Shown piece after piece: positions 1 to 64,000 of a stretch of DNA of 64,000 bases. Position 1 is the first letter of the stretch. Every line of letters begins with the position of its first letter. The notes under the pieces were generated by a model, which saw only the letters and a program-made list of their open reading frames with translations, was not told where the DNA came from and ran no database searches. The stretch spans positions 3,232,001-3,296,000 of the forward strand of contig OZ242358.1 of assembly GCA_965208835.1 (NCBI GenBank), given 5' to 3'. The position numbers were made by a program, and so were the translations under genes. This stretch comes from Candidatus Latescibacterota bacterium. Lineage in GTDB: Bacteria > Latescibacterota > UBA2968 > GCA-2709665.

Positions 1-710
1 TGAAGCGCTTCCACCTCCGGAATCAGCCCGGCCTCATATTTTTTTCGTGCCAATTCATGAGCCTGCTCCTGTTGAACCAGGGCTTCACGAGCGATCTCCA
101 GGCTACGTTGAGCGCTATAGAAATCGTAAAATGCCTGGGTGATTTCATAGATGATATCGAGTTGGGTGCTGGTATATGCGCGCTGCCGGTTTTCAAGATG
201 CAACCGGGCGCGTTCCAGATTGAGTTTGAGTTGGTTGGGCGCAAACAGCGGCTGCCGGAAGTGAACGCTGAGGGTACTGAAGAAGCGCTTGCTTCGCTCA
301 GCAAGATTGAACGGTTCCTGAAATACGGATTCCCGAAGTTGCCTGAAGTCAGACCCGAAACTCAATTCGCCGTTTGTCACCAGAAATGGCTGGACGAGGG
401 AAACCGCGCCAAACCACTGGAGCATACCGATCTTGTTGTAAATGGGCAACTGATTGGGTACGCGAATGGCCTCTACGCTCTCCAGATAGTCGGGAGCTCG
501 CAATGACAGATTCACACGGGCTCGCGTGCTGCGTTTTGCTGCGTCCATTTCGAACCTGGCGTCTTGCAGGTCCAGCCAGAGATGACGTGCGCGGTACCCG
601 TCGTCCAGGGCCAGGACAATGGCATCATCCAATGTAAGGGCCAGCGTTCGTTCCTGGGCCGGAATCGATACCCAGGAGTTAATGATCAGGCAGATTGCAA
701 AGAGTCGCAT
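1..710 (-). CDS. TolC-family outer membrane efflux protein (N-terminal part; runs off window edge)
   Basis: Not in the ORF track. Manual translation from ATG at 710 (GAGG upstream) gives MRLFAICLIINSWVSIPAQERTLALTLDDAIVLALD..., a signal peptide plus the LTLDDAIxLAL start typical of TolC-family proteins. Lies downstream of the efflux operon. Confidence 0.8.
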   Translation of the reverse strand, partial: MRLFAICLIINSWVSIPAQERTLALTLDDAIVLALDDGYRARHLWLDLQDARFEMDAAKRSTRARVNLSLRAPDYLESVEAIRVPNQLPIYNKIGMLQWFGAVSLVQPFLVTNGELSFGSDFRQLRESVFQEPFNLAERSKRFFSTLSVHFRQPLFAPNQLKLNLERARLHLENRQRAYTSTQLDIIYEITQAFYDFYSAQRSLEIAREALVQQEQAHELARKKYEAGLIPEVEAL

Positions 711-854
711 GGGATTCCTCGAATCTCACTTTGACCGCATCCGGAGTACAAGTTTCGGCGCGTTCGCGCCAACACCGGACAGCATCTCGGCGACACGATT
801 ATCGTACATCCTCGAATCGAGATGTAATGTGCCATCAGTTCGACGACTGATATT

Positions 855-2093
855 CTACTCGTATCTGAGCGCATCGATGGGGTTCACGAGGGCGGCGCGC
901 CGGGCAGGAAACGTACCGGACGCGACGCCGACTGCGCCCGACAGGCCGAAAGCCAGTACAACCGCCAGGGGGGAGATGATCGTCTTGAATTCCGCAATGG
1001 CGTCAATGACAACGGCCATGCCTACGCCAAGAAGAATACCGGCAAGTCCGCCGGCGAGGCTCAGGCCAACGGCTTCGATGAGGAACTGAATCAGAATCTC
1101 TCGCTGCTTTGCACCCATAGCCCGGCGTATGCCGATTTCGCGGGTCCGCTCCAGCACGGTGGCCAACATGATATTCATGATGCCGATGCCGCCTACCAGA
1201 AGCGAAATCGCTGCGATCGATCCCAGAACCATATTGTAAATACGGCGTTCCCGCTCCTCCTGTTTCAACAATTCGAATGGAATGACAAGGTCGAAGTCGG
1301 CGTTCTGGTGATGCCTCCGTTGCAAGACTCGCCTGATTACCGCGGCCACTTCCGGAAGGCGCTCCGAGTCTTCCACCTGGACGGTGAGCTGATCTATCTG
1401 ACTGGCGAGGGGATTTTCTTTGCTGAATCTGCGCAAGAAAGCAGAGAGCGGAATATAGACGTCCTGATTGAGATTGCGTGCGGCCAACTCGCCCACGGTC
1501 TCTGTAAACAGCGCTTTGTTTGCCATTGTGCCGACCACTTCAAACCACTGGTCGTCCATCTTTACCTGCCTGCCTACTGGGTCTTCTATGGGAAAGAGTG
1601 ACCGGGCGACCTCGGCCCCCAACACGCAGACCCGAACTTCCCGGTCGTGCTGATCTCGCCACAGAAACTCGCCACTTGCCGGGACGGACTGGAAGATTTC
1701 CTTGAAGGCGTGGCTCACCCCCACCAGGGTGATCTTCGTCGACCTGTCTCCATGTTTGGCTTCAAGGTCCAGCTCGGCCTGCGGCGCCACGTGTACCGCG
1801 CCGGGTACGATCCGGCGGATGGCTTCGGCGTCGGCCAGCGACAGTCCTGACGAGAATCTGGCGCGCGCTTCCTCCAGTTCTTTTTCGGTCAACTTCCTGT
1901 CGCGTACGATGATGTTATTGACACCCAGTACCCTGAATTTCTCCAGGGCCTCTCGCTTTGCCCCCTCTCCGATGGCGAGCATCGCAATCACCGCACCGAC
2001 ACCGAATATGATCCCAAGCGTCGTCAGAACGGACCGGAGACGGTGTTGAGACAGGCCGTCCAGGCCGAGCCGAAGCATGTCACGCCGGTCCAT
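855..2093 (-). CDS. ABC transporter permease, MacB/FtsX family (no fused ATPase)
   Basis: RSVLTTLGIIFGVGAVIAM N-terminal helix; GGIGIMNIMLATVLERTREIGIRRAMGA motif; ends NPIDALRYE. Confidence 0.95.
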   Translation of the reverse strand: MDRRDMLRLGLDGLSQHRLRSVLTTLGIIFGVGAVIAMLAIGEGAKREALEKFRVLGVNNIIVRDRKLTEKELEEARARFSSGLSLADAEAIRRIVPGAVHVAPQAELDLEAKHGDRSTKITLVGVSHAFKEIFQSVPASGEFLWRDQHDREVRVCVLGAEVARSLFPIEDPVGRQVKMDDQWFEVVGTMANKALFTETVGELAARNLNQDVYIPLSAFLRRFSKENPLASQIDQLTVQVEDSERLPEVAAVIRRVLQRRHHQNADFDLVIPFELLKQEERERRIYNMVLGSIAAISLLVGGIGIMNIMLATVLERTREIGIRRAMGAKQREILIQFLIEAVGLSLAGGLAGILLGVGMAVVIDAIAEFKTIISPLAVVLAFGLSGAVGVASGTFPARRAALVNPIDALRYE

Positions 2094-3352
2094 CAGATCG
2101 AGCCCTCCTCTACCGACCTGACAACCCGGTCGCCGACCGAGACGTCGCCGGATATGACGACAGTGCGTTTGCTGCGAGGTCCAAGGCTGACGGGAACGCG
2201 TTTAAGTCCCCAGATCCGTTTCACGTATACAACGAACTCGCCGTTGTCCCGGTGGATACAATCGCTCCGCACAAACAGAGCGTCATCCAGGTCTGCCACC
2301 ATGAATTCACAGCTTACGGTCATACCCGGTCGCAAGAGCGGATCCGATTCATGCACCAACACTTCAATGGCGAAGACTTTGCTCTTGTCGTTTTTGTCCT
2401 TGCGCCGCCCGATACGGCTGACTTCGGTAACGTGGCCCGAAAACTCAAACTTGGGGAATGCGTCCAACCTCAGTCGGACCCTTTGTTTCAGCGTTACCTT
2501 CTCGATGTCGGTCTCACCGACCCACGTCCGGGCCTTCATGCGACTCAGGTCCGGCAGACCGACAATAGGGGTACCCGGCCACAACTGGTCGCCCGCAGCG
2601 ACTTTCTGACCGGTCTGCCGATTCTGTCTGTATTCGATCAAGCCTTCAGCCGGCGCTCTCAAGTTGAAGCTCTCAAGGGTCCGGCGGGCCATATCGACCG
2701 CCGACTCGATTTTTCTGATCTTCGCCCTGTGAATCTTCAGGTCCTCCGCCTGAACAAGCCTTACGGTTTCGAGTTTTCCACGCAACTTTCGTAGAGTCAG
2801 ATGTTTGATCTGTTTATCAAGAGCCTTGAGTTTCTTCTGAGTCTCGGATTCAAAGCGAACACGTTGCTCGTCGATTGCCGCCATGCGGAGGGACGATTCG
2901 GCCGAACGTATCCTACCCTCCAATTCCTTGACTTCGCTCCCGTGCTGAACGCGCATTTTGTTGAGGTCGGCCCGTCCGATGGCAAGGTCGGCCTCCTTGC
3001 GGCCCATTGCCTGGACGACTCCCGAAGCCTCAATGTTCCCCACCAGGTCGCCCTTACTGACGAGAGTGCCCTCGGGCTCCAGGTTGGTTATCTTCGGACG
3101 GCCGTACTGCCAGTTGAAATGGGGCATGGGGATGATGGTGTACCGTACGGCCTGCAGCTCTCCGGTTTCCATCATCGAAGACCGAAAGCGACCTCCCTCG
3201 ACCCGTGCGAACTGATGTTCCAGTTCGCCGCATCGGGTCTGGGCAAGCAGAATCGCAGGTACAAGAAGAGAGCGGCCGAGCCCGCGCAATCTGTCGGCGT
3301 GACTGCGAGCAGGTTGTTCGTCGGTTCCCGGCACGCCGGATTTGCGGTTCAT
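2093..3352 (-). CDS. Efflux periplasmic adaptor subunit (HlyD/MFP family)
   Basis: Lipoyl-like PEGTLVSKGD, long coiled coil, LRAPAEG, LPDLSRM, LRPGMTV; overlaps neighbouring genes. Confidence 0.9.
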   Translation of the reverse strand: MNRKSGVPGTDEQPARSHADRLRGLGRSLLVPAILLAQTRCGELEHQFARVEGGRFRSSMMETGELQAVRYTIIPMPHFNWQYGRPKITNLEPEGTLVSKGDLVGNIEASGVVQAMGRKEADLAIGRADLNKMRVQHGSEVKELEGRIRSAESSLRMAAIDEQRVRFESETQKKLKALDKQIKHLTLRKLRGKLETVRLVQAEDLKIHRAKIRKIESAVDMARRTLESFNLRAPAEGLIEYRQNRQTGQKVAAGDQLWPGTPIVGLPDLSRMKARTWVGETDIEKVTLKQRVRLRLDAFPKFEFSGHVTEVSRIGRRKDKNDKSKVFAIEVLVHESDPLLRPGMTVSCEFMVADLDDALFVRSDCIHRDNGEFVVYVKRIWGLKRVPVSLGPRSKRTVVISGDVSVGDRVVRSVEEGSI

Positions 3353-4584
3353 CGTGGCTCACCCTCTCCAGTAGAGAGCGATTCGACGATCGCGTTGGGA
3401 TCTGTCAGGGCGATTTCATCACCGTTCGACAGGCCGCTGTCCACGACCACATGGGTGTCGTTTTCCTCACCAAGGGAGACCGCTTGCGCCTCAAATCTCC
3501 TTCCGGTTCGACGATATACGATCGGTTTCCCGTTTTGTTCAAAAACGGCAGGAAGAGGAACGGACAGCGCGTCCGGAATCCTCTTTACAAGGAGCCGGCA
3601 ACTGACTGTCATCCCGGGCATCAGTCTTTCGTCGTGTCCGTCCAGCTTTACGACGACGTCGAATACCTTGACCTTCTCTTCCTTCGACTTGTTCCGTGCA
3701 AGCAAGGCGACTTCGATCACTCGTCCCGAGAACGTGGTATCGGGATACGCGTCAAGGGTGACCGCAGCCCGTTGATCGACTTTAACCTTGGCGATTTCGA
3801 TCTCGCTCGCTTGAACCTTCGCCTTCATCTGGCTCAGGTCCGGCAGGCCAATAACCGGCCAGCCCGAATAGACCTGATCATCGACCTGATATTTGTTGCG
3901 CGTATAAGGATTCTTGCGAAGGATTGCGATGCCGGACGCCGGCGCCGTGACTGTAAGCATCGCAAGCGTATTCTTCGCGGCGTTCAATTTGTCCTGTTCC
4001 TGCTGCAGTTTCAACTTCAGTTTGCTGATTTCTTCACGGTGGATGTTCTTTCTGTTCTCCAATTCCCGAGCGGCCTGTTCCAGCTTGATGCCGGCTTCCT
4101 CAAACCGAAACTCATCCTGTTTGCGATCGATTTCGGCCTTGAATTGCGCCTGTTCCAGCTTCAACCGGGCGATTTCCCGACTAATGCGACTTATGTCGAG
4201 ATCAATCTCAAGGCCTTCAATCTCGGAGTTGCCTTTGGCACGGGCTTTACGCAGTTCGGCCTCGGCGATTTCAAGGTTGGACTCTGCCTCTGTTATGGCC
4301 TTTTGGACTTCACCTTCGTCAAATTGAACGAGTAGTTCCCCTTCCTCAACCTGCTTGCCATCGTCTACGAGCTTTACAATCTTGAGTTCGCCAAATCGCC
4401 AGTCGATTGGCGGCGCCATAACCACCACGGACCGCACCGCTTCGAGTTCTCCGGTAACAATGAGGTTGCTCGTAAACTCGCCAGGCTTGACAGTATGGGT
4501 CTCGACCGACGGAGCGCTTACGCCTGCACAAGCGGTCAGCGCCGCCAGACCGAGAGGACCGAACAGGGAATTTGGCGTTTTCAT
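3349..4584 (-). CDS. Efflux periplasmic adaptor subunit (HlyD/MFP family), probable lipoprotein
   Basis: Likely start ATG 4584 (MKTPNS...LAALTAC lipobox); DGKQVEEGELL, VTAPASG, LPDLSQM, LMPGMTV. Confidence 0.9.
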   Translation of the reverse strand: MKTPNSLFGPLGLAALTACAGVSAPSVETHTVKPGEFTSNLIVTGELEAVRSVVVMAPPIDWRFGELKIVKLVDDGKQVEEGELLVQFDEGEVQKAITEAESNLEIAEAELRKARAKGNSEIEGLEIDLDISRISREIARLKLEQAQFKAEIDRKQDEFRFEEAGIKLEQAARELENRKNIHREEISKLKLKLQQEQDKLNAAKNTLAMLTVTAPASGIAILRKNPYTRNKYQVDDQVYSGWPVIGLPDLSQMKAKVQASEIEIAKVKVDQRAAVTLDAYPDTTFSGRVIEVALLARNKSKEEKVKVFDVVVKLDGHDERLMPGMTVSCRLLVKRIPDALSVPLPAVFEQNGKPIVYRRTGRRFEAQAVSLGEENDTHVVVDSGLSNGDEIALTDPNAIVESLSTGEGEPR

Positions 4585-4606
4585 TACAAATTCCAATGCA
4601 ATAAAA

Positions 4607-5899
4607 TCACTCCGGGGGCCGACGCAGGGCGAGTTCCGCACCAGCAGCCAGGTCGCCTTCTATTACCGCGAAATCGGAATTCCTGGCGGCCAGATTCACC
4701 CGGCGCGGTAGGAATCTCTTCCCTTGTCGCAAATAGACCACATGCAAGCTGTCCTGTTGGAATACACAATCAAGCGGCGCAACGAGGGCCTCAGACCGTT
4801 TTTCCACGAAGATACGCACCCGTGCGGAAAGCCCGGATGTAAAACCGGAACTTGTGGAATCCAGTTCCACGATGACCTCGACCTGTTTCACCCTGGAACC
4901 GGCCTTCAACGGTTTTGCACGTGGTGCGACCCGCGCGACCTTCCCCGAAATCGGGTCGGTACTCAACGACGAAATCACAACTTCCGCATGCTGACCCTCT
5001 TTCAGTCCTTGTGACTGAATTTCGTCAACCTGCAACGTCACTTGCATAACAGACAGATCGGGGATTCTCAAGACGGCTTCTCCGGGGTATTTTGCACCGC
5101 CTTCCCGAGGCTTGTCGAATCGCCATCCCCGGTCATAGATCACGATGCCTGCGGTTGGCGCTCTGATGCTCAGCTTCTCGATCGATTCTTCGGCTTCTTT
5201 GAGCTTTTGTTCGGCCTGTTTGATGAGGATGTCCGTGTGGGCAAGCTCTTCTTTCTGAATCGCTGCCATCGATTCGAGCTTCTTGCTGATTTTTTTTGTT
5301 CGCAGCTCGTCACGTTCCACTTCAAGCCGTTTGATTTCCCTAAGCCGAGGCGCAACGTATTCGAGTTTGGTCATTTGAAGCCGTGAAATCGCCACGGCGG
5401 CACGCGCGCTTTCACGGTCCGCTTCCAGCAGGTATTGCTGGGCATTTCGTTCCGCTTGTTTCTTATTGGCATCGGCCCGAGCTATTGCGAGCTCGTTGTA
5501 TGCGATCCGAAAGTCGTTCTCGAAAGGTTGGGTATCAAATCTGACGACCACTTCATCCTTCTTTACGGCAGATCCTTCCGCCGCCAGATAAGAAATCTCA
5601 AGTTCCCGCCAATAGCGCAGCCGGGGCGCAGTCAGCGTTGTCGCCCTCTTGGCCTCCAATACGCCATCCGCGTCGACGCTAATGTGAAAGGGTTGTTTCG
5701 AAAGGGTGTGAACAAGGGGGGGCCGCCCGGATTGCCCCGGACCGCATCCGGACAGAACAAGGAATGTCCCGTACAAGATCCGGAAGGCATATGAGGTTGG
5801 CGCTCGCCGTGCCGAACACGATTTAGAGTGTGACATAGGCATCGGTATAGATTTGGACACTTGCTTAACTGAATAGTTCACAGAAAGGGTAGTTTTCAT
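4607..5899 (-). CDS. Efflux periplasmic adaptor subunit (HlyD/MFP family)
   Basis: AEGSAVKKDEVV, coiled coil, IRAPTAG, IPDLSVM; VLSGC lipobox-like; true start may be ATG 5842 or 5836. Confidence 0.88.
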   Translation of the reverse strand: MKTTLSVNYSVKQVSKSIPMPMSHSKSCSARRAPTSYAFRILYGTFLVLSGCGPGQSGRPPLVHTLSKQPFHISVDADGVLEAKRATTLTAPRLRYWRELEISYLAAEGSAVKKDEVVVRFDTQPFENDFRIAYNELAIARADANKKQAERNAQQYLLEADRESARAAVAISRLQMTKLEYVAPRLREIKRLEVERDELRTKKISKKLESMAAIQKEELAHTDILIKQAEQKLKEAEESIEKLSIRAPTAGIVIYDRGWRFDKPREGGAKYPGEAVLRIPDLSVMQVTLQVDEIQSQGLKEGQHAEVVISSLSTDPISGKVARVAPRAKPLKAGSRVKQVEVIVELDSTSSGFTSGLSARVRIFVEKRSEALVAPLDCVFQQDSLHVVYLRQGKRFLPRRVNLAARNSDFAVIEGDLAAGAELALRRPPE

Positions 5900-6010
5900 T
5901 CCAAGTCACTCAGTGTTTCCGCAAGAGATCCGCCATCTGGCCAGATGTCCCACGGGCAACGGCTGGTAAACTTGACACATCGCATGGCGGATTGCTCCAC
6001 CAGAGAATTT

Positions 6011-6026
6011 ATCAAAGACCGTGCCA
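6011..6026 (-). promoter_or_regulatory. Sigma-54 (-24/-12) promoter-like element for the efflux operon
   Basis: Minus strand reads TGGCAC-GGTCT-TTGAT (consensus TGGCAC-N5-TTGCW, one mismatch at -12), ~110 nt upstream of the first adaptor gene. Confidence 0.55.
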
Positions 6027-6090
6027 AACGTACATGTTACGTTTTATCAGTCAGTTATGACAAAAACAAATCGCCGAAGTGTTCGGGAAG

Positions 6091-6127
6091 TGTCCGATTT
6101 TGATACAGAAATGTCCGAAAACGGACA
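6091..6127. promoter_or_regulatory. Tandem palindromic sites, putative enhancer-binding-protein sites
   Basis: TGTCCGATTTTGATACA (6091-6107) and perfect palindrome TGTCCG-AAAA-CGGACA (6112-6127) upstream of the sigma-54-like element; IHF-like TATCAGTCAGTTA at 6045-6057 in between. Confidence 0.5.
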
Positions 6128-6269
6128 CTCGGAGGGATCGAGTAGGGCTGGCAGGAGATAAACGGAATTGAGCGTATCCACGGGTCATGGACGTATCTGG
6201 CGGCCAGGTTCAATGTCGTCTACAGAGGTAAGGATTCATCGCTTTGGCTTGAAAAAGCAAGCCTCTGCC

Positions 6270-6392
6270 CTGCTCCTGGCTTCTAATCCTGCTAGTCCTG
6301 CTGTAGGTTTTGATCTTGCCCTTGGCTTCTAATCCTGCTTAATCCTGGTCGGTTTTGACTTTTATCCTGACTATCCTGTCCATCCATGTAAA
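6270..6392. repeat. Low-complexity short-period repeat (ATCCTG units)
   Basis: GGCTTCTAATCCTGCT occurs twice, plus several further ATCCTG units in the intergenic region. Confidence 0.5.
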
Positions 6393-6410
6393 TTATGGTT
6401 TTTAAATGGC

Positions 6411-7514
6411 CTAAGTCAGATCGAGATCCTCATAGACGGCGCTGTTGATCTCTCTGTTGCGGACCTGATGGGCTTCTTCTCCGGGTGTGCCGTTAAAGAT
6501 GCACACGACAACCAGGCTCGCATCGGGATCCACGAAGGCGATGGACGACTGATAGCCTGCATTGCCAAACGCGCGGGGAGAGGCGTGTCGCCCGAAGCCG
6601 TACGGAGCCGACTCCTTGCGGTAGATGTTCGAGTTGACGTAGAATCCCAGACCCATGTCCACGATATGACCCAGGATTTCGTCCTTCATGCCGGTTCGAT
6701 GCCGGGAGGTAATCGCTTCAGCCGTCTGCGGAAGCAGGATCCTCTCCCCGTTGCACCGTCCTTTCCCGAGCAGCATTTCGTAGAAGCGTCCCAACTCCCT
6801 CGCCGGTCCCCTACCGCTCCCACCCGGCACGCATTGACCGATCGTTCGATCCAGATCCACGCTGTAGTGCGACGGCTCCGGCGTTTCGGCAGCGGTATTG
6901 TACATCAATCCGATCCGGTCCTTCCTCGCCTGATACGTCGATGAATCCATCGAGAGGCTGCAGTTGGGCATATCGAGCGGATCGAAAATCTCACGATGCA
7001 CGTATCGGTCGAAGCGCATGCCGCTCTTACGTGAAACGACCTCCGCAAGCACAAACCAGGCATTCGCCACGTCATATCGCGCCCGCCTTCCCGGCAACCA
7101 GCCTTCCCGCAAGGGCGCATCGCAAATTCCGGCGACGATTTCTTCCCAAGAAGATTCGGACCACGCGACGTCGACCGGTCCGATCCCGCCGGTATGCGTC
7201 AATAGATGCCGAAACGACAATCGCTCTTTTCCGCCCGCCCCGAACTCCGGCAGGTGTGAACAGACGGGATCGTCGATTTCGATCAGGCCCCTCTCCCACA
7301 CCTGGGCGACGGCAACCGCGGTGATGCCCTTGGTCAACGACATCCAGACGGTTATGGTGTCACTCGTCATCGCCCGGGTTGTCGTCGCATTCCCGACTGA
7401 CACGTCCGCGACGACACTGCCCTCGACAGACACGTAGAGCTGAGCGCCCGGATGGAGTCCGTCTCCGACGCCTGCATGAAGCAGACCGACGGTCCGTGTC
7501 AGCGATATATCCAT
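6411..7514 (-). CDS. Serine hydrolase, beta-lactamase family
   Basis: Likely start ATG 7514 (MDISLTRT); SxxK motif SLTK, LLTHTGG, EIFDPLDM. Confidence 0.9.
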   Translation of the reverse strand: MDISLTRTVGLLHAGVGDGLHPGAQLYVSVEGSVVADVSVGNATTTRAMTSDTITVWMSLTKGITAVAVAQVWERGLIEIDDPVCSHLPEFGAGGKERLSFRHLLTHTGGIGPVDVAWSESSWEEIVAGICDAPLREGWLPGRRARYDVANAWFVLAEVVSRKSGMRFDRYVHREIFDPLDMPNCSLSMDSSTYQARKDRIGLMYNTAAETPEPSHYSVDLDRTIGQCVPGGSGRGPARELGRFYEMLLGKGRCNGERILLPQTAEAITSRHRTGMKDEILGHIVDMGLGFYVNSNIYRKESAPYGFGRHASPRAFGNAGYQSSIAFVDPDASLVVVCIFNGTPGEEAHQVRNREINSAVYEDLDLT

Positions 7515-7543
7515 TGGCAAGTCAACTCTCCCGCGGCACCAGA

Positions 7544-9448
7544 TCAGGACCGGTGCAGGTCCGGGTCCTCCAGGGCCTCGTAGATCACGCCGCCCTCGAC
7601 GTTGCGCGGCATGGGCGCTCCCGTGAGGTAGCAGACCGTGGGCGCAACGTCGATGACGCGCACCTGCCGTTCGAGACGTCCCGCCGGGCGCACGCCGGCG
7701 CCGGCTGCGATGAAGGTCGAGTGCTGGCCGGCCATCCCGAACGCCACCGAGGGCAACTGCTTGCCGTGGGCGCCGTCGAACTCGGGACGCAGGGCGTAGA
7801 CGACGTCGCCCACCCTGTCCGACCACAGGTTCACCATCTCCGCGTCCTCGCGCGTGACGGCCAGCGCGAATGTCCGCCGCCCCGTGGCCGGATCTACATG
7901 GTCGTGCAGCGCCTGAATGATATCCTGGCAGACGGCGTTGTAGTCCGCGGGATCCACGATGCCGCCGGGTTCCCGGCCCTTCAGGTTCACGAAGATATGT
8001 ACCAGGCCCACGTCCGCCGCGCGAGTCCGCGACCAGTCGATGGAGCGGTTGGACCCGCTGCCCGTGTATTTCAGAAAACCTGCCTGCTCCAGCACCGCCG
8101 CGACGTTGACGACGGTATGCTGCTGGGATGTGCCGCCGTGGTCGGAGACCAGGAAGAACGCGGTGTCGTCACCGGCCAGCCCTCGCAGGCGCCCGATCCA
8201 GCGGTCGATGGAAGCATAGGTGCGCTCCACGCCTTCGCGGCACCGACGCTGCACCTCCGGAGGCGCACCGGAGTGGGGATCGGCGACGCGCAGGAAGAAA
8301 TGGCTGGTGTAGTCCGAGGCGTGGGTCTCCGTCATCAGCAGGTCCCAGTCCCGTGAGCCGGCGAGATACTCCGCCATGTCCGCCAGGCGCTGGTGGTGGA
8401 ATTCGAGCAGCTCGAAATAGGTATCGTCGTCGATCAGGCCGAGGGCGTCGCGCGCGGGATTCTGCAGGAAGTTGCCCACGTTCCGGTCGATCTCGCCGGC
8501 CACGGAAGCGGGTTTTGTGTACCCGTCGGGCGGCCAGATCTGGGGGATGAAGAGCTCGAAGGCGTCAGCCTCGGGCGTCAGCGTGATCAGCTTGGCCCGC
8601 ACGTATCCGCTCACCTTTCCGCCGTCGATCTCGAAGTTGTCCAGCCACCACTCGCTCCACTCCCCTACCCCCAGGTCGGCCAGCGGCTTTGACGCGTCCT
8701 TCGACCGGCAGAGGCGTACCCGGTCGTAGCCGCCAGCGCCGCTGGCGTAGATGAGCGCGTGGAGCGGCACGGGGGCGCCCTCCCGACCCCGCTTCATGCC
8801 CTCCCGACCCCTCGCCAGGGACTGGATGATGAGGACCGCCTCCTTCGGCGGCCGCTTCGATTCCGGCGCGCCGGACCATCCCGCGGCGTCCGACAGCGTC
8901 ACCGGGTCGAACTCGCGTACCCCCTGCAGGGCGCTCGGGTCAAGGGTTTCCGGGTCGCGCTGCGCCTCGAGCCGCCTTGGCGCCCATTTCCCGGCGACGA
9001 ACAAATGATAGCCCGCCACCTGGTGGTGGTTGGAGACGCCGGGGCCGGTACCCTCAACCTGCACGCCCGTGCGCACCGTTGGCGGCCACGACATCTCCCA
9101 CTTCACCAGGATTGGCGTCCGGCCGCCCCGCTCGAAGGCGTTCCAGATGTATTCCGAACGCGACAGAGACGTGTCGATGCCCCAGAGGGTGCGGTCCAGG
9201 GGCTCCCCAACGTGGCGGATATTGAAATCCATGATTCCGTGGGTGCCCGGCCACGATCCGGTGGACAGGGCCGTCCACCCCGGCGGCGTGAGCGTGGGAA
9301 AGACCCCAACCATGGGCCGCCAGACGCCCGCCGCCATTAAAGCGCGCACATTGGGCATATGGCCCGCGTCGGCCATGTTCCTGACCAGTTCCATGCTGGC
9401 GCCGTCCATGCCGGCGACGATGGCGCGCCGGGCGGGTGCGGTACTCAT
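7544..9448 (-). CDS. Alkaline-phosphatase-superfamily phosphodiesterase / nucleotide pyrophosphatase
   Basis: GMDGA, PTLTPPGWTALSTGxxPGTHGI, VSDHG, NLKGREPGGIV, DVAPT; GGAGG RBS before ATG 9448. Confidence 0.9.
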   Translation of the reverse strand: MSTAPARRAIVAGMDGASMELVRNMADAGHMPNVRALMAAGVWRPMVGVFPTLTPPGWTALSTGSWPGTHGIMDFNIRHVGEPLDRTLWGIDTSLSRSEYIWNAFERGGRTPILVKWEMSWPPTVRTGVQVEGTGPGVSNHHQVAGYHLFVAGKWAPRRLEAQRDPETLDPSALQGVREFDPVTLSDAAGWSGAPESKRPPKEAVLIIQSLARGREGMKRGREGAPVPLHALIYASGAGGYDRVRLCRSKDASKPLADLGVGEWSEWWLDNFEIDGGKVSGYVRAKLITLTPEADAFELFIPQIWPPDGYTKPASVAGEIDRNVGNFLQNPARDALGLIDDDTYFELLEFHHQRLADMAEYLAGSRDWDLLMTETHASDYTSHFFLRVADPHSGAPPEVQRRCREGVERTYASIDRWIGRLRGLAGDDTAFFLVSDHGGTSQQHTVVNVAAVLEQAGFLKYTGSGSNRSIDWSRTRAADVGLVHIFVNLKGREPGGIVDPADYNAVCQDIIQALHDHVDPATGRRTFALAVTREDAEMVNLWSDRVGDVVYALRPEFDGAHGKQLPSVAFGMAGQHSTFIAAGAGVRPAGRLERQVRVIDVAPTVCYLTGAPMPRNVEGGVIYEALEDPDLHRS

Positions 9449-9489
9449 AAGATACCTCCTGTGGTCACAACTGTCCAAAAACGGGTGTG

Positions 9490-9716
9490 GTTAACATCAA
9501 TTCAATAAAGACAAACGTCGAATTGGCCACAAAAAGCTCGAATGCGGGGAGACAGTAGAGGTTAGACGGGAGAAGAAATCCTTGCCCGGTATGTCTTCGC
9601 TACTTGCCTTCGGCACGAAAAGAATCCCCACAAGGCAGGTAATCTCTACCGTCTTCCGGCTCCCGTCTACCCGCTTCTGATGGGCCGGAGGAAGAGGTCC
9701 CGTTCACGTCCAGCGA
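9490..9716. repeat. MITE-like intergenic element, family A, copy 1
   Basis: Shares left end (...AATTGGCCACAAA), ~75-nt core (GAAATCCTTGCCCGGTAT...CACAAG..AATCTCT) and right end (CACGTCCAGCGA) with 19098-19430; core flanked by inverted AGACGG/CCGTCT heptamer arrays. Confidence 0.7.
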
Positions 9717-9760
9717 TTGTGAATGTCACAAAATTACGCGAAATAAACGGCTGGCAAGAA

Positions 9761-9786
9761 GGGCAGACAGGAATGTCCGCCCCACC
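9761..9786. repeat. REP-like palindrome
   Basis: GGGCAGACAGGAATGTCCGCCCCACC; near-identical copy at 60785-60810. Confidence 0.6.
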
Positions 9787-9818
9787 TTTAAACCGGCTTC
9801 CTGAACGCGTAGAGCACC

Positions 9819-10889
9819 CTATGGAAGGCGTGGTATGACTTCCTTCGCCATCAATTCCATCGAGCGCTTCATCATCGCCTTGTCGTCCCAGTCGTGACCG
9901 ATCATCAGGACCGTGCCGAATCCGCCTGTGACGTCGTAAAGCGCCTGCAGGCGTCTCGTCACCGTGTCGGGACTGCCGACGATGGCGATCTCATCGATGA
10001 AATAGTCGCGGTTGAGGTCCGCATCGGACATCTCCGGGTCCATCTTCGGCAGGTCCAGCATGTTGGCTGTTTCGAGCATGCCGCGAAGATACATCAAAGA
10101 ATCGGCGAAGGCGCCATTGCAGGCGTGCTCTCGAGCCTCGGCATCGGTCTCGCCCACGCAGATGCTGCGAGAGATCCGCCAGTCGTGCCGGTCCGGATCG
10201 GGCCGCCCCCCTTCCGCGGCTCCCTCGCAGTACATCTCCCAATGCCGTTTCACCTTGTGCGAGGGCGCCATATTGATGCTGATGGGCAGGAACCCGCGCC
10301 TGCCGCCGGTGGTGGCCGCCATGGATTCTTCCCTGACGATGCTCATGGCAATCGGCGGATGGGGCTTCTGATACGGCTTCAACACCTCCCCCAACCCCAG
10401 TTCCGGGACTTTCTCCGCCATCGTGACGTTCCAGAAATCTCCCTTGAATTCGAACGGCCCGTCCTCGGTCCAGAGCTTCATGACGATGTCCATCGCCTCC
10501 AGGTTCATCAGCCCCTGGGTGCGCGGGTCCGGCAGATCGAACAGCGGCCAGTCGGTAGGCACGCCGCCCTGCCCGAAGCCCACGTTGATGCGCCCTCGGG
10601 ACAGGTGATCGAGATACGCGAGGCGCACGGCCACGTTCGCCGGGTGATGCTGCGTCATGATGGTGACCCCCGTGCCCAGTCGGATTCGCTCCGTCTGAGG
10701 GAGGACGTGGGCGATAAACACGTCGTTTGCGGGAATCGGCTCCCACATTGCGGTGTGGTGCTGGCCGATCCACGCCTCGGCGAAACCGAGCTCCTCGGCC
10801 CACAACACGCACTCGATGTCCTCTTCGAACGTCTGCGTGCGGTCCTTCTGCGGCGGATGCAGCGGCATCATGAACTTTCCGACTTTCAT
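9819..10889 (-). CDS. LLM class flavin-dependent oxidoreductase (luciferase-like monooxygenase)
   Basis: AEELGFAEAWIGQHH, TERIRLGTGV, LDHLSRGR, KPYQKPHPPI, IVGSPDTV. Confidence 0.95.
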   Translation of the reverse strand: MKVGKFMMPLHPPQKDRTQTFEEDIECVLWAEELGFAEAWIGQHHTAMWEPIPANDVFIAHVLPQTERIRLGTGVTIMTQHHPANVAVRLAYLDHLSRGRINVGFGQGGVPTDWPLFDLPDPRTQGLMNLEAMDIVMKLWTEDGPFEFKGDFWNVTMAEKVPELGLGEVLKPYQKPHPPIAMSIVREESMAATTGGRRGFLPISINMAPSHKVKRHWEMYCEGAAEGGRPDPDRHDWRISRSICVGETDAEAREHACNGAFADSLMYLRGMLETANMLDLPKMDPEMSDADLNRDYFIDEIAIVGSPDTVTRRLQALYDVTGGFGTVLMIGHDWDDKAMMKRSMELMAKEVIPRLP

Positions 10890-11007
10890 TTTCTTTCCTC
10901 CCGAACAACTGAAATCAATCGTCGGTTGTCCACCGGTTCTTCATTCACCCTGTGCGTCATTGAGTCGTCGATAAATCTCTCTTTGCGTGTGCCGCTGATC
11001 TCGCGAA

Positions 11008-11901
11008 TCACTGACCATCGCTACCAGCCGTTTCATCTGCCGGCGCTCTCAGACTTTCGAACACCGCGGCCGACAGGATGATCAGCCCGCCGGTGATTTC
11101 CCTGCCGGATGGAATGGCGGCCAGGAAAACGATCGCGATGATGACGCCGTAGACGGTTTCCAGCGCCAGGGTTATTCCGACGACTTTCCCCGAAAGGAGC
11201 CGCTGGCTGTTGACGAACAGAATTCGAGCGAAACCGGTCAGCATCACGCCCAGCACCACCACGAGAACGAGATCCCTTGTTCCGGGCAACTCGAACAGGG
11301 TCTCATTGTAGAACATGAATGGAAGGAGGAGCAGGCCCGCGATGCCCAATTCATAGGCTGAAATGTCCCAGGTATTGTATCTGTCGATGATCCGTTTCTT
11401 GCGCAGCAGGATAAAGAGGGGGAGCATTGCGCCGGAGGCCATGCCGTAAAGAACCCCCTGAAAATTCGCATCGGACAGATCGAACTCCGGCGCCAGGCAG
11501 TAGACACCGATCAGGACCGCAACCGCGCTGGCGAAGTCAACGGCCCGCAGCCTGACGTTGAAGAAGAGACTCTCCAGAAACACCATGAGGACCGGATAGG
11601 TATACGTCGTCACCAGGCCGATGGCGACCGTCGAGACCTTGATCGACTGGAAGAAAAGTACCCAGTGGACCGAAAGCAGGACTGCGATCGCCGCAAAGGT
11701 CGCCAGATCGCTCCAGCTCCTGATGGGCGCGTGGCTCTTGAGCCGTATCGCGACGAGGAAGAGGACGATGGCCGCGAGCACCGTTCGCCAGAAGACGATC
11801 TGATACGGTTCGAGGTCCACCGCCTTTCCGAGAGGACCGATGAATCCATACAGGAGTGTTGCAACATGCACCTCCACGAGCGATCGGGACCTATCTGTCA
11901 T
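11008..11901 (-). CDS. DMT/EamA family transporter
   Basis: About ten hydrophobic segments; HWVLFFQSIKVSTVAIG, LETVYG motifs. Confidence 0.9.
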   Translation of the reverse strand: MTDRSRSLVEVHVATLLYGFIGPLGKAVDLEPYQIVFWRTVLAAIVLFLVAIRLKSHAPIRSWSDLATFAAIAVLLSVHWVLFFQSIKVSTVAIGLVTTYTYPVLMVFLESLFFNVRLRAVDFASAVAVLIGVYCLAPEFDLSDANFQGVLYGMASGAMLPLFILLRKKRIIDRYNTWDISAYELGIAGLLLLPFMFYNETLFELPGTRDLVLVVVLGVMLTGFARILFVNSQRLLSGKVVGITLALETVYGVIIAIVFLAAIPSGREITGGLIILSAAVFESLRAPADETAGSDGQ

Positions 11902-11956
11902 GCCCTGGCCTCGATACCGGACGATGTCGGTGTTGGTTGCGCCGGCTGGTACACTC

Positions 11957-11986
11957 TTGACATTGATGGGGTCTTTGTCGTACTTT
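11957..11986 (+). promoter_or_regulatory. Sigma-70-like promoter of the antitoxin-like pseudogene
   Basis: TTGACA-N18-TACTTT followed by GAGGAG RBS and ATG 12027. Confidence 0.45.
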
Positions 11987-12026
11987 TCACTGCCCCAAAT
12001 GAAGCAAATAGACGAGGAGAATCACA

Positions 12027-12260
12027 ATGCCTGAGCCATCGATCGTACGAGACCTGGAAGAAAAAATCAGTCGCCTCAGTACGGATGAGCAGATGCAGCT
12101 TATTGAGCGCGTTAGTCACCGTATACGCGCTGTCAACACTTCGAACAAGGTCATTGATGCTCAGTAAGGCGAAATGGCAGCCGATCCCGAAATTCAAAAG
12201 GAACTCAGGGATATCGAAAACGAATTCTCCTCGACAGAGGGCGACAGACTGGATGACTGA
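12027..12260 (+). pseudogene. Antitoxin-like small gene with internal stop (decayed type II TA locus)
   Basis: Manual translation: MPEPSIVRDLEEKISRLSTDEQMQLIERVSHRIRAVNTSNKVIDAQ*GEMAADPEIQKELRDIENEFSSTEGDRLDD; TAA at 12165-12167; final TGA overlaps the ATG of a MAVER... fragment resembling a MazF/PemK start. Confidence 0.6.
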
Positions 12261-12325
12261 TGGCCGTCGAGCGAAGCCCACGGGTTGGAGTTGATTTTCA
12301 TCCTTCTTCGACGTTTTTTCAAAAT

Positions 12326-12985
12326 TCAAGTATATATTCCGATCGTAATTCGGCGCACCCTGGCCGACGCCTCTCCATCCGCGAACAGCGCCGTCCCGAT
12401 GGCGGGCGCCAGCACCTGTCCGGTCGGAAAGCCCTGCGGACCGCAGGACACGTAGGAATACCCCAGGTGCGCCTTGGCTGACTTCGCTTCGATATTGACG
12501 ATGACTCCCAGGTCGACGTCATCGATCACCGTCCCTCCGTCCTGGATCTGACCTTCGCCGCCTTCGGCGAAGAGCGTCTGCTCACCCTCCATAGACCCGT
12601 CCCGCGTGACAAGCCGCACGCGGCCGGCCGGCGGTACGCCGGCATCCACGGGAACGGCTTCCAGTTTAATCCCGGCGGGATTGTCACTCGGTGAAACAAA
12701 ACCCAGGCTGAACTCCGCCGACCCGTTCACCGTCACTCCCACCGCCACCAGTTCCATGACCTTCACGACGGACATGCTCATGCATGGACCGCTCAACGTC
12801 ACGCCGGCGCCGGTGTTTCCCCTTGCGACCATCGCGTAGTGACTGCCGTAGGCATCCGTATAGTCACACGTCGTGGCGCTGGACGATCCGGTCAGCGTTT
12901 GCGTCATCCACGCCGGCTGGCCGTGTGTGAAGTTGACCTCCTCGACTTCCGCGTGATACGTCGTTCGCAGCATCCTTCGGTTCAT
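12326..12985 (-). CDS. Hypothetical beta-rich protein
   Basis: Clean ORF co-oriented with and just downstream of the propeller gene; GGGGAAG before ATG 12985; no family recognised. Confidence 0.7.
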   Translation of the reverse strand: MNRRMLRTTYHAEVEEVNFTHGQPAWMTQTLTGSSSATTCDYTDAYGSHYAMVARGNTGAGVTLSGPCMSMSVVKVMELVAVGVTVNGSAEFSLGFVSPSDNPAGIKLEAVPVDAGVPPAGRVRLVTRDGSMEGEQTLFAEGGEGQIQDGGTVIDDVDLGVIVNIEAKSAKAHLGYSYVSCGPQGFPTGQVLAPAIGTALFADGEASARVRRITIGIYT

Positions 12986-13040
12986 GGTTCTTCCCCCTGC
13001 ATCCAATCGGTCGATTCAATTGAGTCCTGATGACCTGCGT

Positions 13041-13952
13041 CTACTTCCACTCGATCACCGCCGCGTTGATCCCGCTGCATAGCAGATAGAGCTTGTCCTC
13101 GTGAAACACCGGAAACGGCCAGTGTCCGGAATCGAGTACACACCCCATGTCCTCGTACGGACCGGTCACGTCCGAGCCCTCCGAAAGCGCCCCGGAAAGT
13201 CCGCGATCATCGTTGAACAGCATCAGCCAGCGGTCCCAAAAGCGGACGAGGATTGATGCGAACGGACCCCGGCTGCCCGGCATATTCCCAAGCAGCGGTT
13301 TTTTCGACAGCCGCCAGTGGATGCCGTCCACGCTCATCGCCAGACCGGCCACGGTCGTCACCCCATTCGCCTGCGCGTTCCATCCGAGCCCGTTCCCCTG
13401 AAAGGTCCCGATGAACATCGGTCCGTCCTTGACCACCCGGACGTAGCTCACGCTCTGACCGTACCAGTGGTTCTTTCGGTTCGGGTGCGTTGTCATGATA
13501 GGGAAAATCTTCTGCTCGAAATGGACGCCGTCACTGGAAGTCGCGAGTGCGGTCGGCTGCCTCCCGCTCGTGTGTACGCCATGGAAATACATGTAGACCT
13601 CTCCGTTATGCACGACGGCCGAGGGAGATGAAATGTGCTTCGTGAACGACGTCGCCGAGAGTTCGAGTACGGCCCTCCGCCACGTCCACGGACCCAGCGG
13701 GTGCGGCGCCGTTGCGAGCCAGATTTCCGACCCGTCGTGCGTCGCCACGTAGGCGTAGAACGCATCGATCGGATCCGGAAGCACACCCACCGTCGGCAGC
13801 ACCGAGATGTACGTCGCATCCTGTCCCGCGAATTCCTGGTCGTCCGTCGCCGTCAGGACCGGGTTTCCCTCGTACTGCACCGCCTTCGGCAGATGGAACG
13901 ACATCTGTCCCGCGGCGCCGGCCGCAGTGTACTCCAATGGAAAGGTCTTCAT
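13041..13952 (-). CDS. Five-bladed beta-propeller glycoside-hydrolase-like protein
   Basis: YEGNPVL, LATAPHPLGPW, SSPSAVVHNGEVYMYFHG, LATSSDGVHF, MSVDGIHW (Asp-box-like SxDGxxW/F); GGAGG RBS. Confidence 0.7.
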   Translation of the reverse strand: MKTFPLEYTAAGAAGQMSFHLPKAVQYEGNPVLTATDDQEFAGQDATYISVLPTVGVLPDPIDAFYAYVATHDGSEIWLATAPHPLGPWTWRRAVLELSATSFTKHISSPSAVVHNGEVYMYFHGVHTSGRQPTALATSSDGVHFEQKIFPIMTTHPNRKNHWYGQSVSYVRVVKDGPMFIGTFQGNGLGWNAQANGVTTVAGLAMSVDGIHWRLSKKPLLGNMPGSRGPFASILVRFWDRWLMLFNDDRGLSGALSEGSDVTGPYEDMGCVLDSGHWPFPVFHEDKLYLLCSGINAAVIEWK

Positions 13953-13984
13953 TCTGCCTCCTTCACCTTTTACGTTGTATACGC

Positions 13985-14638
13985 CTATCTGCCGGGAGTC
14001 CCGCCCACCGGAAGCGCATCGACCAGATCGTGAAAGGAATCGTAGATCTCACAATCCGCACCCGCAAACCGGAACCTGTCCTGGTGCCCCTGCGACACGA
14101 CAAGCGGACGGCAGCCCACGGCGCGCGCCACCTCCACGTCGTGGTCCGTGTCGCCTATGAATAGCGTCGCGGATGGAACGAGGTCGAAATCTTCAATCAG
14201 ATCGCGACATCTCTGCTCTTTCGACGCTGCCAATCGATCGGAAAGCCCGTACACACCCTTGAATTGTCCCTGTATTCCGTGAATTCGCACCCACGAAACG
14301 ACCATTTCTTCTTCGGCAGCCGACAAAACGAACTGGTCTATTCCATATTTCTCCATGTAATCCAGCGCCTCCGCGATTCCCGGATTGAGCGAACACGATC
14401 CGATTCCGGCCTGGTACACGCTGTGGAATTCATCGGAAATTTCGCGTTGGTCTTCACCGTTCAGGTTGAATCCCAGGCGACGATAGTAATCGAATACGGG
14501 AAACCGGAAGACCCGTCGATGCGTCGCCTTGTCGATCGTCGGCAGTCCTCTTCTGCGCAACAGTTCGTTCATCGAGCGCGTGGCAAGCTCTACGTCATCC
14601 AGAATGGTACCGTTGAAGTCCCAAATCACTGATTTCAT
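13985..14638 (-). CDS. HAD family hydrolase (phosphoglycolate phosphatase-like)
   Basis: WDFNGTILD motif I, LSA motif II, FIGDTDHD motif IV. Confidence 0.92.
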   Translation of the reverse strand: MKSVIWDFNGTILDDVELATRSMNELLRRRGLPTIDKATHRRVFRFPVFDYYRRLGFNLNGEDQREISDEFHSVYQAGIGSCSLNPGIAEALDYMEKYGIDQFVLSAAEEEMVVSWVRIHGIQGQFKGVYGLSDRLAASKEQRCRDLIEDFDLVPSATLFIGDTDHDVEVARAVGCRPLVVSQGHQDRFRFAGADCEIYDSFHDLVDALPVGGTPGR

Positions 14639-14811
14639 TGAACTTTTATAAAGTACTCGCGCCCACGGAAATTACAAAGGAATTCAGTGCTGTCCAAGAA
14701 CCGTAGGATACTGAGAGATAAGATTCGAATAGTGGCTTCAATTTGCGATCTTGTACGGGTTTGACTCGGATAACGAAAACGGGTTGCCATCGGTCGGTTT
14801 TGTTTCAACGT

Positions 14812-15045
14812 ATGTTATTCTGAGCGGAGTCGAAGCATCTCTCGCCGCATCTGTCCCGCGCTGCAGGCGGACGTGCCGCCTCTCAGGTATTGACACGTGA
14901 AAATCGCAACAGGGATGATCCGATGCTGCAGTAGATCCTTCGTCGTCCTGGGGGTCTCCTCTGGATGACAGCGGGGAGCCAAGTGTATGACAATCGTAAA
15001 ACATGCCATTCTGAGCGCGCTGGCCTCCTCAGGATGACAGTCTTC
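14812..15045. repeat. REP-like elements (GTCATTCTGAGCG...GATCCTTCG...CAGGATGACA family)
   Basis: GTTATTCTGAGCGGAGTCGAAG, GATCCTTCG...GGATGACAG and CCTCAGGATGACAG; related to 49661-49804 and 50579-50714. Confidence 0.55.
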
Positions 15046-15183
15046 TCGAAGGCAGGACCGACTCGTTTCTCCAATGGCTGTGGACGATCTTTCCAGCCGT
15101 TTATTTCGCGTATTTTCGCGTTTTCGTAGTTAGTCAAGTCCGCTTGGGAACAGGTGTGCAAGTAGCACGATAATTTTCCTCGC

Positions 15184-16470
15184 TCAGTTCATCAATTCGC
15201 CGAGAACCTCCAGACCCTTCTCAAGAATCGGATCTTCCGAATCGCTCCTGGCTTCCGTCATCGGATCGACGAGTACGGAAGGCGTATACACACTTCTTGA
15301 CGATCCGACGAACCCTCGAGACGCCGGGTCACCCTTCAGCGTGCCGTTGAAGATCTTTTGATTTGTGTACTGAAATCCGATTCCTGTATTGGGCATCCGC
15401 ATCGTGAGAACCGAACCCTCCAGTCCCGCCATCTTCGTTCCAACCACGGTCGCTCGATCAAGTGCATCCAGGCTGATAGCCAGACCCTCGCCCGCGCTTC
15501 CAGTCCGATGGCTTACCAGAACCACCAGAGGTTGTTCGTACTGCCATTCTCCGCTCGGTCTCACCCGGCTCAGAAACGGCTCTCCGTTGCGGGGCACGGT
15601 TTGCTGGTAGACGCACTCCCGATCGATCAGGCGTCCTATAATTCCCTCGACGACCCCCGTATTGCCGCCGCCGACTTTGCGCAGGTCCAAGATCAGACCG
15701 TTGGTATCGCGGAGTTCTTCCAGTGCGAAGTCGAATAGATCCAGGAGTCGATTGCCTGCCAGTGTGCTGTTGATGATCATGTAACCGACACGGGGATCTA
15801 GTGTACGAAAATCAAGTCTGATTTCGTGTTGCGAATCATATACTGCATCAAAGGCGTCGAACGGGATGGATGCTGGCGTCGCCTCGCCCTGGAATTCGAC
15901 TTCGATGGTCCTGATCTCATTCCGATTTCCCGCCAGGACTTTTCTCAGCGTCCAACTTCTAATCTCGTCGTCGACCTCGACGATTGCCCTGCCCATCCGC
16001 TTGCGGACGGCGTCTTCGATCGGCATTCCATTGAAACCAAGGATTTCCATCCCGGGACGCAGACCTGCGAATTCGGCGGGAAAGCCCGGTCGGATTCCCG
16101 TAACGATCGCTCTTCCGTCTGTCCATTCCGCCCAGATATCCGTCCGCGAAGGCACGATGTTCGGCGAAGATGCCGTATGCGTGTTCAGATGAATATGGTC
16201 GTCGTACAGTTCCTCCAGAACCGTCTCCATCAAAGCGATAAATTCCGATTTTGTCGAAATCGAACGAATTTGAGGTCGGTAAATCTCTCTGACTCGATCC
16301 CAGTCCGTACGCTTTTCGTCAAAATATGCATAGTCCGCCCTGAACGTCTCCCACAGAAAATCGAAGTCCTCTTCATACTGTTCCGCCGTGAGGTCGCTCT
16401 GCGCAAACGCGATGGAACTGCTGAGGAAATTGAACGTCAACAGCGCGCAGAAGAGGAATACAAGGAGCAT
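15184..16470 (-). CDS. S41 family peptidase with PDZ domain
   Basis: Signal peptide, PAEFAGLRPG (PDZ), LILDLRKVGGG, TGSAGE catalytic Ser motif; start uncertain (16470 or 16530). Confidence 0.88.
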   Translation of the reverse strand: MLLVFLFCALLTFNFLSSSIAFAQSDLTAEQYEEDFDFLWETFRADYAYFDEKRTDWDRVREIYRPQIRSISTKSEFIALMETVLEELYDDHIHLNTHTASSPNIVPSRTDIWAEWTDGRAIVTGIRPGFPAEFAGLRPGMEILGFNGMPIEDAVRKRMGRAIVEVDDEIRSWTLRKVLAGNRNEIRTIEVEFQGEATPASIPFDAFDAVYDSQHEIRLDFRTLDPRVGYMIINSTLAGNRLLDLFDFALEELRDTNGLILDLRKVGGGNTGVVEGIIGRLIDRECVYQQTVPRNGEPFLSRVRPSGEWQYEQPLVVLVSHRTGSAGEGLAISLDALDRATVVGTKMAGLEGSVLTMRMPNTGIGFQYTNQKIFNGTLKGDPASRGFVGSSRSVYTPSVLVDPMTEARSDSEDPILEKGLEVLGELMN

Positions 16471-16550
16471 CGATTCCGGTCCGGTGTTTTGTTCCAGGTG
16501 CGCGACCGCGATACCGCGGATCTTACGCAATGGGTTGCCGCAAACGTCGG

Positions 16551-17159
16551 TCAGAGGATCTCGCTGCCGAAGTCCGCATAGGTCCCCGCGGTGGAGAGCC
16601 TGATTGGGGTATCGGATTGATCCGGCTCGGTTGCGATGGAATCCAGCGACGCGAAATCGGGGATGGTCCAGACGGCGAGGCCGCCGGGTTCGGGCGCCAG
16701 TGTCCCGATTCTCTGCACGAGGAGATTCAGCGTGAAATCCGGATGCTGTTTCGCACGGCTCTTGAAGAAGCTTGTGACGTTATCCGTGGTGTCGCGGGTG
16801 CCGAAGAACTCGGCGTAGTACGTGCCCTTACGGGCCGGTACCGGCGGGAGCAGCGGACTGTAGCAGCCGGCGACGTCGATCCGCGCGACCTGAAAGAAAG
16901 GCTGTTCCAGGTCGTCCGCCTCGCCACTGCGAAAGATCCGGTCCCACGCGTCCAGTCTCTCGAGACCGGCGTTCCGCGTGTGCCAGACGGTCATGTACTC
17001 CGGTTGGGGTCCCAATCGCCACGTGCGGCCGATGGACAGAACCAACTCGTCCTCATACCCGCTGTCCCAGCCCTCCTGTCCCTGTGCGGCCTGCGCGCGA
17101 AACGTCTCCAGATCGATGCCTGGCAGACGGCTGATGTACTCGATGTAGACAAGTCCCAT
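16551..17159 (-). CDS. Hypothetical protein (possibly dimeric alpha/beta-barrel-like)
   Basis: Clean ORF with AAGGA RBS in operon orientation; no function recognised. Confidence 0.7.
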   Translation of the reverse strand: MGLVYIEYISRLPGIDLETFRAQAAQGQEGWDSGYEDELVLSIGRTWRLGPQPEYMTVWHTRNAGLERLDAWDRIFRSGEADDLEQPFFQVARIDVAGCYSPLLPPVPARKGTYYAEFFGTRDTTDNVTSFFKSRAKQHPDFTLNLLVQRIGTLAPEPGGLAVWTIPDFASLDSIATEPDQSDTPIRLSTAGTYADFGSEIL

Positions 17160-17180
17160 CGTGTGTGTTGTCCTTATAAT

Positions 17181-18239
17181 TCAAGCTCCTGCGACAGCGA
17201 CTTCACGCCCGGATGACGCCGATGCGTAGAGCGCGTCCATGAGCCGCTGGATTCGGACGATCTCCGTGCCCGAAACGGGAGACACCTCACCCTGACGGAC
17301 GGCGCCCAGAAATTCGTTGATCAGCTGCCTCATATCGTAGTCACACGGCTTCAGGTCGGGTGCCTCCTCACGCCACGATCGTCCGTCGTCGGTCCAGATT
17401 CCGAGCGGTGAGACGGACGCGTTACCCCGGTCTCCGAAAAATGCCCAACCCTCGTTTCTGTCAGAGGGTCCCTGATAGAAATTCCCTTCCACGGCCAGGA
17501 TCGTGTCTCCGGTCAGCCGAATGAAGCCCGCGCCGAAGTCTTCGAAATCCGGATCGAGCGACATCGGATCGACCTCGCCTGCCGGGAGTCCGGCCGGCGG
17601 CGGGCGGTCGGACCCCCTCTGATGTCGGAATGCGCTGGCGGTCAGGGGTTCGGGGTTGCCAAGAAGCCAGAGTGCGAGGTCAAGGTTGTGGATCGTCCAG
17701 TGCGCCAGTACGCCGCCACCGCATGATCCAGGCGAACTGTAGGCGATCGCCGGCCGGCCGTATGCGCACCCTCCCCACGTCCGAACGGCGTATACGTGAC
17801 CGAGGACGCCTTCCGCGAGCCGGTCTCTCAGGTACCGTGACTCGTCCCAAGTCCGGTATTCGAAGCAGATACTCAGCAGCCGGTTGTTTTTTTCGGCAGC
17901 GCGGACCATGTCCCGGGCCTCGCCCGCATCCATCGCCACGGGCTTCTCGCACAAAACGTGACATCCCGCTTCAAGGCACATCACTGTTAGGTCTCGATGG
18001 TTCGAAGGCAGCGTTGCGATACTGACGACGTCGGGCTTTGCCTTCTCGAGCATCGCCTCCGCATGCCGAAATCCGGCGACTCCAAACTGTCCGCTGGCCC
18101 GCGCCAGCCGTTCGGGATCCAGATCGCATACGCCCAAAAGCGTGCAGACCCCGGCATCCGCTGCCTCCCTGTAGGCCGGCAGATGTTGCGAGGTTGCGAT
18201 ATGACCGCACCCGATCACGGCAACTCTCGTCGGACTCAT
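17181..18239 (-). CDS. Gfo/Idh/MocA family oxidoreductase
   Basis: VAVIGCGHIA Rossmann motif, HVLCEKP, GGGVLAHWTIHNLD. Confidence 0.95.
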   Translation of the reverse strand: MSPTRVAVIGCGHIATSQHLPAYREAADAGVCTLLGVCDLDPERLARASGQFGVAGFRHAEAMLEKAKPDVVSIATLPSNHRDLTVMCLEAGCHVLCEKPVAMDAGEARDMVRAAEKNNRLLSICFEYRTWDESRYLRDRLAEGVLGHVYAVRTWGGCAYGRPAIAYSSPGSCGGGVLAHWTIHNLDLALWLLGNPEPLTASAFRHQRGSDRPPPAGLPAGEVDPMSLDPDFEDFGAGFIRLTGDTILAVEGNFYQGPSDRNEGWAFFGDRGNASVSPLGIWTDDGRSWREEAPDLKPCDYDMRQLINEFLGAVRQGEVSPVSGTEIVRIQRLMDALYASASSGREVAVAGA

Positions 18240-18266
18240 AGGATCCTTGCGAAAAACGGGTTGAGG

Positions 18267-18430
18267 TGAGACGGAAGACAGTAGAAGAAATGCGGTTAGA
18301 CGGGAGACGTGAGCAGGTAGATGAAATCAATGCCCGGTATGTTTTTCCTCGTTGCCCCCTGCAAGTGAAGAAACCTCACAAGACAGTCAATCTCTTCCGT
18401 CTCCCGTCTTGCGTCTACCCGCCTTTTGGC
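18267..18430. repeat. MITE-like intergenic element, family A, copy 2 (core and heptamer arms only)
   Basis: AGACGG heptamer array, core GAAATCAATGCCCGGTAT...CACAAGACAGTCAATCTCT, then CCGTCT array. Confidence 0.65.
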
Positions 18431-18461
18431 TGACGGCTGAAAGCTGGCAGCTGCTTCTGCA

Positions 18462-19016
18462 TCAGTTCAATAGGACTGTGCCCGTGACCCGGAGAATTTC
18501 GCAGTCCGTGAACAGCCCGTCGTCGTACGTCAGTCTGATCCCTTCACAATAATTACAGGAAGGCCCCCACGATTCGTGGTCCGCATCGGGCACGCAACCG
18601 ACCGCACTGGCTTCGATGAATCCGCCATGAGATAAGATCAACGCCCTGCCGCCTGCCGGAAGCGACCGGGCGACATTGTCGTGAAAAGCGGCCAGTTCTC
18701 TGGCGAAGTTGGCGACGACGCTGCTCGGATGTTGACGAATACAGGCAGAGAATCCGCCAAACCCCTCGTCAAAAGCTATCTCCGCGTTTGACGGCATGGA
18801 AGCCAGCAGTTCGACCTGATGGTCAACGGCATAGCCCATGGCGATGCCGGTCTCGAACGCACGCGGGACGGTACTGGTGTAAACTCTGTCGAATGCCGTC
18901 ATACCCTCCCCAACCCGCCTGGCGAGGTCAACGCCGGCCTGCGAGAGATGCTGGCCAGGTTTCGTCCGCATCGAGTGTCTTCGATGTTCGATGAATGTGA
19001 CAGACATATACAGCAC
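18462..19016 (-). CDS. Histidine phosphatase family protein
   Basis: RRHS catalytic-His motif, LSQAG, TSTVPRAFET, ILSHGG. Confidence 0.85.
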   Translation of the reverse strand: MLYMSVTFIEHRRHSMRTKPGQHLSQAGVDLARRVGEGMTAFDRVYTSTVPRAFETGIAMGYAVDHQVELLASMPSNAEIAFDEGFGGFSACIRQHPSSVVANFARELAAFHDNVARSLPAGGRALILSHGGFIEASAVGCVPDADHESWGPSCNYCEGIRLTYDDGLFTDCEILRVTGTVLLN

Positions 19017-19097
19017 CTCACAGGTTCAGGGTTTCTCGGCTGCAGCGCCTCGCAAGTCAGTGCCCGGGAATCGTGATCGTATTGCGCGACGTATGAC

Positions 19098-19430
19098 GTT
19101 AACCTCAATTCGAAAAAAGACAACAGTCAAATTGGCCACAAAGAGCATGATTGCGGGTAGAGGGTAAACCAAAAGCGGGTAGACGGGAGCCGGTAGAAGA
19201 AACGCGGGGAGACGTTAGAGGGAAGACGGTAGATGAAGTCCTTGCCCGATATTTCGTAACTTCTCGCCTTCGGCCCGAAAAGAACCCTCACAAGTCAGGA
19301 AATCTCTCCCGTCTTGCGTCTCCCCTCTCACCAGGTGGTGGGGCGGGGTGTGGTCCTCTCCCCCTCTCCCGTCTTACGTCTCACCCGGTGGTCGGGCGGC
19401 GGGGGGAGAGATGACGAACACGTCCAGCGA
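19098..19430. repeat. MITE-like intergenic element, family A, copy 3
   Basis: Same termini and core as 9490-9716, with longer heptamer arms. Confidence 0.7.
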
Positions 19431-19519
19431 CCTGGTGTATCCTGGTAATCCGCCTTCTAATCGCCTTTATTAACGAGTACATATTCGAATTAACGTCCAC
19501 GAAAACTTACGAATCACGG

Positions 19520-20410
19520 TCAACCCGCGCTTCGGAAAAACGCCATCAGGTCTTCACGTGCCCGACGACTTCCGTGGACAATGCTGTGAGGTTCGTCTTT
19601 ATACAACCTGAACTCGGCGCCGGGGACCCTCGCTGCCAGATCCCTGCCCCAATCCACCGGTACTTCCCGGTCTCTTGCGCCGTGAACGACAAGCGTTGGC
19701 GCCCGCAGGCGTTTACATTCGACAGACATATCTTTGTCAATGTACGCGTCAATCGACCTCAACTGGGTCTCGTACCACGCCTCGCGATCCTCCAGGCCGG
19801 ACTTCGCCACAAGCCTGCTGACTCGCTCGTCGTATTCCGCCAGCGTTCCCCGTTCCTCCATCTCGTCGCGTTCCCAGAGGACGTCGAGAGAAAGTTCGAC
19901 ACCTTCGGGCCGGCACTTCCAGGCAGCCTCAGATCCCTGTTTATAAAGGATTTCCAACTGTTTTTTAACAATACAGGTAACAGGATCTTCGTCCGGCCAG
20001 AGATGCGCCGCGGTTCCGGCCAAAACCAGTGTCCTGACACGTTCCGGGAAATGCGTTGCAAAGAGGATCGCTATCGGACCCCCGGCGGAGGAACCGATGA
20101 CGTGCGCGCATTCGATGTCGAGGTGGTCCAGCAATTCGACCAAATCGCGCGCCTGGTTCTCCAGGTCATAGCCCGACTCCGTGCGGGAAGACAGCCAGCA
20201 GCCCCGGCGGTCGTACATCACATACCGGAATTCCGACGTGAAATCCATCTCCCATCCCCACCCGCCTCCTGGGTCGGCACGGAGATGCATGTCAAGAGAC
20301 GGGAAGCCACCGTGAACAAACGCGATGACTTCACCTTCTCCTCGGACGTCATAGAACATACGGAAGCCGTTTATATATGTATAGGGCACAGTCTTTGGAT
20401 CCTTACGCAT
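19520..20410 (-). CDS. Alpha/beta fold hydrolase
   Basis: FVHGG, YDRRG, GSSAGG nucleophile elbow, PTLVVHGARD, terminal His. Confidence 0.92.
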   Translation of the reverse strand: MRKDPKTVPYTYINGFRMFYDVRGEGEVIAFVHGGFPSLDMHLRADPGGGWGWEMDFTSEFRYVMYDRRGCWLSSRTESGYDLENQARDLVELLDHLDIECAHVIGSSAGGPIAILFATHFPERVRTLVLAGTAAHLWPDEDPVTCIVKKQLEILYKQGSEAAWKCRPEGVELSLDVLWERDEMEERGTLAEYDERVSRLVAKSGLEDREAWYETQLRSIDAYIDKDMSVECKRLRAPTLVVHGARDREVPVDWGRDLAARVPGAEFRLYKDEPHSIVHGSRRAREDLMAFFRSAG

Positions 20411-20638
20411 AGCACGCAATCAGATTGTCGATTATCTATCGATCCGCTTCGAACGCCAGGTCGACGGGAAATTTGTCACGTGCGAACCGTCCGTCCTCAG
20501 CCGGGTTGTCACCTGCCGCATCGTTGCCATATAAAAACGTAAGGAATCACACTCATATACGCAGGTACGAATCAGGTGTCAAGGTCAATTCCCCGAATGC
20601 GCCGCCATTTTTGCGGCTGCTTTCCAGCTTCCGTTTAC

Positions 20639-20667
20639 TTGACGAAGCCGATCGTTTCGTGTATACT
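20639..20667 (+). promoter_or_regulatory. Sigma-70 promoter of the putative metal-uptake locus
   Basis: TTGACG-N17-TATACT, 47 nt upstream of ATG 20715; spacer region contains an inverted ACGAA...TTCGT pair. Confidence 0.7.
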
Positions 20668-20714
20668 ACCAATTGAAATCCTGTAGGTTCTGTGTTCTTC
20701 CGGAGAAGGTAAGG

Positions 20715-21218
20715 ATGTTTTCGCCCTTCAGACGGCTTCATCCGGTTGTCGTTTTCGCCCTTGCAATATTCGCGGGATACGTTGCGGTCTTTCTACTTGC
20801 CGCCTTCGCCGGACACGATCACGAACAGCAAGGTCACGATCATGAATGTGCTGTCTGCGCCTGGTTCGGCAACCTGAGCATCATTCTGCCGGCAGTGCTG
20901 GTGCTGCAACTTTGCTTTCTGTATTTCAGGCAGGGTTATTTCTCGTTCCGTTCCCCGCACTCTTTCCTCTTTCTGCCGGAAGGACGCGCGTCCCGTGTCC
21001 TGAACCATTTCGGTGTCCTGTCCCGGAAATTTCTCACCATTCGACTGCCGATTCATCCCGTTTCGCTACGTTCCCCTCGCTCGAATCCGCGCGTGCAGAA
21101 GTGGGGCTCGGTTCTGCACGCGGGTAGACTCTCGGGATTGGGTATCGTGCATTCGCGCCCCTCTCCGGGACACGCTACATCCACAACGCCAGATGACCGG
21201 CCCGGCGGATTTGCCTGA
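20715..21218 (+). CDS. DUF2946-like leader protein, copy 1, frameshifted at the RAPP motif
   Basis: TM helix, HDHEQQGHDHECAVC; nearly identical to copy 2 up to PEGRA, then 2 nt shorter, giving RASRV... and read-through to 21218. Confidence 0.7.
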   Translation: MFSPFRRLHPVVVFALAIFAGYVAVFLLAAFAGHDHEQQGHDHECAVCAWFGNLSIILPAVLVLQLCFLYFRQGYFSFRSPHSFLFLPEGRASRVLNHFGVLSRKFLTIRLPIHPVSLRSPRSNPRVQKWGSVLHAGRLSGLGIVHSRPSPGHATSTTPDDRPGGFA

Positions 21219-21306
21219 CGGCACAACCGCAGTTCGTCTGCCATACTGGCGGATGTTCATGCAATTTTCGGGGCGAAGTGACGTATAGGCACACTGGAGT
21301 ACTTTA
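21079..21306 (+). promoter_or_regulatory. Conserved structured 5' leader, copy 1
   Basis: Homologous to 23566-23805 and 26411-26660; perfect 11-bp stem CGCGTGCAGAA/TTCTGCACGCG at 21090-21122. Confidence 0.55.
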
Positions 21307-22572
21307 ATGTTCAGCATGCTGAAGTTGAAGACATCCCTTCGCTGGATTGTGACGGCGGCGGTTTTTGCCGTGTTCGCGTCCGGTTGTGGTAAAGAAGACC
21401 CCATCACGCAGCAGGAAGAGCATTACGAAGCCGAAGGCCTCGTCCTCCTCGACTCCGGCGAGCGGTTCTTTCGTTATTTCCAGGGCAGGATCGACTCGGG
21501 CGAAGGCAGAGCGGAAATCCTGGCGGTCGCTCACGGCGAAGTCACCAGCAAGTGGAGCATTCGCTTCCTGGACAAAGACGGAAACGAAATGGCGCCCCCC
21601 ACCGGCGAGGGCTTCAGTTTCACGTGGGAGATCGCGGACACGTCAATCGTGGAGGTCGTCCAGGACGCGGGGGAAGCGGGTAAATTCGTCTTCGCCCTGC
21701 GCGGCCTCGAAGATGGCGAAACCACCATCAAGCTTCAGATTTCGCACGAGGGGCACATCGACTTCACCACGGTGCCGCTCCCGGTGTACGTGGTAGAAGA
21801 GCACTCGTCCCATTTCAATGCGGAAGGGCTTGTCATCATCGAATCCGGCGTTCGATTCTTTCGCTATTTCCAGGGCGAGATCGACTCGGGCGAAGGTCGG
21901 GCATCGGAACTCACGGCCCCAATTGGCCTGACGCCTCACTGGCGCATCATGTTTCTGGACGAACACGGCGATGAAAAGGACCCGCCGGACGATCCGGTAT
22001 TCACGTTGGGCTGGACCATTGCCAACCCCGACGTTCTCGAAGTCGTTCAGGACGAGGGCGACGAAGGTTCATTCGAGTTTCACCTGCGCGGCTTGCAGGA
22101 GGGCCAAACCACGATTGTATTCGAAGTCTGGCACGAAGGGCACGTTGACTACACCACACGACCCATTCCCGTACACGTGGAGTCACAGGAGGGCCAGCAC
22201 GGCGAACCCGTGGGCGTTCGGCTTAAGGAAGAAGACAGTGACGAGTTGCTTACACAGGCGCCGGTTAAGGGAGAAGGCGAAGCCACCGAGGCCCTGACCG
22301 TTGCCGTAGGCGACACAACCGACCACGTCGCGACATTCTTCTTTGACGAAGACGACGTTGAATTCCAGCCGGAAGCGCCCGATCACACGCTGGGCATCGC
22401 GGTGGCCGACACCTCGCTGCTCGCCATCGATCCGCCCGCAGCGCCCGAATACTGGGCGTTCAGACTCATCGGCAAGAAAGCGGGCACGACCACCATTACG
22501 CTTTCCATTTTACACGACGGCGAGGCGGAGGACGAATTCGCGCCCATTTCGGTAGCAATCACCGCACAATAG
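21307..22572 (+). CDS. His-rich repeat lipoprotein (2 repeats plus divergent C-terminal domain), putative metal-binding
   Basis: GGAG RBS; lipobox FASGC; repeats with AEGLV, RFFRYFQG, HEGHxD[FY]TT; acidic composition. Confidence 0.85.
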   Translation: MFSMLKLKTSLRWIVTAAVFAVFASGCGKEDPITQQEEHYEAEGLVLLDSGERFFRYFQGRIDSGEGRAEILAVAHGEVTSKWSIRFLDKDGNEMAPPTGEGFSFTWEIADTSIVEVVQDAGEAGKFVFALRGLEDGETTIKLQISHEGHIDFTTVPLPVYVVEEHSSHFNAEGLVIIESGVRFFRYFQGEIDSGEGRASELTAPIGLTPHWRIMFLDEHGDEKDPPDDPVFTLGWTIANPDVLEVVQDEGDEGSFEFHLRGLQEGQTTIVFEVWHEGHVDYTTRPIPVHVESQEGQHGEPVGVRLKEEDSDELLTQAPVKGEGEATEALTVAVGDTTDHVATFFFDEDDVEFQPEAPDHTLGIAVADTSLLAIDPPAAPEYWAFRLIGKKAGTTTITLSILHDGEAEDEFAPISVAITAQ

Positions 22573-22661
22573 CAGGAAACGTGGGGAAGGGTTGGTTCTA
22601 GCAGTCCGTTAATAAAGTCGCTCTCCAGGAAGCCTGGATGGGCTTTTTCAACGGGCTGCCA

Positions 22662-22821
22662 GCCCTCCCTCCCTCTGCAACGTCGGAGTACATTGCAGAT
22701 GACTCACGTATACAGGATAAGGCTTTTGCCCGGATTGTCTGCCTGATCACCGAGCCTGGCAGGCGGCCCTCACAATCTACAACCTGCCGGACCGACGGGT
22801 CCGTGTTCCTGTACGGGATCA
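22662..22821. repeat. Conserved 160-nt element downstream of lipoprotein 1
   Basis: Colinear homolog of the same length at 26213-26372 (GCCCTCCC...GTACGGGATCA). Confidence 0.75.
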
Positions 22822-22938
22822 CCAGAACCCTGGCCGGTACGAGGTCCTGCGGGTCGAACGGAACGGGTTCGGAATTTACGTTTCCGGTATTTTATGGCTG
22901 TATCCAGGTTCGTTTTGCGCTCATCTGGAGACCGCAGG

Positions 22939-23235
22939 ATGTCTTTTTCCTCCCGACGGATTCACCCGGTTGTCGTTATCGCGCTGGTGATATTCGCGGC
23001 CTACCTGGCGGTATTCCTGCTTGCCGCGTTCCCCGAACACGATCATAATCAACCATGTCACGATCACGATCAACCATGTGCCGTCTGCGGCTGGTTCAAC
23101 AACCTGAGCATCATTCTGCCGGCAGTGCTGGTGCTGCAACTTTGCTTTCTGTATTTCAGGCAGGGTTTTTTCTCGTTCCGTTCCCCGCACTATACCCTCC
23201 TTCTGCCGGAAGGACGCGCGCCTCCTGTGTCCTGA
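22939..23235 (+). CDS. DUF2946-like leader protein with CxxC and C-terminal RAPP motif, copy 2
   Basis: 98 aa: TM helix, EHDHNQPCHDHDQPCAVC, ends PEGRAPPVS; GGAG upstream of ATG 22939; upstream of lipoprotein and TonB receptor genes. Confidence 0.85.
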   Translation: MSFSSRRIHPVVVIALVIFAAYLAVFLLAAFPEHDHNQPCHDHDQPCAVCGWFNNLSIILPAVLVLQLCFLYFRQGFFSFRSPHYTLLLPEGRAPPVS

Positions 23236-23303
23236 ACCATCCTGGTGTCATGTCCCGTAAATTTCTCACCATTCGACTGCCGATTCATCCCGTCTCGCTG
23301 AAA

Positions 23304-23438
23304 CGTGGTCATTGAGCTTGTCGAAATGCCCGCGTTTCAATATCCGTCGTTGGTTAATCTATATCCCTTCGCCGACCCTTCGACAAGCTCAGGGAGCGGC
23401 TCAGGTCTCACCCGCTGGTTCCTGAGCCTGTCGAAGGA
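23304..23438. repeat. REP-like element (CCCTTCGACAAGCTCAGG family)
   Basis: CCCTTCGACAAGCTCAGG and inverted CCTGAGCCTGTCGAAGG; first 30 nt identical to 40207-40236. Confidence 0.75.
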
Positions 23439-23542
23439 TGCGAGCCGGGCGACTAAGCTGTCGAATTCAGGCAACCTATTTCCGGGACAGAACACCGGCG
23501 TGTCTTCCTGACACGTCTTCCGTACTTCCAGATTTTTTCAAA

Positions 23543-23805
23543 CAGGTCATTCCAGGTCGGCCCTGGCTCGAATCCGCGCGTGCAGAAGCGTGGATCGGTT
23601 CTGCACGCGGGTAGACTCTCGGGATTGGGCAAAGCGCATTCCCGCCCCTCTCCGGGTCAGTCGACACCCGTATCGCCGGATGACCGGCCCAACGGGTTTG
23701 CCTGTCGGCAACTTGCCGGCACAACCGCAGTTCGTCTGCCACGCGGGCGGATGTTCATGATATTTTTAGGGGCGAAGTGAGATTCCAGTACACAGGAGAA
23801 CATTA
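23543..23805 (+). promoter_or_regulatory. Conserved structured 5' leader, copy 2
   Basis: Same 11-bp stem (23577-23609) with a different loop; CAGGTCATTCCAGGTCGGCCC identical to 26411-26431. Confidence 0.55.
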
Positions 23806-26184
23806 ATGTTCAGCATGCTGAAGATGAAAACATACCATCACTGGATTGCAACAGCGGCGGTTCTTGCCGTGTTCCTGTCCGGTTGTGGAAAAGAAGACCC
23901 CATTACGCAACAGGAAGAGCATTATGAAGCCGAAGGCCTCGTCCTTCTCGACGGAGGCCAGCGGTTCTTCCGGTATTTCCAGGGCAGGATCGACTCGGGG
24001 GACGGCCGTGCGGAAGCCCTGGAGGTCGGTCACGGCGAAGTCACCAGCAAGTGGAGCATCCGCTTCCTGGACAGGGAAGGCAACGAAATGGCGCCCCCCA
24101 CCGGCGAGGGTTTCAGCTTCACGTGGGAAATTGCGGACACGTCGATTGTGGAAGTCGTTCAGGACGCGAGCGAAGTGGGCAAATTCGTCTTCGCCCTGCG
24201 CGGCCTCAAAGATGGTGAAACCACCATCAAGCTTCAGATTGCACACGAAGGACACATCGACTTCACCACGGTGCCGCTGCCGGTACACGTGGGAGGAGAG
24301 TTCGAGGCGGAAGGGCTCGTCATTATCGAATCCGGCGTTCGATTCTTCCGTTACTTCCAGGGCGAAATCGACTCTGGCGACGGTCGGGTATCGGAACTCA
24401 CGGCGCCGGTTGGCATGACGCCCCACTGGCGCATCATGTTTCTGGATGAAAACGGCGATGAAATAGATCCGCCGGAGGATCCCGAATTCACGTTCGGCTG
24501 GACCATCGCCGACCCCGACGTGGTCGAAGTCGTTCAAGACGAGGGCGACGAGGGTTTATTTGAGTTCCACCTGCGCGGCTTGAAGGGGGGCGAAACCACC
24601 ATCGTGTTGAAGGTCGAACACGACGGACACACGGATTTCAGCACCAAACCCATTCCCGTCCACGTGGAAGAAGAGTTCGCGGCGGAAGGGCTTGTCCTCA
24701 TCGAATCCGGCGTTCGATTCTTCCGTTACTTCCAGGGCGAAATCGACTCTGGCGACGGTCGGGTATCGGAACTCGAAGTACCGGTCGGCCTGACGCCACA
24801 CTGGGGCATCAAGTTTCTGGACGAAAACGGCGATGAAATAGATCCGCCGGACGATCCGGAGTTCACGTTGGGCTGGACCATCGCCGATCCCAACGTGCTA
24901 GAAGTCGTTCAGGACGAGGGCGACGAGGGTTCTTTCGAGTTTCACCTGCGCGGCTTGAAGGGGGGCGAAACCACCATCGTGTTGAAGGTCGAACACGACG
25001 GACACACGGATTTCAGCACCAAACCCATTCCCGTGCACGTGGAAGAAGAGTTCGCGGCGGAAGGGCTTGTTCTCATCGAATCCGGCGTTCGATTCTTCCG
25101 TTACTTCCAGGGCGAAATCGACTCTGGCGACGGTCGGGTTTCGGAACTCGAAGTACCGGTCGGCCTGACGCCACACTGGGGCATCAAGTTTCTGGACGAA
25201 AACGGCGATGAAATAGATCCGCCGGACGATCCGGAGTTCACGTTGGGCTGGACCATTGCCGATCCCAGCGTGCTCGAAGTCGTCCAGGACGCGGGCGACG
25301 AGGGTTCTTTCGAGTTCCATCTGCGTGGCTTGCAGAAGGGCGAGACCACCATCGTGTTGAAGGTCGACCACGATGGACACACGGATTTCACCACCAAACC
25401 CATTCCCGTGCACGTGGAAGAAGAGTTCGCGGCGGAAGGGCTTGTTCTCATCGAATCCGGCGTTCGATTCTTCCGTTACTTCCAGGGCGAAATCGACTCT
25501 GGCAACGGTCGGGTATCGGAACTCGATGTACCGATCGGCCTGACGCCGCACTGGCGCATCAAGTTTCTTGACGAAAACGGCGATGAAATCGACCCGCCGG
25601 AGGATCCGGAGTTCACGTTCGGCTGGACCATTGCCGACCCCAACGTACTCGAAGTCGTCCAGGACGCGGGCGACGAGGGTTCTTTCGAGTTCCACCTGCG
25701 CGGCTTGCAGGAGGGCGAAACCACGATTGTATTCGAAGTCAGACACGATGGGCACGTTGACTATATGACACAGCCCATTCACGTACACGTGGAGGCACAG
25801 GAGGGTCAACACGAGGACCCCGTTGGTGTGCGGCTTAAGGATGAAGACAGCGACGACGTTCTCACCCAGGCGCCGCTGAAGGGAGAAGGCAATGCTACCG
25901 AGGATCTGACGGTTGCCGCAGGTGATTCGACCGACCACATCGTGGCGTTCTTCTTTGACGAACACGACGTGGAATTCCAGCCGGAGGCGCCCGACCACAC
26001 GCTGGGCATCGCGGTGGCCGACACCTCGTTGCTCGCCATCGATCCGCCTGTAGCGCCCGAATACTGGGCCTTCAGACTCATTGGCAAGAAAGCTGGTACC
26101 ACCTCAATCACCCTTTCCATTCTCCACGACGGCGAGACGGAAGAAGAATTCGCGCCGATATCGGTGGAGATCACCGCACCATAG
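23806..26184 (+). CDS. His-rich repeat lipoprotein (5 repeats plus divergent C-terminal domain), putative metal-binding
   Basis: Paralog of 21307-22572; lipobox FLSGC; four near-identical 125-aa units with HDGHxD[FY], FHLRG and TPHW. Confidence 0.88.
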   Translation: MFSMLKMKTYHHWIATAAVLAVFLSGCGKEDPITQQEEHYEAEGLVLLDGGQRFFRYFQGRIDSGDGRAEALEVGHGEVTSKWSIRFLDREGNEMAPPTGEGFSFTWEIADTSIVEVVQDASEVGKFVFALRGLKDGETTIKLQIAHEGHIDFTTVPLPVHVGGEFEAEGLVIIESGVRFFRYFQGEIDSGDGRVSELTAPVGMTPHWRIMFLDENGDEIDPPEDPEFTFGWTIADPDVVEVVQDEGDEGLFEFHLRGLKGGETTIVLKVEHDGHTDFSTKPIPVHVEEEFAAEGLVLIESGVRFFRYFQGEIDSGDGRVSELEVPVGLTPHWGIKFLDENGDEIDPPDDPEFTLGWTIADPNVLEVVQDEGDEGSFEFHLRGLKGGETTIVLKVEHDGHTDFSTKPIPVHVEEEFAAEGLVLIESGVRFFRYFQGEIDSGDGRVSELEVPVGLTPHWGIKFLDENGDEIDPPDDPEFTLGWTIADPSVLEVVQDAGDEGSFEFHLRGLQKGETTIVLKVDHDGHTDFTTKPIPVHVEEEFAAEGLVLIESGVRFFRYFQGEIDSGNGRVSELDVPIGLTPHWRIKFLDENGDEIDPPEDPEFTFGWTIADPNVLEVVQDAGDEGSFEFHLRGLQEGETTIVFEVRHDGHVDYMTQPIHVHVEAQEGQHEDPVGVRLKDEDSDDVLTQAPLKGEGNATEDLTVAAGDSTDHIVAFFFDEHDVEFQPEAPDHTLGIAVADTSLLAIDPPVAPEYWAFRLIGKKAGTTSITLSILHDGETEEEFAPISVEITAP
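24298..25797 (+). repeat. Intragenic tandem repeat, 4 x 375 bp
   Basis: GAGTTCGxGGCGGAAGGGC starts at 24298, 24673, 25048 and 25423 (exact 375-nt period). Confidence 0.95.
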
Positions 26185-26194
26185 CTGGAAGCAC

Positions 26195-26223
26195 GGCGGG
26201 AGGGCGAGAACCGCCCTCCCGCC
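26195..26223 (+). other. Strong hairpin without U-tract after lipoprotein 2
   Basis: GGCGGGAGGGCG-AGAAC-CGCCCTCCCGCC, perfect 12-bp stem. Confidence 0.6.
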
Positions 26224-26372
26224 TGCTGCAACGTCTGAAAACTCTGCAGATAGATGAACTACACAGGATGAGGCTTCTGCCCGGATTGTCGGCCTGATGC
26301 CCGAGCCCGCCAGGCGGACCTCACAATTTTCAACCTGCCGGGCCGACGGGTCCGGATTCTGGTACGGGATCA
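26213..26372. repeat. Conserved 160-nt element downstream of lipoprotein 2
   Basis: Homolog of 22662-22821. Confidence 0.75.
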
Positions 26373-26410
26373 ACAGAGCGGGGCCGGCACGACGTCCTGG
26401 TCTTTTAAAT

Positions 26411-26660
26411 CAGGTCATTCCAGGTCGGCCCCGACTCGATCAGAAATGCGGCACGGATCGACGCGGATGGACCCTTGGGACCGCGTATCGCGGATTCCCG
26501 CCCGTCGTGGGTTCAGGCTACGTCCGCAAGTGCGGGTAATCCGCCCGGAAATCTGGCATTTCGCCAACATACCGGCGAATCTGCGGTTCGTTCACTACGT
26601 CGGCGGATGCTCACGATTGATTCGGAGCGAAATGAGATTCCGGTACACTGGAGAAAAATA
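26411..26660 (+). promoter_or_regulatory. Conserved 5' leader, copy 3 (diverged), upstream of TonB receptor
   Basis: Shares CAGGTCATTCCAGGTCGGCCC, ATTCCCGCCC, GTTCGT...GGCGGATG and GCGAAxTGAGATTCCxGTACACxGGAG with copy 2. Confidence 0.5.
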
Positions 26661-28901
26661 ATGTCCAGCACACTTAAAGTGAAGACATCCAGTCAATTGA
26701 TTGCAACAGCGGCGCTCGCGTTGTTGTCAATGGTCTGTCTCGCGGGTATCAGCTCGGCAAATCAGGCCGTGTTGATCGAAGGGTATGTCTTCGACGGCGA
26801 AACCGGACTGCCCGTCAGAAATGTGAACGTCCTCGCCGCGGATCACGCCGCGCGCGCGTCTACGGACGGAAAAGGCCGGTTCGTGCTCCAACTGTCTCCT
26901 GGTGCTTATCGGCTGTCACTTACGCACGTCGGCTATCGGGAAACGCGCCACGAACTGAACATCTCAAGCGCCAGGCATCCCGTTGTCTATCTGGAACTGG
27001 CGCGACTGGACCACAAGCTGGATCCCATCGACGTTGTGGCCAGACGCGCTGAAACCCGATTTGAAGAACTGCATGAGGCCACCCGTGTGCTTTCTGGCGA
27101 CGAACTCAGGAAGAAATACAGCATCACCCTGGCCGAGACCATGAAGAACGAACTCGGCGTTGCCATCCGAAGCATGGGACCGGCGCCGGCCCGCCCCGTT
27201 ATCCGCGGGCTCAGCGGCGACCGTGTACAGATCAACGTCGACGGGATTCAGTCTCAGGATCTTTCGGCAACGTCGGCCGATCACGCGGTAACCGTCGAGA
27301 CTTTCAACGCGGAACGCCTGGAAATCATCCGCGGACCCCGCACGCTGCTGCACACGGCCACGGCCGGCGGCGGTGTAATCAACGTCGTCAAGCACAAGAT
27401 CCCTGAGACCCGCCCGAAGCGCTTCTTCGGGAGCGTGGGCGCCTACGGAGAAACGGCGAACCGCGGATATTTCTCGTCCGCCGCCCTAACCGCGCCCGTG
27501 GGGCCGCTCGCGTTGCACGCCGAGTCCACGTACCGGGATACAAGGGACATCCGGACCCCGGTCGGCCGGCTTGCCAACACGCCCATCAACACCCGCACAC
27601 ATGCACTCGGCGTTTCCTACGCGGGCGAACGGGGATACGTCGGCGCTTCTTTCGACCAGTTCGATACTCATTACGGCATTCCCGGCGGATTCATCGGCGC
27701 GCATCCCAACGGCGCGGACCTCGATATCATGCGCCGGGTCTTCGATGGGAGGGCTGTCTATCGGTTCGACGGCGGGACGGCAGACAGAATCGAGGCAGGC
27801 TTCACGAGGACCTATTACTACCACGTTGAGTACGAATCAAGCGGCAGTATCGGATCCGAGTTCCTTTTTCATGACCACAGCGGCGATCTCAAACTCTACC
27901 TGAACTCGGGAAACAAGGAGCAAAACACCGTTCTCACCGCCGGCTTTGAACACCGCGATCTCAAGCTGGGCGGTTTTGTCTTCACCCCGCCCACGCGCAA
28001 GCAGGACGTCAACTTCGGGCTGTATCACGAGACTATCTATCGCAATATCGAACTACAGGTCGCGACCCGTTACACCTATACCACCTTCGACCCGCGCCTG
28101 GAGGCGTTCTCCAACGCGAGCCTGGATGTAGACCGCACCTTCCATACATGGTCCACCGCATTCAGCCCGCTATTGCCCATTACCGACCAGTTGACCGCGG
28201 GCTTCAGCCTCAACCGCTCCCAGCGCGCGCCCACCATCGAGGAGCTCTACAACGAGGGACCGCACCTTGCCGCTTACACCTTTGAGAAGGGCAACGTCGA
28301 ACTCAATGCCGAACGCAGTTTCGGCGCAGAGGCATTCTTCCACTACCTGCGGCCGGGATTCGACCTGGTCTTCACGGGATTCTGGAACGAATTCGGCAAT
28401 TACATTGCGCCGCGAAATACGGGAGAAATCAACTGGTCTCAGCTACTTCCGATCTACGCCGCGGAAGGTATAGGCGCGAGAATGACGGGCGTGGAATCCC
28501 ACCTGAAATGGCGCCCGAACGCGCGATTGGAGCTGGAGATGAAACTGAGCCATGTGCGCGGTGAAAACCAGGACGACGGTACGCCCCTGCCCGAAATGCC
28601 GCCGCTCAAGTTCGTGGGCAGCGCAACCTACAGGCACCCCTGGCTTACCGGCGGCGGAACCGTGGAGTGGGCCGCGGGGCAGAACCGCGTGGATACCTAC
28701 GAAGACCCTACCGCCGGTTATTCCATCTTCGGCGTTTACGTACAGCGGGATTTCCAAACGAACCACGCCCGCCACAGCTTTATCCTTTCTCTCGAGAATC
28801 TTCTCGACACGGAGTACCGCAACCACCTGTCTCGCATCCGGTCCGTGATGCCTGAAACAGGCAGGAGTCTGAAGTTGAACTACAAAATGTATTTCTTTTA
28901 A
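26661..28901 (+). CDS. TonB-dependent receptor, ZnuD-like (probable metal uptake)
   Basis: ATG 26661 with GGAG RBS; N-terminal carboxypeptidase-regulatory-like domain; plug RPVIRGLSGDRV and SADHAV; RAPTIEELY, NLLDTEYRNHLS; terminal Phe. Confidence 0.92.
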   Translation: MSSTLKVKTSSQLIATAALALLSMVCLAGISSANQAVLIEGYVFDGETGLPVRNVNVLAADHAARASTDGKGRFVLQLSPGAYRLSLTHVGYRETRHELNISSARHPVVYLELARLDHKLDPIDVVARRAETRFEELHEATRVLSGDELRKKYSITLAETMKNELGVAIRSMGPAPARPVIRGLSGDRVQINVDGIQSQDLSATSADHAVTVETFNAERLEIIRGPRTLLHTATAGGGVINVVKHKIPETRPKRFFGSVGAYGETANRGYFSSAALTAPVGPLALHAESTYRDTRDIRTPVGRLANTPINTRTHALGVSYAGERGYVGASFDQFDTHYGIPGGFIGAHPNGADLDIMRRVFDGRAVYRFDGGTADRIEAGFTRTYYYHVEYESSGSIGSEFLFHDHSGDLKLYLNSGNKEQNTVLTAGFEHRDLKLGGFVFTPPTRKQDVNFGLYHETIYRNIELQVATRYTYTTFDPRLEAFSNASLDVDRTFHTWSTAFSPLLPITDQLTAGFSLNRSQRAPTIEELYNEGPHLAAYTFEKGNVELNAERSFGAEAFFHYLRPGFDLVFTGFWNEFGNYIAPRNTGEINWSQLLPIYAAEGIGARMTGVESHLKWRPNARLELEMKLSHVRGENQDDGTPLPEMPPLKFVGSATYRHPWLTGGGTVEWAAGQNRVDTYEDPTAGYSIFGVYVQRDFQTNHARHSFILSLENLLDTEYRNHLSRIRSVMPETGRSLKLNYKMYFF

Positions 28902-28934
28902 TGTCCACTCGCCGTCGACGGAAAGACAAATCAA

Positions 28935-28977
28935 CAGCCCCGTGTCAGTCGTTATACACGGGGCTGGCTTTTTTTTT
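28935..28977 (+). terminator. Rho-independent terminator
   Basis: CAGCCCCGTGT / ACACGGGGCTG stem followed by a T run, just after the receptor stop. Confidence 0.9.
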
Positions 28978-29203
28978 GGTCTGATCGTCGAACCCTGGCA
29001 GCATACCAACGGCGAAAAAACTACTCGTATTCCAGGCTCTCAGCACGCCGTTCCGCATCCCTGCCCGACATCGCCCGCCGCATCACGCGTTCCACAACAC
29101 GTGGAAACCAGGTACCCCGAACAACCGCCGTACCGTTTCCGAAACCCGGGACAAGCCGACGTTTTCTCTTACCGATGCCCCGAAGGATGACCTCCGGCGA
29201 TAA

Positions 29204-30163
29204 TCAGACCCCTACGGCATCGGCCATGAATCCTTGATATGCTTCGCGATAGTGAGGCTCCCAATCCGCCCGATCAGGTTGCCATTGCCGGGCGGCCATC
29301 CAGCCCAGGGCGATCTTCGTTGCGGTATCCAGGTCGGAACCCTCGAGGCTCGCGAGTCCCGCTTTGCGGCGTTTTGCAGCCATTCTGGGGACGAGGTCCC
29401 TGTGGCCGGGTCGATTTCTGTCCCCTGAATTCAAGACCTGGAGATACGCGGGATCCAGAATCCACGGGCGGCGATTCGGGTGGATATCGATCAGGACCGC
29501 GCGCTCCCCTTCCGGCGGCGGATCTCTCATCAATCCGTTGCACAGGTGAAAGTCTTCGAAACAGGTTTCGGATCCACACTTCGCGAGGATGAACTGCCAA
29601 TGGTCATCGAGTCTCGACAGAAGCCCGTCGACGGGTCCCGGACAACGCTGCCGGATCCCGCCCTCCAGCCAGCCGGAGACTTCGGTCCGCGACGTGACGT
29701 CCAGCGTGGGATCGTTAATCAGGTTCGCGTATTGATAGAAGCGAGTCCCCGCGTCGAGCATCAACTCGAACTCCCTTCCGTTCCAGGAATTCCCCAGAGG
29801 TCCGTAAGGGATGGCTTCCGATGCCAGCCAATGCACGTCGATCTCCCCCAGGCGGGATCCCGCGGCATAGACTCCCGGGACCAGGTCCGGCGCACGGCGA
29901 TTCAGTTCCCTGCACCAGAAGTTTTCTCGCGGGCTGGTACCGACTTTTATAATGACGACCAGGCCCGTTTCTCGATGCAACCCCCGGAGATGCACCGCTC
30001 TCAATCCGTATTCCTGGACGAACAGCTCGATGTTGCTCGCGATTGAAGTGATTTCTGCCGTCTGGTTCACGGCGTCAAGAATCGCCCGCAAGACCGCGTC
30101 CGACCGCGATACCCGTCCATGGTGGCCGAAGATATTCACTGAACAATTCCTGTCTTGTCGCAT
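29204..30163 (-). CDS. Aminoglycoside phosphotransferase / kinase-like protein
   Basis: IIKV, EDFHLCN (Brenner-like), VLID; divergent. Confidence 0.65.
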   Translation of the reverse strand: MRQDRNCSVNIFGHHGRVSRSDAVLRAILDAVNQTAEITSIASNIELFVQEYGLRAVHLRGLHRETGLVVIIKVGTSPRENFWCRELNRRAPDLVPGVYAAGSRLGEIDVHWLASEAIPYGPLGNSWNGREFELMLDAGTRFYQYANLINDPTLDVTSRTEVSGWLEGGIRQRCPGPVDGLLSRLDDHWQFILAKCGSETCFEDFHLCNGLMRDPPPEGERAVLIDIHPNRRPWILDPAYLQVLNSGDRNRPGHRDLVPRMAAKRRKAGLASLEGSDLDTATKIALGWMAARQWQPDRADWEPHYREAYQGFMADAVGV

Positions 30164-30217
30164 ATGGAGCCGCTCGTATCGGCACTGTTTTCGAAGACCT
30201 GATCAGCCACCGGGACG

Positions 30218-31300
30218 TCAGAAGTGGTCTGGCGCCCAGAAGATTACCTCGCGGCGGGGGAACCACGCTTCGAGTTGGCGAATTTCCCCGGCTTCAAGCG
30301 AAATCCCACGGGCGCGAAGGATCGGTTCCAGGTCGCGGCCCGAGGACTCTCCAAACAGGAGCCGGCACACCAGGTCGACCGGCAGCCTGCGCGCCAGTTC
30401 CGCCGCATCGGGAACGGTCATGGCGATCAGCGACTCGACATCGCACGGCAGGACCATCATCGAGTTGTCGCCCCCGAGTCTCAGGTCGGCGTCGGTGGCG
30501 GCGACAAGAGCGTCGACGAAGGCGTGGCCGTGGGGAATCACGCCGTGGACCCGGGTCACCCCGGCTTCGTCAATCACGCACTGAACGAGGGTATCAAGGG
30601 CGGACGCGTTGTCGTAAGCGACCTCATACACCGTCGCTTCGTCGCCATTCCGCACCCAGTTCATGTAACCGCAGAGTCCCGCCGGGCTACGGACGACGAC
30701 GGCGGGCAGCACGCCTCGCACGCGTGAGGGCGCGTAGTCCCAGTACGGACGCGGACGCAGCATCGTGCCGCTCCGGCCGGCGTTGTGACGCTCATAGAGC
30801 GCGATCGTCTCCTCCAGGTCGCGGCTCTCATCGAACGGCAGGACTTCGAGCGCGCGCCGCTCCCGGTTCGGAGAAAGTCGCAACTCCGCGTGAAAGCCCA
30901 TCAGCGGTACGCAGCACCAGCCGAGGCGCCGGTAGAATCGCGCAGGAATCGCGCTGAAGAGCAGACCCAGGTCATATCCATCGTCCCGCATGTGCTCCGC
31001 CGCATGCTCCATCAGGCGGGTGGCGATGCCGCGTTCACGGTAATCGGGATGCGTGGTAACGCCGCCGATGCCGCCCATGCGAACGGGTGTGGCGCCGAGG
31101 TGGACCCGGCGGTCCCAGATGCGCAGCGTGGATACGATCCGATTGCCGACAACGACAACCGGCGTGTGCGACGGGCGCCACGTCGGGTCGCCTTCGATAT
31201 AACCCCGGTACCGCTCACGGCCGTCGGGGTTGTGCACGGCGCAGAGCAGATCCAGGAGATCCTCGAGCTCCGATTCACGAATTGGACGAATCGTTTCCAT
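30218..31300 (-). CDS. GNAT acetyltransferase (Eis-like)
   Basis: GGIGGVTTHPDYRERGIA, FYRRLGW; likely start ATG 31300. Confidence 0.9.
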   Translation of the reverse strand: METIRPIRESELEDLLDLLCAVHNPDGRERYRGYIEGDPTWRPSHTPVVVVGNRIVSTLRIWDRRVHLGATPVRMGGIGGVTTHPDYRERGIATRLMEHAAEHMRDDGYDLGLLFSAIPARFYRRLGWCCVPLMGFHAELRLSPNRERRALEVLPFDESRDLEETIALYERHNAGRSGTMLRPRPYWDYAPSRVRGVLPAVVVRSPAGLCGYMNWVRNGDEATVYEVAYDNASALDTLVQCVIDEAGVTRVHGVIPHGHAFVDALVAATDADLRLGGDNSMMVLPCDVESLIAMTVPDAAELARRLPVDLVCRLLFGESSGRDLEPILRARGISLEAGEIRQLEAWFPRREVIFWAPDHF

Positions 31301-31349
31301 GGTATTCGTTTTGGCCTGACGAACGCAGCCTCCGCGCGGCGATCTGTTG

Positions 31350-32216
31350 TCAGCCGTCGATTGCCAGCGACAATCCGTCGTATGCGATTCTGTACCCGTT
31401 TTCCGCGGCATAGGCGTCGAGTTCGTCGTGCTCCAGGTATCCTTCGTGCGAAATGTGAGTCGCGTAGACCCGTGCGTTGTCCTTCAGGAGACCGCTGCGC
31501 CTGAAGCGGTCCACGTGGCCGATGACGTCGACGGATGCAAGATGGTCGGGCGGGCTGATGTCGATTCCGACGCCGTATGTGTGATCGAGGATGAGCAGAT
31601 CGAACCGGGTGCCGGCAATCAGCAGGTGCTCCCATACGTGCTCCGGAAGCACCGAGGTATCCGTACCGTAGAATATGGCCTGCCGGCCCTGCTCGATCGC
31701 ATAGAGCAGGGCGCCCTCTACCGTGCCGTGGTTCGCGGGAAACCCTGTGACGCGATAATTGCCGATGACACGTCCCTCGAATGGCTCGAGGCGCAACGGA
31801 TCGATCCCAAGCGCACGCCGGGCCTTTCGATCGAAGATGCTGCCGTATCGGCATCTCTCGGACAGGTCGTTGTCGATGGCTCTCAGCGTATCGATTGAAC
31901 CCGCCAGTATCATCTCTTTCGCGAGGACAGTCCCATAGGACTCGTGCCTCGACATGATGAACTCGGGGTCGTAGTGGTCCTCGTGGGCGTGCGTCATGAG
32001 GCAGACGCCGATTCCCGTGAGGGATACGTCATGGACGTATGACGCGCTGACGACGTCCGGACCGATATCCACCATCAGGTCGTCGTTGACGACGATGGAC
32101 GACCGCCTTCTGAGGTTCTTTCCGCCCGCCCGCCTCGCGCCGGTACAGGCCTCGCACACGCAGAACGGGCTGGGCACCGAAGGCGCGGCCGATGTTCCGA
32201 GAAACATGACTTGCAT
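31350..32216 (-). CDS. MBL-fold metallo-hydrolase (PhnP-like)
   Basis: FLGTSA, CVCEAC, THAHEDH, THISH, AYDG. Confidence 0.92.
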   Translation of the reverse strand: MQVMFLGTSAAPSVPSPFCVCEACTGARRAGGKNLRRRSSIVVNDDLMVDIGPDVVSASYVHDVSLTGIGVCLMTHAHEDHYDPEFIMSRHESYGTVLAKEMILAGSIDTLRAIDNDLSERCRYGSIFDRKARRALGIDPLRLEPFEGRVIGNYRVTGFPANHGTVEGALLYAIEQGRQAIFYGTDTSVLPEHVWEHLLIAGTRFDLLILDHTYGVGIDISPPDHLASVDVIGHVDRFRRSGLLKDNARVYATHISHEGYLEHDELDAYAAENGYRIAYDGLSLAIDG

Positions 32217-32252
32217 TGCCTTACCGGTCTCCGATGAAGTGCGCCGCAGAGC

Positions 32253-33155
32253 TCACTTCAGGTGCTCCGTCCGCAGTTCCCGCGACCACTCGAAGTAATC
32301 GTACAGCCTTACCAGTTCGAATTCATCGACGACGTCGGCCGCGGATCGCTCCGGGGTCTCGCTATAGATCACCGAGGTGCCCACCTCCCCCGTGATGACG
32401 ATGCGCACGGCTTCGCCGTACTTTCGCTTGATATCGTCGAACCTTGCCCGATTCTTGTCGAGATGCACCACCTCAAAATCCAGATTGATGCGGGCGGATG
32501 CCCAGCTTCTGTAGTTATTGCTCGTGTCCAGGGTGGTCCCCTGGGGATCGATGACGGTGCAGGGCGTCCCCCTGTAGACCGAGCCGACGAAGTAGGCCTG
32601 CACGTCCAGCGCCCAGAAGTTTTGCACCAGGCCGCCGTGGTACATGGAACTGAAGAGTAGCAGTTTCGGCTTGAGCTTTTTGTACTGCGCCCGCAATTCG
32701 CCAAAGTTCAGGTCGAAACAGATCACCCCGCCCACGGGACCGAATTCCGTGCGGATCAGCGTCGCTCCGGGACCTGGACGCGTGCCGTGATCGAATTCCG
32801 GGTACACCGGAATGTACTTGCGGTAGATGCCGGCCAGTTCCCCCTGCCGGTCGAGCAACCCGAGGACGTTGAAGACGGCCTCGCTCTTGGGTTCTTTCTG
32901 ATGCACCGGCACAGTGATGTAGCAGTTGTATTCCCGCGCCAGGCCAGCCAAAAGCTGTGTCGTCGGTCCTTCCGGCACCTCTTCGTCGCAGGTGCGGCAA
33001 ATGGTCTCCGGCAGGACGATCAGATCGGGCGTAGTGGCGCGCGCGACCTGTCCCACCAGGTCTTTCAGGTCCTTATGGGTCTGCGCCATCACCTTCTCAT
33101 CATCACCGCTGATCGGGGCGTACGAAATGCTGGAAACGACGATGTAATTGCTCAT
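32253..33155 (-). CDS. Carbon-nitrogen hydrolase (nitrilase superfamily)
   Basis: DLIVLPE, YRK, ICFDLNF triad motifs; AAGGAAG RBS before ATG 33155. Confidence 0.92.
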   Translation of the reverse strand: MSNYIVVSSISYAPISGDDEKVMAQTHKDLKDLVGQVARATTPDLIVLPETICRTCDEEVPEGPTTQLLAGLAREYNCYITVPVHQKEPKSEAVFNVLGLLDRQGELAGIYRKYIPVYPEFDHGTRPGPGATLIRTEFGPVGGVICFDLNFGELRAQYKKLKPKLLLFSSMYHGGLVQNFWALDVQAYFVGSVYRGTPCTVIDPQGTTLDTSNNYRSWASARINLDFEVVHLDKNRARFDDIKRKYGEAVRIVITGEVGTSVIYSETPERSAADVVDEFELVRLYDYFEWSRELRTEHLK

Positions 33156-33243
33156 GGATTCTTCCTTTCGTGAGACGATATGTGTGCCTTGAATTCCGTA
33201 GTCCATCATCCTGGATCGTCATCGATCCGTACCGGGAAAAGCC

Positions 33244-33612
33244 TCAAGAACGCTTCTCTGGACCGTCACCCGCGCCGACCCAGACCCGATTCCCGTCGGG
33301 ATCACGCACTCTGAATTCCGTCATGTCGTAGAAAGTTACGCCGATGGGGTCGGGGTCGAATCCGGCGGCAATCAAGCGATCACGTATCGATTGAATTTCG
33401 GACGCATAGTAGTAAACGACAGTTGCGGCGTTCGACTCCGTTCGGATCGATCGGTCAATCATCACCTGGCAACCATGTTCACCTTCGAGTATGGCGTGGC
33501 CCCAATCATCCCTGCGGCGGACGATCTTCAGACCCAGCCCTTGCGAATAGAAGGCAATCGCTTGATCCAGATCGGTTATCGGAACCATCGAAGTAATGCG
33601 ATGTATACTCAC
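33244..33612 (-). CDS. VOC/glyoxalase family protein
   Basis: DLDQAIAFY, EFRVRDPDGN. Confidence 0.9.
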   Translation of the reverse strand: MSIHRITSMVPITDLDQAIAFYSQGLGLKIVRRRDDWGHAILEGEHGCQVMIDRSIRTESNAATVVYYYASEIQSIRDRLIAAGFDPDPIGVTFYDMTEFRVRDPDGNRVWVGAGDGPEKRS

Positions 33613-33632
33613 AGTTTTCGCCTCTCTGCTGA

Positions 33633-34154
33633 TTACTTCAAGGTGGTCAGGCCATGCCTTAAGCGGATCTGTCGCCCGTCATCCCGGACGCCGCCATCGC
33701 GGCGCCACCCAAAGGCCTCGTAGAAGGCAATTCCGCGCACGTAACCTTCCACGGTCCAAACGATCGCCTCGTTGTACCCGTCCGCAGCCAGATGCCGCAG
33801 TGCGACGGACATTAATGCCGTGCCGATTCCTGTGCGCCAGTGCGACGGATCGACAGCGATCGTATCGAGTTCACCGAGGCGTTCATCGACCGGGTCCCGG
33901 CTGGGTCCGATGCCGGCGACCCCTGCAGTTGTACCCGAATGTTCAGCGACCCACCAGCGATTTGGGACGGGTTGATCCAGATCACGCCGCCACCTGTCCG
34001 TAAGGGCAGGTGTTACGGTTCTGTCGGCCCGCGATAGCAACGCGCCGAATCCAACGTTCCAGGAATCGACGTAAATGCGCGCGACAGTCTCGGCGTCAGC
34101 AGAGGTGGCGGGTCGGATCGTCGGTGGTATTATTCCTTTCGCGTGTTGTTTCAT
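33633..34154 (-). CDS. GNAT acetyltransferase
   Basis: IRPAT, AVDPSHWRTGIGTAL, FYEAFGW. Confidence 0.92.
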   Translation of the reverse strand: MKQHAKGIIPPTIRPATSADAETVARIYVDSWNVGFGALLSRADRTVTPALTDRWRRDLDQPVPNRWWVAEHSGTTAGVAGIGPSRDPVDERLGELDTIAVDPSHWRTGIGTALMSVALRHLAADGYNEAIVWTVEGYVRGIAFYEAFGWRRDGGVRDDGRQIRLRHGLTTLK

Positions 34155-34225
34155 CTGACGGCTTCCGTCACGAGCTCGTTGTCATGCGAAAGATAAGCAA
34201 TCAGCTGATACGAGGTGATCAGAGA

Positions 34226-34747
34226 TCAGGTCTGATAGGAATAGACAACGTCAGCGTCCGTGAGAGCTGTGGATAGCTCGGGCACCGAGTCGACCGGGAT
34301 AAGCTGAATGCTCCATCGGTGCAAGATTTCGGGCATTGCATATACTTCCGATCCGATTGCTTCGACCGGTTCTCTGGAGATGTATTCGTTGCTGGGCGTC
34401 TTCGTGAAATGGCGGTCTTCGAAGATATAGACGTTGGCCTCAAATTCCACTATCCGCGTCTCATCCTCACGATTCACGAAGATGCAACACCTTCTGGCCG
34501 GATCTGTCTCGAATCCCAGGATGGAAAGCTCTCCCCTGGATTCTTCAGAGTTCCTGACTCTTATTCTATGAATTTTCGGAAACAGGTGAATTGAAATCTC
34601 TTCAAGGTCGCCGGCGTAGAGCAGGCAGTCCGGGATATAGCCTGGCTTGGAACGTCTGCTGCTGCTCCGAAAATCCTCGGTCCGGTAGAATCTCGTTGGC
34701 TCGAACAACAAACTCTCGCGCGGAGCAGATACCTTGTATAGATGCAT
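34226..34747 (-). CDS. Hypothetical protein
   Basis: Clean ORF in array orientation with AAGG upstream; no family recognised. Confidence 0.65.
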   Translation of the reverse strand: MHLYKVSAPRESLLFEPTRFYRTEDFRSSSRRSKPGYIPDCLLYAGDLEEISIHLFPKIHRIRVRNSEESRGELSILGFETDPARRCCIFVNREDETRIVEFEANVYIFEDRHFTKTPSNEYISREPVEAIGSEVYAMPEILHRWSIQLIPVDSVPELSTALTDADVVYSYQT

Positions 34748-35058
34748 TGTATCGACACCTGCCTTGCAGCGGAATCACGCTTCAGACGATCTGTTTCGCC
34801 AGTAGAAATACGACGATATATTCCAATTTTTCATAGATCTGGTGGGTTTGGAATTCAGCGTGTGGTCCTATTCACGATAAATCTCATAGTGAAAAGAGGA
34901 CAACCGTAAAATTGGCCACATAAAGCACAAAAGGCACAGAAGGTATCGGTGCGATGCGGCTTGTGTCGTAACGCCAATGCTGCCCAGGACAAAGTGACCG
35001 GCGGAACAAAAAACCGCACACCCGCGGGAGGCCATCAGGTAGTTGCGATTGCCTTTCC

Positions 35059-35213
35059 CCGGAGCGAGGGCATCCCTGCCCTCGACGGCGAACAGGAAGG
35101 ATCTATGCGCCGCCATCCCAGATGTGGTGTTGGATCGAAGGGGAGCAATCGGCCCTTGATGTGGAGATTCGTCGGTTGCTCGAAGTTCGAGGGCAGGGAT
35201 GCCCTCGCTCCGG
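35059..35213. repeat. REPIN-like element (27-bp perfect inverted repeats)
   Basis: CCGGAGCGAGGGCATCCCTGCCCTCGA (35059-35085) and its exact reverse complement (35187-35213). Confidence 0.8.
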
Positions 35214-35333
35214 TTTTTGGTGGATCATATCGTGATAAAGTGCAGGTCGCCCTCGGTCGCAGGGCGCTCGCGCCCAATGTGGCGACCTGGCGGTTCTACC
35301 AGGTTTTGGGGCCGCAAATACGGCGTGGATTCC

Positions 35334-35494
35334 ATGTCCGATATGAAATATACGCCATTCGTAATCGCGTCACGCGTTAAATCCATTTAGCGATATCAAT
35401 ATCGGGACAACGTGAATCCAAAGCACAAAGGCAAGGATCTTGTCGTTGACATTGAATCCCGTGAATATGTCATCAATCACTGCAATCCAAGGTA
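35334..35494 (+). pseudogene. Decayed small gene (DUF5678-like / putative antitoxin-type family)
   Basis: MSDMKYTPFVIASRVKSI*RYQYRDNVNPKHKGKDLVVDIESREYVI resembles the recalled pattern IYxxxIRxxVEPxHKGKFLVIDIETGDYEI; internal TAG. Confidence 0.4.
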
Positions 35495-35765
35495 ATTTGA
35501 TAAAGACGATTTTGGCCAGGTGTGAGCAAACATGTCGTTCAGCAGGCGAGACCCGCGTTCGGGACCCGTGATTCTCGCATCTACCGTCCTACGGGAGTCT
35601 ATGCCGTCAGTCTCAGGATCGGTCAGAGGAATGAACGACCCTTAAATCTATTCCAATCAGGAATAGATGCCGGCGGCGTCAGATGAATCCTGAATCGGTC
35701 CATCATCGAGCCGACGCAACCCCGGTGTGCATGCTGAAATTGTCGTATAAGGTACATGTCCGATG

Positions 35766-36491
35766 TCAGTTTTGTAATGTCGATCGATGAAAGTACCAAA
35801 TGTTCGGTTCACGGTATGTGCCCAGATTCTCTTCCTGGTCGATCGTGATTGGCGCCAGACCGTCTGGAATGCAGTAGGATCCCGACGTTGAGAATCGCAT
35901 TCCCGTCCATTTCTCCCAGTCCTGGTTCGATGCAGTCACCGTAAGCGATTTGTGCATGAAACCCAGTCTTTCGCCACCCATTTCCTCGTGGACACGCAAC
36001 CACGGATCCAGCAGACGACCTTTGTCATCCCGGCGTTCGGCATACGCTTCGATTGAAGCTTCCGCGAACTCGTGTTTCCGATTCGGCCTTACGGGGGCCA
36101 GGAAGCCCCGCAATCCCTTCGCTGTCGACAGAGATCGCATTTCGGAAAGGATCTTTCGACTAATTCCCCTTCTGCGATACATCGGCCGCACGAGAACGCC
36201 CAGAGCACTGAGTACACCTGCAGTCTTTACCGGCCAACGGGCCGAATAGACCATCTCGTCGATCGTCGAAGGCAAGGGATCGCCTGGCACCCATTCAAAC
36301 GGTACGGTCAAGCCCGCAGCCACCAGGGCACTGTGTTCGAGAACGAGGATCTGAAAGCCCTGAAACTTCGTGTAAATGGAAGACCAGTTCCGAATATCCG
36401 CGCGCAACAGAAACTCGGGCCACGTGGAATCATTGAGTTCTTTCAAGGCGCCAGACATTTCGGGCATTCGGTCAAGTGTGACCAGATCCAT
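35766..36491 (-). CDS. GNAT-fold acyltransferase
   Basis: VRPMYRRRGIS, LAPVRP, DPWLRVHEEMGG. Confidence 0.85.
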   Translation of the reverse strand: MDLVTLDRMPEMSGALKELNDSTWPEFLLRADIRNWSSIYTKFQGFQILVLEHSALVAAGLTVPFEWVPGDPLPSTIDEMVYSARWPVKTAGVLSALGVLVRPMYRRRGISRKILSEMRSLSTAKGLRGFLAPVRPNRKHEFAEASIEAYAERRDDKGRLLDPWLRVHEEMGGERLGFMHKSLTVTASNQDWEKWTGMRFSTSGSYCIPDGLAPITIDQEENLGTYREPNIWYFHRSTLQN

Positions 36492-36576
36492 CTACTTGAT
36501 CCAATTGGAAAGGAAGGTAGCGACGGCGCGGGTTCATGCGCTGATGTGCACGGGTGAAAGTTCAACGCTGATGTTC

Positions 36577-37041
36577 TTACGTATCCATCAATTCCATTCG
36601 GACGAATTCGAACTCCCCGCCATTCGTCCGGTTCATATAATGTTCGACCTCCCTGAAACCAATTCGTTGATAAACCTTGATCGCGCGCGTGTTGAATGCC
36701 GCAACGTGAAGCTGGATGGTCTTCGGCGAGAATCGAGACTGCGCGAAGTCCAGGCCTGCGCGCACGAAATCTGACCCTGAGCCCTTCCCCGTCAGGTCCG
36801 GACGAAGTCCCAGACCGTAATCCACCGCGCCACCCGTGATCTGGAACGCGAAAAACCCGATCAATTCGCCTGCGCCGTCCCGAACGCCGAACATCGAGTC
36901 GCCGCGAAGCGCGGGATCCAGAAGCTCCGCCAGATCGTCGGCATCCGCCTCGGCATCGTAGAATGCATACTCGCCATCGTAATGCCAGGTGGCAATTGTC
37001 TCGGCGTCCGATTGAGTCAGTGGTTCTATGTGGAACTGCAC
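36577..37041 (-). CDS. GNAT acetyltransferase (RimJ/RimL-like)
   Basis: GTG start 37041 with GGAG; WHYDGEYAFYD, GLGLRPDLTGKG, VAAFNTRAIKVYQRIGF. Confidence 0.9.
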   Translation of the reverse strand: MQFHIEPLTQSDAETIATWHYDGEYAFYDAEADADDLAELLDPALRGDSMFGVRDGAGELIGFFAFQITGGAVDYGLGLRPDLTGKGSGSDFVRAGLDFAQSRFSPKTIQLHVAAFNTRAIKVYQRIGFREVEHYMNRTNGGEFEFVRMELMDT

Positions 37042-37073
37042 CGGATGTACTCCATTGATCTTCGATCTGGCGT

Positions 37074-37544
37074 TCAGTCCGTTGTCGCCTGCCGACGGCG
37101 CAGACGCTCCAGGCTCTCCCGAGACCACACTTCGTTCCTGTCGTATCCCTTTTCAAATTGTGGAACATCCGCCGGCAACTTGAGCCAGGCATGCTTGTCC
37201 ACCGTCCAGATGTGTGCGCCGATCTCAAGCATCCTGATGTCATCCAGCGTTCTCGAGTTTAGAAGCGCCGTTTCAGGGTGATTCGTGGCAGTCCTGTAAA
37301 TGACATCACCGCAGGACTTGCAGATGAATTCCGTTCGTTGCGTCGATATCTTCCTGAACGAAACGTCGCCCTGATTGATCACGATGTCGCTTTCCAGGAC
37401 GATGGTTGTAATCCGGAAGGCGGAACCGGACGCTTTCTGGCAATCGAGGCAGTGACATGCGTGTACGAAAAGGGGCGGGTACCGGAGCCCGTATCGGACC
37501 TCTCCGCAACCGCAGCCGCCTGAGAACCGGGAGCACTTATTCAT
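37074..37544 (-). CDS. GFA family protein (CENP-V-like)
   Basis: GGCGCGEVRY, CHCLDCQKASG, CKSCG, AHIW. Confidence 0.92.
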   Translation of the reverse strand: MNKCSRFSGGCGCGEVRYGLRYPPLFVHACHCLDCQKASGSAFRITTIVLESDIVINQGDVSFRKISTQRTEFICKSCGDVIYRTATNHPETALLNSRTLDDIRMLEIGAHIWTVDKHAWLKLPADVPQFEKGYDRNEVWSRESLERLRRRQATTD

Positions 37545-38505
37545 CGATTTCTCCAACCGCCTTGCCGAATTGGACGTCGGTTGAGCTCGCATTGAAATAG
37601 CTCCTCAACCGGGAAAATGCTTCGCTTTTGTATTCATTGGGGAAACTGTGCCCGCATTTCTGTACGGCAAGATACAGATGATCGGACAAACCCTTTGGTT
37701 CGTAGAACTCCCTTCTGGCCTCGTCGAAATATCCACTAATCTGCTCGATCATCTCGGGGGTCTTGTCCAGAGATTGCAGCACCGTCATCAGATAGCGCGG
37801 CGCAATTGGCAGAAGGTTCTTCTTTGTGACCCGCCCCGTTACAAGCCCCGCCTTGACGCGCGGATCGCGAGCCATCGTACTGGCAGCCTGCGCCGAACCC
37901 ATGGAGTGACCGATCACGCCAATGCGTTCAGAATCCACAAAGTCCAGTGCTGAAAGAACATCGACCGCGCGCATTCCATCGTACGCGTGTTTGAACCAGA
38001 AAGGCCGGCCCAGTGGCTCGTTCAAAATCTGATGACAGTGCTTGTTCTCATAGGGATGCCTGATTTCAGGAATATTACGCTCGCCGCAATTTATCGCATC
38101 AGGCGCCAGAACGACAAACCCTTGAATAACAAGCTCATAGCCATAGGCCTGATCGGGGCGTTGGACGGCCTTCCCGACAACGGCATCTTTTGCAATAATG
38201 CAATCGGTGTTGCACTGATGAAAGGCAACCATTGCCGGGTAAGGTGGTGAGAATCGCTCATCTTTGGGGACCAGAAGGTATGCCGGGATGCTTCTTCCCG
38301 ACAACTGAGGCATCGTTTCTTCGGTCTCAACGCGATAATCTATCTTCCATTCTTCGTAAACGTGATCACGATCGGACCTATAGTGCTTGTCCAGAACCTG
38401 AACGTCGAGCGGAGGAGGAACAGGATATTCAGCCACTTCCTCCTCAATTTGCCTTATGAAGTGTTCACGTTCCTGTCTGATGGACATGATCATGAATTCG
38501 CTCAA
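37537..38505 (-). CDS. Alpha/beta hydrolase (dienelactone hydrolase / acetylxylan esterase-like)
   Basis: PAYLLVP, GFVVLAPD, VDSERIGVIGHSMG. Confidence 0.88.
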   Translation of the reverse strand: MSEFMIMSIRQEREHFIRQIEEEVAEYPVPPPLDVQVLDKHYRSDRDHVYEEWKIDYRVETEETMPQLSGRSIPAYLLVPKDERFSPPYPAMVAFHQCNTDCIIAKDAVVGKAVQRPDQAYGYELVIQGFVVLAPDAINCGERNIPEIRHPYENKHCHQILNEPLGRPFWFKHAYDGMRAVDVLSALDFVDSERIGVIGHSMGSAQAASTMARDPRVKAGLVTGRVTKKNLLPIAPRYLMTVLQSLDKTPEMIEQISGYFDEARREFYEPKGLSDHLYLAVQKCGHSFPNEYKSEAFSRLRSYFNASSTDVQFGKAVGEIDE

Positions 38506-38521
38506 TCACAATGGGTCGGGA

Positions 38522-39949
38522 TCAACGTTCGTTCCGGGTACAGGGGTCGATGCCTGCGGCAAACTCCCGCAGCACGTCCACCGCCATTTGCACGTCTTCT
38601 CTACGACAGTCGAACTGCCCCACCTGGAAGCGAATGACGAACCGTCCCTCATGGATCGTATGCGTCAGGTAGATCCGGCCGTCGTCATTCACCGCGCGGA
38701 GCAGTCGTACGGTGGCGTCATTGGCATCTTCGCCGTCCGGCGCGTACTGGAACGTGAAGAGCGAAAGGCGGCAGTCCGTCGTCAGTCGAAATCCGTCCAG
38801 CGATGCGATCGCCGCGGCGGCCTCCTCGGACCACGCGATATGGTCCCGGATGCGCTGGCGGAGGTCTTCAAGCCCGTGGGCGCGCAACAGGAACCAGAGC
38901 TTGAGCGCCCGGAAACGACGCCCCAGCGGAATGGTCCACTCACTGTAATTGGTGATTTCCGACTGACCGAGCGTTTCGAGGTATTCAGGGCGGATCCCCA
39001 GGGTGCGGACCTGGGGTTCCGGGTCGGCGAGAAACTGGATTGAGCAGTCGAACTGCGCGCCGAGCCATTTATGGGGATTGAAGACGATGCTGTCAGCCTT
39101 CTCGACGCCCTCCCACAATCCTCGCAACTCGGGGCAGATCATCGCGGAACCGGCCCACGCGGCATCCACGTGAACGTAGAGACCGAACTCGCGAGCGACT
39201 TCGATGGCCGGGCGCAAGCGGTCGGACGCGCCGACCGACGTGCCGCCGACACAGAGGACGACACCGGCGGGCAGGAATCCCGCCTCGAGGTCGTCAGCGA
39301 TCGCCGTACGGAGCGCCGAGGGGTCGAGCGCGCCGGATCCGTCGGTCGTGACTTTGACCAGGTTCCGCTGGCCGATCCCCGCGACCCGGATGGATTTGTC
39401 GATTGACGAATGGGTCTCCGGCGAGGCATAGAACCTGAGCTGTTTCTCACCCGTTATTCCGGAGTCGATCCCCCGCCAGTTCAGCGCGCGTTCGCGCATC
39501 GTCAGAACGGCGCAGAGATTGGCCGCCGTCGCGGTATCCTGGATGACGCCCTGGAACCCTTTCGGGAGCCCGAGCGCCTGGCGCATCCAGTCCACCATCC
39601 GCGTCTCGATTTCCGTGGCCGCGGGCGAGGTCTGCCAGAGCATGCACTGGGCCGCCATAACCGCCGTCAGATTCTCGGCAATCATCGAAGCCGGTGCGGC
39701 GCTGGCAGGGAAATAAGCGAAAAAGCGAGGGTGCTGCCAGTGCGTCATCCCGCCGGGCACGATGCGCTCGAAGTCGCCGAAGATCGTCTCCAGGTCTTCC
39801 GGAAATTCGGGCGGCGCCTCGGGCAGCATCGCGGCGATTTCGCCCGGCGAAGTCTGTGCTCGAACGGGCCGATCCTCGAGCGTATCCAGGTACTCAGCGC
39901 CCCACCGCGCCGCACGCTCCGCCCATTGATAATAGTCTTCTCTCTTCAT
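38522..39949 (-). CDS. PLP-dependent aromatic-L-amino-acid decarboxylase family (group II)
   Basis: THWQHPRFFAYFP, SPAATEIE, HVDAAWAG, NPHKW (PLP lysine), LGRRFRALKLWF. Confidence 0.93.
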   Translation of the reverse strand: MKREDYYQWAERAARWGAEYLDTLEDRPVRAQTSPGEIAAMLPEAPPEFPEDLETIFGDFERIVPGGMTHWQHPRFFAYFPASAAPASMIAENLTAVMAAQCMLWQTSPAATEIETRMVDWMRQALGLPKGFQGVIQDTATAANLCAVLTMRERALNWRGIDSGITGEKQLRFYASPETHSSIDKSIRVAGIGQRNLVKVTTDGSGALDPSALRTAIADDLEAGFLPAGVVLCVGGTSVGASDRLRPAIEVAREFGLYVHVDAAWAGSAMICPELRGLWEGVEKADSIVFNPHKWLGAQFDCSIQFLADPEPQVRTLGIRPEYLETLGQSEITNYSEWTIPLGRRFRALKLWFLLRAHGLEDLRQRIRDHIAWSEEAAAAIASLDGFRLTTDCRLSLFTFQYAPDGEDANDATVRLLRAVNDDGRIYLTHTIHEGRFVIRFQVGQFDCRREDVQMAVDVLREFAAGIDPCTRNER

Positions 39950-40120
39950 AGCTCTCAATATAACACAATCGCTTCAAAACAACGATTATTCGTAGTTCCA
40001 ACTGCAAAATCTGACTCAGACCTTGACAGTAAGACTTCAACGAAAATGCGTACATGTTTAATCATGCTGCTTGCATACGGAATGGTGTTGGAATCCCCCC
40101 ACCGCATCAGCCGTCGCCGA

Positions 40121-40632
40121 CCCTTCGACACGCTCAGGGCAGGTTCAGGGACTGGCACTGGGCAGGCTATAGGCCTCCCAACTGCGGTTTAGTGAACCAA
40201 ATAACGCGTGGTCATTGAGCTTGTCGAAATGCCCGCTATTCAACTGCCCTTCGACCCTTCGCCGGGCCCTTCGACAAGCTCAGGGACCGGAGACTTGCTT
40301 CAACAAGCGTTGTGCAAGCAAGGCAAGTTCTCAGGGGACGGCTCGGCTTCTGCGACTCCCCCTCAAGGGGGGAGTGATTGGTCCATCAAGCCGGCGCGAG
40401 CGTTCCCGGCCATCGATTTGGTTTCGGCTAAGCAATGCGACGCCACACCAGGGCATAACGCTTGAAACAGCGACCGCGTTTATGTAGCTTGATACCAGAC
40501 CGGTTTCGCTTTTTCTGATGTGGCCCGGGGGAAGATGTTCGCCTTTCGCGGTCGTCCACATAATGGCACGGTCGTCACCTGATTCGGTTTCTGTTTTAAG
40601 CTGATTGCTGACGGCTGATAGCTGACAGCTAA
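40121..40632. repeat. Cluster of several REP-like and heptamer repeats
   Basis: CCCTTCGACAxGCTCAGGG twice, GTCATTGAGCTTGTCGAAATG, ACTCCCCCTCAAGGGGGGAGT, and GCTGAyxG heptamer run. Confidence 0.65.
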
Positions 40633-40668
40633 TCACTTCGTGCCACATTCTATCGATTGGACCATTCC

Positions 40669-41943
40669 ATGGACACGCTTCCGTTACCCGCCCGTCCCAA
40701 TCATGCAGATTACTTGAAGCTGGCGGAGGAACTCGTCGAGGCCGCCCGGTCGGAGAATGCCAACGCCTTACAGGAGTGGTGCGGCGGGTGGCTCGAGTCG
40801 ATCGTCCGAAGCTCCGGACCGGACCTGACGGACTTTGTGCGGGGAAGTTGGGAACGGGCGATAGGCGAAGTCGAAAAAGGCGCCCGCGAGACGTCGGAGA
40901 CGGCCAAGGAAGGTGGCGCCGGGTTTGAACTGGCCGATGCGCTGGCTCTTGTTGCGCATGCCCACAGCTTTGGGGATTGGGATGCTTTCGCCAGGTTTGT
41001 CGACGAGGACACGCGTCAGACGCCGGAGGGGGCCGAGTTCGAGGTCGCGGCCGACGCCGTGGTCGACGGGGACCTCGCCAGGCTCAAGGCGCTCCTGCGG
41101 CGCAATCCGGCTTTAGCCCACGCCAGATCGGCGCGCATTCACCACACGACGCTGCTGTATTACCTCGCCGCCAACGGCATCGAGGACTTTCGCCAGCGGT
41201 CGCCCGCCAATGCGCCCGAAATCGCGCGGCTATTGCTGGATGCCGGCGCGGAGGTGGACGCCCTGTGCGGGCTGGGCAATTCGGATGACACGCCGATGTT
41301 GGCGCTCGTAACCAGCGTACATCCGCACTATATGGGTGTGGCGACCGACCTGATTGAGATATTCGTGGAGGCGGGTTCGAAAGTGGATGGCCTCAACGGG
41401 GACGGGGCGCCGGTACGTCTTGCCCTAAAATTCGGATATCCCGAATCGGCAGCGGCACTGGTGCGCCTGGGGGCGGAGGTAAAAACTGTCGCGATGGCCG
41501 CGGGACTGGGCCGGTTGGATCTGACGAAGGAATTCGTCGAGGAACGCGGCGCATCCGAGGCGGATCTGGCGGCCGCGTTTGAAGATGCCTGCCGGTTCGG
41601 CCGGACGGATATTGCCGAATACCTGCTGGCAAACGGCGTCGACGTGGACGGTCAGGGCACGTGGAATATGACGGGCCTGATGTGGGCTGCTTCCCAGGGA
41701 CATCTCGACACCATGGCCCTGATCCTCGATCGCGGCCCATCGCTCGAATTGCGGAACGAGTTCGGTGGCACCGCATTGGGCACGACCCTGCATTTCGCGA
41801 TTAACTCGCCGGGACCCGGGGCTGACTATCCGGCCGTGATCGACATGCTGCTGAACGCTGGATTGAAGTTCGAGGGAACCAGGAAGGGAACGGGGCTAGA
41901 CGATATCGACGCCGTGCTTCGCAGACACGGCAAGGTCGATTAG
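40669..41943 (+). CDS. Ankyrin repeat protein
   Basis: Repeated GD/LLDAGAEVD, TGLMWAASQGHLD, GGTALG ankyrin-type units. Confidence 0.88.
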   Translation: MDTLPLPARPNHADYLKLAEELVEAARSENANALQEWCGGWLESIVRSSGPDLTDFVRGSWERAIGEVEKGARETSETAKEGGAGFELADALALVAHAHSFGDWDAFARFVDEDTRQTPEGAEFEVAADAVVDGDLARLKALLRRNPALAHARSARIHHTTLLYYLAANGIEDFRQRSPANAPEIARLLLDAGAEVDALCGLGNSDDTPMLALVTSVHPHYMGVATDLIEIFVEAGSKVDGLNGDGAPVRLALKFGYPESAAALVRLGAEVKTVAMAAGLGRLDLTKEFVEERGASEADLAAAFEDACRFGRTDIAEYLLANGVDVDGQGTWNMTGLMWAASQGHLDTMALILDRGPSLELRNEFGGTALGTTLHFAINSPGPGADYPAVIDMLLNAGLKFEGTRKGTGLDDIDAVLRRHGKVD

Positions 41944-41981
41944 AGCGGTAATCGTCTCAGCGGCAAAACAGGAAGGAAATC

Positions 41982-42012
41982 AAGGCGCTGCCATCACGGC
42001 TGCGCCTTTTTT
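41982..42012 (+). terminator. Rho-independent terminator
   Basis: AAGGCGCTGCC / GGCTGCGCCTT stem (one mismatch) followed by T run. Confidence 0.7.
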
Positions 42013-42030
42013 ACATTGCGAACGATTTGC

Positions 42031-42059
42031 TTGACAACACGCACGTAATACTTTATGCT
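42031..42059 (+). promoter_or_regulatory. Sigma-70 promoter of the four-gene ATPase/helicase operon
   Basis: TTGACA-N17-TATGCT. Confidence 0.75.
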
Positions 42060-42197
42060 GAATGAAACAGCCACCACGGGGCAACTTCGGCTACATTCAT
42101 CACATAGGAACAGGAACATGCTCCCGTGACGGCCGTGTTCGCACCGTCATTAATCACTCCGCTGATTCGTCAGATCTTCCGAAAACAGGAAAAATAC

Positions 42198-42998
42198 ATG
42201 GACAGCATCGGACAAGCATTTGAAGACACCGAGAACGCAGCTGAATCAGCACGCCAATCCGCTACCAAACTCGTGAATTTGACCAGACGCCTGCAAAAGG
42301 CCGCCAAGGAGGGCAACGTAGGCGCAATCAAAAAGGCACGAGTCGGACTCAATCTTGCGATTGAGAACCTGACGCAAGTGGTGACGGACGCTATCCAGTC
42401 GTGGCCCTATGGAGATGATGAGGTAGCCGAATACCTCAAGGGCGGCTATACGCACGAGTTGCGTCGTGTCGCGTTAGAAAGAGGTCTGGAAATCCATTTG
42501 CGGGACGGACAGTTGATCTCACACCCATCCATCGTGCGGATTTCGCCTGAGGATGAGGCGGTCCGTATTGACAACAAGAAAATCTCGACGATAAAGCCTT
42601 CCTACCTGGCCGATCTGCTGGCCGCGAACCAGAAGAAGGGCAGTCGCTTCTCGGCTAAACGGTTTTTGGAAGCCCTGCACAGGGTTTACCTTGAGCTTGT
42701 GAAGGAAGATGCTTCGGATGGACTCATGAAGGGTGGTTCAGGGCGTGTGGTACTCTTGGCAAGAATCTACAGGTTATTCACGTCTCTGCCCGGTAGCGGG
42801 CGAGATTATGCACAAATTGACTTTGCCCGGGACCTTTACCAGTTGGAGACAAGTGGAATTACAGAAACGACGTCAGGCGCCAGAGTATTTTTCCACGCGT
42901 CCACGGGCACCCGGGGCGGCAGAAACGTATTCACCTTTGTGGGTCCACAGGGCCAGGACATCAAGTACTTCGGGATTCGATTTACGAAGGATGACTGA
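42198..42998 (+). CDS. Hypothetical protein (N-terminal coiled coil; first gene of candidate defence operon)
   Basis: AGGA before ATG 42198; stop overlaps next start (TGATG). Confidence 0.8.
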   Translation: MDSIGQAFEDTENAAESARQSATKLVNLTRRLQKAAKEGNVGAIKKARVGLNLAIENLTQVVTDAIQSWPYGDDEVAEYLKGGYTHELRRVALERGLEIHLRDGQLISHPSIVRISPEDEAVRIDNKKISTIKPSYLADLLAANQKKGSRFSAKRFLEALHRVYLELVKEDASDGLMKGGSGRVVLLARIYRLFTSLPGSGRDYAQIDFARDLYQLETSGITETTSGARVFFHASTGTRGGRNVFTFVGPQGQDIKYFGIRFTKDD

Positions 42999-43966
42999 TG
43001 CAAAACACAATCTCCATCTCTCTCAAGGACTGGCTTCAAGTCATTAACGAAGAGTACCTTTCGTCGTATGTCCGCTTTGGGGGCGCGTCGATCAAGTTCG
43101 TAGTGCCATCAAACGAGGGTTCCGAGGCTGGTTTGTACGAAGAAACGGAGGCCAGCTGCCATGAGCTGGATTACATCTTCATTAGACTGAACGCTGAGGC
43201 GATGCGGGCGCACATGCCGCAGGACTTCTTTTTCAGGTTTGCCAGCCAGGTCGATTGGCGGCTGCTGGCTCGCCGGATGATCCTGAGGCTCGCCGCCGAG
43301 CAGGGCTACCAGATTGACGGAATACGTCCCGACGTGGACGGCAACGTCTTCGACGCCATCGCAACAGCCAATGGTCTCGAATCAGAGTTCGTTCTTGGAA
43401 ACCTCAGGCTGATGATACAGAACCGTGTCTTCAGGAACACCAAGATGGCGAGAGATTTCCGGGTGTGTATGAGCCATCTTTGCATGGAAGAGAACAGCCG
43501 TGGCGGATACATGGGGGAGCCGCTATTGAATTGGCTAACGGGAGAGAACACGCGAATTAGTGGTGTCCGTCCGTTTTCCATCTACACCAGTATCAATCGC
43601 AACACGGCCAGATATTTCATTGAATCGGCCTTCTATTGGATTCATCATGTGGGGCACTCCGGAACGCTAGTGTTGTTTGACAACTCCCGCGTAACAGTAG
43701 CAAGAAATCCGAGAGACGGTCTGCGCTACTACACGAGAGCCATGGCAATGGAACACTACGAGTTACTACGGGAATTTATCGACGGCGCTGACAGGTTGAC
43801 GAGCACGGTACTGCTGGTTGTAACCAACAGCGATTTCCTCGACGACAGTGGCGATCGCGGATCTCGAGGCTATGGGATATATGAGGCCCTGCGCACCCGA
43901 GTGATGGACGACGTTAGAGATAGGAACAGGGTAAATCCGGTCGCATCCCTGGTACGGCTGTCATAG
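42998..43966 (+). CDS. DUF2791/BrxD-like ATPase-fold protein with degenerate Walker motifs
   Basis: EEYLSSYVRFGGASIKFVV, LLNWLTGE, GTLVLFDN, YELLREFID, GIYEALRTRV; no GxxGxGKT. Confidence 0.75.
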   Translation: MQNTISISLKDWLQVINEEYLSSYVRFGGASIKFVVPSNEGSEAGLYEETEASCHELDYIFIRLNAEAMRAHMPQDFFFRFASQVDWRLLARRMILRLAAEQGYQIDGIRPDVDGNVFDAIATANGLESEFVLGNLRLMIQNRVFRNTKMARDFRVCMSHLCMEENSRGGYMGEPLLNWLTGENTRISGVRPFSIYTSINRNTARYFIESAFYWIHHVGHSGTLVLFDNSRVTVARNPRDGLRYYTRAMAMEHYELLREFIDGADRLTSTVLLVVTNSDFLDDSGDRGSRGYGIYEALRTRVMDDVRDRNRVNPVASLVRLS

Positions 43967-43980
43967 GGAGGTGGAAGGCA

Positions 43981-45249
43981 GTGGCGGTTTTAACCGATAA
44001 ACAGAAATTCGCCTCCAGGCGGGCCTTGGAGGCTCTCCGAAACGGCGTGCCTAACAGGGACGCAGTGAAACTATTGGGCTGTAACCAGCCGGAGGCTGAA
44101 GGTCAATTCGAAGGTATGTTGACCGGGGCTACGGAAGGCGTCGACCCTTCGTCCGGCACTTTGGGTATGCTGGTCTCCGGTGATTTCGGTTCCGGCAAGT
44201 CTCACCTGCTTACTCACCTGGAGGATCGGGCCCTTTCGCAGGGTTTCGTCTGTAGCAAGGTGACCATAAGCAAAGAGACGCCGCTATACGACCTGGGTAA
44301 GGTATTTAAGTCGGCAGTGGATAACGCTCAGATGCCTGACCGGACCGGCCGGTTGATGGAGGAACTAGGACAGGCGCTGAAGCCCGATTCACAGGAATAC
44401 GCCGGCTTCTTTAAGTGGTCAAACGACACCGGCTCTAACGGGTTGAGCCAGATGTTCCCGGCCAGCCTGCTTGTTCACGAACGGTCGCACGACCTTGAGC
44501 TGAACAGCGAGATCGAGAACTTCTGGGCGGGCGACAGAATCTACATTTCCCGCGTCAAGAATGGCCTGAGACAGATAGGGCAAAAGCAGAGTTACTCGTT
44601 CCGAGCGCCCAAAGCCGCCGACCTGCCACCCCAGCGTCTCCGTTTCGCCGTCCAGCTGATAAGGGCAGCAGGTTTCAGGGGCTGGGTGGTACTGCTGGAC
44701 GAGATCGAACTCGTGGGTTCGTACTCTCTCCTGCAGCGGGGAAGGTCTTACGCCGAGTTGGCTCGTTGGCTGGGACAGGCGGCCGGCGGGACATATCCTG
44801 GGCTGAGAACCGTGGGTTCCGTCACCGACGATTTTGCTTCCGCAATTATCACGGATGGAAAGAAAGACCGCGACTACGTGGGGCCAAAGATGGATAGTAC
44901 GGAACGTTACCAAAGATTGAAGGCAGACGCCGATATTGGTATGAAGTTGCTCGTACGAGAGTGTTCCCCGCTGAATCAACCAACAGACGTTGACATTCAA
45001 CTGACCATGAAGAATCTAAGGAGACTCTACACCGACGCCTACGGCTGGGATGCTCCACCGGTACCCGTAAGGGCCGGTGGCGCAGGGTATCAGAACCGGA
45101 TGCGCTACAAGGTCCGCGCCGCCATTAACGAATGGGATTTGATGCGGCGCTATCCCGACTACCAACCCAATACGGAGGGCGAGGAGTTTCGACACGACTA
45201 TTCAGAGAACGCCGACCTCGAACGAGAGTCCCGGGACGACACTGATTAG
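43981..45249 (+). CDS. DUF2791/BrxD-like P-loop ATPase
   Basis: ALEALRNGVP, Walker A GDFGSGKSH, ISKETPL, Walker B GWVVLLDEIE; GGAGG RBS. Confidence 0.88.
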   Translation: MAVLTDKQKFASRRALEALRNGVPNRDAVKLLGCNQPEAEGQFEGMLTGATEGVDPSSGTLGMLVSGDFGSGKSHLLTHLEDRALSQGFVCSKVTISKETPLYDLGKVFKSAVDNAQMPDRTGRLMEELGQALKPDSQEYAGFFKWSNDTGSNGLSQMFPASLLVHERSHDLELNSEIENFWAGDRIYISRVKNGLRQIGQKQSYSFRAPKAADLPPQRLRFAVQLIRAAGFRGWVVLLDEIELVGSYSLLQRGRSYAELARWLGQAAGGTYPGLRTVGSVTDDFASAIITDGKKDRDYVGPKMDSTERYQRLKADADIGMKLLVRECSPLNQPTDVDIQLTMKNLRRLYTDAYGWDAPPVPVRAGGAGYQNRMRYKVRAAINEWDLMRRYPDYQPNTEGEEFRHDYSENADLERESRDDTD

Positions 45250-45284
45250 AACGGGACCATTTCTCCTTCCTGGGGTAAACTGAA

Positions 45285-47390
45285 TTGCCGGGTACTTTAA
45301 ATGAACTGAAACCGGTGAAGGCGAAGTCCGTGACGGTGGCATGGCTGCGGTTCCTGGAAGAAAAGGGAGGTACCGGCATACGTGCGGCGCTGTTCCAGAC
45401 ATCGGCGCAAGGTGAACCGATGGATTTCTGCTTCACCCGAAGGGTATGGTCGGGTTCGGTTGGACAACCCACTATCGACAAGCCGGGTTTTATACAATCG
45501 CTGGCAGAATCACTACTCAGAACCGTCACCTTTGTGCCAACGTTGATACTCGTTCGGGCCGATGAAGTACCTCACGGATCAATCAATGAAGAAATAAAGG
45601 TACCGTTTTGCCGAATTGCAGTTTCCAGTGTTCGACACAATCGCGAATCGGACGACACACATAATGGTCATCATCCGGATTGGGTTACGGAAAAACCCGA
45701 TCCAGATGCCGAAGCGAGCCAACTTCTCTTAGAGATACTGGATCGGGGCAATCCCACCGAACCATTCGAACGGGCGACTGCAGCATTGGACGTCGCCTTT
45801 GGCGACGATCGGATTCGTGCTGTCACCGACCTTTCAAGTCTGTCCGTTGTAGTGAGCTTGTCTCCACTCCCGGAACGCCCCGGATTTCCGGGCAGCGATT
45901 ACTCGGCAACTCGTGAGAATACCCACAGACCAAGTCCAAGCCCACCAACCGACGTCGTTCTGGCCAAACGTCTGTGGTCTGTTCTGGCCAACCCACCCGA
46001 TCATTCCCAAACGATCCCGTTGCATTGGGCTGGAGATTTGATGCCCTTCCAGCAGCAGGGTGTCCAGGCATTGCTGGAAAACCGCCGGCTATTGTTGGCC
46101 GACGACATGGGATTGGGTAAAACCGTACAGGCAATCACAGCCTTACGGATTCTCCGGGCACGTCGAGAATTCAAATCGTGTTTGATAACGGCTCCCGCAA
46201 GCGTGCTAAATCAGTGGCGACGCGAACTCGAAAAATGGGCGCCTGAGCTTTCCGCGATCATCATCCGTGGTTCGGTATCGGACCGCAGGTGGCAGTGGAG
46301 TGCCGATAAAGAGATAACACTCGTGAGTTACGATACCCTTAGGTCCGACTTCAGCACCCAATCTCTGGTCGGTCGCAAGAACTGGGACGTGGTCGTAGCG
46401 GACGAGGCTCAGAGGATCAAAAACCGCAACGATACGAGCGATGCCCTTAAGAGGTTGAAAAGAAATCGCTCCTGGGCTCTGACCGGTACCCCTATGGAAA
46501 ATCGCGAGGAGGAGTTGGCTTCGATACTGGAGTTTGTTGATTATGACTCCACCGGAGTGACAAAACGGTACCGTCCAGGTGTGGAATTGCAGAGACGTCA
46601 CCGTGAGTTGCAGGTTCGACGCAAGAAAACGGAGGTTTTAAGGGATCTTCCTGTAAAGCAAATCACGAAGGTCGACATTGAGTTGGGCTCTCGCCAACGC
46701 GAGAGCTACGATAAGGCCGAACAGGAAGGCATCGTCTACCTGAAGTCTCTTGGCGCGGAAGTCAACGTGCGGCACGTGCTTGAGCTTATCACTCGATTGA
46801 AACAAATCTGCAACGCCGACCCCAAAACCGGTGAATCCAGCAAATTGGCAGACATCACGGACCGCGTGGACCAACTTGCAGCACAGGGACACAAGGCGCT
46901 AATCTTCTCGCAGTACGTGAGTGAGACATCCGGCGTGGGAGCCGTGGCCAACCACATGCGGGATTTCGTTCCGCTTACCATCACTGGAGACTTGCCTCTC
47001 CAGGAGCGGGCCGAGATCATCGAAAGATTCAAAACCAGCAGCGAACACAAAGTGTTGGTGCTGTCGTTGCGGGCAGGCGGTCTTGGATTGAACTTGCAGG
47101 AGGCGTCCTATGTAATTCACCTGGACCGTTGGTGGAACCCCGCCGTCGAAAGTCAAGCCGAAGACCGAAGCCACCGCGTCGGCCAGACGGTCAAAGTCAA
47201 CGTCATCAAGTATTCCTGCGTTGGTACCATTGAGGAGCGCATTGACGACATTCTTGAGAACAAACGGGAACTGTTTAACCAACTCATCGACGATGTGTCG
47301 ATGGATCTGTCCACCCAGCTGAACAGTGAAGAACTTTTCGGGCTGTTCGGACTAGAACGGCCGCTCGTCGCGGATCGAAGGGATTGTTAA
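45285..47390 (+). CDS. SNF2-family helicase/ATPase with additional N-terminal domain
   Basis: LADDMGLGKT, DEAQRIKN, ALTGTPMEN, LIFSQY, AGGLGLNLQEA, WWNPAVESQAEDRSHRVGQ; start uncertain. Confidence 0.95.
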   Translation: MPGTLNELKPVKAKSVTVAWLRFLEEKGGTGIRAALFQTSAQGEPMDFCFTRRVWSGSVGQPTIDKPGFIQSLAESLLRTVTFVPTLILVRADEVPHGSINEEIKVPFCRIAVSSVRHNRESDDTHNGHHPDWVTEKPDPDAEASQLLLEILDRGNPTEPFERATAALDVAFGDDRIRAVTDLSSLSVVVSLSPLPERPGFPGSDYSATRENTHRPSPSPPTDVVLAKRLWSVLANPPDHSQTIPLHWAGDLMPFQQQGVQALLENRRLLLADDMGLGKTVQAITALRILRARREFKSCLITAPASVLNQWRRELEKWAPELSAIIIRGSVSDRRWQWSADKEITLVSYDTLRSDFSTQSLVGRKNWDVVVADEAQRIKNRNDTSDALKRLKRNRSWALTGTPMENREEELASILEFVDYDSTGVTKRYRPGVELQRRHRELQVRRKKTEVLRDLPVKQITKVDIELGSRQRESYDKAEQEGIVYLKSLGAEVNVRHVLELITRLKQICNADPKTGESSKLADITDRVDQLAAQGHKALIFSQYVSETSGVGAVANHMRDFVPLTITGDLPLQERAEIIERFKTSSEHKVLVLSLRAGGLGLNLQEASYVIHLDRWWNPAVESQAEDRSHRVGQTVKVNVIKYSCVGTIEERIDDILENKRELFNQLIDDVSMDLSTQLNSEELFGLFGLERPLVADRRDC

Positions 47391-47711
47391 CCAGACGGAT
47401 GCACGCTTGAATAGCCTCGACCAAGGTTAGCGCGATAAATTGTCGTAGATTCGGTGGCTTTTGGGAATCCAGATTACATGCATGATCACGGTTGGCACGT
47501 TCATTTTGATCAAAACTCTGAACGAGCTTGGATAGCCCTTACGACAGCTTTCCGATTCTGCCAGCATAGACCCGCGACAATAAAGAAGCCTGCTCCGCAG
47601 GCTCAGGGCGATGCCAAGGAAACGCTTACGACCAGCTCAGGTCGACGCCCGGTGAGCCCTTGGATCGACGCAATTTGTCTTTACACGATGTGCGAAATCC
47701 ACGCTATCGAA

Positions 47712-48701
47712 TCATAGGGCACGCGCCTCAAAGTCTAGCAAATCACCACCGAACTTCAGGAAAAATGCAGCAAATTCGGACCCTGTCAACATCGTAACCG
47801 CCTTGCCTGTGTCTTCTTGAAGCTTGTCCAATTCCTGCCTGAAGTTTTCGCCCGGGATCGTCCCCGTTGAGACGATCAGTCCCTGATTTGCGTGTTCATA
47901 TTGCTGAAACGCTCTTCTGATATCTTCGATCGCGCGCGTATTGTGAATCTCCCCTTCGAAGGATTTGACCTGAACAACCAACGTATCTCGGTGAACCAAT
48001 CCTGGGATGGAACCGAATTCAAAATCCACTATCAAACCGGCCCCGTGATCACGAGCGCCTCCCTGTCGTTTCACACCCCGAACGCCAGGAACGCTTTGAA
48101 AAACCTTCTCTACCAGAGGCTCGAGTTCCCTGTTTGGATGTGTGCGGCTGATTTTATGTGAGATATCTTCGAGAAGTGGTTGAATCTGCTCCGAAAGATA
48201 TGCCAGGCTTGTCTCAGACGTTCTCGGCGCTGGTGCCTCTGTTTCTAGGGCTTCCAATAGCCGCCTGAAATCATCCTCCACGTGTATCGTCCACCACCGC
48301 CCCTGTAGTTTTAGACGGGCGCTCAAGGCGGGCGTCACCCTAGCGTCGTTCCGATTAAAGGAGCGTACCGATTCCGGGCAGACGTCGAATCGATGATTGA
48401 AATCATCGTCCCCGCCAACCCAATGGTACTCACCTGTCACCCTTGCCACAGTGCATTCACCCCACACAGGAAGATTGATATAGACAACATAATCGCCTTC
48501 TTCCATCCTCAAAAGAAACTCCTGGTAACAGTTCTTCTCATCATCGCTGAGCGAATCCCATCCCGATTCTTCGATCCTGTTCTTCAACTCCCTTAGATCG
48601 GCATTTACGTAGCTCCAGCCAAATCGACCCTTGCCACGCGTCAACGAGTCAAATATGCGTTCGTTCCAGTCCTCGGTGGCTTTGAGCGCGTAGATCGTCA
48701 T
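47712..48701 (-). CDS. Mrr-like restriction endonuclease domain protein
   Basis: C-terminal ELEPLVEKVF...DHGAGLIV...VVQVKS...GLIVST pattern; N-terminal GRFGWS / GDYVV domain; GAGGAG RBS. Confidence 0.75.
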   Translation of the reverse strand: MTIYALKATEDWNERIFDSLTRGKGRFGWSYVNADLRELKNRIEESGWDSLSDDEKNCYQEFLLRMEEGDYVVYINLPVWGECTVARVTGEYHWVGGDDDFNHRFDVCPESVRSFNRNDARVTPALSARLKLQGRWWTIHVEDDFRRLLEALETEAPAPRTSETSLAYLSEQIQPLLEDISHKISRTHPNRELEPLVEKVFQSVPGVRGVKRQGGARDHGAGLIVDFEFGSIPGLVHRDTLVVQVKSFEGEIHNTRAIEDIRRAFQQYEHANQGLIVSTGTIPGENFRQELDKLQEDTGKAVTMLTGSEFAAFFLKFGGDLLDFEARAL

Positions 48702-48984
48702 CTGTCTCTCTCCTCTGCAATTGGATTCATCGTTTCACATCAAAGTAGCCATGCTGCGGCTGGACCATCGTCTTCGGTTCTGTCCTACGTATTTCACCGG
48801 TTTATTAGTGGCCGGTTACGATGGGGTGGTGAACGTGTTGGCATCGCTTTCTCCCAGTTGGGAAGTTAAACTGAAATCCGGCTTGAAGTCAGACCCGTCC
48901 CGCGGATTTCGGCCACCGTGACCATCTGCCGTGCCTGAATGTACGTATTATGTGCGATCGCACCTACGCATACTCATATAAATC

Positions 48985-49000
48985 TGCAAAAAACGTGCCA
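48985..49000 (-). promoter_or_regulatory. Sigma-54 promoter
   Basis: Minus strand TGGCAC-GTTTT-TTGCA, a perfect consensus match, facing the Mrr-like gene. Confidence 0.65.
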
Positions 49001-49660
49001 TTTTTTTTCGGATTAAATGTTGAATATAAGGGAGTTAGGATATGAACTGTCAGTTTCTGTCAGGTGAAAGACGCCGAAAACACGCCATTGGAGGGGTTAG
49101 CACAAATATTCGCCATGCCAGTCATCATCAGCCTGGAAACTCAAAAACGACTTGCAGAGCCAACTCTAAGAAGCCACCGGAAGTGTTGTAATTTGCAACG
49201 TGGCGGGAGACTCGCGGAGAGTATTCGTGGGTGGGTTTAATGGATCGCGGGCAGGAAAGATGGAGAGGTATTCCAGGCCGAAGCCGAGGAAGGGCTTACC
49301 AAGTGGGCCGGGCGAATACGGACGTATCGATCGACACCACATCTTCATCGGGACCCTGCTTGGGCAGGTCCGGAAAATTGGGCTGGACTCCGGCTTACTT
49401 CACGACATTTTGTCTAGGTGTCGGCACTGATGCATCCATAATCGTTCGCCCTATTCATTGTAGCTTAATTTAAGAAGAGGAACTGTCTCATTGAGATGGG
49501 CACAGAGCGATCACTCGTGTGGGATGAATCAATCTAATATCAGTTTGTTTTTTGACGACTTGCAACTTCCATTCCTTTTCATCCGTCAGAGCGAGTCGGG
49601 TTCAATGAGCAATGGCATCATGTGGTGGCGCCCAACTGATCTCCGGACATTGTCCCGCGT

Positions 49661-49804
49661 TGCAGGAGATCCTTCGTCAGCCTAGCGCCTGCCTGTCGGC
49701 AGACAGGGCTTCCTCAGAATGACAGCTCACGTACACGTATCTCAGAGACATTTCATTGAGGGTCGTGGGACGCCATGTCACTCTTAGCGTAGTCGAAGAA
49801 TCTC
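49661..49804. repeat. Direct repeat A flanking GNAT gene (REP-like)
   Basis: GATCCTTCGTCAGCC...ATGACAGCTCACGTACACGTATCTCxGAGACATTTCATTGAGGGxCGTGGGACG shared with 50579-50714. Confidence 0.8.
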
Positions 49805-49958
49805 CCGTCTACTCGATTGAACGTGCGCCGGAAGCATTCATCAGCCTATTTGCGCGGACGCTTCCTCAGCAAAACACTGTGCGCGCGTGTTCGACACCCC
49901 CACCTCATCAGCCGTCGCCTGCGCCTTATACACTTCGGCAAGTTCAATGCAGGCAGGC

Positions 49959-50474
49959 TTAGGTACCCGGCGCGGGTTCCCGCGCCTTCAGGTCGACTTT
50001 GTAGAGTGGCAGTTCGCGTCCCGGAACGCTCTCGGAAGATCTGGTACCAATCTTCCTGGCGCCCATTGCAAGATAGAACCCGTCGGCATGCGGGTCGCCC
50101 TGAATAAGCATCGTCCTGAATTCCAGGTTGGATGCTGTTGATACGGCATGTCGCAAGAGACGTCCGCCATATCCACGTCCGATTTCATCCGGCTCTACAA
50201 AGAGAAACGTCAACTCGACTTCACTTATGGTTGGCGGTTGGAGCATATAAAATCCTACAATGCGTCCCGAATCGTCGATCACATACGCAGGATTGTGCGA
50301 CAATTCTACATCTGAGACCGTCAACTCTTTCTCGCAGGCCGAAAGGAATGATTCGTCATACCCCCAGAATCCCTTGGACCTGCGTGCCAGAGCGGTGAGT
50401 TCGGACCCTTCACCCTGTCTGGCGCGACGAATTATACCACGGTCAATTCGTGTTTCACGACTCGTCATATCCAC
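49959..50474 (-). CDS. GNAT acetyltransferase
   Basis: RSKGFWGY, LFVEPDEIGRGYG, DPHADGFYLAMGA. Confidence 0.92.
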   Translation of the reverse strand: MDMTSRETRIDRGIIRRARQGEGSELTALARRSKGFWGYDESFLSACEKELTVSDVELSHNPAYVIDDSGRIVGFYMLQPPTISEVELTFLFVEPDEIGRGYGGRLLRHAVSTASNLEFRTMLIQGDPHADGFYLAMGARKIGTRSSESVPGRELPLYKVDLKAREPAPGT

Positions 50475-50578
50475 TGAAACCCGATAAATCTGCCGGACCC
50501 AATGCCCCGACTAAAGGGAGACCCTGTGCTGCCCATCAGGTGACGGCGGTCGGCTGGCCCGTGGAAATCATCACATGC

Positions 50579-50714
50579 TGCAGGTGATCCTTCGTCAGCC
50601 AGACGGCACCCTTCGACAGACTCAGGGCAAGTCCTTAGGATGACAGCTCACGTACACGTATCTCGGAGACATTTCATTGAGGGCCGTGGGACGACATGTC
50701 CTTCTGAGCGTAGT
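50579..50714. repeat. Direct repeat B flanking GNAT gene (REP-like)
   Basis: Homolog of 49661-49804. Confidence 0.8.
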
Positions 50715-50741
50715 TGTGCCGAGTGCATCGTGGGACCGGTA

Positions 50742-51125
50742 CTACTGCTGCATAATCTGTATTAGATTTCCGCAGGTATCGTCAAAGACGGCCATGATGA
50801 TGTTCTCCCACTCTGTCGGCTCCATTGTAAACCTCACACCGAGCGCGCTTAATCGCTCATGCTCTGCGCGAATGTCGTCCACGCCGAAGCAGGTCGCGGC
50901 AATGCCCTGTTCGAATATCCCTTTCTGATATGTCTTCGCGACCGGATTCTCGTTCGGCTCGAGCAGAAGCTCGGTCCCTTCCTGGTCGTCGGGCGAAACG
51001 ACCGTGATCCACCTGTGTTCCCCAACCGGAACGTCATGTTTTTTTTCGAAACCGAGTATCTGGGTATAGAACTTCAGCGCTTTGTCCTGATCTTCAACAA
51101 AAACGCCACTCAGTATGATTTTCAT
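50742..51125 (-). CDS. VOC/glyoxalase family protein
   Basis: Start ATG 51125; VEDQDKALKFYTQILGF, FDDTCGNLIQI. Confidence 0.93.
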   Translation of the reverse strand: MKIILSGVFVEDQDKALKFYTQILGFEKKHDVPVGEHRWITVVSPDDQEGTELLLEPNENPVAKTYQKGIFEQGIAATCFGVDDIRAEHERLSALGVRFTMEPTEWENIIMAVFDDTCGNLIQIMQQ

Positions 51126-51204
51126 CGTGATTTCGCCCCTTTCAGTTTTGAGATTCAGGTTTGGGTAACAAGAACAAATCTGTTGAATTTCTCTGCGATA
51201 ATAC

Positions 51205-52005
51205 TCATGCAGCCATGAATCTCGCAAACGTACATCCTTTCGGATGGCAATAATTGTACCTGAAGTACGACTTGAAACCGATCTTCCGGTAGACCGGCTC
51301 ACCCATCACGGACGCCTGCAGGACGGCAATCCTGTACCCCATCTGACGGGCGTCCTCCATTGGCGCAAGCGTCATCGCGGTTCCGATTCCCCGCCTCCGA
51401 TGTTCCGGGAAAACCTCCACCTGATACAGCCCGGCAACGCCCGAAGAGAGAAACATCATCGAAGTACCGATCGCTTCGCCGTCGATCTTCCCCAGATAGA
51501 GCCTCACTTCCGGCGATTCCATGAGAACTTTGAACATATCGAATTCGAACAGAGGAAAAAATGACAGCCATTCGCGGAGCCCTTCGTCATCGCCTACACG
51601 TTCTATTCTGAGGTCGACCGGGCATGGACGCTCCTCACCCGCCCCATCCAATCGGATCGCCATCCCAGGCGGATCGTGGTCCATCGCCACGAACCCGTTG
51701 CTCACCAGATGCGTCCTCAGGTCCTTCGGCTCTGATTCCGGACCGAATTTCAGGAGTGGTGGTAGCCTCCTCTGCTCTATACCGGCACGGATCTCATGGA
51801 TTCCGCTTTCCAGGTTCTCTTCCCTGAACCGCGGTTCGACCAGATAGTTCGGCCACCACGGCTTACCGATAACGCCGGTGAAATCTTTCTCCCGCAATAT
51901 GGTCTTACCACCCCTTTCCGCGGCGAAGAGGAAAAGATCGATGTTGTTCCGCTCAATCGCCGTTGTGACGGCAGGGTCCGAATGGTCTTCCAAGACAGAA
52001 AACAT
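51205..52005 (-). CDS. GNAT acetyltransferase
   Basis: VAGLYQVEVFPEHRRRGIG, LQASVMGEPVYRKIGF. Confidence 0.9.
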   Translation of the reverse strand: MFSVLEDHSDPAVTTAIERNNIDLFLFAAERGGKTILREKDFTGVIGKPWWPNYLVEPRFREENLESGIHEIRAGIEQRRLPPLLKFGPESEPKDLRTHLVSNGFVAMDHDPPGMAIRLDGAGEERPCPVDLRIERVGDDEGLREWLSFFPLFEFDMFKVLMESPEVRLYLGKIDGEAIGTSMMFLSSGVAGLYQVEVFPEHRRRGIGTAMTLAPMEDARQMGYRIAVLQASVMGEPVYRKIGFKSYFRYNYCHPKGCTFARFMAA

Positions 52006-52015
52006 CTACAGGTCC

Positions 52016-52609
52016 TCAGCGTTTGATTTCGCCGCGGAGTTTCGACAGCAAAGCCCTGTCGACGTCGGGAAACGTACACAAATCTGATAGCAAGGTCTCG
52101 ACATTCTCAACGGAATAATCCAGCCCCGCCCGACCCAGTTTCTCGCAGGCGCTGAACATGTAGTGATTGGCATCGTCCTCGCCCCGCCTGGCTCGCTTTA
52201 CCGCCCATACGACGTTCCAGAACGCGGACGTGGCGACAGACCAGTCCGGGAACGGCGAAGGCCATTTCTGAGAAGCCTCCAGGTCAGACTTGATATACAG
52301 ATCTATCCTCCAGAATACAGGATAGTCGTGAAAATTGACCCGGACGTTCTGCGCCATCCGGTCGTTTTTCTGCTGAGGATCGTACCGCAATGAGAACGCG
52401 CCGAAACGTCCTTCCAGGCACGCCGCTAGAGAATCGAAAAACCCCTGCGTGAGCTCAACCTGAACGCTGGCTTCGAGATCCACGTCGCTGTATTGGTCGA
52501 CCTTCCCCGAGGCGAATGAACCGAAGAAGTTGACCGTTCCAGGAGAAAAATGCCTCCGAAGGACCTCTACGACTTCATTTCCGAATTGATGTATGGTCAT
52601 CTCGTACAC
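52016..52609 (-). CDS. Nucleotidyltransferase domain protein
   Basis: Pol-beta-type motif FGSFASGKVDQYSDVDL. Confidence 0.85.
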   Translation of the reverse strand: MYEMTIHQFGNEVVEVLRRHFSPGTVNFFGSFASGKVDQYSDVDLEASVQVELTQGFFDSLAACLEGRFGAFSLRYDPQQKNDRMAQNVRVNFHDYPVFWRIDLYIKSDLEASQKWPSPFPDWSVATSAFWNVVWAVKRARRGEDDANHYMFSACEKLGRAGLDYSVENVETLLSDLCTFPDVDRALLSKLRGEIKR

Positions 52610-52625
52610 GCATGTGTGGGATCGT

Positions 52626-53054
52626 TCAATCGATCCTTATTTCCGAACCTACTGTCAAAAGACTATCCATGTCTTCTTTCAAATGAGATGAGCCAAATTC
52701 GGGATTTCCGGGACTCAGAATATAGCAAGCAGACGTGACGTCCATGTTTTCGTGCATCGGAAAGACATGTGCGTGGGCGTGGGGCACGTCACTTCCAGCG
52801 TAGAGAAAAGCAACGCGTTCAACCCGATAGATTGCTTTCATTTTCCTTGCGAGTCTTTGACCAAGTTCCATTATTCTCGCTGCGAGGCCAGCAGGAACAT
52901 CGTCGAAGTACTCGAAGTGACGTCGTGGAATGATAAGGCAATGGCCTCTCCGTATGGGCCTGTTGCCAAGAAACGCTACGATATGGGAGTCCTCCCACAC
53001 GATCACCGCGTTCGCGTTTCCGGAGGCTATTTCGCAAAATGGACAAGCTCTCAC
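52626..53054 (-). CDS. HIT family protein
   Basis: GTG start 53054 with GAGG; CPFCEI, GHCLIIPRRH, VPHAHAHVFP. Confidence 0.92.
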   Translation of the reverse strand: MRACPFCEIASGNANAVIVWEDSHIVAFLGNRPIRRGHCLIIPRRHFEYFDDVPAGLAARIMELGQRLARKMKAIYRVERVAFLYAGSDVPHAHAHVFPMHENMDVTSACYILSPGNPEFGSSHLKEDMDSLLTVGSEIRID

Positions 53055-53213
53055 GTGGTCCTCGATTTCGCAGTTTCCTCGCGATGGAGGCTGGGCGGTT
53101 CCGACTCCTCTTGTCTGTCTCTGAGTGTTAAACGTTTGATAGTGATGTATATAGACATGGAAGTGTAATGGTGACACTGGAACGGCAATCGACAATTTTC
53201 GCTCTGGAAGGTT

Positions 53214-53627
53214 TCAAAGCCGTTGCTGTCGCTTGAGTTCAGGTAGAATGTAATTTCGCAAGATAGGGTTCAATTGATACTTGCCGGATTCAAGATCGGC
53301 CATAGACGCCCAGGCAATCTCGAGTACCTCGTCCTGGTCCGGAATCGGTTATCCATCAATGCCTGCCACATAAGCTCGAACTCTAACCGTGTGCCTCTCC
53401 TCGGTTTCCGGCAGGCAGACAATTCGCTCGTACTCGCCGAAGAATTCGGGATCCGTCGGCGCAATGCTGAGCTCTTCCTTGAGTTCTCTACGCAATGCAT
53501 CCAGGTCCGACTCTCCGCTCTCGAGCTTTCCGCCGGGCAGAAGGAAATCATGGACACTATCGCACTTCACGAGCAGGAGGCCATCACGTGTGATCAGAAT
53601 TCCTGAGATGCGGACGACAGTCTTCAT
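53214..53627 (-). pseudogene. NUDIX hydrolase with premature stop
   Basis: Nudix box PGGKLESGESDLDALRRELKEE; TAA at 53349-53351, then the same frame continues PIPDQDEVLEIAWAS...ILPELKRQQRL to TGA at 53214. Confidence 0.8.
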
Positions 53628-53717
53628 TCTTCCCTTTCGTACATCGTCAGTATCGAAACCTGGTGAGCGGTCCGGTTCTGCGCGTATTCACCGGTGGGAG
53701 ATTGCGAAGTCGTTTCG

Positions 53718-54503
53718 TTACTGACGTTTCAGGAGGAATATCATCTCGGGCATGTCCGGCCCGATTGGTTTCCGGTCAAAAGAACCGAATTCTCCCACGC
53801 TCTCGAGACCGGCCGCGAAGATTAGCGCTTTGAGATGTGGATAGGTATAGACGCTCATTTTGAAGTTCTCGGCTTCCTCCGACAGTACATGGTCGCCATC
53901 GCAGAGCCGGAAGATAAACCTGCCCGACAAAACCAGATTGACCGGGTCGTACCCGTCCTTCACGAAATACCGCCGAATGGTCCCGCCGGTGCCGTCCTGC
54001 GCGGGCCATTCCAGTTCCAGATGTTCTTCGCCATCGCCGGAAAGCAGCTTGTCGAACCGGGGATTGAACACATCCAACGCGAGAATTCCCCCATCCGTCA
54101 GGTGTCTCCCGGCATTCCTCAAGGCCGCCAGTTGGTCTTCTGCGGTGTACATATGCTGCAAGGGTCTGAACGGAATCACTACCAGGGGAAATACATCAGC
54201 CAATTGAAGGTTTCTGAAATCTCCCTCAATGACCCGTACCCGGGGTTGTACGTCCGCAGGTTCCTTCGCGAGCTTTGCCCGCAAGACCGCCAGCATCGAA
54301 CCAGAAGCATCAACGCCCGTGACATCAAGTCCCTGCCGGGCAAACGGTAGGGTAATCCTGCCGGTTCCGCAGCCGAGTTCGAGGATCGGCCCGCCATACT
54401 CACCGGCCAGATCGAGATAGAAGCCCCTGTCGACCAGGTCCTCCTTGACATTGTATGCGGCATCGTAATGCTTCGCTGCCAAGCGGTAGGAGTCTTCAGT
54501 CAT
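53718..54503 (-). CDS. Class I SAM-dependent methyltransferase
   Basis: ILELGCGTGR, GVDASGSML, HLTDGGILALD. Confidence 0.93.
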   Translation of the reverse strand: MTEDSYRLAAKHYDAAYNVKEDLVDRGFYLDLAGEYGGPILELGCGTGRITLPFARQGLDVTGVDASGSMLAVLRAKLAKEPADVQPRVRVIEGDFRNLQLADVFPLVVIPFRPLQHMYTAEDQLAALRNAGRHLTDGGILALDVFNPRFDKLLSGDGEEHLELEWPAQDGTGGTIRRYFVKDGYDPVNLVLSGRFIFRLCDGDHVLSEEAENFKMSVYTYPHLKALIFAAGLESVGEFGSFDRKPIGPDMPEMIFLLKRQ

Positions 54504-54907
54504 CGTGGCTGAACTCCACCAACTCTCGCTATAATCGATCGCAATTCGGGCTCCGAAAACCGATTTGACTTCAACACTTTGCCGTCATTCCTGAATATGG
54601 GCTTACCCTGCTCATCCAGCTTGCTCATGTTGCTCCGGTGGACCTCATCGAAGAGCTCTTCGGCAATGTCCTGCAGTCCGTGGGCGATAAACGTACCCAG
54701 AAGCACGTAAAGCAGGTCGGTAAGGGCGTCCGCGACCTCGACGATGTCATTGTCACGCACGGCCGCTCGATATTCCTCTAACTCCTCCAATAACATTCGG
54801 ATACGCCATTCGCTTATGTCCGAAGGCAGCTCCGCAACAGGTGTTCGCTCCAGGTGGCACTGGAACACCTCATGAAAGTGCCTCACACAATCGAGTTGAC
54901 CTTTCAT
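54500..54907 (-). CDS. MazG-like / PRA-PH-like nucleoside triphosphate pyrophosphohydrolase
   Basis: EELEEY, EVADALTDLLYV, EVHRSNMSK, DGKVLK; AGGAG before ATG 54907. Confidence 0.9.
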   Translation of the reverse strand: MKGQLDCVRHFHEVFQCHLERTPVAELPSDISEWRIRMLLEELEEYRAAVRDNDIVEVADALTDLLYVLLGTFIAHGLQDIAEELFDEVHRSNMSKLDEQGKPIFRNDGKVLKSNRFSEPELRSIIARVGGVQPR

Positions 54908-55052
54908 CTGACATCTCCTGGTAACCCGCCCAATACCCTTGCTGGCAGTCCATTGGAGTTGGCTCGTCATTGTTCCCGCGACCCTTCACCAAACTGCCGG
55001 TTTGCTGTACCTGAACTTGCACCTTTCGACCAGATTCGCTGCTCCTCGTCCT

Positions 55053-55077
55053 GTAGGGGTGCCCCGTGTGGGCGCCC
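55053..55077. repeat. REP-like GTAG palindrome
   Basis: GTAGGGGTGCCCCGTGTGGGCGCCC in an intergenic gap. Confidence 0.5.
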
Positions 55078-55171
55078 GGCGTTTCGCTTCGTCAATTACT
55101 GCCTCTGACCGTGCTTTCTTAACGGATCGCCTCCGGCCCAATTGCGAACGGCATGTAATTCTACTTATCGC

Positions 55172-55987
55172 CTAATCGTGCCCGGCAAGCAGCCTCTCCC
55201 TCAGTCCGACTGCCGTCCGGTACGCATCATCGAGAAACTCAGCGGGTGGTTGCGCAGGGTCATGGGGAACCGCCTCAATCATTACCGGGCCCGGATGCGA
55301 CGTGGGATACGCACTGGAAACAGTATCCCAATCTACGATTCCCTTCATGGGAAGCCAGTGAACGTCGGTCCGGCCGTCGGTGTCCGAGAAGTGCGTCGTA
55401 AGGAGACGATGCGCCCACTTGCCAAGCACAACGCCGGGCGTATCGGAATACAGGGTGTCGTGCGAACTGTCGTAGCACAGGCCCAAGCTCTCAAGAGGAA
55501 ACTCATTCAGAATGAAGTCCACACGACTGGTAACCCTTGTATTCTCGAGCGCCAACCTGATCCCGCTTCTTGCCGCCTCCTCTCCCAACCTTCGAAATAT
55601 CTCCAGGCCCTCCGCGCGAGGCCGAGGCGGTATCGGCCCCTTCGTGACGTGCAGCACGATGCAGGAAATGGAATGCCGGCTGCAGTACTCGATCAGCTCA
55701 AGGTTCTCATCGACCAACGTGTCGCGTTCGGAGGGACTGTCGGACCAGAATGTATTCGCCTTGTCGTATGGCGCATGGACGTGATCAATGGCGAGTCCGG
55801 CATCTGCAGTCATTGCGGGCATTTCGTGAGCACGTCCGGATTCAACCATGGGTTCCTGATTTCCCATCCACAGAAACGTGTGGCTGAAACCACTCTTCCT
55901 GATCAGCCTCAGACGTTCGGGGAGCGGCAGATCGTAGCCGAACCAGGAGAATGTACCAAGAGGCGGCGCCGTTTCAGACGAAGTCAT
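55172..55987 (-). CDS. Sugar phosphate isomerase/epimerase family (TIM barrel)
   Basis: HVHAPY, LALEN, CYDSSH, THFSD, HWLP. Confidence 0.9.
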   Translation of the reverse strand: MTSSETAPPLGTFSWFGYDLPLPERLRLIRKSGFSHTFLWMGNQEPMVESGRAHEMPAMTADAGLAIDHVHAPYDKANTFWSDSPSERDTLVDENLELIEYCSRHSISCIVLHVTKGPIPPRPRAEGLEIFRRLGEEAARSGIRLALENTRVTSRVDFILNEFPLESLGLCYDSSHDTLYSDTPGVVLGKWAHRLLTTHFSDTDGRTDVHWLPMKGIVDWDTVSSAYPTSHPGPVMIEAVPHDPAQPPAEFLDDAYRTAVGLRERLLAGHD

Positions 55988-56005
55988 GGGTTGCTCTTCT
56001 CCACC

Positions 56006-56377
56006 TCAAGCGGCCGCAGTCCGCGCCGTCTGCCGGAACAAACAGGCCGACACGACCCATAAAGCGATGAAGAGCCCGTTCAGGAGCAACAGATCCAGCG
56101 GACCGCTGGCTGGAGAGCCCAACTTTCCGATTATCGCCACCAGGGTCACGAACACCTGGCCGAGCGCCGTGGCGAACAGCGCGAGTGACATGCCGCGCGG
56201 CTGGAATCGCGCGATGACGGCGCCGACGATTCCTATCGCGAGCACCCCGAAATACATCAGGTTTGCGTGGTTGTTCTCCGATCCGATCACGCCCACCGCG
56301 CCGTTTACCCAGAGGAGGACAAGCGCGGTCACAAGCGCAACTCCGACTGCAGATCGGTAGGAATTACGTATCTTCAT
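56006..56377 (-). CDS. Small membrane protein of unknown function
   Basis: Four hydrophobic segments, WVNGAVGVIGSE; AAGGAG RBS. Confidence 0.8.
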   Translation of the reverse strand: MKIRNSYRSAVGVALVTALVLLWVNGAVGVIGSENNHANLMYFGVLAIGIVGAVIARFQPRGMSLALFATALGQVFVTLVAIIGKLGSPASGPLDLLLLNGLFIALWVVSACLFRQTARTAAA

Positions 56378-56466
56378 TGCTGCTCCTTTCGTCCCGGCGT
56401 GGTTGTTTGGACATCCTTGACAGGCAGGAGCGCCCCTTTTGTGCGCCCGCCTTCCACAATGACAAA

Positions 56467-57441
56467 TCAGCCGTCCGCAAATGACGTTAACACGGCGTCC
56501 CAGGCCAGTTCGGAAGCCATGAATCCTATATCAAGCTCATCCAGCGTTTTTGTCGCAACTTCGTTTGTGGTAACGGCATACAGGATATCACCGTCATATT
56601 GGGTGTGGAAGGGCTGAATGGCCTGCGACATGGAGCTATGGACCTGTTTAGCCAATTGATGGAGAGATCCCGCGTCCAACTTGCGGTTGGTAACCACCAG
56701 TGTCAGGGTCGTGTTTTCGCGAGAAGGGTTGCGCCGTGTCGACTCACCGGACCGACGATGGACCCGATCTCGAATGTGAAGCCGGTTTCCTGTACCTGGA
56801 TCCCGATTCCCTCGAACGACCTGCCCTTTACGATTGACAATCGCGCCGAGCGCATTCACAACGGTGAATACAGCAATCCTGGTACGACCGATCTGTCGAT
56901 AGGCGGCGCCCTGTCCGGATGAATCTCGAACACCCAGCCCGGATCCGCCGCCAACGTTAGCCGAACGACCGGCGCCCCGTGCGCCGAGAGGAAAGACGCC
57001 TGCGCGGGCTGCTCTCAAAGCGGCCCTGCCCAATTGCGTATCCGGATAGATGGCGTTATTCCTGCCTCGCCAATCCCAGATTATGGCGCCGGATACGAGT
57101 GGAATATTCTCCCAGTTTATGGAATAATTCTGCATTGAGAGAAGCTCAGCGCGTACACCAAGCGCTGCTTCAAGACCGAAAAGTGAGCCGCCGGCAAAGC
57201 AAATGGCGTGATACCAGCCATAGCCGGTCTCACTGGCGCCAACGCTACCCCCTCGAATATCGACAGCCGTGGAGATTCCCTTTGGGAAATGGAAGACGGT
57301 GCAACCGGTTGGACCTTCTTCATACTCGGCGATACCGACCGTCATATCCGGAAAGTTGAATTCGAGGGTTGGACCGTCAAATACAGTCCGAGGCCTCAAT
57401 TGTACGCTATCGTGCGAGATCAGTTTTCTTCGCCTGGCCAT
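56467..57441 (-). CDS. P1/S58 (DmpA-like) peptidase
   Basis: GPTGCTV, DIRGG, AGGSLFGL, VVNALG, NTTLTLVVTN, PFHTQYDGD. Confidence 0.9.
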   Translation of the reverse strand: MARRRKLISHDSVQLRPRTVFDGPTLEFNFPDMTVGIAEYEEGPTGCTVFHFPKGISTAVDIRGGSVGASETGYGWYHAICFAGGSLFGLEAALGVRAELLSMQNYSINWENIPLVSGAIIWDWRGRNNAIYPDTQLGRAALRAARAGVFPLGARGAGRSANVGGGSGLGVRDSSGQGAAYRQIGRTRIAVFTVVNALGAIVNRKGQVVRGNRDPGTGNRLHIRDRVHRRSGESTRRNPSRENTTLTLVVTNRKLDAGSLHQLAKQVHSSMSQAIQPFHTQYDGDILYAVTTNEVATKTLDELDIGFMASELAWDAVLTSFADG

Positions 57442-57498
57442 AGCGCTTGCCTGTCTGGATGGAGATTTCGTCGGAAGTCAAGAGGCCATCCTGGAAAT

Positions 57499-58191
57499 TC
57501 AGTTTGACTCGGCGATCGAATCTATCGCGGAGGGCAGGTCTGCCAGTCTGGCGATTGTCGCATCGGGGACTTCATCCGGTACTCGAGATTCCAGGACCGC
57601 ATATCTCCCCTGCCGGAACCAGATGGTCCGGATGCCAAGCCTTTTCGCCGGAATGATATCGTTGTCGAGGCGATCACCGATCATGATCGCCTGGGAAGGC
57701 GAAAATCCAGCCCTGTCGAGTATTGTCCGGAAGAAACGCTCATCGGGCTTCTTGATCCCGATACTTCCCGACACTTCCCTGTGGCGAAACCAGCGCAGCA
57801 CGCCGAGATCGTCGAGCACGTCCGTAATACTCGCGGGCGCATTGCCGGCCAGGGCTAGAGTGTATTCCTCGGCCAACTGCTGCAGCATTTCAGCGGCTCC
57901 GGGATATAGTCGAAACCCGAGAGACCGAATTTCCGCATAGTGCGATCGCACCCGCTTCGTGATCTCATCGAAGAGACACACGTCAGGTCCGGCAAAATGC
58001 CAGGTGATGGCGTGCATGGCGCTTGGTACGAACTGCCGCAATTTCTCGCCGTCCAACCGCCTGTATTCGTCGACAGACAACTCGAAGCCGAAGCTTCCGA
58101 GCGCGGTTCGGTGCACTTCCATCAAGGCATCCTGTTGACCGGCGGCGTCGAGAATCGTCTCCCCGACGTCAAACAGCAACACGGTATTCAT
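57499..58191 (-). CDS. HAD family hydrolase
   Basis: LFDVGET, KKPDERFF, MIGDRLDNDI; likely start ATG 58191. Confidence 0.9.
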   Translation of the reverse strand: MNTVLLFDVGETILDAAGQQDALMEVHRTALGSFGFELSVDEYRRLDGEKLRQFVPSAMHAITWHFAGPDVCLFDEITKRVRSHYAEIRSLGFRLYPGAAEMLQQLAEEYTLALAGNAPASITDVLDDLGVLRWFRHREVSGSIGIKKPDERFFRTILDRAGFSPSQAIMIGDRLDNDIIPAKRLGIRTIWFRQGRYAVLESRVPDEVPDATIARLADLPSAIDSIAESN

Positions 58192-58261
58192 CGCATTCTC
58201 ACGCAGGATCATCGGAAACGCTGTACTGCGTTGAAACATTCGACGGTTGGCAACTTCGATC

Positions 58262-59332
58262 TCAGAGCCTTGCCGTCGTCTCCTTCAACGTCCGAAGCAG
58301 CCTTCGCATTTCGGACTCGTACGATCCACCTTCGTTTCCGATGGGCTTTCGCGCAGTCATCGTCCAGATGAGTTCCTGCAGGGTGTAAAGGATGTGTAAG
58401 GCCTCCCACGACGGTCCGTCAAGTCCCCGTGCGTGCATGTACTTCCGCCAGATTGCTTCTCTAAACTTTCCGAATGTTTCCCGGTACCGCCAGATCTCTG
58501 CGCCCCATTCTCCGAAGTTGAACTCGAGGGCGGGATTCCCGACACCTGCGTTTCCCCAATCCAGGATCCCGGTTACTTCCAGGTCCCGTTCCGACCGGAC
58601 CAGGATCTGGTCTTCGTGGATATCGCCGTGAAGCAGCACGTCGTCCATCATGGACAACTCTGACAACGCCCGACGCCATTTGCCTGTTGTCGACACGGAG
58701 TTCAACTCGCTGAAATCCTCCGTGCCGCCTCCTGCAGCCAATTCGCGGACCGATGAAGCGATCAAACCTGGCAATTCGCCCAACGAACCCGATCGCAGTG
58801 CCCCATACATCCATCGATACGAGTCGCCGTGATCGCCGTCCATATCCTGAGACAGTGGTTTCAGGAAATCAGTTTCATGACCCAACTCAAGGTTGTGCCA
58901 GATCGCCGTAAGCCGTCCGATCGTGCGAAGCACTTCCTCATAGTCACTTGAGCCTAGCCAGTGTTCGATGTTTCCCAGCAGGATCCCCTGCAGTCGTGTG
59001 ACAACGCCGAACCGGTACGGGCTCAGTTCGCGGTTCTCGACCGCCCTTACGAGCCTGGGTACGGGCAATTGATCCAGCTCGCTGAAGAGCCTGTATAGGT
59101 CCAACTCGACATTCAGAGAACATTGGTACTTTGGATGCCTTGGAAACAGAAAGACACGATCCGGAGACTTGATAATGTGCTTGGACCATCCGGTGAAGTC
59201 GGGTTCGAGCTCTCCAAGTGTCAGCCCGAACTCGTCACAGAAACGATCGAGGTGAGGCCCAACCAGGATGGCTTCGAGTGCGTTGGAGTCTTCCGCCGTC
59301 GAGTTATCCGGATCCGCGTGCTCTAACGACAT
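58262..59332 (-). CDS. Aminoglycoside phosphotransferase family protein
   Basis: LPVPR, LLHGDIHEDQIL, GILDWG; likely start ATG 59332. Confidence 0.88.
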   Translation of the reverse strand: MSLEHADPDNSTAEDSNALEAILVGPHLDRFCDEFGLTLGELEPDFTGWSKHIIKSPDRVFLFPRHPKYQCSLNVELDLYRLFSELDQLPVPRLVRAVENRELSPYRFGVVTRLQGILLGNIEHWLGSSDYEEVLRTIGRLTAIWHNLELGHETDFLKPLSQDMDGDHGDSYRWMYGALRSGSLGELPGLIASSVRELAAGGGTEDFSELNSVSTTGKWRRALSELSMMDDVLLHGDIHEDQILVRSERDLEVTGILDWGNAGVGNPALEFNFGEWGAEIWRYRETFGKFREAIWRKYMHARGLDGPSWEALHILYTLQELIWTMTARKPIGNEGGSYESEMRRLLRTLKETTARL

Positions 59333-59384
59333 TCGGCTGCTCGGGAAGCGGGTGTGAAGGTGGGACGGACATTCCAGGCGTGCA

Positions 59385-60719
59385 TTATCGGTTTTCCGGC
59401 ACCGGATCTCCCGCGCTGCTGGCCTTCGCCAGACTGGCGCAGACCAGTTCCTCGTCGTTTCGGGCGAACACGTGTTTGTAGGCGAACGCGGGATGTGCCC
59501 ACGTGACGCCACCGCGACGGTTCAACTGGTCGCGCGTGGGTTCGATCAGTTTTGCACGGCTGATGATATTCACCCCTTCGGGAGACAACGTGGTAATCAG
59601 GAGTTCGCCACGCTCATTGAACATCCAGACCCTGTCTGCGTTCCGGACAAAATGGATGTTGCTCCAACGGGCTTTGGGTACCGCCGTGAGGTCTTCCCAG
59701 ATGCGATCACCGTTGCGGGCGTCGAGACATCGGAGTTCCCCGTAGCTGTCCACGCCATAAATGAAATTGCCAATGCGGACCGGGGTCGACATTGTCGAAT
59801 GGAGCGCGTCCGTGTTTCTTTCGTTCTCTCCCCTGCGGTGCCAGCTGAGTTGCATCGACGGTTCGTCCGGATTCAGTTTCAGCAGCAGCGATCCGTCAAA
59901 GAAGTCAGTAAAAAACACCTCGTTCCGATAGAAAACCGGACTTGCGATTCCGATCTCCATGCGATTCGGCGGGAAGGGATGGCGCCAATATACGCCGCCC
60001 GTTTGCGGGTCGAGACCGGCGATGCTCTCAGCCGTCCTGCTGACCAGCACCCGCTGACTGCCCTGGGTAATCACGATCGGCGCCGAGTATGACGCCTTGT
60101 CGTCAAGGGCCTTCCATCTCTCAGCTCCAGTCTGCAAATCGAACGCGACGAGGCACGCTCCCGGCGTACCGCCGATCTGGACGATCACGTTCGCGCCTTC
60201 GACGACGGGCGCGCTTGCGATTCCCCACGTTGGCATCGCGATATTGTATTCGGCGTTCAGATCTCTTCTCCATTTCAGTTCGCCCGTGGCGGCATCGAAG
60301 CAGTGGAGATGCCCCATCGCCCCGAGGGCGTAAGCGAGACCGTTATGCACGGTAACCGTCGCGCGGGGACCTGCGACATAGTCTATTCTGTACTCGCAGT
60401 CGTACGTGTAAGACCATAGCAGCTCTCCCGTTTCCCACGCGAAACATTGGACCCTTTCGACCTGCTTCGGTTTCGCAAGCCTGTCTGTTACGTAGACCCG
60501 CCCGCCGGCGACGACCGGGCCGCTGTAGCCGCTGCCGATCGGCACCCGCCATCGGATCGGGATCTCCGGGCCGTAAAATTCTTCAAGTATCCCGGTCTCA
60601 TGCCATACACCGTCCCGGTTCGGCCCGCGCCACTGAGGCCACTCGTCGGCCGAAACCGAGGAGATTGGGATCAGCACGACGAGCAACATCAAAGCGATGA
60701 TCGATTGGATTCGATACAT
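59385..60719 (-). CDS. PQQ-binding-like beta-propeller repeat protein (exported)
   Basis: Signal peptide, DEWPQWRGPNRDG, repeated SxPxV / DxxTGxxxW, WAHPA; AAGGA before ATG 60719. Confidence 0.92.
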   Translation of the reverse strand: MYRIQSIIALMLLVVLIPISSVSADEWPQWRGPNRDGVWHETGILEEFYGPEIPIRWRVPIGSGYSGPVVAGGRVYVTDRLAKPKQVERVQCFAWETGELLWSYTYDCEYRIDYVAGPRATVTVHNGLAYALGAMGHLHCFDAATGELKWRRDLNAEYNIAMPTWGIASAPVVEGANVIVQIGGTPGACLVAFDLQTGAERWKALDDKASYSAPIVITQGSQRVLVSRTAESIAGLDPQTGGVYWRHPFPPNRMEIGIASPVFYRNEVFFTDFFDGSLLLKLNPDEPSMQLSWHRRGENERNTDALHSTMSTPVRIGNFIYGVDSYGELRCLDARNGDRIWEDLTAVPKARWSNIHFVRNADRVWMFNERGELLITTLSPEGVNIISRAKLIEPTRDQLNRRGGVTWAHPAFAYKHVFARNDEELVCASLAKASSAGDPVPENR

Positions 60720-60784
60720 GGTTAATCCTGTCCTTTCGTTTGTCGCAGGGAATCCAGTCAGCGACGCGAAGTATTGAGCTATGT

Positions 60785-60810
60785 GAGCAGACAGGAATGT
60801 CCGCTCCACC
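60785..60810. repeat. REP-like palindrome
   Basis: GAGCAGACAGGAATGTCCGCTCCACC, homolog of 9761-9786. Confidence 0.6.
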
Positions 60811-60936
60811 CTTTCAAACCCTGGAACCGGGTATCGCTTTGGCGCATAAGGCATTCGAGTCTATACGCCGGTATATTGTATCCGGCGCAGCAGTTAGATA
60901 TTTCAGCTTCGGACCTCTACTTCTCCATGTCGCGCT

Positions 60937-61413
60937 CTATTCCAGCCTCGTACCCAGCCACGTCCGCATGCGCTCGGCATAGGGTCTGCGCTCGTCAGGT
61001 GTCGTGGAAATGCGGCGTTTGCGATATAGCCCGTCTCCTTGCCACCGCGGGAAAACGTGCAGGTGATAGTGCCAGACATCCTGGTTTCCTGCAGGCTCAT
61101 TGTGCTGGCGCGACGAAACGCCGTCGCAGTCATAGAGCTCTTTGAAACCGATGGAGACCTCTCTGGCGACCCCCTGAATTCTGGCCAGCAGGCGGGTCGG
61201 CATCGTGTAGATGTTTTCAATGTGTTCATTCGGAATGACGAGAACATGACCATGATTACCGGGCCACCAGTGGGAAGAGATGAAAGCCGTCACGTCACCG
61301 TCACGAAACACGACGTCCTGCTGTCTTGTCGCAACGTGTTCATTCTCTATTCCCTTCACGACAAGACAGAACGGACAAATGTACCCGTCGGGAGCATGCG
61401 TGTACGTTTGCAT
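60937..61413 (-). CDS. HIT family protein
   Basis: CPFC, GHVLVIPNEH, QDVWHYHLHVFPR; likely start ATG 61413. Confidence 0.93.
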   Translation of the reverse strand: MQTYTHAPDGYICPFCLVVKGIENEHVATRQQDVVFRDGDVTAFISSHWWPGNHGHVLVIPNEHIENIYTMPTRLLARIQGVAREVSIGFKELYDCDGVSSRQHNEPAGNQDVWHYHLHVFPRWQGDGLYRKRRISTTPDERRPYAERMRTWLGTRLE

Positions 61414-61617
61414 TGGATGGACCCTAGTGATCCGTACAGTCGGCCCACTTCTTGAAAACCAGAAGAATGTGGCTGCACATGCCCATGAGAGAACGGTCCC
61501 TGTCCGTTCGACGCCTCGCGAGAAAGGAGCGCTCAAAGTCGTGCTGTTGTATTCAATGCTAATCTGCCAGGCGCTTTCGGACCCCGCCTGGCGAACGCGC
61601 GAGTCCCGGAGTTGCTC

Positions 61618-62619
61618 TCAGATAGCTTCAATGGCGCGGTCAAGCCTGCTGTGTATTTCCCCCGTCTCAGCAAGTTCCAGACTTGCCACTGCCCACGAAG
61701 GAAACCCGGGGCGTCGAAAAGCCTCGACGAGAGCACACAAAGGGGCGACCAGTTCGTCCAGGACTTCCTCCCTGGAATCGGTCTCGCCGTACGCAGATCG
61801 GAATGCATCCGCGGCGTCTGGCCCAAGAGAGCCAGTTACGTTTCTGCAATCCGAATATCGCATTCCCAACCCGAGAAGGTGAAAGTCGAACACTACGGCC
61901 CTGATTGGTCGTTCGTTCCGGGACAAAGCCAGGTTCGTCCAATGAAAGTCATTGAAAGTCAGCGTCTCAGCAGAAGACATCACTGCATTCCTGACTCTGT
62001 CGATATTGCCGGCGAGTATGGACCACTTTTTCTTGTCCGAGCCCCCGATCCTGGCGGCAACTTCCATGATCGACGCAGGCGTCAGCGCGTCGATCTCACG
62101 CCGCAAGAACGAAGATCGGTGGTCGACTCCCAACCGGACGGCCGAGTCCGCATTGTGAAGTGTGCGATACCATTCCGCAAGAGCGACGCCAACTTCAGGT
62201 TTCCCGATATCTTCCTCATGAGCAAGCCTGAGATGATCGCTGACGTCAAGATCCTCGAGTAGTAGCGCATCATCCGTCCTCGCAATGACACGGACGGTGG
62301 GAACCTCAAGATCCTCGAGGAGCGAGTACGCACATATTTCCCTCGATGCCTCCGCCTCTCCGAATACCTTGAGAATGTACGGGGAACCTTCAAGATTGAT
62401 CCGGAACAGGCGGTTTCCATGTTTCTTCCTGATTGGATCGACATTGTCCAGACGGGCGGTTTCAAAGCCCATATTCTCCAGGCTGGCACGGGCGATTTCA
62501 GTGGAATCCGTCAAATCGTCGATCCCCAGGTGTCGTCTGAGAGGCGCAGACCGCAGCCGTGTTATTGGCACGCCGCCGTCGCTACTTCGCCGCGGTCGTA
62601 TCGTGGCCGGCCAATTCAT
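61618..62619 (-). CDS. Phosphotransferase (APH/choline kinase-like)
   Basis: YILKVF, LLLEDL, NDFHWTN, VFDF; true start probably downstream (62571 or 62514). Confidence 0.8.
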   Translation of the reverse strand: MNWPATIRPRRSSDGGVPITRLRSAPLRRHLGIDDLTDSTEIARASLENMGFETARLDNVDPIRKKHGNRLFRINLEGSPYILKVFGEAEASREICAYSLLEDLEVPTVRVIARTDDALLLEDLDVSDHLRLAHEEDIGKPEVGVALAEWYRTLHNADSAVRLGVDHRSSFLRREIDALTPASIMEVAARIGGSDKKKWSILAGNIDRVRNAVMSSAETLTFNDFHWTNLALSRNERPIRAVVFDFHLLGLGMRYSDCRNVTGSLGPDAADAFRSAYGETDSREEVLDELVAPLCALVEAFRRPGFPSWAVASLELAETGEIHSRLDRAIEAI

Positions 62620-62650
62620 CCAGCAACTCTGTTGCCGACTTCTGGTTTCC

Positions 62651-63526
62651 TTAGATAAAAACTGCGGCCATCGCGCCGCGGCCGTGGATTGCGTGAAGCA
62701 GGTTGTCGATCTCGATCATCTGCGCCTGAGGGGTCTTTGAGGTTTTCCATCGTGACACAAAAGAACGTATTACCGCAGTATTTCCGGTGCGTATGTTCGC
62801 ATCACTATGTTCCTGGCGCCACGCGTGCCAGGTGAACGTGTGGCCGCACTCGCCGCATTCCAGATGCTCGTCCTTCGTTCTCAGCATCCAGGCAAACGCG
62901 CGCCACGGGAGTTCGTATCGGCAATGAGCGCATTTGAAAGCACCCTCACGTCGAACGCCCGATTTGCCGCATCTCGGACACTTCAATTCACCCGATTCAC
63001 CTTCAGAAGTCGCCTGAATCGGCTTTGGTTTTTCCCGTTTCGGACGCCGGATGATATCTCCGCAATGCGGGCAGGGTAGCCTGGTCTGCCGCTTTGGCGA
63101 TTTGCTGTACACATTCCACTCCCACGATCTGTTACATCGAGCACAAGAAAGCGTGTTTGTGGCGTAGTGCCACTGCAACGTGTCCCAGCAGCGGAGGCAC
63201 CTGGGCTTCTTCGTCAGCGGACTCGCACATTCCGGCCACGATGTGGATTGGCCGCAGGACGGACAAGGAAAACGCCAGGTTCGCGCCTCCTCGGCTTCTC
63301 TGGTCTGGAGCTGCCGGCTGTGTATCGAGCGATGGACAATGGATCGACATTTGTCGCAGGTGACTTCTCCTCGGAGGGCGCGATGAAACGCCAGCACATC
63401 CTGCGCGCGGGCGAAGAGGCCCCATCCGACCTCAAGAAGAAGCTCATCGTCGCAGATACCCTGCCGGTCCAGCATATACAATCGGCGAATACGCCACGGT
63501 TTTACTCGAGACGAGGTCATGTCCAT
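62651..63526 (-). CDS. Multi-zinc-ribbon protein of unknown function (possibly clipped by a premature stop)
   Basis: Eight CxxC pairs; frame continues after TAA as GNQKSATELLDELAG... to TAG at 62582. Confidence 0.8.
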   Translation of the reverse strand: MDMTSSRVKPWRIRRLYMLDRQGICDDELLLEVGWGLFARAQDVLAFHRALRGEVTCDKCRSIVHRSIHSRQLQTREAEEARTWRFPCPSCGQSTSWPECASPLTKKPRCLRCWDTLQWHYATNTLSCARCNRSWEWNVYSKSPKRQTRLPCPHCGDIIRRPKREKPKPIQATSEGESGELKCPRCGKSGVRREGAFKCAHCRYELPWRAFAWMLRTKDEHLECGECGHTFTWHAWRQEHSDANIRTGNTAVIRSFVSRWKTSKTPQAQMIEIDNLLHAIHGRGAMAAVFI

Positions 63527-63537
63527 TTACGTCTTTC

Positions 63538-63918
63538 TCAGCCACCTTGAACCTGCGTATTGGCGTAGAAGTTGACGATGTTGCGATCCGGATCGCGAAA
63601 CCAGACGGACCGGCGACCCCATGGTTGGGTCGTGGGCGGTTTGACGATTTCGACGTTCATGTCGGTCAATCGCTGGTATTCCCTGTCGACGTCCTCAACC
63701 TCGAACTCGATCGTATACCTGCCGGTTCCCGCTCCTCTCAGGCTTCCAGGAGCCATCTTCTCCGTGCCTTCCGCAGAGTAAATCGACAGGACTGCGCCCT
63801 CTGTCGGGATGATCTCGAAGATATTCGCTTCTTCAGGTTCAAGCTTCAAGATTTCCCTGTAGAAGGCGCTCAATCGAGGCACATTGTCTGTAACGATACA
63901 GATGCCATTAAATCGCAC
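63538..63918 (-). CDS. VOC/glyoxalase family protein
   Basis: FEVEDVD, QPWGRRSVWFRDPDRN; GGAGG RBS before GTG. Confidence 0.93.
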   Translation of the reverse strand: MRFNGICIVTDNVPRLSAFYREILKLEPEEANIFEIIPTEGAVLSIYSAEGTEKMAPGSLRGAGTGRYTIEFEVEDVDREYQRLTDMNVEIVKPPTTQPWGRRSVWFRDPDRNIVNFYANTQVQGG

Positions 63919-64000
63919 TGCGAACCTCCGTCTGTCTTTGCGAAATTCCGCCTGCCGCCGCGAAACCGTCGAAGCGATAAGAGTATAACAATAAGATTTC

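Follow-up and report, generated by a model that had tools for sequence, protein, structure and literature searches.

A conserved leader, His-domain lipoprotein and ZnuD-type receptor gene set, possibly for zinc acquisition, in Latescibacterota and Bacteroidota

What would a locus take up, and how would it be controlled, in which a small reading frame, a His-rich repeat lipoprotein gene and a TonB-dependent receptor gene follow one another? Such a three-gene set (leader, lipoprotein, receptor) was found in a sponge-associated bacterium, Candidatus Latescibacterota, within a 64,000-nt stretch of contig OZ242358.1 (the window). As shown in Table 1, all parts of the layout described in an earlier sequence-only reading, i.e., a promoter, two rounds of leader, untranslated region (UTR), lipoprotein gene and '160-nt element', then the receptor gene and a strong terminator, were located in the window. 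The terminator is missing from our hairpin scan, the loop limit of which was 8 nt vs. the 10-nt loop present here. Promoter-like sites of the TTGACG-17-TATACT type are weak evidence alone (3 observed in the region vs. 2.4 expected in shuffles); the -35 and -10 of the leader 1 promoter are also kept ahead of 'first' leaders in relatives and are absent before leader 2. We consider it somewhat better than an even chance that the locus is a zinc-acquisition module under leader control, belonging to the Fibrobacterota-Chlorobiota-Bacteroidota group and built on a core of a small leader, a surface lipoprotein of Ig-like His domains and a ZnuD-type receptor, and that it has grown by tandem duplication in this genome to two leader-lipoprotein units, seven repeats and one receptor.

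Table 1. Features of the locus, with positions in the window.
Feature	Position	Strand	Remark
Sigma-70-like promoter TTGACG-17-TATACT, ahead of leader 1	20639..20667	+	promoter scan and relatives
Leader 1: hydrophobic segment, His run, CAVC; arrest motif destroyed	20715..21218	+	
C-rich, G-poor tract directly 3′ of the ancestral leader 1 stop	21000..21097	+	C/G ratio 2.0-2.15
Conserved 5′ UTR of lipoprotein 1 with GGAG ribosome-binding site	21074..21306	+	
Lipoprotein 1, 421 aa: lipobox ...SGC, C-G-K-E-D-P, 2 His-domain repeats, variant C-terminal domain	21307..22572	+	
'160-nt element' copy 1, coding-end relic of a C-terminal sorting-type domain	22662..22888	+	
Leader 2, 98 aa: hydrophobic segment, HDHNQPCHDHDQPCAVC-W, second hydrophobic stretch, ...LPEGRAPPVS-stop	22939..23235	+	
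C-rich, G-poor tract spanning the leader 2 stop and beyond; conserved	23220..23297	+	C/G ratio 2.0
Insertion in UTR 2, a dispersed genomic repeat	23300..23560	+	absent from unit 1
Conserved 5′ UTR of lipoprotein 2	23561..23805	+	
Lipoprotein 2, 792 aa: signal and C-G-K-E-D-P of lipoprotein 1, 5 repeats, variant C-terminal domain	23806..26184	+	
'160-nt element' copy 2, same relic, more decayed	26213..26399	+	
Pre-receptor copy of the 3′ part of the UTR; without leader ORF, without C-rich tract	26392..26660	+	
TonB-dependent receptor, 746 aa, ZnuD type: CarboxypepD_reg-like N-terminal domain, plug, barrel	26661..28901	+	
Intrinsic terminator: 11-bp G+C-rich stem, 10-nt loop, nine T	28935..28977	+	read from sequence

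In the synteny survey, the leader - lipoprotein - receptor set proved to be conserved in Latescibacterota as well as in the Bacteroidota phylum. This order was seen in all 20 relatives' loci fetched, and the leader is present in 35 of 41 related genomes. For 51 Latescibacterota loci from genome contigs, which partly share genomes, a leader match was obtained in 45 and a receptor match in 47. In the Bacteroidota phylum the lipoprotein domain occurs in 68 of 251 sampled genomes; where loci with the lipoprotein were examined (39), its gene adjoins that of the leader in 35 and that of the receptor in 37. The '160-nt element' was rejected as a regulatory element. Its copies (22662-22826 and 26213-26377) are 81% identical, and the translation of copy 1 resembles the sorting-type C-terminus of the gene upstream of a third unit, in locus L009 (27/48 identical, E 2e-16), which itself matches FlgD_ig, CHU_C and Por_Secre_tail; judging from this translation, the element is the fossil coding end of a neighboring gene, spread by duplication. 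As for the insertion in UTR 2, its positions 23300-23500 have 41 matches in the organism's own genome and very high contig depth.

The proposed likeness of the receptor to ZnuD of Neisseria meningitidis (PDB 4rdr, NCBIfam NF038289) held. Searched against solved structures, the receptor family profile gave ZnuD as the best relative in a near full-length alignment (E 1.9e-82), ahead of PhuR (2.6e-31) and OprC (2.5e-26), and both the plug and the 22-strand barrel families match. Asp99, His100, Glu340 and His499, given in PMC4557270 as the ligands of the buried, high-affinity ZnuD zinc site, align to D207, H208, E390 and H535, which are invariant in 31 receptors. Unlike ZnuD, the window receptor reaches 191.6 bits with the NCBIfam ZnuD model (cut-off 950), has an added CarboxypepD_reg-like N-terminal domain and belongs to a family that invariably comes together with a lipoprotein and a leader; it lacks a counterpart of the His/Asp-rich loop 3, a stretch of ~64 residues for which the receptor family has ~12 counterpart positions, and its set is found in environmental or symbiont phyla, not in respiratory pathogens. 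In one relative (locus L120) the genes for ZnuA, an ABC ATPase, an ABC-3 permease, a FUR-family protein, the leader, the lipoprotein and the receptor follow one another co-directionally, those for ZnuB, the fur-family protein and the leader being just 0-4 nt apart. Another locus (L127) carries a Pfam-confirmed ABC-3 permease, ExbB and ExbD 3′ of the receptor, and a further one (L128) a gene of the same size at the position of that permease, a candidate by size alone. By phmmer, a znu/fur link was found in one of the 39 Bacteroidota-phylum loci, most of which lie among unrelated genes, and comparison of the genome's own znuA region with the leader promoters gave no shared operator. Since the four ZnuD ligands are invariant and znuABC with a fur-family gene adjoins the set in one relative, zinc can be inferred as the metal of the system, which the sequence-only reading had held not to be determinable. 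Onward transport would fall to the single ZnuA-type system of the genome.

Copper has to be weighed here, as the CxxC invariant in 31 leaders is the copper-sensing motif of CruR (PMC9426467), OprC, third among the solved relatives, is a copper receptor and Cu(II) binding is also possible at His-rich sites. The leader would then sense copper as in CruR and CutF, and lipoprotein and receptor would import it, e.g., for copper enzymes. We regard this as quite unlikely: ZnuD is a far better match than OprC, with its four zinc ligands kept, the NCBIfam TonB-copper model gives the window receptor just 51.9 bits, and CopA, PCuAC, YcnI, CopC and multicopper oxidase are absent from the scanned neighbors, among which ZnuABC and a fur-family gene are present. 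Moreover, of 35 Bacteroidota-phylum leaders 28 have Cxx[CH], nine of these with His in place of the second Cys, and seven have no such motif; Cu-related uORF contexts are also reported to be lacking in Bacteroidota (PMC12992588). A system for haem (or a different tetrapyrrole), with the tandem Ig-like His domains binding it at the surface in the manner of hemophores, much as arrays of NEAT domains do, appears very unlikely. The haem-family scores are all far under the cut-offs, the four-residue buried zinc site is intact, and fold searches with the lipoprotein domain gave generic Ig-like surface domains, with no haem-binding domain among the matches listed. What speaks for haem is that TIGR01785 and TIGR01786 match partially, with 126-131 bits, that PhuR and ShuA are among the solved relatives of the receptor, that ZnuD is structurally akin to haem receptors (PMC4557270) and that a chlorite-dismutase-family gene, hinting at tetrapyrroles, lies directly 3′ of the receptor in six loci of family f2; yet no haem-utilisation genes were found in the other loci scanned, and the chlorite-dismutase neighbor is limited to one genus and therefore may be mere inherited synteny.

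Under the zinc reading, the lipoproteins would act at the cell surface. Their mature N-terminus agrees with C-X-K-(D/E)2-X, the surface lipoprotein export signal of Bacteroidota (PMC5080379), in keeping with the location first proposed for them, and export would proceed via this signal. The repeats have a period of 375 nt, and beside the seven repeats (2 + 5) each lipoprotein has one variant C-terminal domain. HxGHxD[FY] is present in every window repeat as described before, and FHLRG and PHW, also named as repeat motifs, in five of seven each; family-wide, just HxxHxD plus an N-terminal His is kept, and not PHW or FHLRG. The 125-aa repeat has no Pfam family; an AlphaFold2 model of the domain (pLDDT 94) is Ig-like. 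In 171 canonical domains, conservation is 89% for H4, 98% for H112, 98% for H115 and 94% for D117. These residues suggest that each domain captures Zn(II) through the N-terminal His plus H-x-x-H-x-D; zinc would then be handed to the receptor, in which the buried Asp-His-Glu-His site is kept and the capture loop of ZnuD is missing.

Alternatively, the receptor may import zinc while the lipoprotein is a structural accessory or lid, or binds a ligand already loaded with zinc, e.g., a zincophore or a protein from host or sponge; the His residues would then serve folding or an interface. Adjacency by itself is no demonstration of function, and the fold is that of a generic surface Ig-like domain; H-x-x-H-x-[DEHN] is absent from 93 of 277 full-length domain matches, mostly variant C-terminal domains, and elsewhere the domain is joined to dockerin-like regions, to sorting tails and to peptidase domains of M12 type, which would suit a surface module of general use. 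Three His and one Asp conserved at 89-98% are unusual for a purely structural Ig-like domain, however, the loss of the ZnuD loop leaves a role to fill, and the canonical domain alone has been multiplied (two and five copies), which fits more valency for a small ligand. We therefore hold an accessory lipoprotein to be a possible but unlikely solution, and return to metal capture. Here the locus resembles SusCD-like pairs of Bacteroidota, in which a surface lipoprotein encoded beside a TonB transporter captures the ligand first and which share the Bacteroidota-type export signal. In TbpB-TbpA of Neisseria and HmuY-HmuR of Porphyromonas, too, a surface lipoprotein encoded beside its TonB transporter makes the first contact with the ligand. 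Unlike SusD, TbpB and HmuY, the lipoproteins here consist of tandem Ig-like domains for a presumed free metal ion, and unlike in these pairs their genes precede that of the receptor. By description they can also be likened to ZepA of Anabaena, a cell-surface/extracellular Ig-like beta-sandwich with a conserved three-His cluster, which mediates zinc uptake and is often encoded close to a fur-family regulator, ZnuA and TonB transporters (PMC10957091). In contrast to the lipoproteins here, ZepA is anchored by PEP-CTERM, not lipid, has the motif H-X2-9-H-[FY]-H and a second novel domain, and is under transcriptional Zur control, not that of a leader; it is reported in 0.3% of other phyla's genomes (PMC10957091).

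The leaders had been taken for DUF2946 proteins ending in RAPP. In favor of the family are the N-terminal hydrophobic segment, the CxxC, the R[AS]PP 2-3 residues from the stop and the fixed spacing; DUF2946 is also their top Pfam family (17 of 31 at E<=1, best 1.1e-4; next family, 4 of 31). Because the scores miss the Pfam cut-off (12.2 and 10.6 bits for the window leaders vs. 23.7), the leaders are, on present sequence comparison, relatives or look-alikes of DUF2946 and not annotated members. H34, C47, C50, W52, P90, R93, P95 and P96 are invariant in 31 aligned leaders, with a CxxC-to-R distance of 42 or 43 in all of them. RAPP and RSPP are found in 28 and 29, respectively, of 57 unique Latescibacterota leaders, 55 of which have 2-3 residues after the motif; the 35 Bacteroidota-phylum leaders have RAPP (25), RSPP (6) or RGPP (4). 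In the window, leader 2 ends in GRAPPVS-stop and leader 1 is without RAPP: relative to leader 2, a 2-nt deletion between 20990 and 20991 changes ...GRAPPVS-stop to ...GRASRVL..., and the frame continues to 21218, about 75 extra codons. As contigs of two other public runs (X5 record 9, X6 record 16) span the site gap-free with the same deletion, it is real and no assembly error; orthologous first leaders in relatives end in ...GRAPPVS-stop.

Similar to CruR (Bp2923) of Bordetella pertussis and CutF of Rhodobacter capsulatus (DUF2946, PF11162), as PMC9426467 and bioRxiv 10.1101/2022.11.11.516240 describe them, the leader is a small first operon gene with an N-terminal hydrophobic or export segment, a CxxC (CxxxC in CutF) ~45 residues ahead of a C-terminal R-A-P-P placed 2-3 residues from the stop, and an extended untranslated stretch separating it from the gene that follows; a TonB receptor lies downstream as in CruR. 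In CruR itself, the mechanism of which is Rho-dependent, CXXC and RAPP are 45 residues apart and RAPP is 3 residues from the C-terminus (PMC9426467); the ribosome arrests when the P and A sites hold Pro codons, an RSPP motif is partly permissive, and TonB receptors are preceded by an excess of RAPP uORFs (PMC12992588). The leaders here differ in their sub-threshold Pfam scores and in the spacing of 42-43 instead of 45. They also have an additional His run, a Trp that always follows CxxC, another hydrophobic stretch that separates the sensor from the arrest motif and, in roughly half of the Latescibacterota sequences, RSPP; the next gene encodes a lipoprotein, the proposed metal is zinc, not copper, and Latescibacterota and Bacteroidota are not among the phyla listed for DUF2946 in PMC9426467. 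The presence of two hydrophobic segments points to a membrane protein of hairpin shape, the DUF2946 cut-off is missed and the locus persists though leader 1 has lost its motif, so the small ORFs might instead encode stable membrane proteins (a metallochaperone or an anti-sigma-like partner) with an incidental R(A/S)PP. This is highly improbable given that even leaders with as little as 24-37% identity keep R-[AS]-P-P, always 2-7 residues from the stop (57 + 35 unique leaders), that the fixed distance of 42/43 residues parallels that in CruR and CutF, that RxPP arrests and is among the most avoided proteome tetrapeptides (PMC12992588), and that the ORF is always first in the set.

By analogy with CruR and CutF, ribosome stalling at the leaders is the probable on/off switch of the set. 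Expression would be controlled in cis, the ribosome stalling when its P and A sites hold the two Pro codons of R(A/S)PP; at that point the His/Cys cluster, 42-43 residues upstream, would be just out of the tunnel, and metal sensing by it would change the stall duration. With the ribosome stalled, the final leader codons and the beginning of the C-rich tract would be covered, which would keep Rho off the mRNA (as in CruR) and/or keep these codons from pairing with the ribosome-binding site of the lipoprotein (as in CutF). The C-rich tract after leader 1 is the best conserved non-coding piece (88-93% identical to relatives). In family f2, pairing between the final leader codons and the ribosome-binding region spans 13-15 contiguous bp and ranks in the top 1-7% against 258 control regions; for window leader 2 the pairing (9 bp, -20.4 kcal/mol) is matched by 12.8% of controls and is not distinctive. 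Just 8 of 45 pairs, which are related sequences, fall in the top 5%, and L082 is a counter-example. A hairpin in the pre-lipoprotein UTR (alignment A4, columns 14-51) is 82.7% paired, with no covariation above shuffles.

As leader 1 is broken and the receptor is without a leader of its own, this control may be partly lost in this genome. The gene set itself recurs in two bacterial phyla and has never been studied before, and its lipoprotein family is as yet unnamed.

Two units, each made of a small CxxC-containing ORF (leader), an untranslated region and a His-rich lipoprotein, precede a ZnuD-type TonB-dependent receptor in the window, as listed below. Aligned to each other, the two units have a mean column identity of 78%, and no Rfam family was found at E≤1 in the region 20000-29500. 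The flanks (19520-20419 and 29204-31411, both -) lie on the opposite strand and carry an alpha/beta hydrolase and an ORF without a Pfam match; the flanking ORF at 30218-31411 (-) is known by its coordinates alone, and the flanks show no link to metals.

Features of the locus in the window and of related loci elsewhere (G000, the window's own genome; L numbers, loci from other genomes or elsewhere in G000)
Feature	Position	Strand	Remarks
Promoter TTGACG-17-TATACT, sigma-70-like	start of the 20639-28977 span	+	before leader 1
Leader 1	20715-21218	+	paralogue of leader 2, frame runs on
Conserved untranslated region	between leader 1 and lipoprotein 1	+
Lipoprotein 1, 421 aa	21307-22572	+	2 repeats, then variant C-terminal domain
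Repeated non-coding element, copy 1	22662-22888	+
Leader 2, 98 aa	22939-23235	+
Untranslated region 2	between leader 2 and lipoprotein 2	+	longer than the first
Lipoprotein 2, 792 aa	23806-26184	+	5 repeats, then variant C-terminal domain
Repeated element, copy 2	26213-26399	+
Leaderless copy of the 3' part of the untranslated region	between element copy 2 and receptor	+
TonB-dependent receptor, 746 aa	26661-28901	+
11-bp G+C hairpin, then nine T	28935-28977	+
Third unit	G000:C1:4730979-4733016 (L009 4938-7017)		behind 5'-nucleotidase-like gene with sorting-type C-terminus
Chlorite-dismutase-family gene	L021 8125-8838	strand of receptor
Chlorite-dismutase-family gene	L022 7261-7971	strand of receptor
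Chlorite-dismutase-family gene	L023 9171-9911	strand of receptor
Chlorite-dismutase-family gene	L025 8173-8904	strand of receptor
Chlorite-dismutase-family gene	L029 8540-9271	strand of receptor
Chlorite-dismutase-family gene	L032 5325-6095	strand of receptor

The sequence-only reading had described this order of genes in the window, and a synteny survey found it in relatives: leader, lipoprotein (with one to several domains) and receptor follow each other in all 20 of the relatives' loci fetched first, with variants such as leader-leader-receptor and leader-lipoprotein-leader-receptor. A search of genome contigs gave 51 loci, some of them drawn from the same genomes, with a leader match in 45 and a receptor match in 47. 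A locus from Melioribacteraceae has the same three genes, and its leader ends in ...LRAPPVDFSV-stop. In the Bacteroidota phylum, 68 of the 251 genomes sampled have the lipoprotein domain. A lipoprotein was present in 39 of the 40 loci fetched from that phylum; 35 of these 39 have an upstream small ORF ending in [RK][AGS]PP plus 2-6 residues, and in 37 the receptor comes next. These counts include kin that are not independent, and many of the loci share one common neighbourhood.

Leader 2 reads, in order, as a basic N-terminus, a hydrophobic segment, HDHNQPCHDHDQPCAVC-W, a second hydrophobic stretch and ...LPEGRAPPVS-stop; CAVC occurs in both window leaders. Leader 1 is without the C-terminal RAPP owing to a 2-nt deletion between 20990 and 20991, which turns RAPPVS-stop into RASRVL... 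and leaves the frame open to 21218. Because contigs from two further public runs of other studies or samples cross this site gap-free, we consider the deletion real; first leaders orthologous to leader 1 are intact in sister genomes. Leader homologues were found in 35 of 41 related genomes. Among 31 leaders with identities down to 24%, only columns H34, C47, C50, W52, P90, R93, P95 and P96 are invariant, and the spacing from CxxC to R is fixed in all 31 at 42 or 43 residues (f1 and f2, respectively, two families of related genomes). Judged by reading their sequences, all leaders have a hydrophobic stretch of about 22 residues after N-terminal basic residues, a candidate for the export signal or transmembrane segment that CruR/CutF leaders have at this end. 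Unique leaders from Latescibacterota (n=57) end in RAPP (28) or RSPP (29), followed in 55 of them by 2-3 more residues, while those from the Bacteroidota phylum (n=35) have RAPP (25), RGPP (4) or RSPP (6). Two tandem leaders without a lipoprotein between them occur in L026 (2151-3145, genome G021) and L033 (2141-3134, genome G002); the second leader in L026 is without the second hydrophobic stretch and keeps CAVC-W and GRSPP.

The leaders had been proposed to be of the DUF2946 type, as are the copper-responsive arrest peptides CruR and CutF. The CxxC and the RAPP of leader 2 speak for this, whereas leader 1 is without RAPP and the HMM search missed the gathering cut-off of Pfam DUF2946 (PF11162), set at 23.7 bits: the genome search gave 12.2 and 10.6 bits, and leader 2 alone 11.7 bits. 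With 17 of the 31 leaders matching at E≤1 (the best at 1.1e-4), DUF2946 is nevertheless the commonest Pfam match; the family in second place matches 4 of 31. Precomputed Pfam domain annotation was found for none of 61 database homologues of the leader. In CruR the distance from CXXC to RAPP is given as 45 residues, with RAPP 3 residues from the end (PMC9426467). The CruR/CutF spacing is about 45 (within 1-2), and at 42-43 the leaders here are 2-3 residues shorter than 45. CruR and CutF exert metal- and RAPP-dependent control of downstream genes, as the present leaders may. Since these share motifs with CruR and CutF but miss the DUF2946 cut-off, we file them with CruR and CutF as a putative divergent branch that is unannotated, or as look-alikes, and not as DUF2946 members.

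The leader stop is followed directly by 80-100 nt that are rich in C and poor in G (C/G ratio 2.0-2.15). This tract is absent before the leaderless receptor and is the best conserved non-coding piece (88-93% identity). In CruR, copper is described as relieving the arrest and so permitting Rho termination (PMC9426467), and by analogy the tract would fit a Rho-loading site. The CruR arrest is reported to place two Pro codons in the P and A sites, with RSPP partly permissive; in Gram-negative bacteria, uORFs with RAPP or RGPP are reported to precede TonB receptors more often than expected (PMC12992588). A ribosome arrested in the same way with Pro-Pro in these sites would cover the last 2-3 codons and the stop of the leader. 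For CutF, the stall is described as exposing a Shine-Dalgarno sequence that is otherwise shielded (bioRxiv 10.1101/2022.11.11.516240). Leader and lipoprotein are separated by about 90-290 nt in family f2, in most cases by 120-140 nt, and there the end of the leader, from its last codons through the stop, is complementary to the ribosome-binding region of the lipoprotein along an unbroken 13-15 bp (-19 to -23 kcal/mol). Among 258 control regions such pairing ranks within the top 1-7%. A matching pair of changes, stop TGA to TAA and C to T, is seen at one locus; another locus is a counter-example. For the window's genus the pairing is 9 bp long (-20.4 kcal/mol) and is equalled by 12.8% of controls, and overall 8 of 45 pairs fall in the top 5% of controls. 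Pairing that masks the ribosome-binding site, clear in family f2 but not distinctive in the window's genus, was accordingly reduced from a general rule to a hypothesis. A structured UTR RNA was set aside: the RNAalifold covariation term was only -1.45, and a 13-bp UTR hairpin was 82.7% paired, but its covariation score was reached by 267 of 500 shuffles. By analogy with CruR, we assume that the direction of control would be on at low zinc. With leader 1 broken, lipoprotein 1 may be read through constitutively, while lipoprotein 2 and the receptor may depend on leader 2.

The lipoproteins are built of a 375-nt repeat, and their variant C-terminal domains are still recognised by the repeat profile. 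A recount in the window's lipoproteins agreed with the motifs named from sequence, namely HxGHxD[FY] in 7/7 repeats and FHLRG and PHW in 5/7 each. Conservation across 171 canonical domains (G9 99%, H112 and H115 98%, D117 94%, H4 89%, E6 67%, H95 50%, H47 32%) limits the family signature to an N-terminal E-H-x-E-A-x-G and H-x-x-H-x-D; the histidines of PHW and FHLRG belong to particular lineages. H-x-x-H-x-[DEHN] is absent from 93 of 277 full-length domain matches, mostly variant C-terminal domains. An AlphaFold2 model from an alignment of 19 domains (pLDDT 94, pTM 0.86) showed an all-beta sandwich of 11 strands. In Foldseek and a wide structural search its best match was the S-layer protein SbsC (Z 8.5, rmsd 2.6 Å over 87 residues), followed among the top matches by Sap, LigA (Z 6.8) and Rib, all generic Ig-like surface domains; no specific metal- or haem-binding fold stood out in these searches. 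Matches to CrdA (Z 5.0) and PmoB (Z 4.9) were within noise.

No family covering the lipoprotein domain was found in Pfam or NCBIfam; Pfam Big_2 scored 15.2-16.5 bits against a cut-off of 22.8. Protein Atlas matches were unnamed clusters only, from Balneolota, Ignavibacteriota and Fibrobacterota, and no paper on this family was found in the main texts of the open literature. An exhaustive profile search of a 50%-identity library matched the representatives of 610 clusters at E≤0.001, of which 272 also reach E≤1e-10; each has 1-5 domains, in some cases joined to a sorting tail, a dockerin-like region or an M12-type peptidase domain. The His domain is also C-terminal in non-lipoprotein surface proteins (L078 5284-6384; L089 3292-6384; P0166, P0065, P0076): one has dockerin-like repeats, one of 1030 aa has HELGH, which we take to be a metalloprotease signature, and others have M12-type peptidase domains. 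Both window lipoproteins have a lipobox ...SGC and, as read from sequence, a mature N-terminus C-G-K-E-D-P; the mature start is C-G-S-D-D-P in family f2 and acidic at +2 to +5 in the Bacteroidota-phylum loci. The window motif agrees with the export signal of Bacteroidota-type surface-exposed lipoproteins, which after the lipobox Cys is C-X-K-(D/E)2-X (PMC5080379) or S-D-D-like.

The receptor has the Pfam domains CarboxypepD_reg, Plug and barrel. NCBIfam ZnuD (NF038289) was the best of its 26 NCBIfam matches at 191.6 bits, below the curated cut-off of 950. A profile of 31 module receptors matched ZnuD (4rdr) over almost the full length with an E-value of 1.9e-82. Behind ZnuD came the haem receptor PhuR (2.6e-31), the next match, and the copper receptor OprC (2.5e-26). 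The buried high-affinity site described for ZnuD consists of Asp99, His100, Glu340 and His499 (PMC4557270). These residues align to D207, H208, E390 and H535 of the window receptor (HMMER, 4rdr chain index +14), and all four are invariant in 31/31 receptors. ZnuD also has a His/Asp-rich extracellular loop 3 with outer zinc sites, to which the module receptors have no counterpart: this stretch (chain index 255-317) was unaligned, with about 12 profile positions there. A weak point for zinc is a chlorite-dismutase-family gene of 236-256 aa that lies 3' of the receptor in six loci, all of which belong to a single genus in the sister family. In L022 it is followed in turn by a cation-efflux (CDF) gene.

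ZnuD is induced by zinc limitation under Zur control, and for the module a context that may bear on such control was seen in L120, a locus from one genome of the Bacteroidota phylum, where a fur-family gene and znuABC are directly upstream. The genes there form one tightly packed row (G210:C80, 6639-12867) that reads in a single direction: ZnuA, ABC ATPase, ABC-3 permease and FUR-family protein first, then a leader, a 2-domain lipoprotein and a receptor. By their coordinates, the ZnuB, fur-family and leader genes are 0-4 nt apart. In another locus (L127) the receptor is followed by an ABC-3 permease, ExbB and ExbD; L128 has the same gene sizes, with ExbB and ExbD identified by phmmer and a 281-aa gene known by size alone. 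The link to znu genes, a second weak point, occurs in few loci (1/39 by phmmer). The window's genome has its only ZnuA gene elsewhere (L157, G000:C1:4011700-4014600), with a FUR-family gene behind it. Before the ZnuA gene lies the end of a gene for a membrane protein, and the gene after the FUR-family gene is a COG0523-like candidate, presumably a CobW/COG0523-type GTPase by the look of its N-terminus. Comparison of this znu region with the leader promoters for a Zur box gave no common word of at least 10 nt and no common palindrome. From the best match to ZnuD, the four invariant ligands and the znu/fur context, we therefore infer that the metal of the module would be zinc, with copper and haem as less likely rivals.

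Translated, the stretch that had been called a 160-nt element is 27/48 identical (E 2e-16) to the C-terminus of the gene preceding the third unit, whose intact C-terminal domain matches FlgD_ig, CHU_C and Por_Secre_tail. A regulatory RNA was thus ruled out, as the element translates into a decayed sorting-domain end. The third unit, 1.48 Mb away in the same genome, has a leader with an intact ...GRAPPVS-stop and a 2-repeat lipoprotein, and is without a receptor; the duplicated unit and the relic probably derive from it. Because the element is a decayed copy of the end of the third unit's upstream gene, we conclude that a unit was copied into the operon along with the end of its upstream neighbour, and that a second duplication then included the lipoprotein. 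The -35 box kept by all first leaders is lost at internal leader 2, and an insertion of about 260 nt in untranslated region 2 (23300-23560) is a dispersed repeat, 23300-23500 having 41 matches on both strands of the own genome. Together with the broken leader 1, these features suggest that the arrangement has recently expanded and is partly decaying. Positions 23300-23560, 21044-21154 and 22598-22708 have 10-50 times the baseline contig depth in public runs. No RNA data set was among the 21 public runs listed as carrying the sequence.

To our knowledge, outer-membrane zinc capture is understood in few pathogens only (ZnuD, CbpA/TdfH, zincophores) and for one cyanobacterial exoprotein (ZepA), and control by ribosome arrest in response to a metal has been shown for copper only. 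In their way of working, the parts of the module have known counterparts: CruR and CutF for the leaders, ZnuD for the receptor, and other pairs of a surface lipoprotein with its receptor. Among functional analogues of the lipoproteins ZepA comes closest; it is described as a zinc-capturing Ig-like surface protein (PMC10957091). Its motif is H-X2-9-H-[FY]-H vs. H-x-x-H-x-D here. New are the unnamed lipoprotein family, its fixed pairing with a loop-less ZnuD-type receptor and, probably, a zinc-responsive arrest leader in phyla without reported DUF2946.

We tentatively propose, as a reading that we hold at somewhat less than even chances, that the locus does for zinc what the known arrest-peptide switch does for copper. 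Zinc would be sensed at the ribosome exit by a nascent peptide with His and Cys, which would thereby gate Ig-like zinc-capturing surface lipoproteins not recognised before; these would replace capture by the His-rich loop of ZnuD, and their domain number (7 copies here) would be raised by tandem duplication for valency, the whole forming a standard zinc-piracy module. In this proposal, the higher capture valency would serve a zinc-poor sponge or marine habitat, and the carriers would be Latescibacterota, Ignavibacteria, Balneolales-like and other lineages of the Bacteroidota phylum. With its duplicated unit and domains, carried gene fragment, inserted dispersed repeat and leader without an arrest motif, the locus shows evolution in progress, and the lipoprotein family, which has neither a name nor a Pfam model, is one to be named. 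If the proposal is true, the zinc-sensing leader with its short fixed architecture would be the second case of metal-dependent arrest after copper, and the module would be a protein-based route of zinc capture for a large part of the FCB group.

Follow-up and report, generated by a model that had tools for sequence, protein, structure and literature searches.

A conserved, unnamed cassette with a dead/live BrxD-like pair and an SNF2 translocase in a Latescibacterota genome, a candidate for DNA-targeting immunity

BrxD and SngB are both partners of helicases in defence systems. Shango is composed of the TerB protein SngA, the ATPase SngB and the helicase SngC. Its TerB content is reported in 10.1101/2022.05.11.491447. 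Section 24 of PMC12839542 places BrxD among the ORC/Cdc6-type AAA+ ATPases and suggests that, in the BrxD-BrxHI dyad, it serves to load or activate the helicase. According to two further papers, ZorD is an effector nuclease that depends on ATP, is autoinhibited and is brought in by a sensor (PMC11946911), and HmaA defends against phage T4 (PMC11232893).

The cassette described here (genes A to D) lies in a window, i.e. the whole stretch of DNA that was analysed, of 64,000 nucleotides from Candidatus Latescibacterota bacterium, in which an original prediction had placed an undescribed defence system. Positions 42198-47390 are a self-contained operon, the fused and nuclease-less form of a widespread unnamed cassette. 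The fuller form is read from the sequences of relatives as five genes: A, B, C, D-N and an SNF2 translocase, the latter with an Mrr-type nuclease end in most distant relatives. We infer that the cassette probably provides a previously undescribed, DNA-targeting immunity against phages or plasmids.

Layout and boundaries of the locus

The features of the locus, in window coordinates, are:

41982..42013, forward strand: terminator-like hairpin with T-run, of the upstream ankyrin-repeat gene (fold −17.7 kcal/mol, z −3.07)
42010..49988, no strand: 8-kb insertion relative to cassette-free congeners, comprising genes A to E and 1.3 kb with no long ORF
42031..42059, forward strand: sigma-70-like promoter candidate, TTGACA-17-TATGCT (10 of 12 positions match)
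42198..42998, forward strand: gene A, 266 aa, signature protein (no Pfam, PADLOC or NCBIfam match)
42998..43966, forward strand: gene B, 322 aa, BrxD-like pseudo-ATPase without Walker A (PF10923 3.4e-7, residues 149-321)
43981..45249, forward strand: gene C, 422 aa, BrxD/SngB-like P-loop ATPase (PF10923 5.4e-17, PADLOC BrxD 1e-14, SngB 1.8e-4)
45285..47390, forward strand: gene D, whole, an unnamed module of about 190 aa joined to an SNF2 core
45285..45870, forward strand: D-N module, an unnamed conserved domain, D residues 1 to about 195 (alignment; hhalign against stand-alone proteins)
46008..47297, forward strand: SNF2 helicase core of D, residues 242-671 (PF00176 1.1e-45, Helicase_C 3.3e-19)
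47712..48701, reverse strand: gene E, 329 aa, convergent, within the same insertion but outside the conserved cassette (PADLOC PDC-S02 1.7e-6 only)

The four forward-strand ORFs (42126 or 42198 to 42998, 42998-43966, 43981-45249 and 45285-47390) are as tightly spaced or coupled as had been predicted: base 42998 is common to the stop of gene A and the ATG of gene B, and gaps of 14 and 35 nt separate B from C and C from D, respectively. The predicted promoter after a terminator fared unevenly. Only 2 of 200 shuffles fold as well as the hairpin around 41982-42013, whereas the promoter, though plausible, does not exceed chance expectation, since the scan yielded one such site against 3.9 expected from shuffles. 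The lower GC content claimed for the cassette (0.545, with 0.571 for the window) holds chiefly against the 3.5 kb upstream (0.615); the 10 kb downstream are at 0.555, and 18% of 118 stretches of 5.2 kb have a GC content equal to or below that of the cassette.

The left edge of the insertion coincides with the end of the hairpin (42009-42011), where synteny with cassette-free congeners breaks; in loci L088, L089 and L090, which do not carry the cassette, only about 197 bp lie between the two flanks. The cassette is present in 8 of 14 congeners, and the cassette-free single-contig genomes are 97% complete. Patchy among congeners and bounded by a clean 8-kb indel, the cassette is accessory. An 8-kb insertion with its own candidate promoter might also be cargo of a mobile element, serving that element instead of the host by rival exclusion or element stabilisation. 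Transposases adjoin 4 of the 26 sampled loci (L024, L050, L061 and L129), and a 650-bp repeat of the left flank follows the island in L004. This explanation is improbable, however: the insertion in the window neither contains nor borders an integrase or transposase, tRNA genes and convincing flanking repeats are likewise missing there, no relatives of A were found in the phage, plasmid and viral-contig collections searched, and the neighbourhoods vary from locus to locus, the cassette alone being shared.

The convergent gene that had been taken for an Mrr-like nuclease gene does exist (gene E), but is neither recognisably Mrr-like nor conserved. Pfam gives no match for it even at E<=10, BLASTP against the true Mrr domain of a relative finds nothing, and a partial match to it occurs in just one of 80 loci (L004).

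The four proteins and their motifs

Protein A, called unknown in the original prediction, indeed matches no model in Pfam, PADLOC or NCBIfam, and the same is true of D-N. Read from the ATG at 42198, A has 266 aa, which is typical of its family: of the 120 homologues listed, most have 263-270 aa (range 257-303). The family counts 506 homologues and 793 clusters at 50% identity, mostly from uncultured lineages that are poorly sampled by existing catalogues. AF2 models (pLDDT 86 and 85) predict a helical hairpin at the N terminus, then an alpha/beta region and, at the C terminus, a winged-helix-like part, in which the most conserved motif of the family is located; the winged-helix matches are weak in a fold comparison of the AF2 models (Z 4.7-6.0). 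A was also compared with PD-(D/E)xK nucleases, whose restriction-endonuclease-like fold bears a conserved acidic/lysine triad: the close clade has a conserved E...D...D-x-K pattern, which is not invariant across the wider family, and MutH is the sole nuclease among the fold matches, with a Foldseek probability of 0.08.

The two BrxD-like ATPases of the original prediction turn out to be unequal. C has a Walker A motif, G-x-F-G-x-G-K-S, and a Walker B motif, L-L-D-E, both conserved across 73 sequences and in 10 distant ones. B matches PF10923 more weakly and only across its last two thirds; Walker A is absent from it in 74 close and 10 distant sequences, and Asp-Asn takes the place of the Asp-Glu of Walker B, so that B is predicted to be incapable of normal ATP binding. 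B and C are thus a dead/live pair, not a doubled enzyme, and C is predicted from these motifs to be the one working ATPase of the cassette. The distant B of L097 matches the PADLOC BrxD model at 3e-9 (residues 22-316). The similarity of B to C is weak in a direct profile comparison (probability 7%).

D is an SNF2 helicase, as had been predicted, with motif I (D-D-M-G-L-G-K-T) and motif II (D-E-A-Q) conserved in 46 sequences; the PADLOC ZorD model matches it at 4.4e-84, over the core only. The D-N module is fused to the helicase here, but in distant relatives and nine close ones it is encoded by a gene of its own, of 168-206 aa; fused and split versions are homologous (hhalign 99.8%, E 1.5e-27). 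Profile searches with D-N against PDB sequences and Pfam gave no match, a result that has no bearing on its fold. No nuclease domain follows the SNF2 core, and neither the window nor the close loci contain a match to the Mrr domain. A nuclease or other recognisable effector is missing from each of the 61 helicase-bearing close loci, which counts against defence. In distant relatives, Mrr_cat (PF04471, 2.3e-25) forms the C-terminal end of 14 of 21 complete helicase ORFs.

The absence of the Mrr domain, the fusion of D-N and the existence of related loci with A-B-C only might indicate that what this lineage retains is a reduced and possibly functionless remnant of a five-gene, nuclease-bearing system. 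We regard this as unlikely. The reading frames of A, B, C and D are all intact, the proteins are 81-91% identical in seven congeneric loci, C and D keep their catalytic motifs in the 73 and 46 sequences mentioned, and 52 loci of several phyla share the fused, nuclease-less form.

Conservation, transfer and possible function

The order A-B-C is found in all 79 related genome loci and in all 36 distant metagenome loci with room for it, across phyla, with A identities between the two sets of merely 31-38%. The SNF2 gene, which had been predicted to belong with the other three, follows A-B-C in 61 of 77 genome loci and 21 of 25 distant metagenome loci with room; the remaining 16 close and 4 distant loci have A-B-C without a helicase, and in five genomes with such A-B-C-only loci no helicase orthologue is found elsewhere, which speaks against the proposed function. 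In the loci inspected, the stretch from A to the helicase shows no DNA methyltransferase. In a tree of C, the phyla are interleaved, with support of 98-100 on five such joins, which points to transfer between phyla.

Defence-type neighbours, whether restriction-modification (RM), TA or other, are present in about 11 of the 26 sampled loci (as plain counts, 4 of 12 close and 7 of 14 distant), and include SoFic, PDC-S01, HNH, type I/II/III RM, MNT-HEPN and NERD-UvrD. The expected defence-gene setting is seen in part of the relatives, but not around the cassette itself: its flanks in the window are GNAT, hydrolase and other metabolic genes (Pfam, 26 neighbouring ORFs), which counts against defence, as does the absence of a defence neighbour in 15 of the 26. 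Two further observations weigh on the same side. The cassette proteins are 47-77% identical across phyla, unusually high for immune sensors, and the cassette contains no methyltransferase or other visible means of self/non-self discrimination.

High cross-phylum conservation would also suit a housekeeping module for DNA transactions, in which an ORC/Cdc6-like loader pair and a winged-helix partner would bring an SNF2 remodeller to the DNA of the cell itself, for instance to remove stalled complexes or aid repair, and not for immunity. Housekeeping neighbours at many loci, the nuclease-free close clade and the top NCBIfam matches of D, which are non-defence SNF2 proteins (the SCO1167 family and a pilus-regulating Snf2, both far under their cut-offs), fit such a role too. 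It is harder to reconcile with a distribution that is patchy even within one genus and has a clean indel, a tree that indicates inter-phylum transfer, the fusion of an Mrr nuclease to the helicase in 14 of 21 distant loci, and RM and TA neighbours at several loci; we give it a rather small chance of being correct.

The original proposal of an undescribed defence system thus keeps the support of a conserved gene order, the absence of a named match and the Mrr fusions, and is tempered by an inactive B, by the lack of a nuclease in this locus and by defence itself being inferred. This analysis documents the gene order, the motifs and homologies, the accessory status and transfer of the cassette, and the nuclease fusions of its relatives. 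Immunity may be envisaged as follows. A, B and C would assemble on DNA into a complex for sensing or loading. Through its ATP turnover, and with B in a regulatory role, C would recruit or release the SNF2 motor by way of D-N. That motor would then translocate on foreign DNA, and the Mrr-bearing versions would also cut that DNA. In the version in the window, which has no cassette nuclease, either the motor alone may interfere with the invader or an unlinked nuclease may be used.

More speculatively, and with a low probability in our estimate, A-B-C may be a new type of ORC/Cdc6-like DNA-sensing loader, with a live and a dead AAA+ protein and a winged-helix subunit supplied in trans, that places an SNF2 translocase on invading DNA. 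The nuclease-less form would then confer immunity with no DNA cleavage: driven by ATP, it would strip or stall the replication or transcription machinery of the invader; if true, this would be a non-degradative, remodeller-based mode of defence. The nuclease-less form found here can be compared with the Mrr-bearing form, and the dead/live BrxD pair and separable D-N offer a genetic handle on how BrxD-type ATPases control helicases in BREX and Shango.

Comparison with named systems

As the original prediction had it, no named system was found to account for the cassette: searches of PADLOC-DB 2.0.0, NCBIfam and Pfam identified no complete system, and a literature search yielded no named system. 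Component models of known systems are the best library matches for C and D, which could be taken to mean that the cassette is a divergent member of type 2 BREX, Shango, Zorya, Hma/BR, DISARM or Dpd. The curated equivalogs, however, all score far below their cut-offs. The BrxD equivalog (NCBIfam NF033438, cut-off 350 bits) gives 54.7 for C and 22.1 for B; the ZorD equivalog (NF041790, cut-off 1500 bits) gives 152.3 for D, over the helicase core only. The DISARM DrmD equivalogs (cut-offs 950 and 610 bits) give 82.7 and 70.3, and the Dpd DpdE equivalog (cut-off 500 bits) gives 75.6. With no model matching A or D-N, and with no PglZ, PglX, TerB or methyltransferase genes in the cassette, membership of a named system is very improbable.

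The likeness to the BrxD-BrxHI dyad of type 2 BREX lies in a stand-alone BrxD-type ATPase closely linked to an SF2 helicase. In the cassette, however, the helicase is of the SNF2 type, whereas BrxHI is Ski2-like according to PMC12839542; the ATPase is a dead/live pair; and A and D-N are extra, unnamed components. BrxC/PglY, like PglZ and PglX, is missing from the cassette and its neighbours in the window, and the cassette has no PglW. Elsewhere in the same genome, there is one clear PglZ-domain match (65 bits) 370 kb away and a second, at the cut-off, about 1.3 Mb away. In this genome PF10923 is found in B and C only.

Shango is likewise small, combining a helicase and a DUF2791-type ATPase with a protein that is unknown or an adaptor, and the SngB model matches C, albeit weakly (1.8e-4 here, 1.7e-11 for the C of L097). 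It differs in that A has no TerB domain, B and D-N are additional, and the cassette helicase is SNF2, with no SngC among the best 25 of 45 PADLOC matches of D. TerB (PF05099) is absent from the whole genome, which is 97.8% complete.

With type I Zorya, the cassette shares the SNF2 core, for which ZorD is the best PADLOC model; in the distant relative L097, a ZorD model matches along both the helicase and its Mrr-like nuclease at 4e-68. The N-terminal half is D-N instead of the ZorD NTD, D in the window has no nuclease domain, and no MotA/ExbB (ZorA-like) or OmpA-type pair is present in the 26 neighbouring ORFs (Pfam).

Hma and the type 1 BREX-related (DUF499) systems combine an ORC/Cdc6-STAND-type ATPase with an SNF2 helicase, in many cases carrying a fused PD-(D/E)xK nuclease, as outlined in sections 28-29 of PMC12839542. 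They have an N6-methyltransferase and a DUF499 ATPase, whereas the ATPases of the cassette are of the PF10923 type and the cassette contains no DNA methyltransferase. Their helicase, in the account of those sections, carries TUDOR and inactive REase domains, neither of which is seen in the cassette, and the HmaA model gives only a partial match (4.3e-21). If protective, the cassette would add a new named system to the ATPase and helicase(-nuclease) defences that include the type 2 BREX dyad, Shango, the Zorya effector and Hma/BR.

Gene layout and boundaries of the cassette

The four open reading frames of the original prediction are real and lie on the forward strand between 42.0 and 47.4 kb. 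Base 42998 is common to the stop codon of gene A and the ATG of gene B, while 14 nt separate B from C and 35 nt separate C from D. An alternative GTG at 42126 would give a 290-residue version of A. The features are:

40657-41943: ankyrin-repeat gene, directly upstream of the cassette
42031-42059: promoter candidate, TTGACA-17-TATGCT
42198-42998, forward strand: gene A, 266 amino acids counted from the ATG
42998-43966, forward strand: gene B, 322 amino acids
43981-45249, forward strand: gene C, 422 amino acids
45285-47390, forward strand: gene D, 701 amino acids
47712-48701, reverse strand: gene E, convergent neighbour

A hairpin with a U-run (-17.7 kcal/mol, z -3.07) is present at the end of the ankyrin-repeat gene, where the original prediction had a terminator ahead of the cassette's own promoter. 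The promoter is plausible but lacks statistical support, since one site of this type is observed in 7.2 kb and 3.9 are expected from shuffles. The cassette (GC content 0.545, against 0.571 for the whole window) had also been described as less GC-rich than its flanks; this is real mainly with respect to the 3.5 kb upstream (0.615), but 18% of 118 windows of 5.2 kb are equally low or lower.

The ankyrin gene is kept in four cassette-free congeners (species of the same genus). In three of the four, about 197 bp connect the flanks that match window positions 42009 and 49989; the window therefore holds a 7.98-kb insertion, comprising A to D, E and 1.3 kb without long open reading frames. In cassette-bearing congeners, homology stops at 47367-47534 and the remainder differs, which identifies A to D as the unit. 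A scan of 41.5-50.5 kb revealed no convincing repeats around the insertion. In one cassette-bearing congener (L004), the 3' end of the ankyrin gene (window 41357-42010) recurs directly behind the island at 83% identity (L004:16308-16955), so that a 650-bp direct repeat flanks the island there. The stretch of about 1.3 kb at 48702-49988 contains no open reading frame of 100 or more amino acids and is AT-rich near 48940-49060; it has neither an Rfam match nor a tRNA gene. Over 41.5-50.5 kb, Rfam gave just one sub-threshold chance match, and tRNA genes are absent from the window.

Gene E is a neighbour rather than a component of the cassette, recurring in one of 80 close loci (the best 80 genome loci with a relative of A), and there as a partial match only. 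It had been described as an Mrr-like nuclease gene; the convergent gene exists, but its likeness to Mrr could not be confirmed, with nothing in Pfam even at E ≤ 10 and no similarity by BLASTP to the Mrr domain of a metagenome locus (L097). The sole match of E is PADLOC PDC-S02 (1.7e-6).

Gene-order conservation and distribution

A word-indexed search gave 506 homologues of A at E ≤ 0.001; the 120 listed among these measure 257-303 amino acids, mostly 263-270, and have no Pfam domain and no name beyond "hypothetical protein". An exhaustive profile search with A yielded 793 clusters (50% identity) at E ≤ 0.001, 561 at E ≤ 1e-10 and 240 at E ≤ 1e-30. Contigs representing one genome per species contained 196 stretches with a relative of A, the best 80 of which make up the close set. 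Protein A is 81-91% identical in seven loci titled Candidatus Latescibacterota, and 47-62% identical in loci titled Chloroflexota/Dehalococcoidia, Binatia, Vicinamibacterales, Entotheonella/Tectimicrobiota, Nitrospirales, Proteobacteria, Acidimicrobiales and others. Scanning metagenome contigs with a distant sub-alignment produced at least 574 relatives, from which 80 loci were kept (distant loci), their A being 31-38% identical to that of the window.

The order of the genes proved to be conserved: where there is room, A, B and C are contiguous in 79 of 79 close loci and together in 36 of 36 distant ones, followed by D in 61 of 77 and by a helicase in 21 of 25, respectively. D is missing from 16 close loci, mainly from Vicinamibacterales. 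Five D-less genomes have no D orthologue elsewhere, the best SNF2 matches being 36-40% identical over the core only, with one genome lacking any. Among the genes after A-B-C in D-less loci, no common alternative effector was recognised. In three distant loci (L146, L148 and L149), the place of the SNF2 gene after A-B-C is taken by genes for a prenyltransferase/TED-like alpha-alpha toroid protein and for a 959-residue double ABC-type ATPase (mad3-like); these two proteins may be an alternative partner set. Another distant locus is rearranged (L130:2668-8248), with A, C and then a 777-residue open reading frame that combines a B-like region at its start with a second BrxD/SngB-like part.

The cassette is an accessory one: A is present in 11 of 168 genomes of its own phylum and in eight of 14 other species of its own genus, and is missing from two single-contig genomes, each 97% complete. 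In an unrooted FastTree phylogeny of C (73 rows, from bins that could contain misplaced contigs), groups of different phyla are nested within one another, which points to transfer of the cassette. The Latescibacterota group lies inside Chloroflexota, next to a Dehalococcoidia row (support 99); one Nitrospirota row joins a Binatota row (98) and a second (L035) falls within the Tectimicrobiota group (100), while a Gammaproteobacteria row is found within Vicinamibacterales (100) and a Thermodesulfobacteriota row within Binatota (99). No relatives of A were found in PLSDB plasmids, INPHARED phages (tblastn) or IMG/VR viral contigs (two scans). By record titles, the close clade (47-91% identity) consists of Latescibacterota, Dehalococcoidia, Binatia, Caldilineaceae, Vicinamibacterales, Entotheonella/Tectimicrobiota and Nitrospirales metagenome-assembled genomes. 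These lineages have one kind of host-associated marine habitat in common, which would fit recent exchange inside one community.

The ATPase pair, the helicase and protein A

B and C had been proposed to be two BrxD-like ATPases. Both match PF10923 (BrxC_BrxD), C at 5.4e-17 and B at 3.4e-7, the latter match being confined to the last two thirds of the protein. C also matches the PADLOC models for BrxD of type 2 BREX (1e-14) and SngB of Shango (1.8e-4); with the NCBIfam model for BrxD (cut-off 350) it reaches 54.7 bits. In the alignment of related loci, Walker A (G-x-F-G-x-G-K-S) and Walker B (L-L-D-E) are both conserved across 73 sequences of C; B is without Walker A in 74 sequences and has the residues D-N where Walker B has D-E. 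Ten distant loci show the same split. The "doubled ATPase" is therefore a dead/live pair, of which C alone has both motifs. Direct comparison of the B and C profiles gave a weak match (probability 7%), with only the Walker B strand aligned. The B protein of one distant locus, L097, aligns with PADLOC BrxD over its residues 22-316 (3e-9). Profile searches of B and C against PDB sequences returned chance-level rows or none, and complex prediction for B and C residues 1-410 with A as partner gave no answer (score 0.00), which is evidence neither way.

The SNF2 core of D spans residues 242-671 (PF00176, 1.1e-45), and its motifs I and II are kept in 46 sequences from related loci. The best PADLOC matches are ZorD of Zorya (4.4e-84), DpdE of Dpd and DrmD of DISARM; the bit scores against the NCBIfam equivalogs are all far below the cut-offs (ZorD 152 against 1500, DrmD 83 against 950, DpdE 76 against 500). 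Of 23 distant loci, 22 have a separate open reading frame of 168-206 amino acids between C and the helicase, the profile of which aligns with residues 1-180 of D in the window (probability 99.8%, E 1.5e-27). D is thus a fusion of this conserved N-terminal module, here called the D-N module, with a helicase; the two are fused in 52 close loci and split in nine. The module has no match in Pfam, PDB sequences or PADLOC. Among 21 complete distant helicase open reading frames, 14 are about 740 amino acids or longer and carry a C-terminal Mrr_cat domain (PF04471, 2.3e-25 in L097), the L097 protein matching a PADLOC ZorD model across helicase and nuclease (4e-68). Neither the window nor any close locus has an Mrr_cat domain; the window copy is the fused form without nuclease.

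Protein A has no match in Pfam, PADLOC-DB 2.0.0 or NCBIfam, and its profile search against PDB sequences gave chance-level rows or none. An AlphaFold2 model from 28 sequences (pLDDT 86) predicts that residues 4-67 form a long helical hairpin, with an alpha/beta part behind it and a C-terminal part made of helices and strands. The full-length model retrieved nothing from Foldseek at E ≤ 0.001, and a wide fold search with it was taken up by the hairpin; residues 70-266 were therefore refolded (pLDDT 85). The C-terminal half then gave a series of weak winged-helix matches (Z 4.7-6.0), including RNA polymerase III, ESCRT-II, ORC/Cdc6/Cdt1, kleisin C-terminal domains and histone H1, and the middle part weak frataxin-like matches (Z 5.9). 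Because these Z values fall in the range the search tool calls common, the predicted winged-helix-like nature of the C-terminal part is a lead rather than a result. The most conserved motif across the whole family, (D/E)-F-A-R-D, sits in a helix of this modelled part. A PD-(D/E)xK nuclease was also considered for A, and is unsupported by the fold matches and the wider-family alignment. In the ESM Atlas, A and the D-N module retrieved only unnamed clusters, which are leads only.

Genomic context and relation to known defence systems

In the window, the cassette is flanked by genes for GNATs, hydrolases, a decarboxylase and the like. Small accessory enzymes are unusually numerous at 29204-38505 and 49959-54970, with five GNAT acetyltransferases, a nitrilase, HIT, MazG-like, glyoxalase and GFA proteins. 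Among loci chosen by length and diversity, and as counts without a background control, credible defence-type neighbours occur in four of 12 close and seven of 14 distant loci, and transposases in three of the 12. The close-locus neighbours are SoFic (4.9e-44); HNH with PDC-S01 and PDC-S41; a Schlafen-AlbA protein with an HTH-M78 protein; and PDC-S01. Those of the distant loci are type I HsdS and HsdR; NERD-UvrD with a type III-like methylase and Res subunit; a type II enzyme (8.8e-106) and its methylase; MNT-HEPN with a Schlafen-AlbA protein; an AriA/PtuA-like ATPase; HTH with a Gp49 protein; and an Eco57I-type methylase. These neighbours are suggestive and do not amount to a measured enrichment.

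The undescribed defence system envisaged by the original prediction is a reasonable reading. On balance, we favour a DNA-targeting defence system of such an undescribed kind, in which the BrxD-type dead/live pair, together with the new protein A, would act through the D-N module to control the SNF2 motor; that the proteins form a complex, what they target and how they work is what we infer from these comparisons.

The combination of genes is, as predicted, unlike that of a named system: it matches no library system, the genome has no TerB domain, and its PF10923 matches are B and C only. Of two PglZ-domain matches in the genome, one is clear and lies 370 kb away from the cassette, and the second is at the cut-off, about 1.3 Mb away. 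The clear one (G000:C1:2905596-2906177, 65 bits, in a frame of 534 amino acids) has no BrxC/BrxD-type match nearby. Literature searches with DUF2791, DUF2791 with SNF2, or "BrxD-like" found no relevant work. Those on BrxD/SNF2/defence and Shango/SngB/SngC/TerB did not turn up a system of these genes in the accessible texts, although the supplementary tables of PMC12839542 could list such neighbourhoods; the accessible part of 10.1101/2025.09.30.679545 describes no BrxD or SNF2 system. A TerB protein is part of Shango (10.1101/2022.05.11.491447). PMC12839542 places BrxD among the ORC/Cdc6 AAA+ ATPases and links it with BrxHI in a dyad; DUF499/Hma systems with SNF2-nuclease effectors are also described there. 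HmaA combines an SNF2 helicase with a PD-(D/E)xK nuclease and protects against T4 (PMC11232893), and ZorAB recruits ZorD, a nuclease under autoinhibition (PMC11946911).
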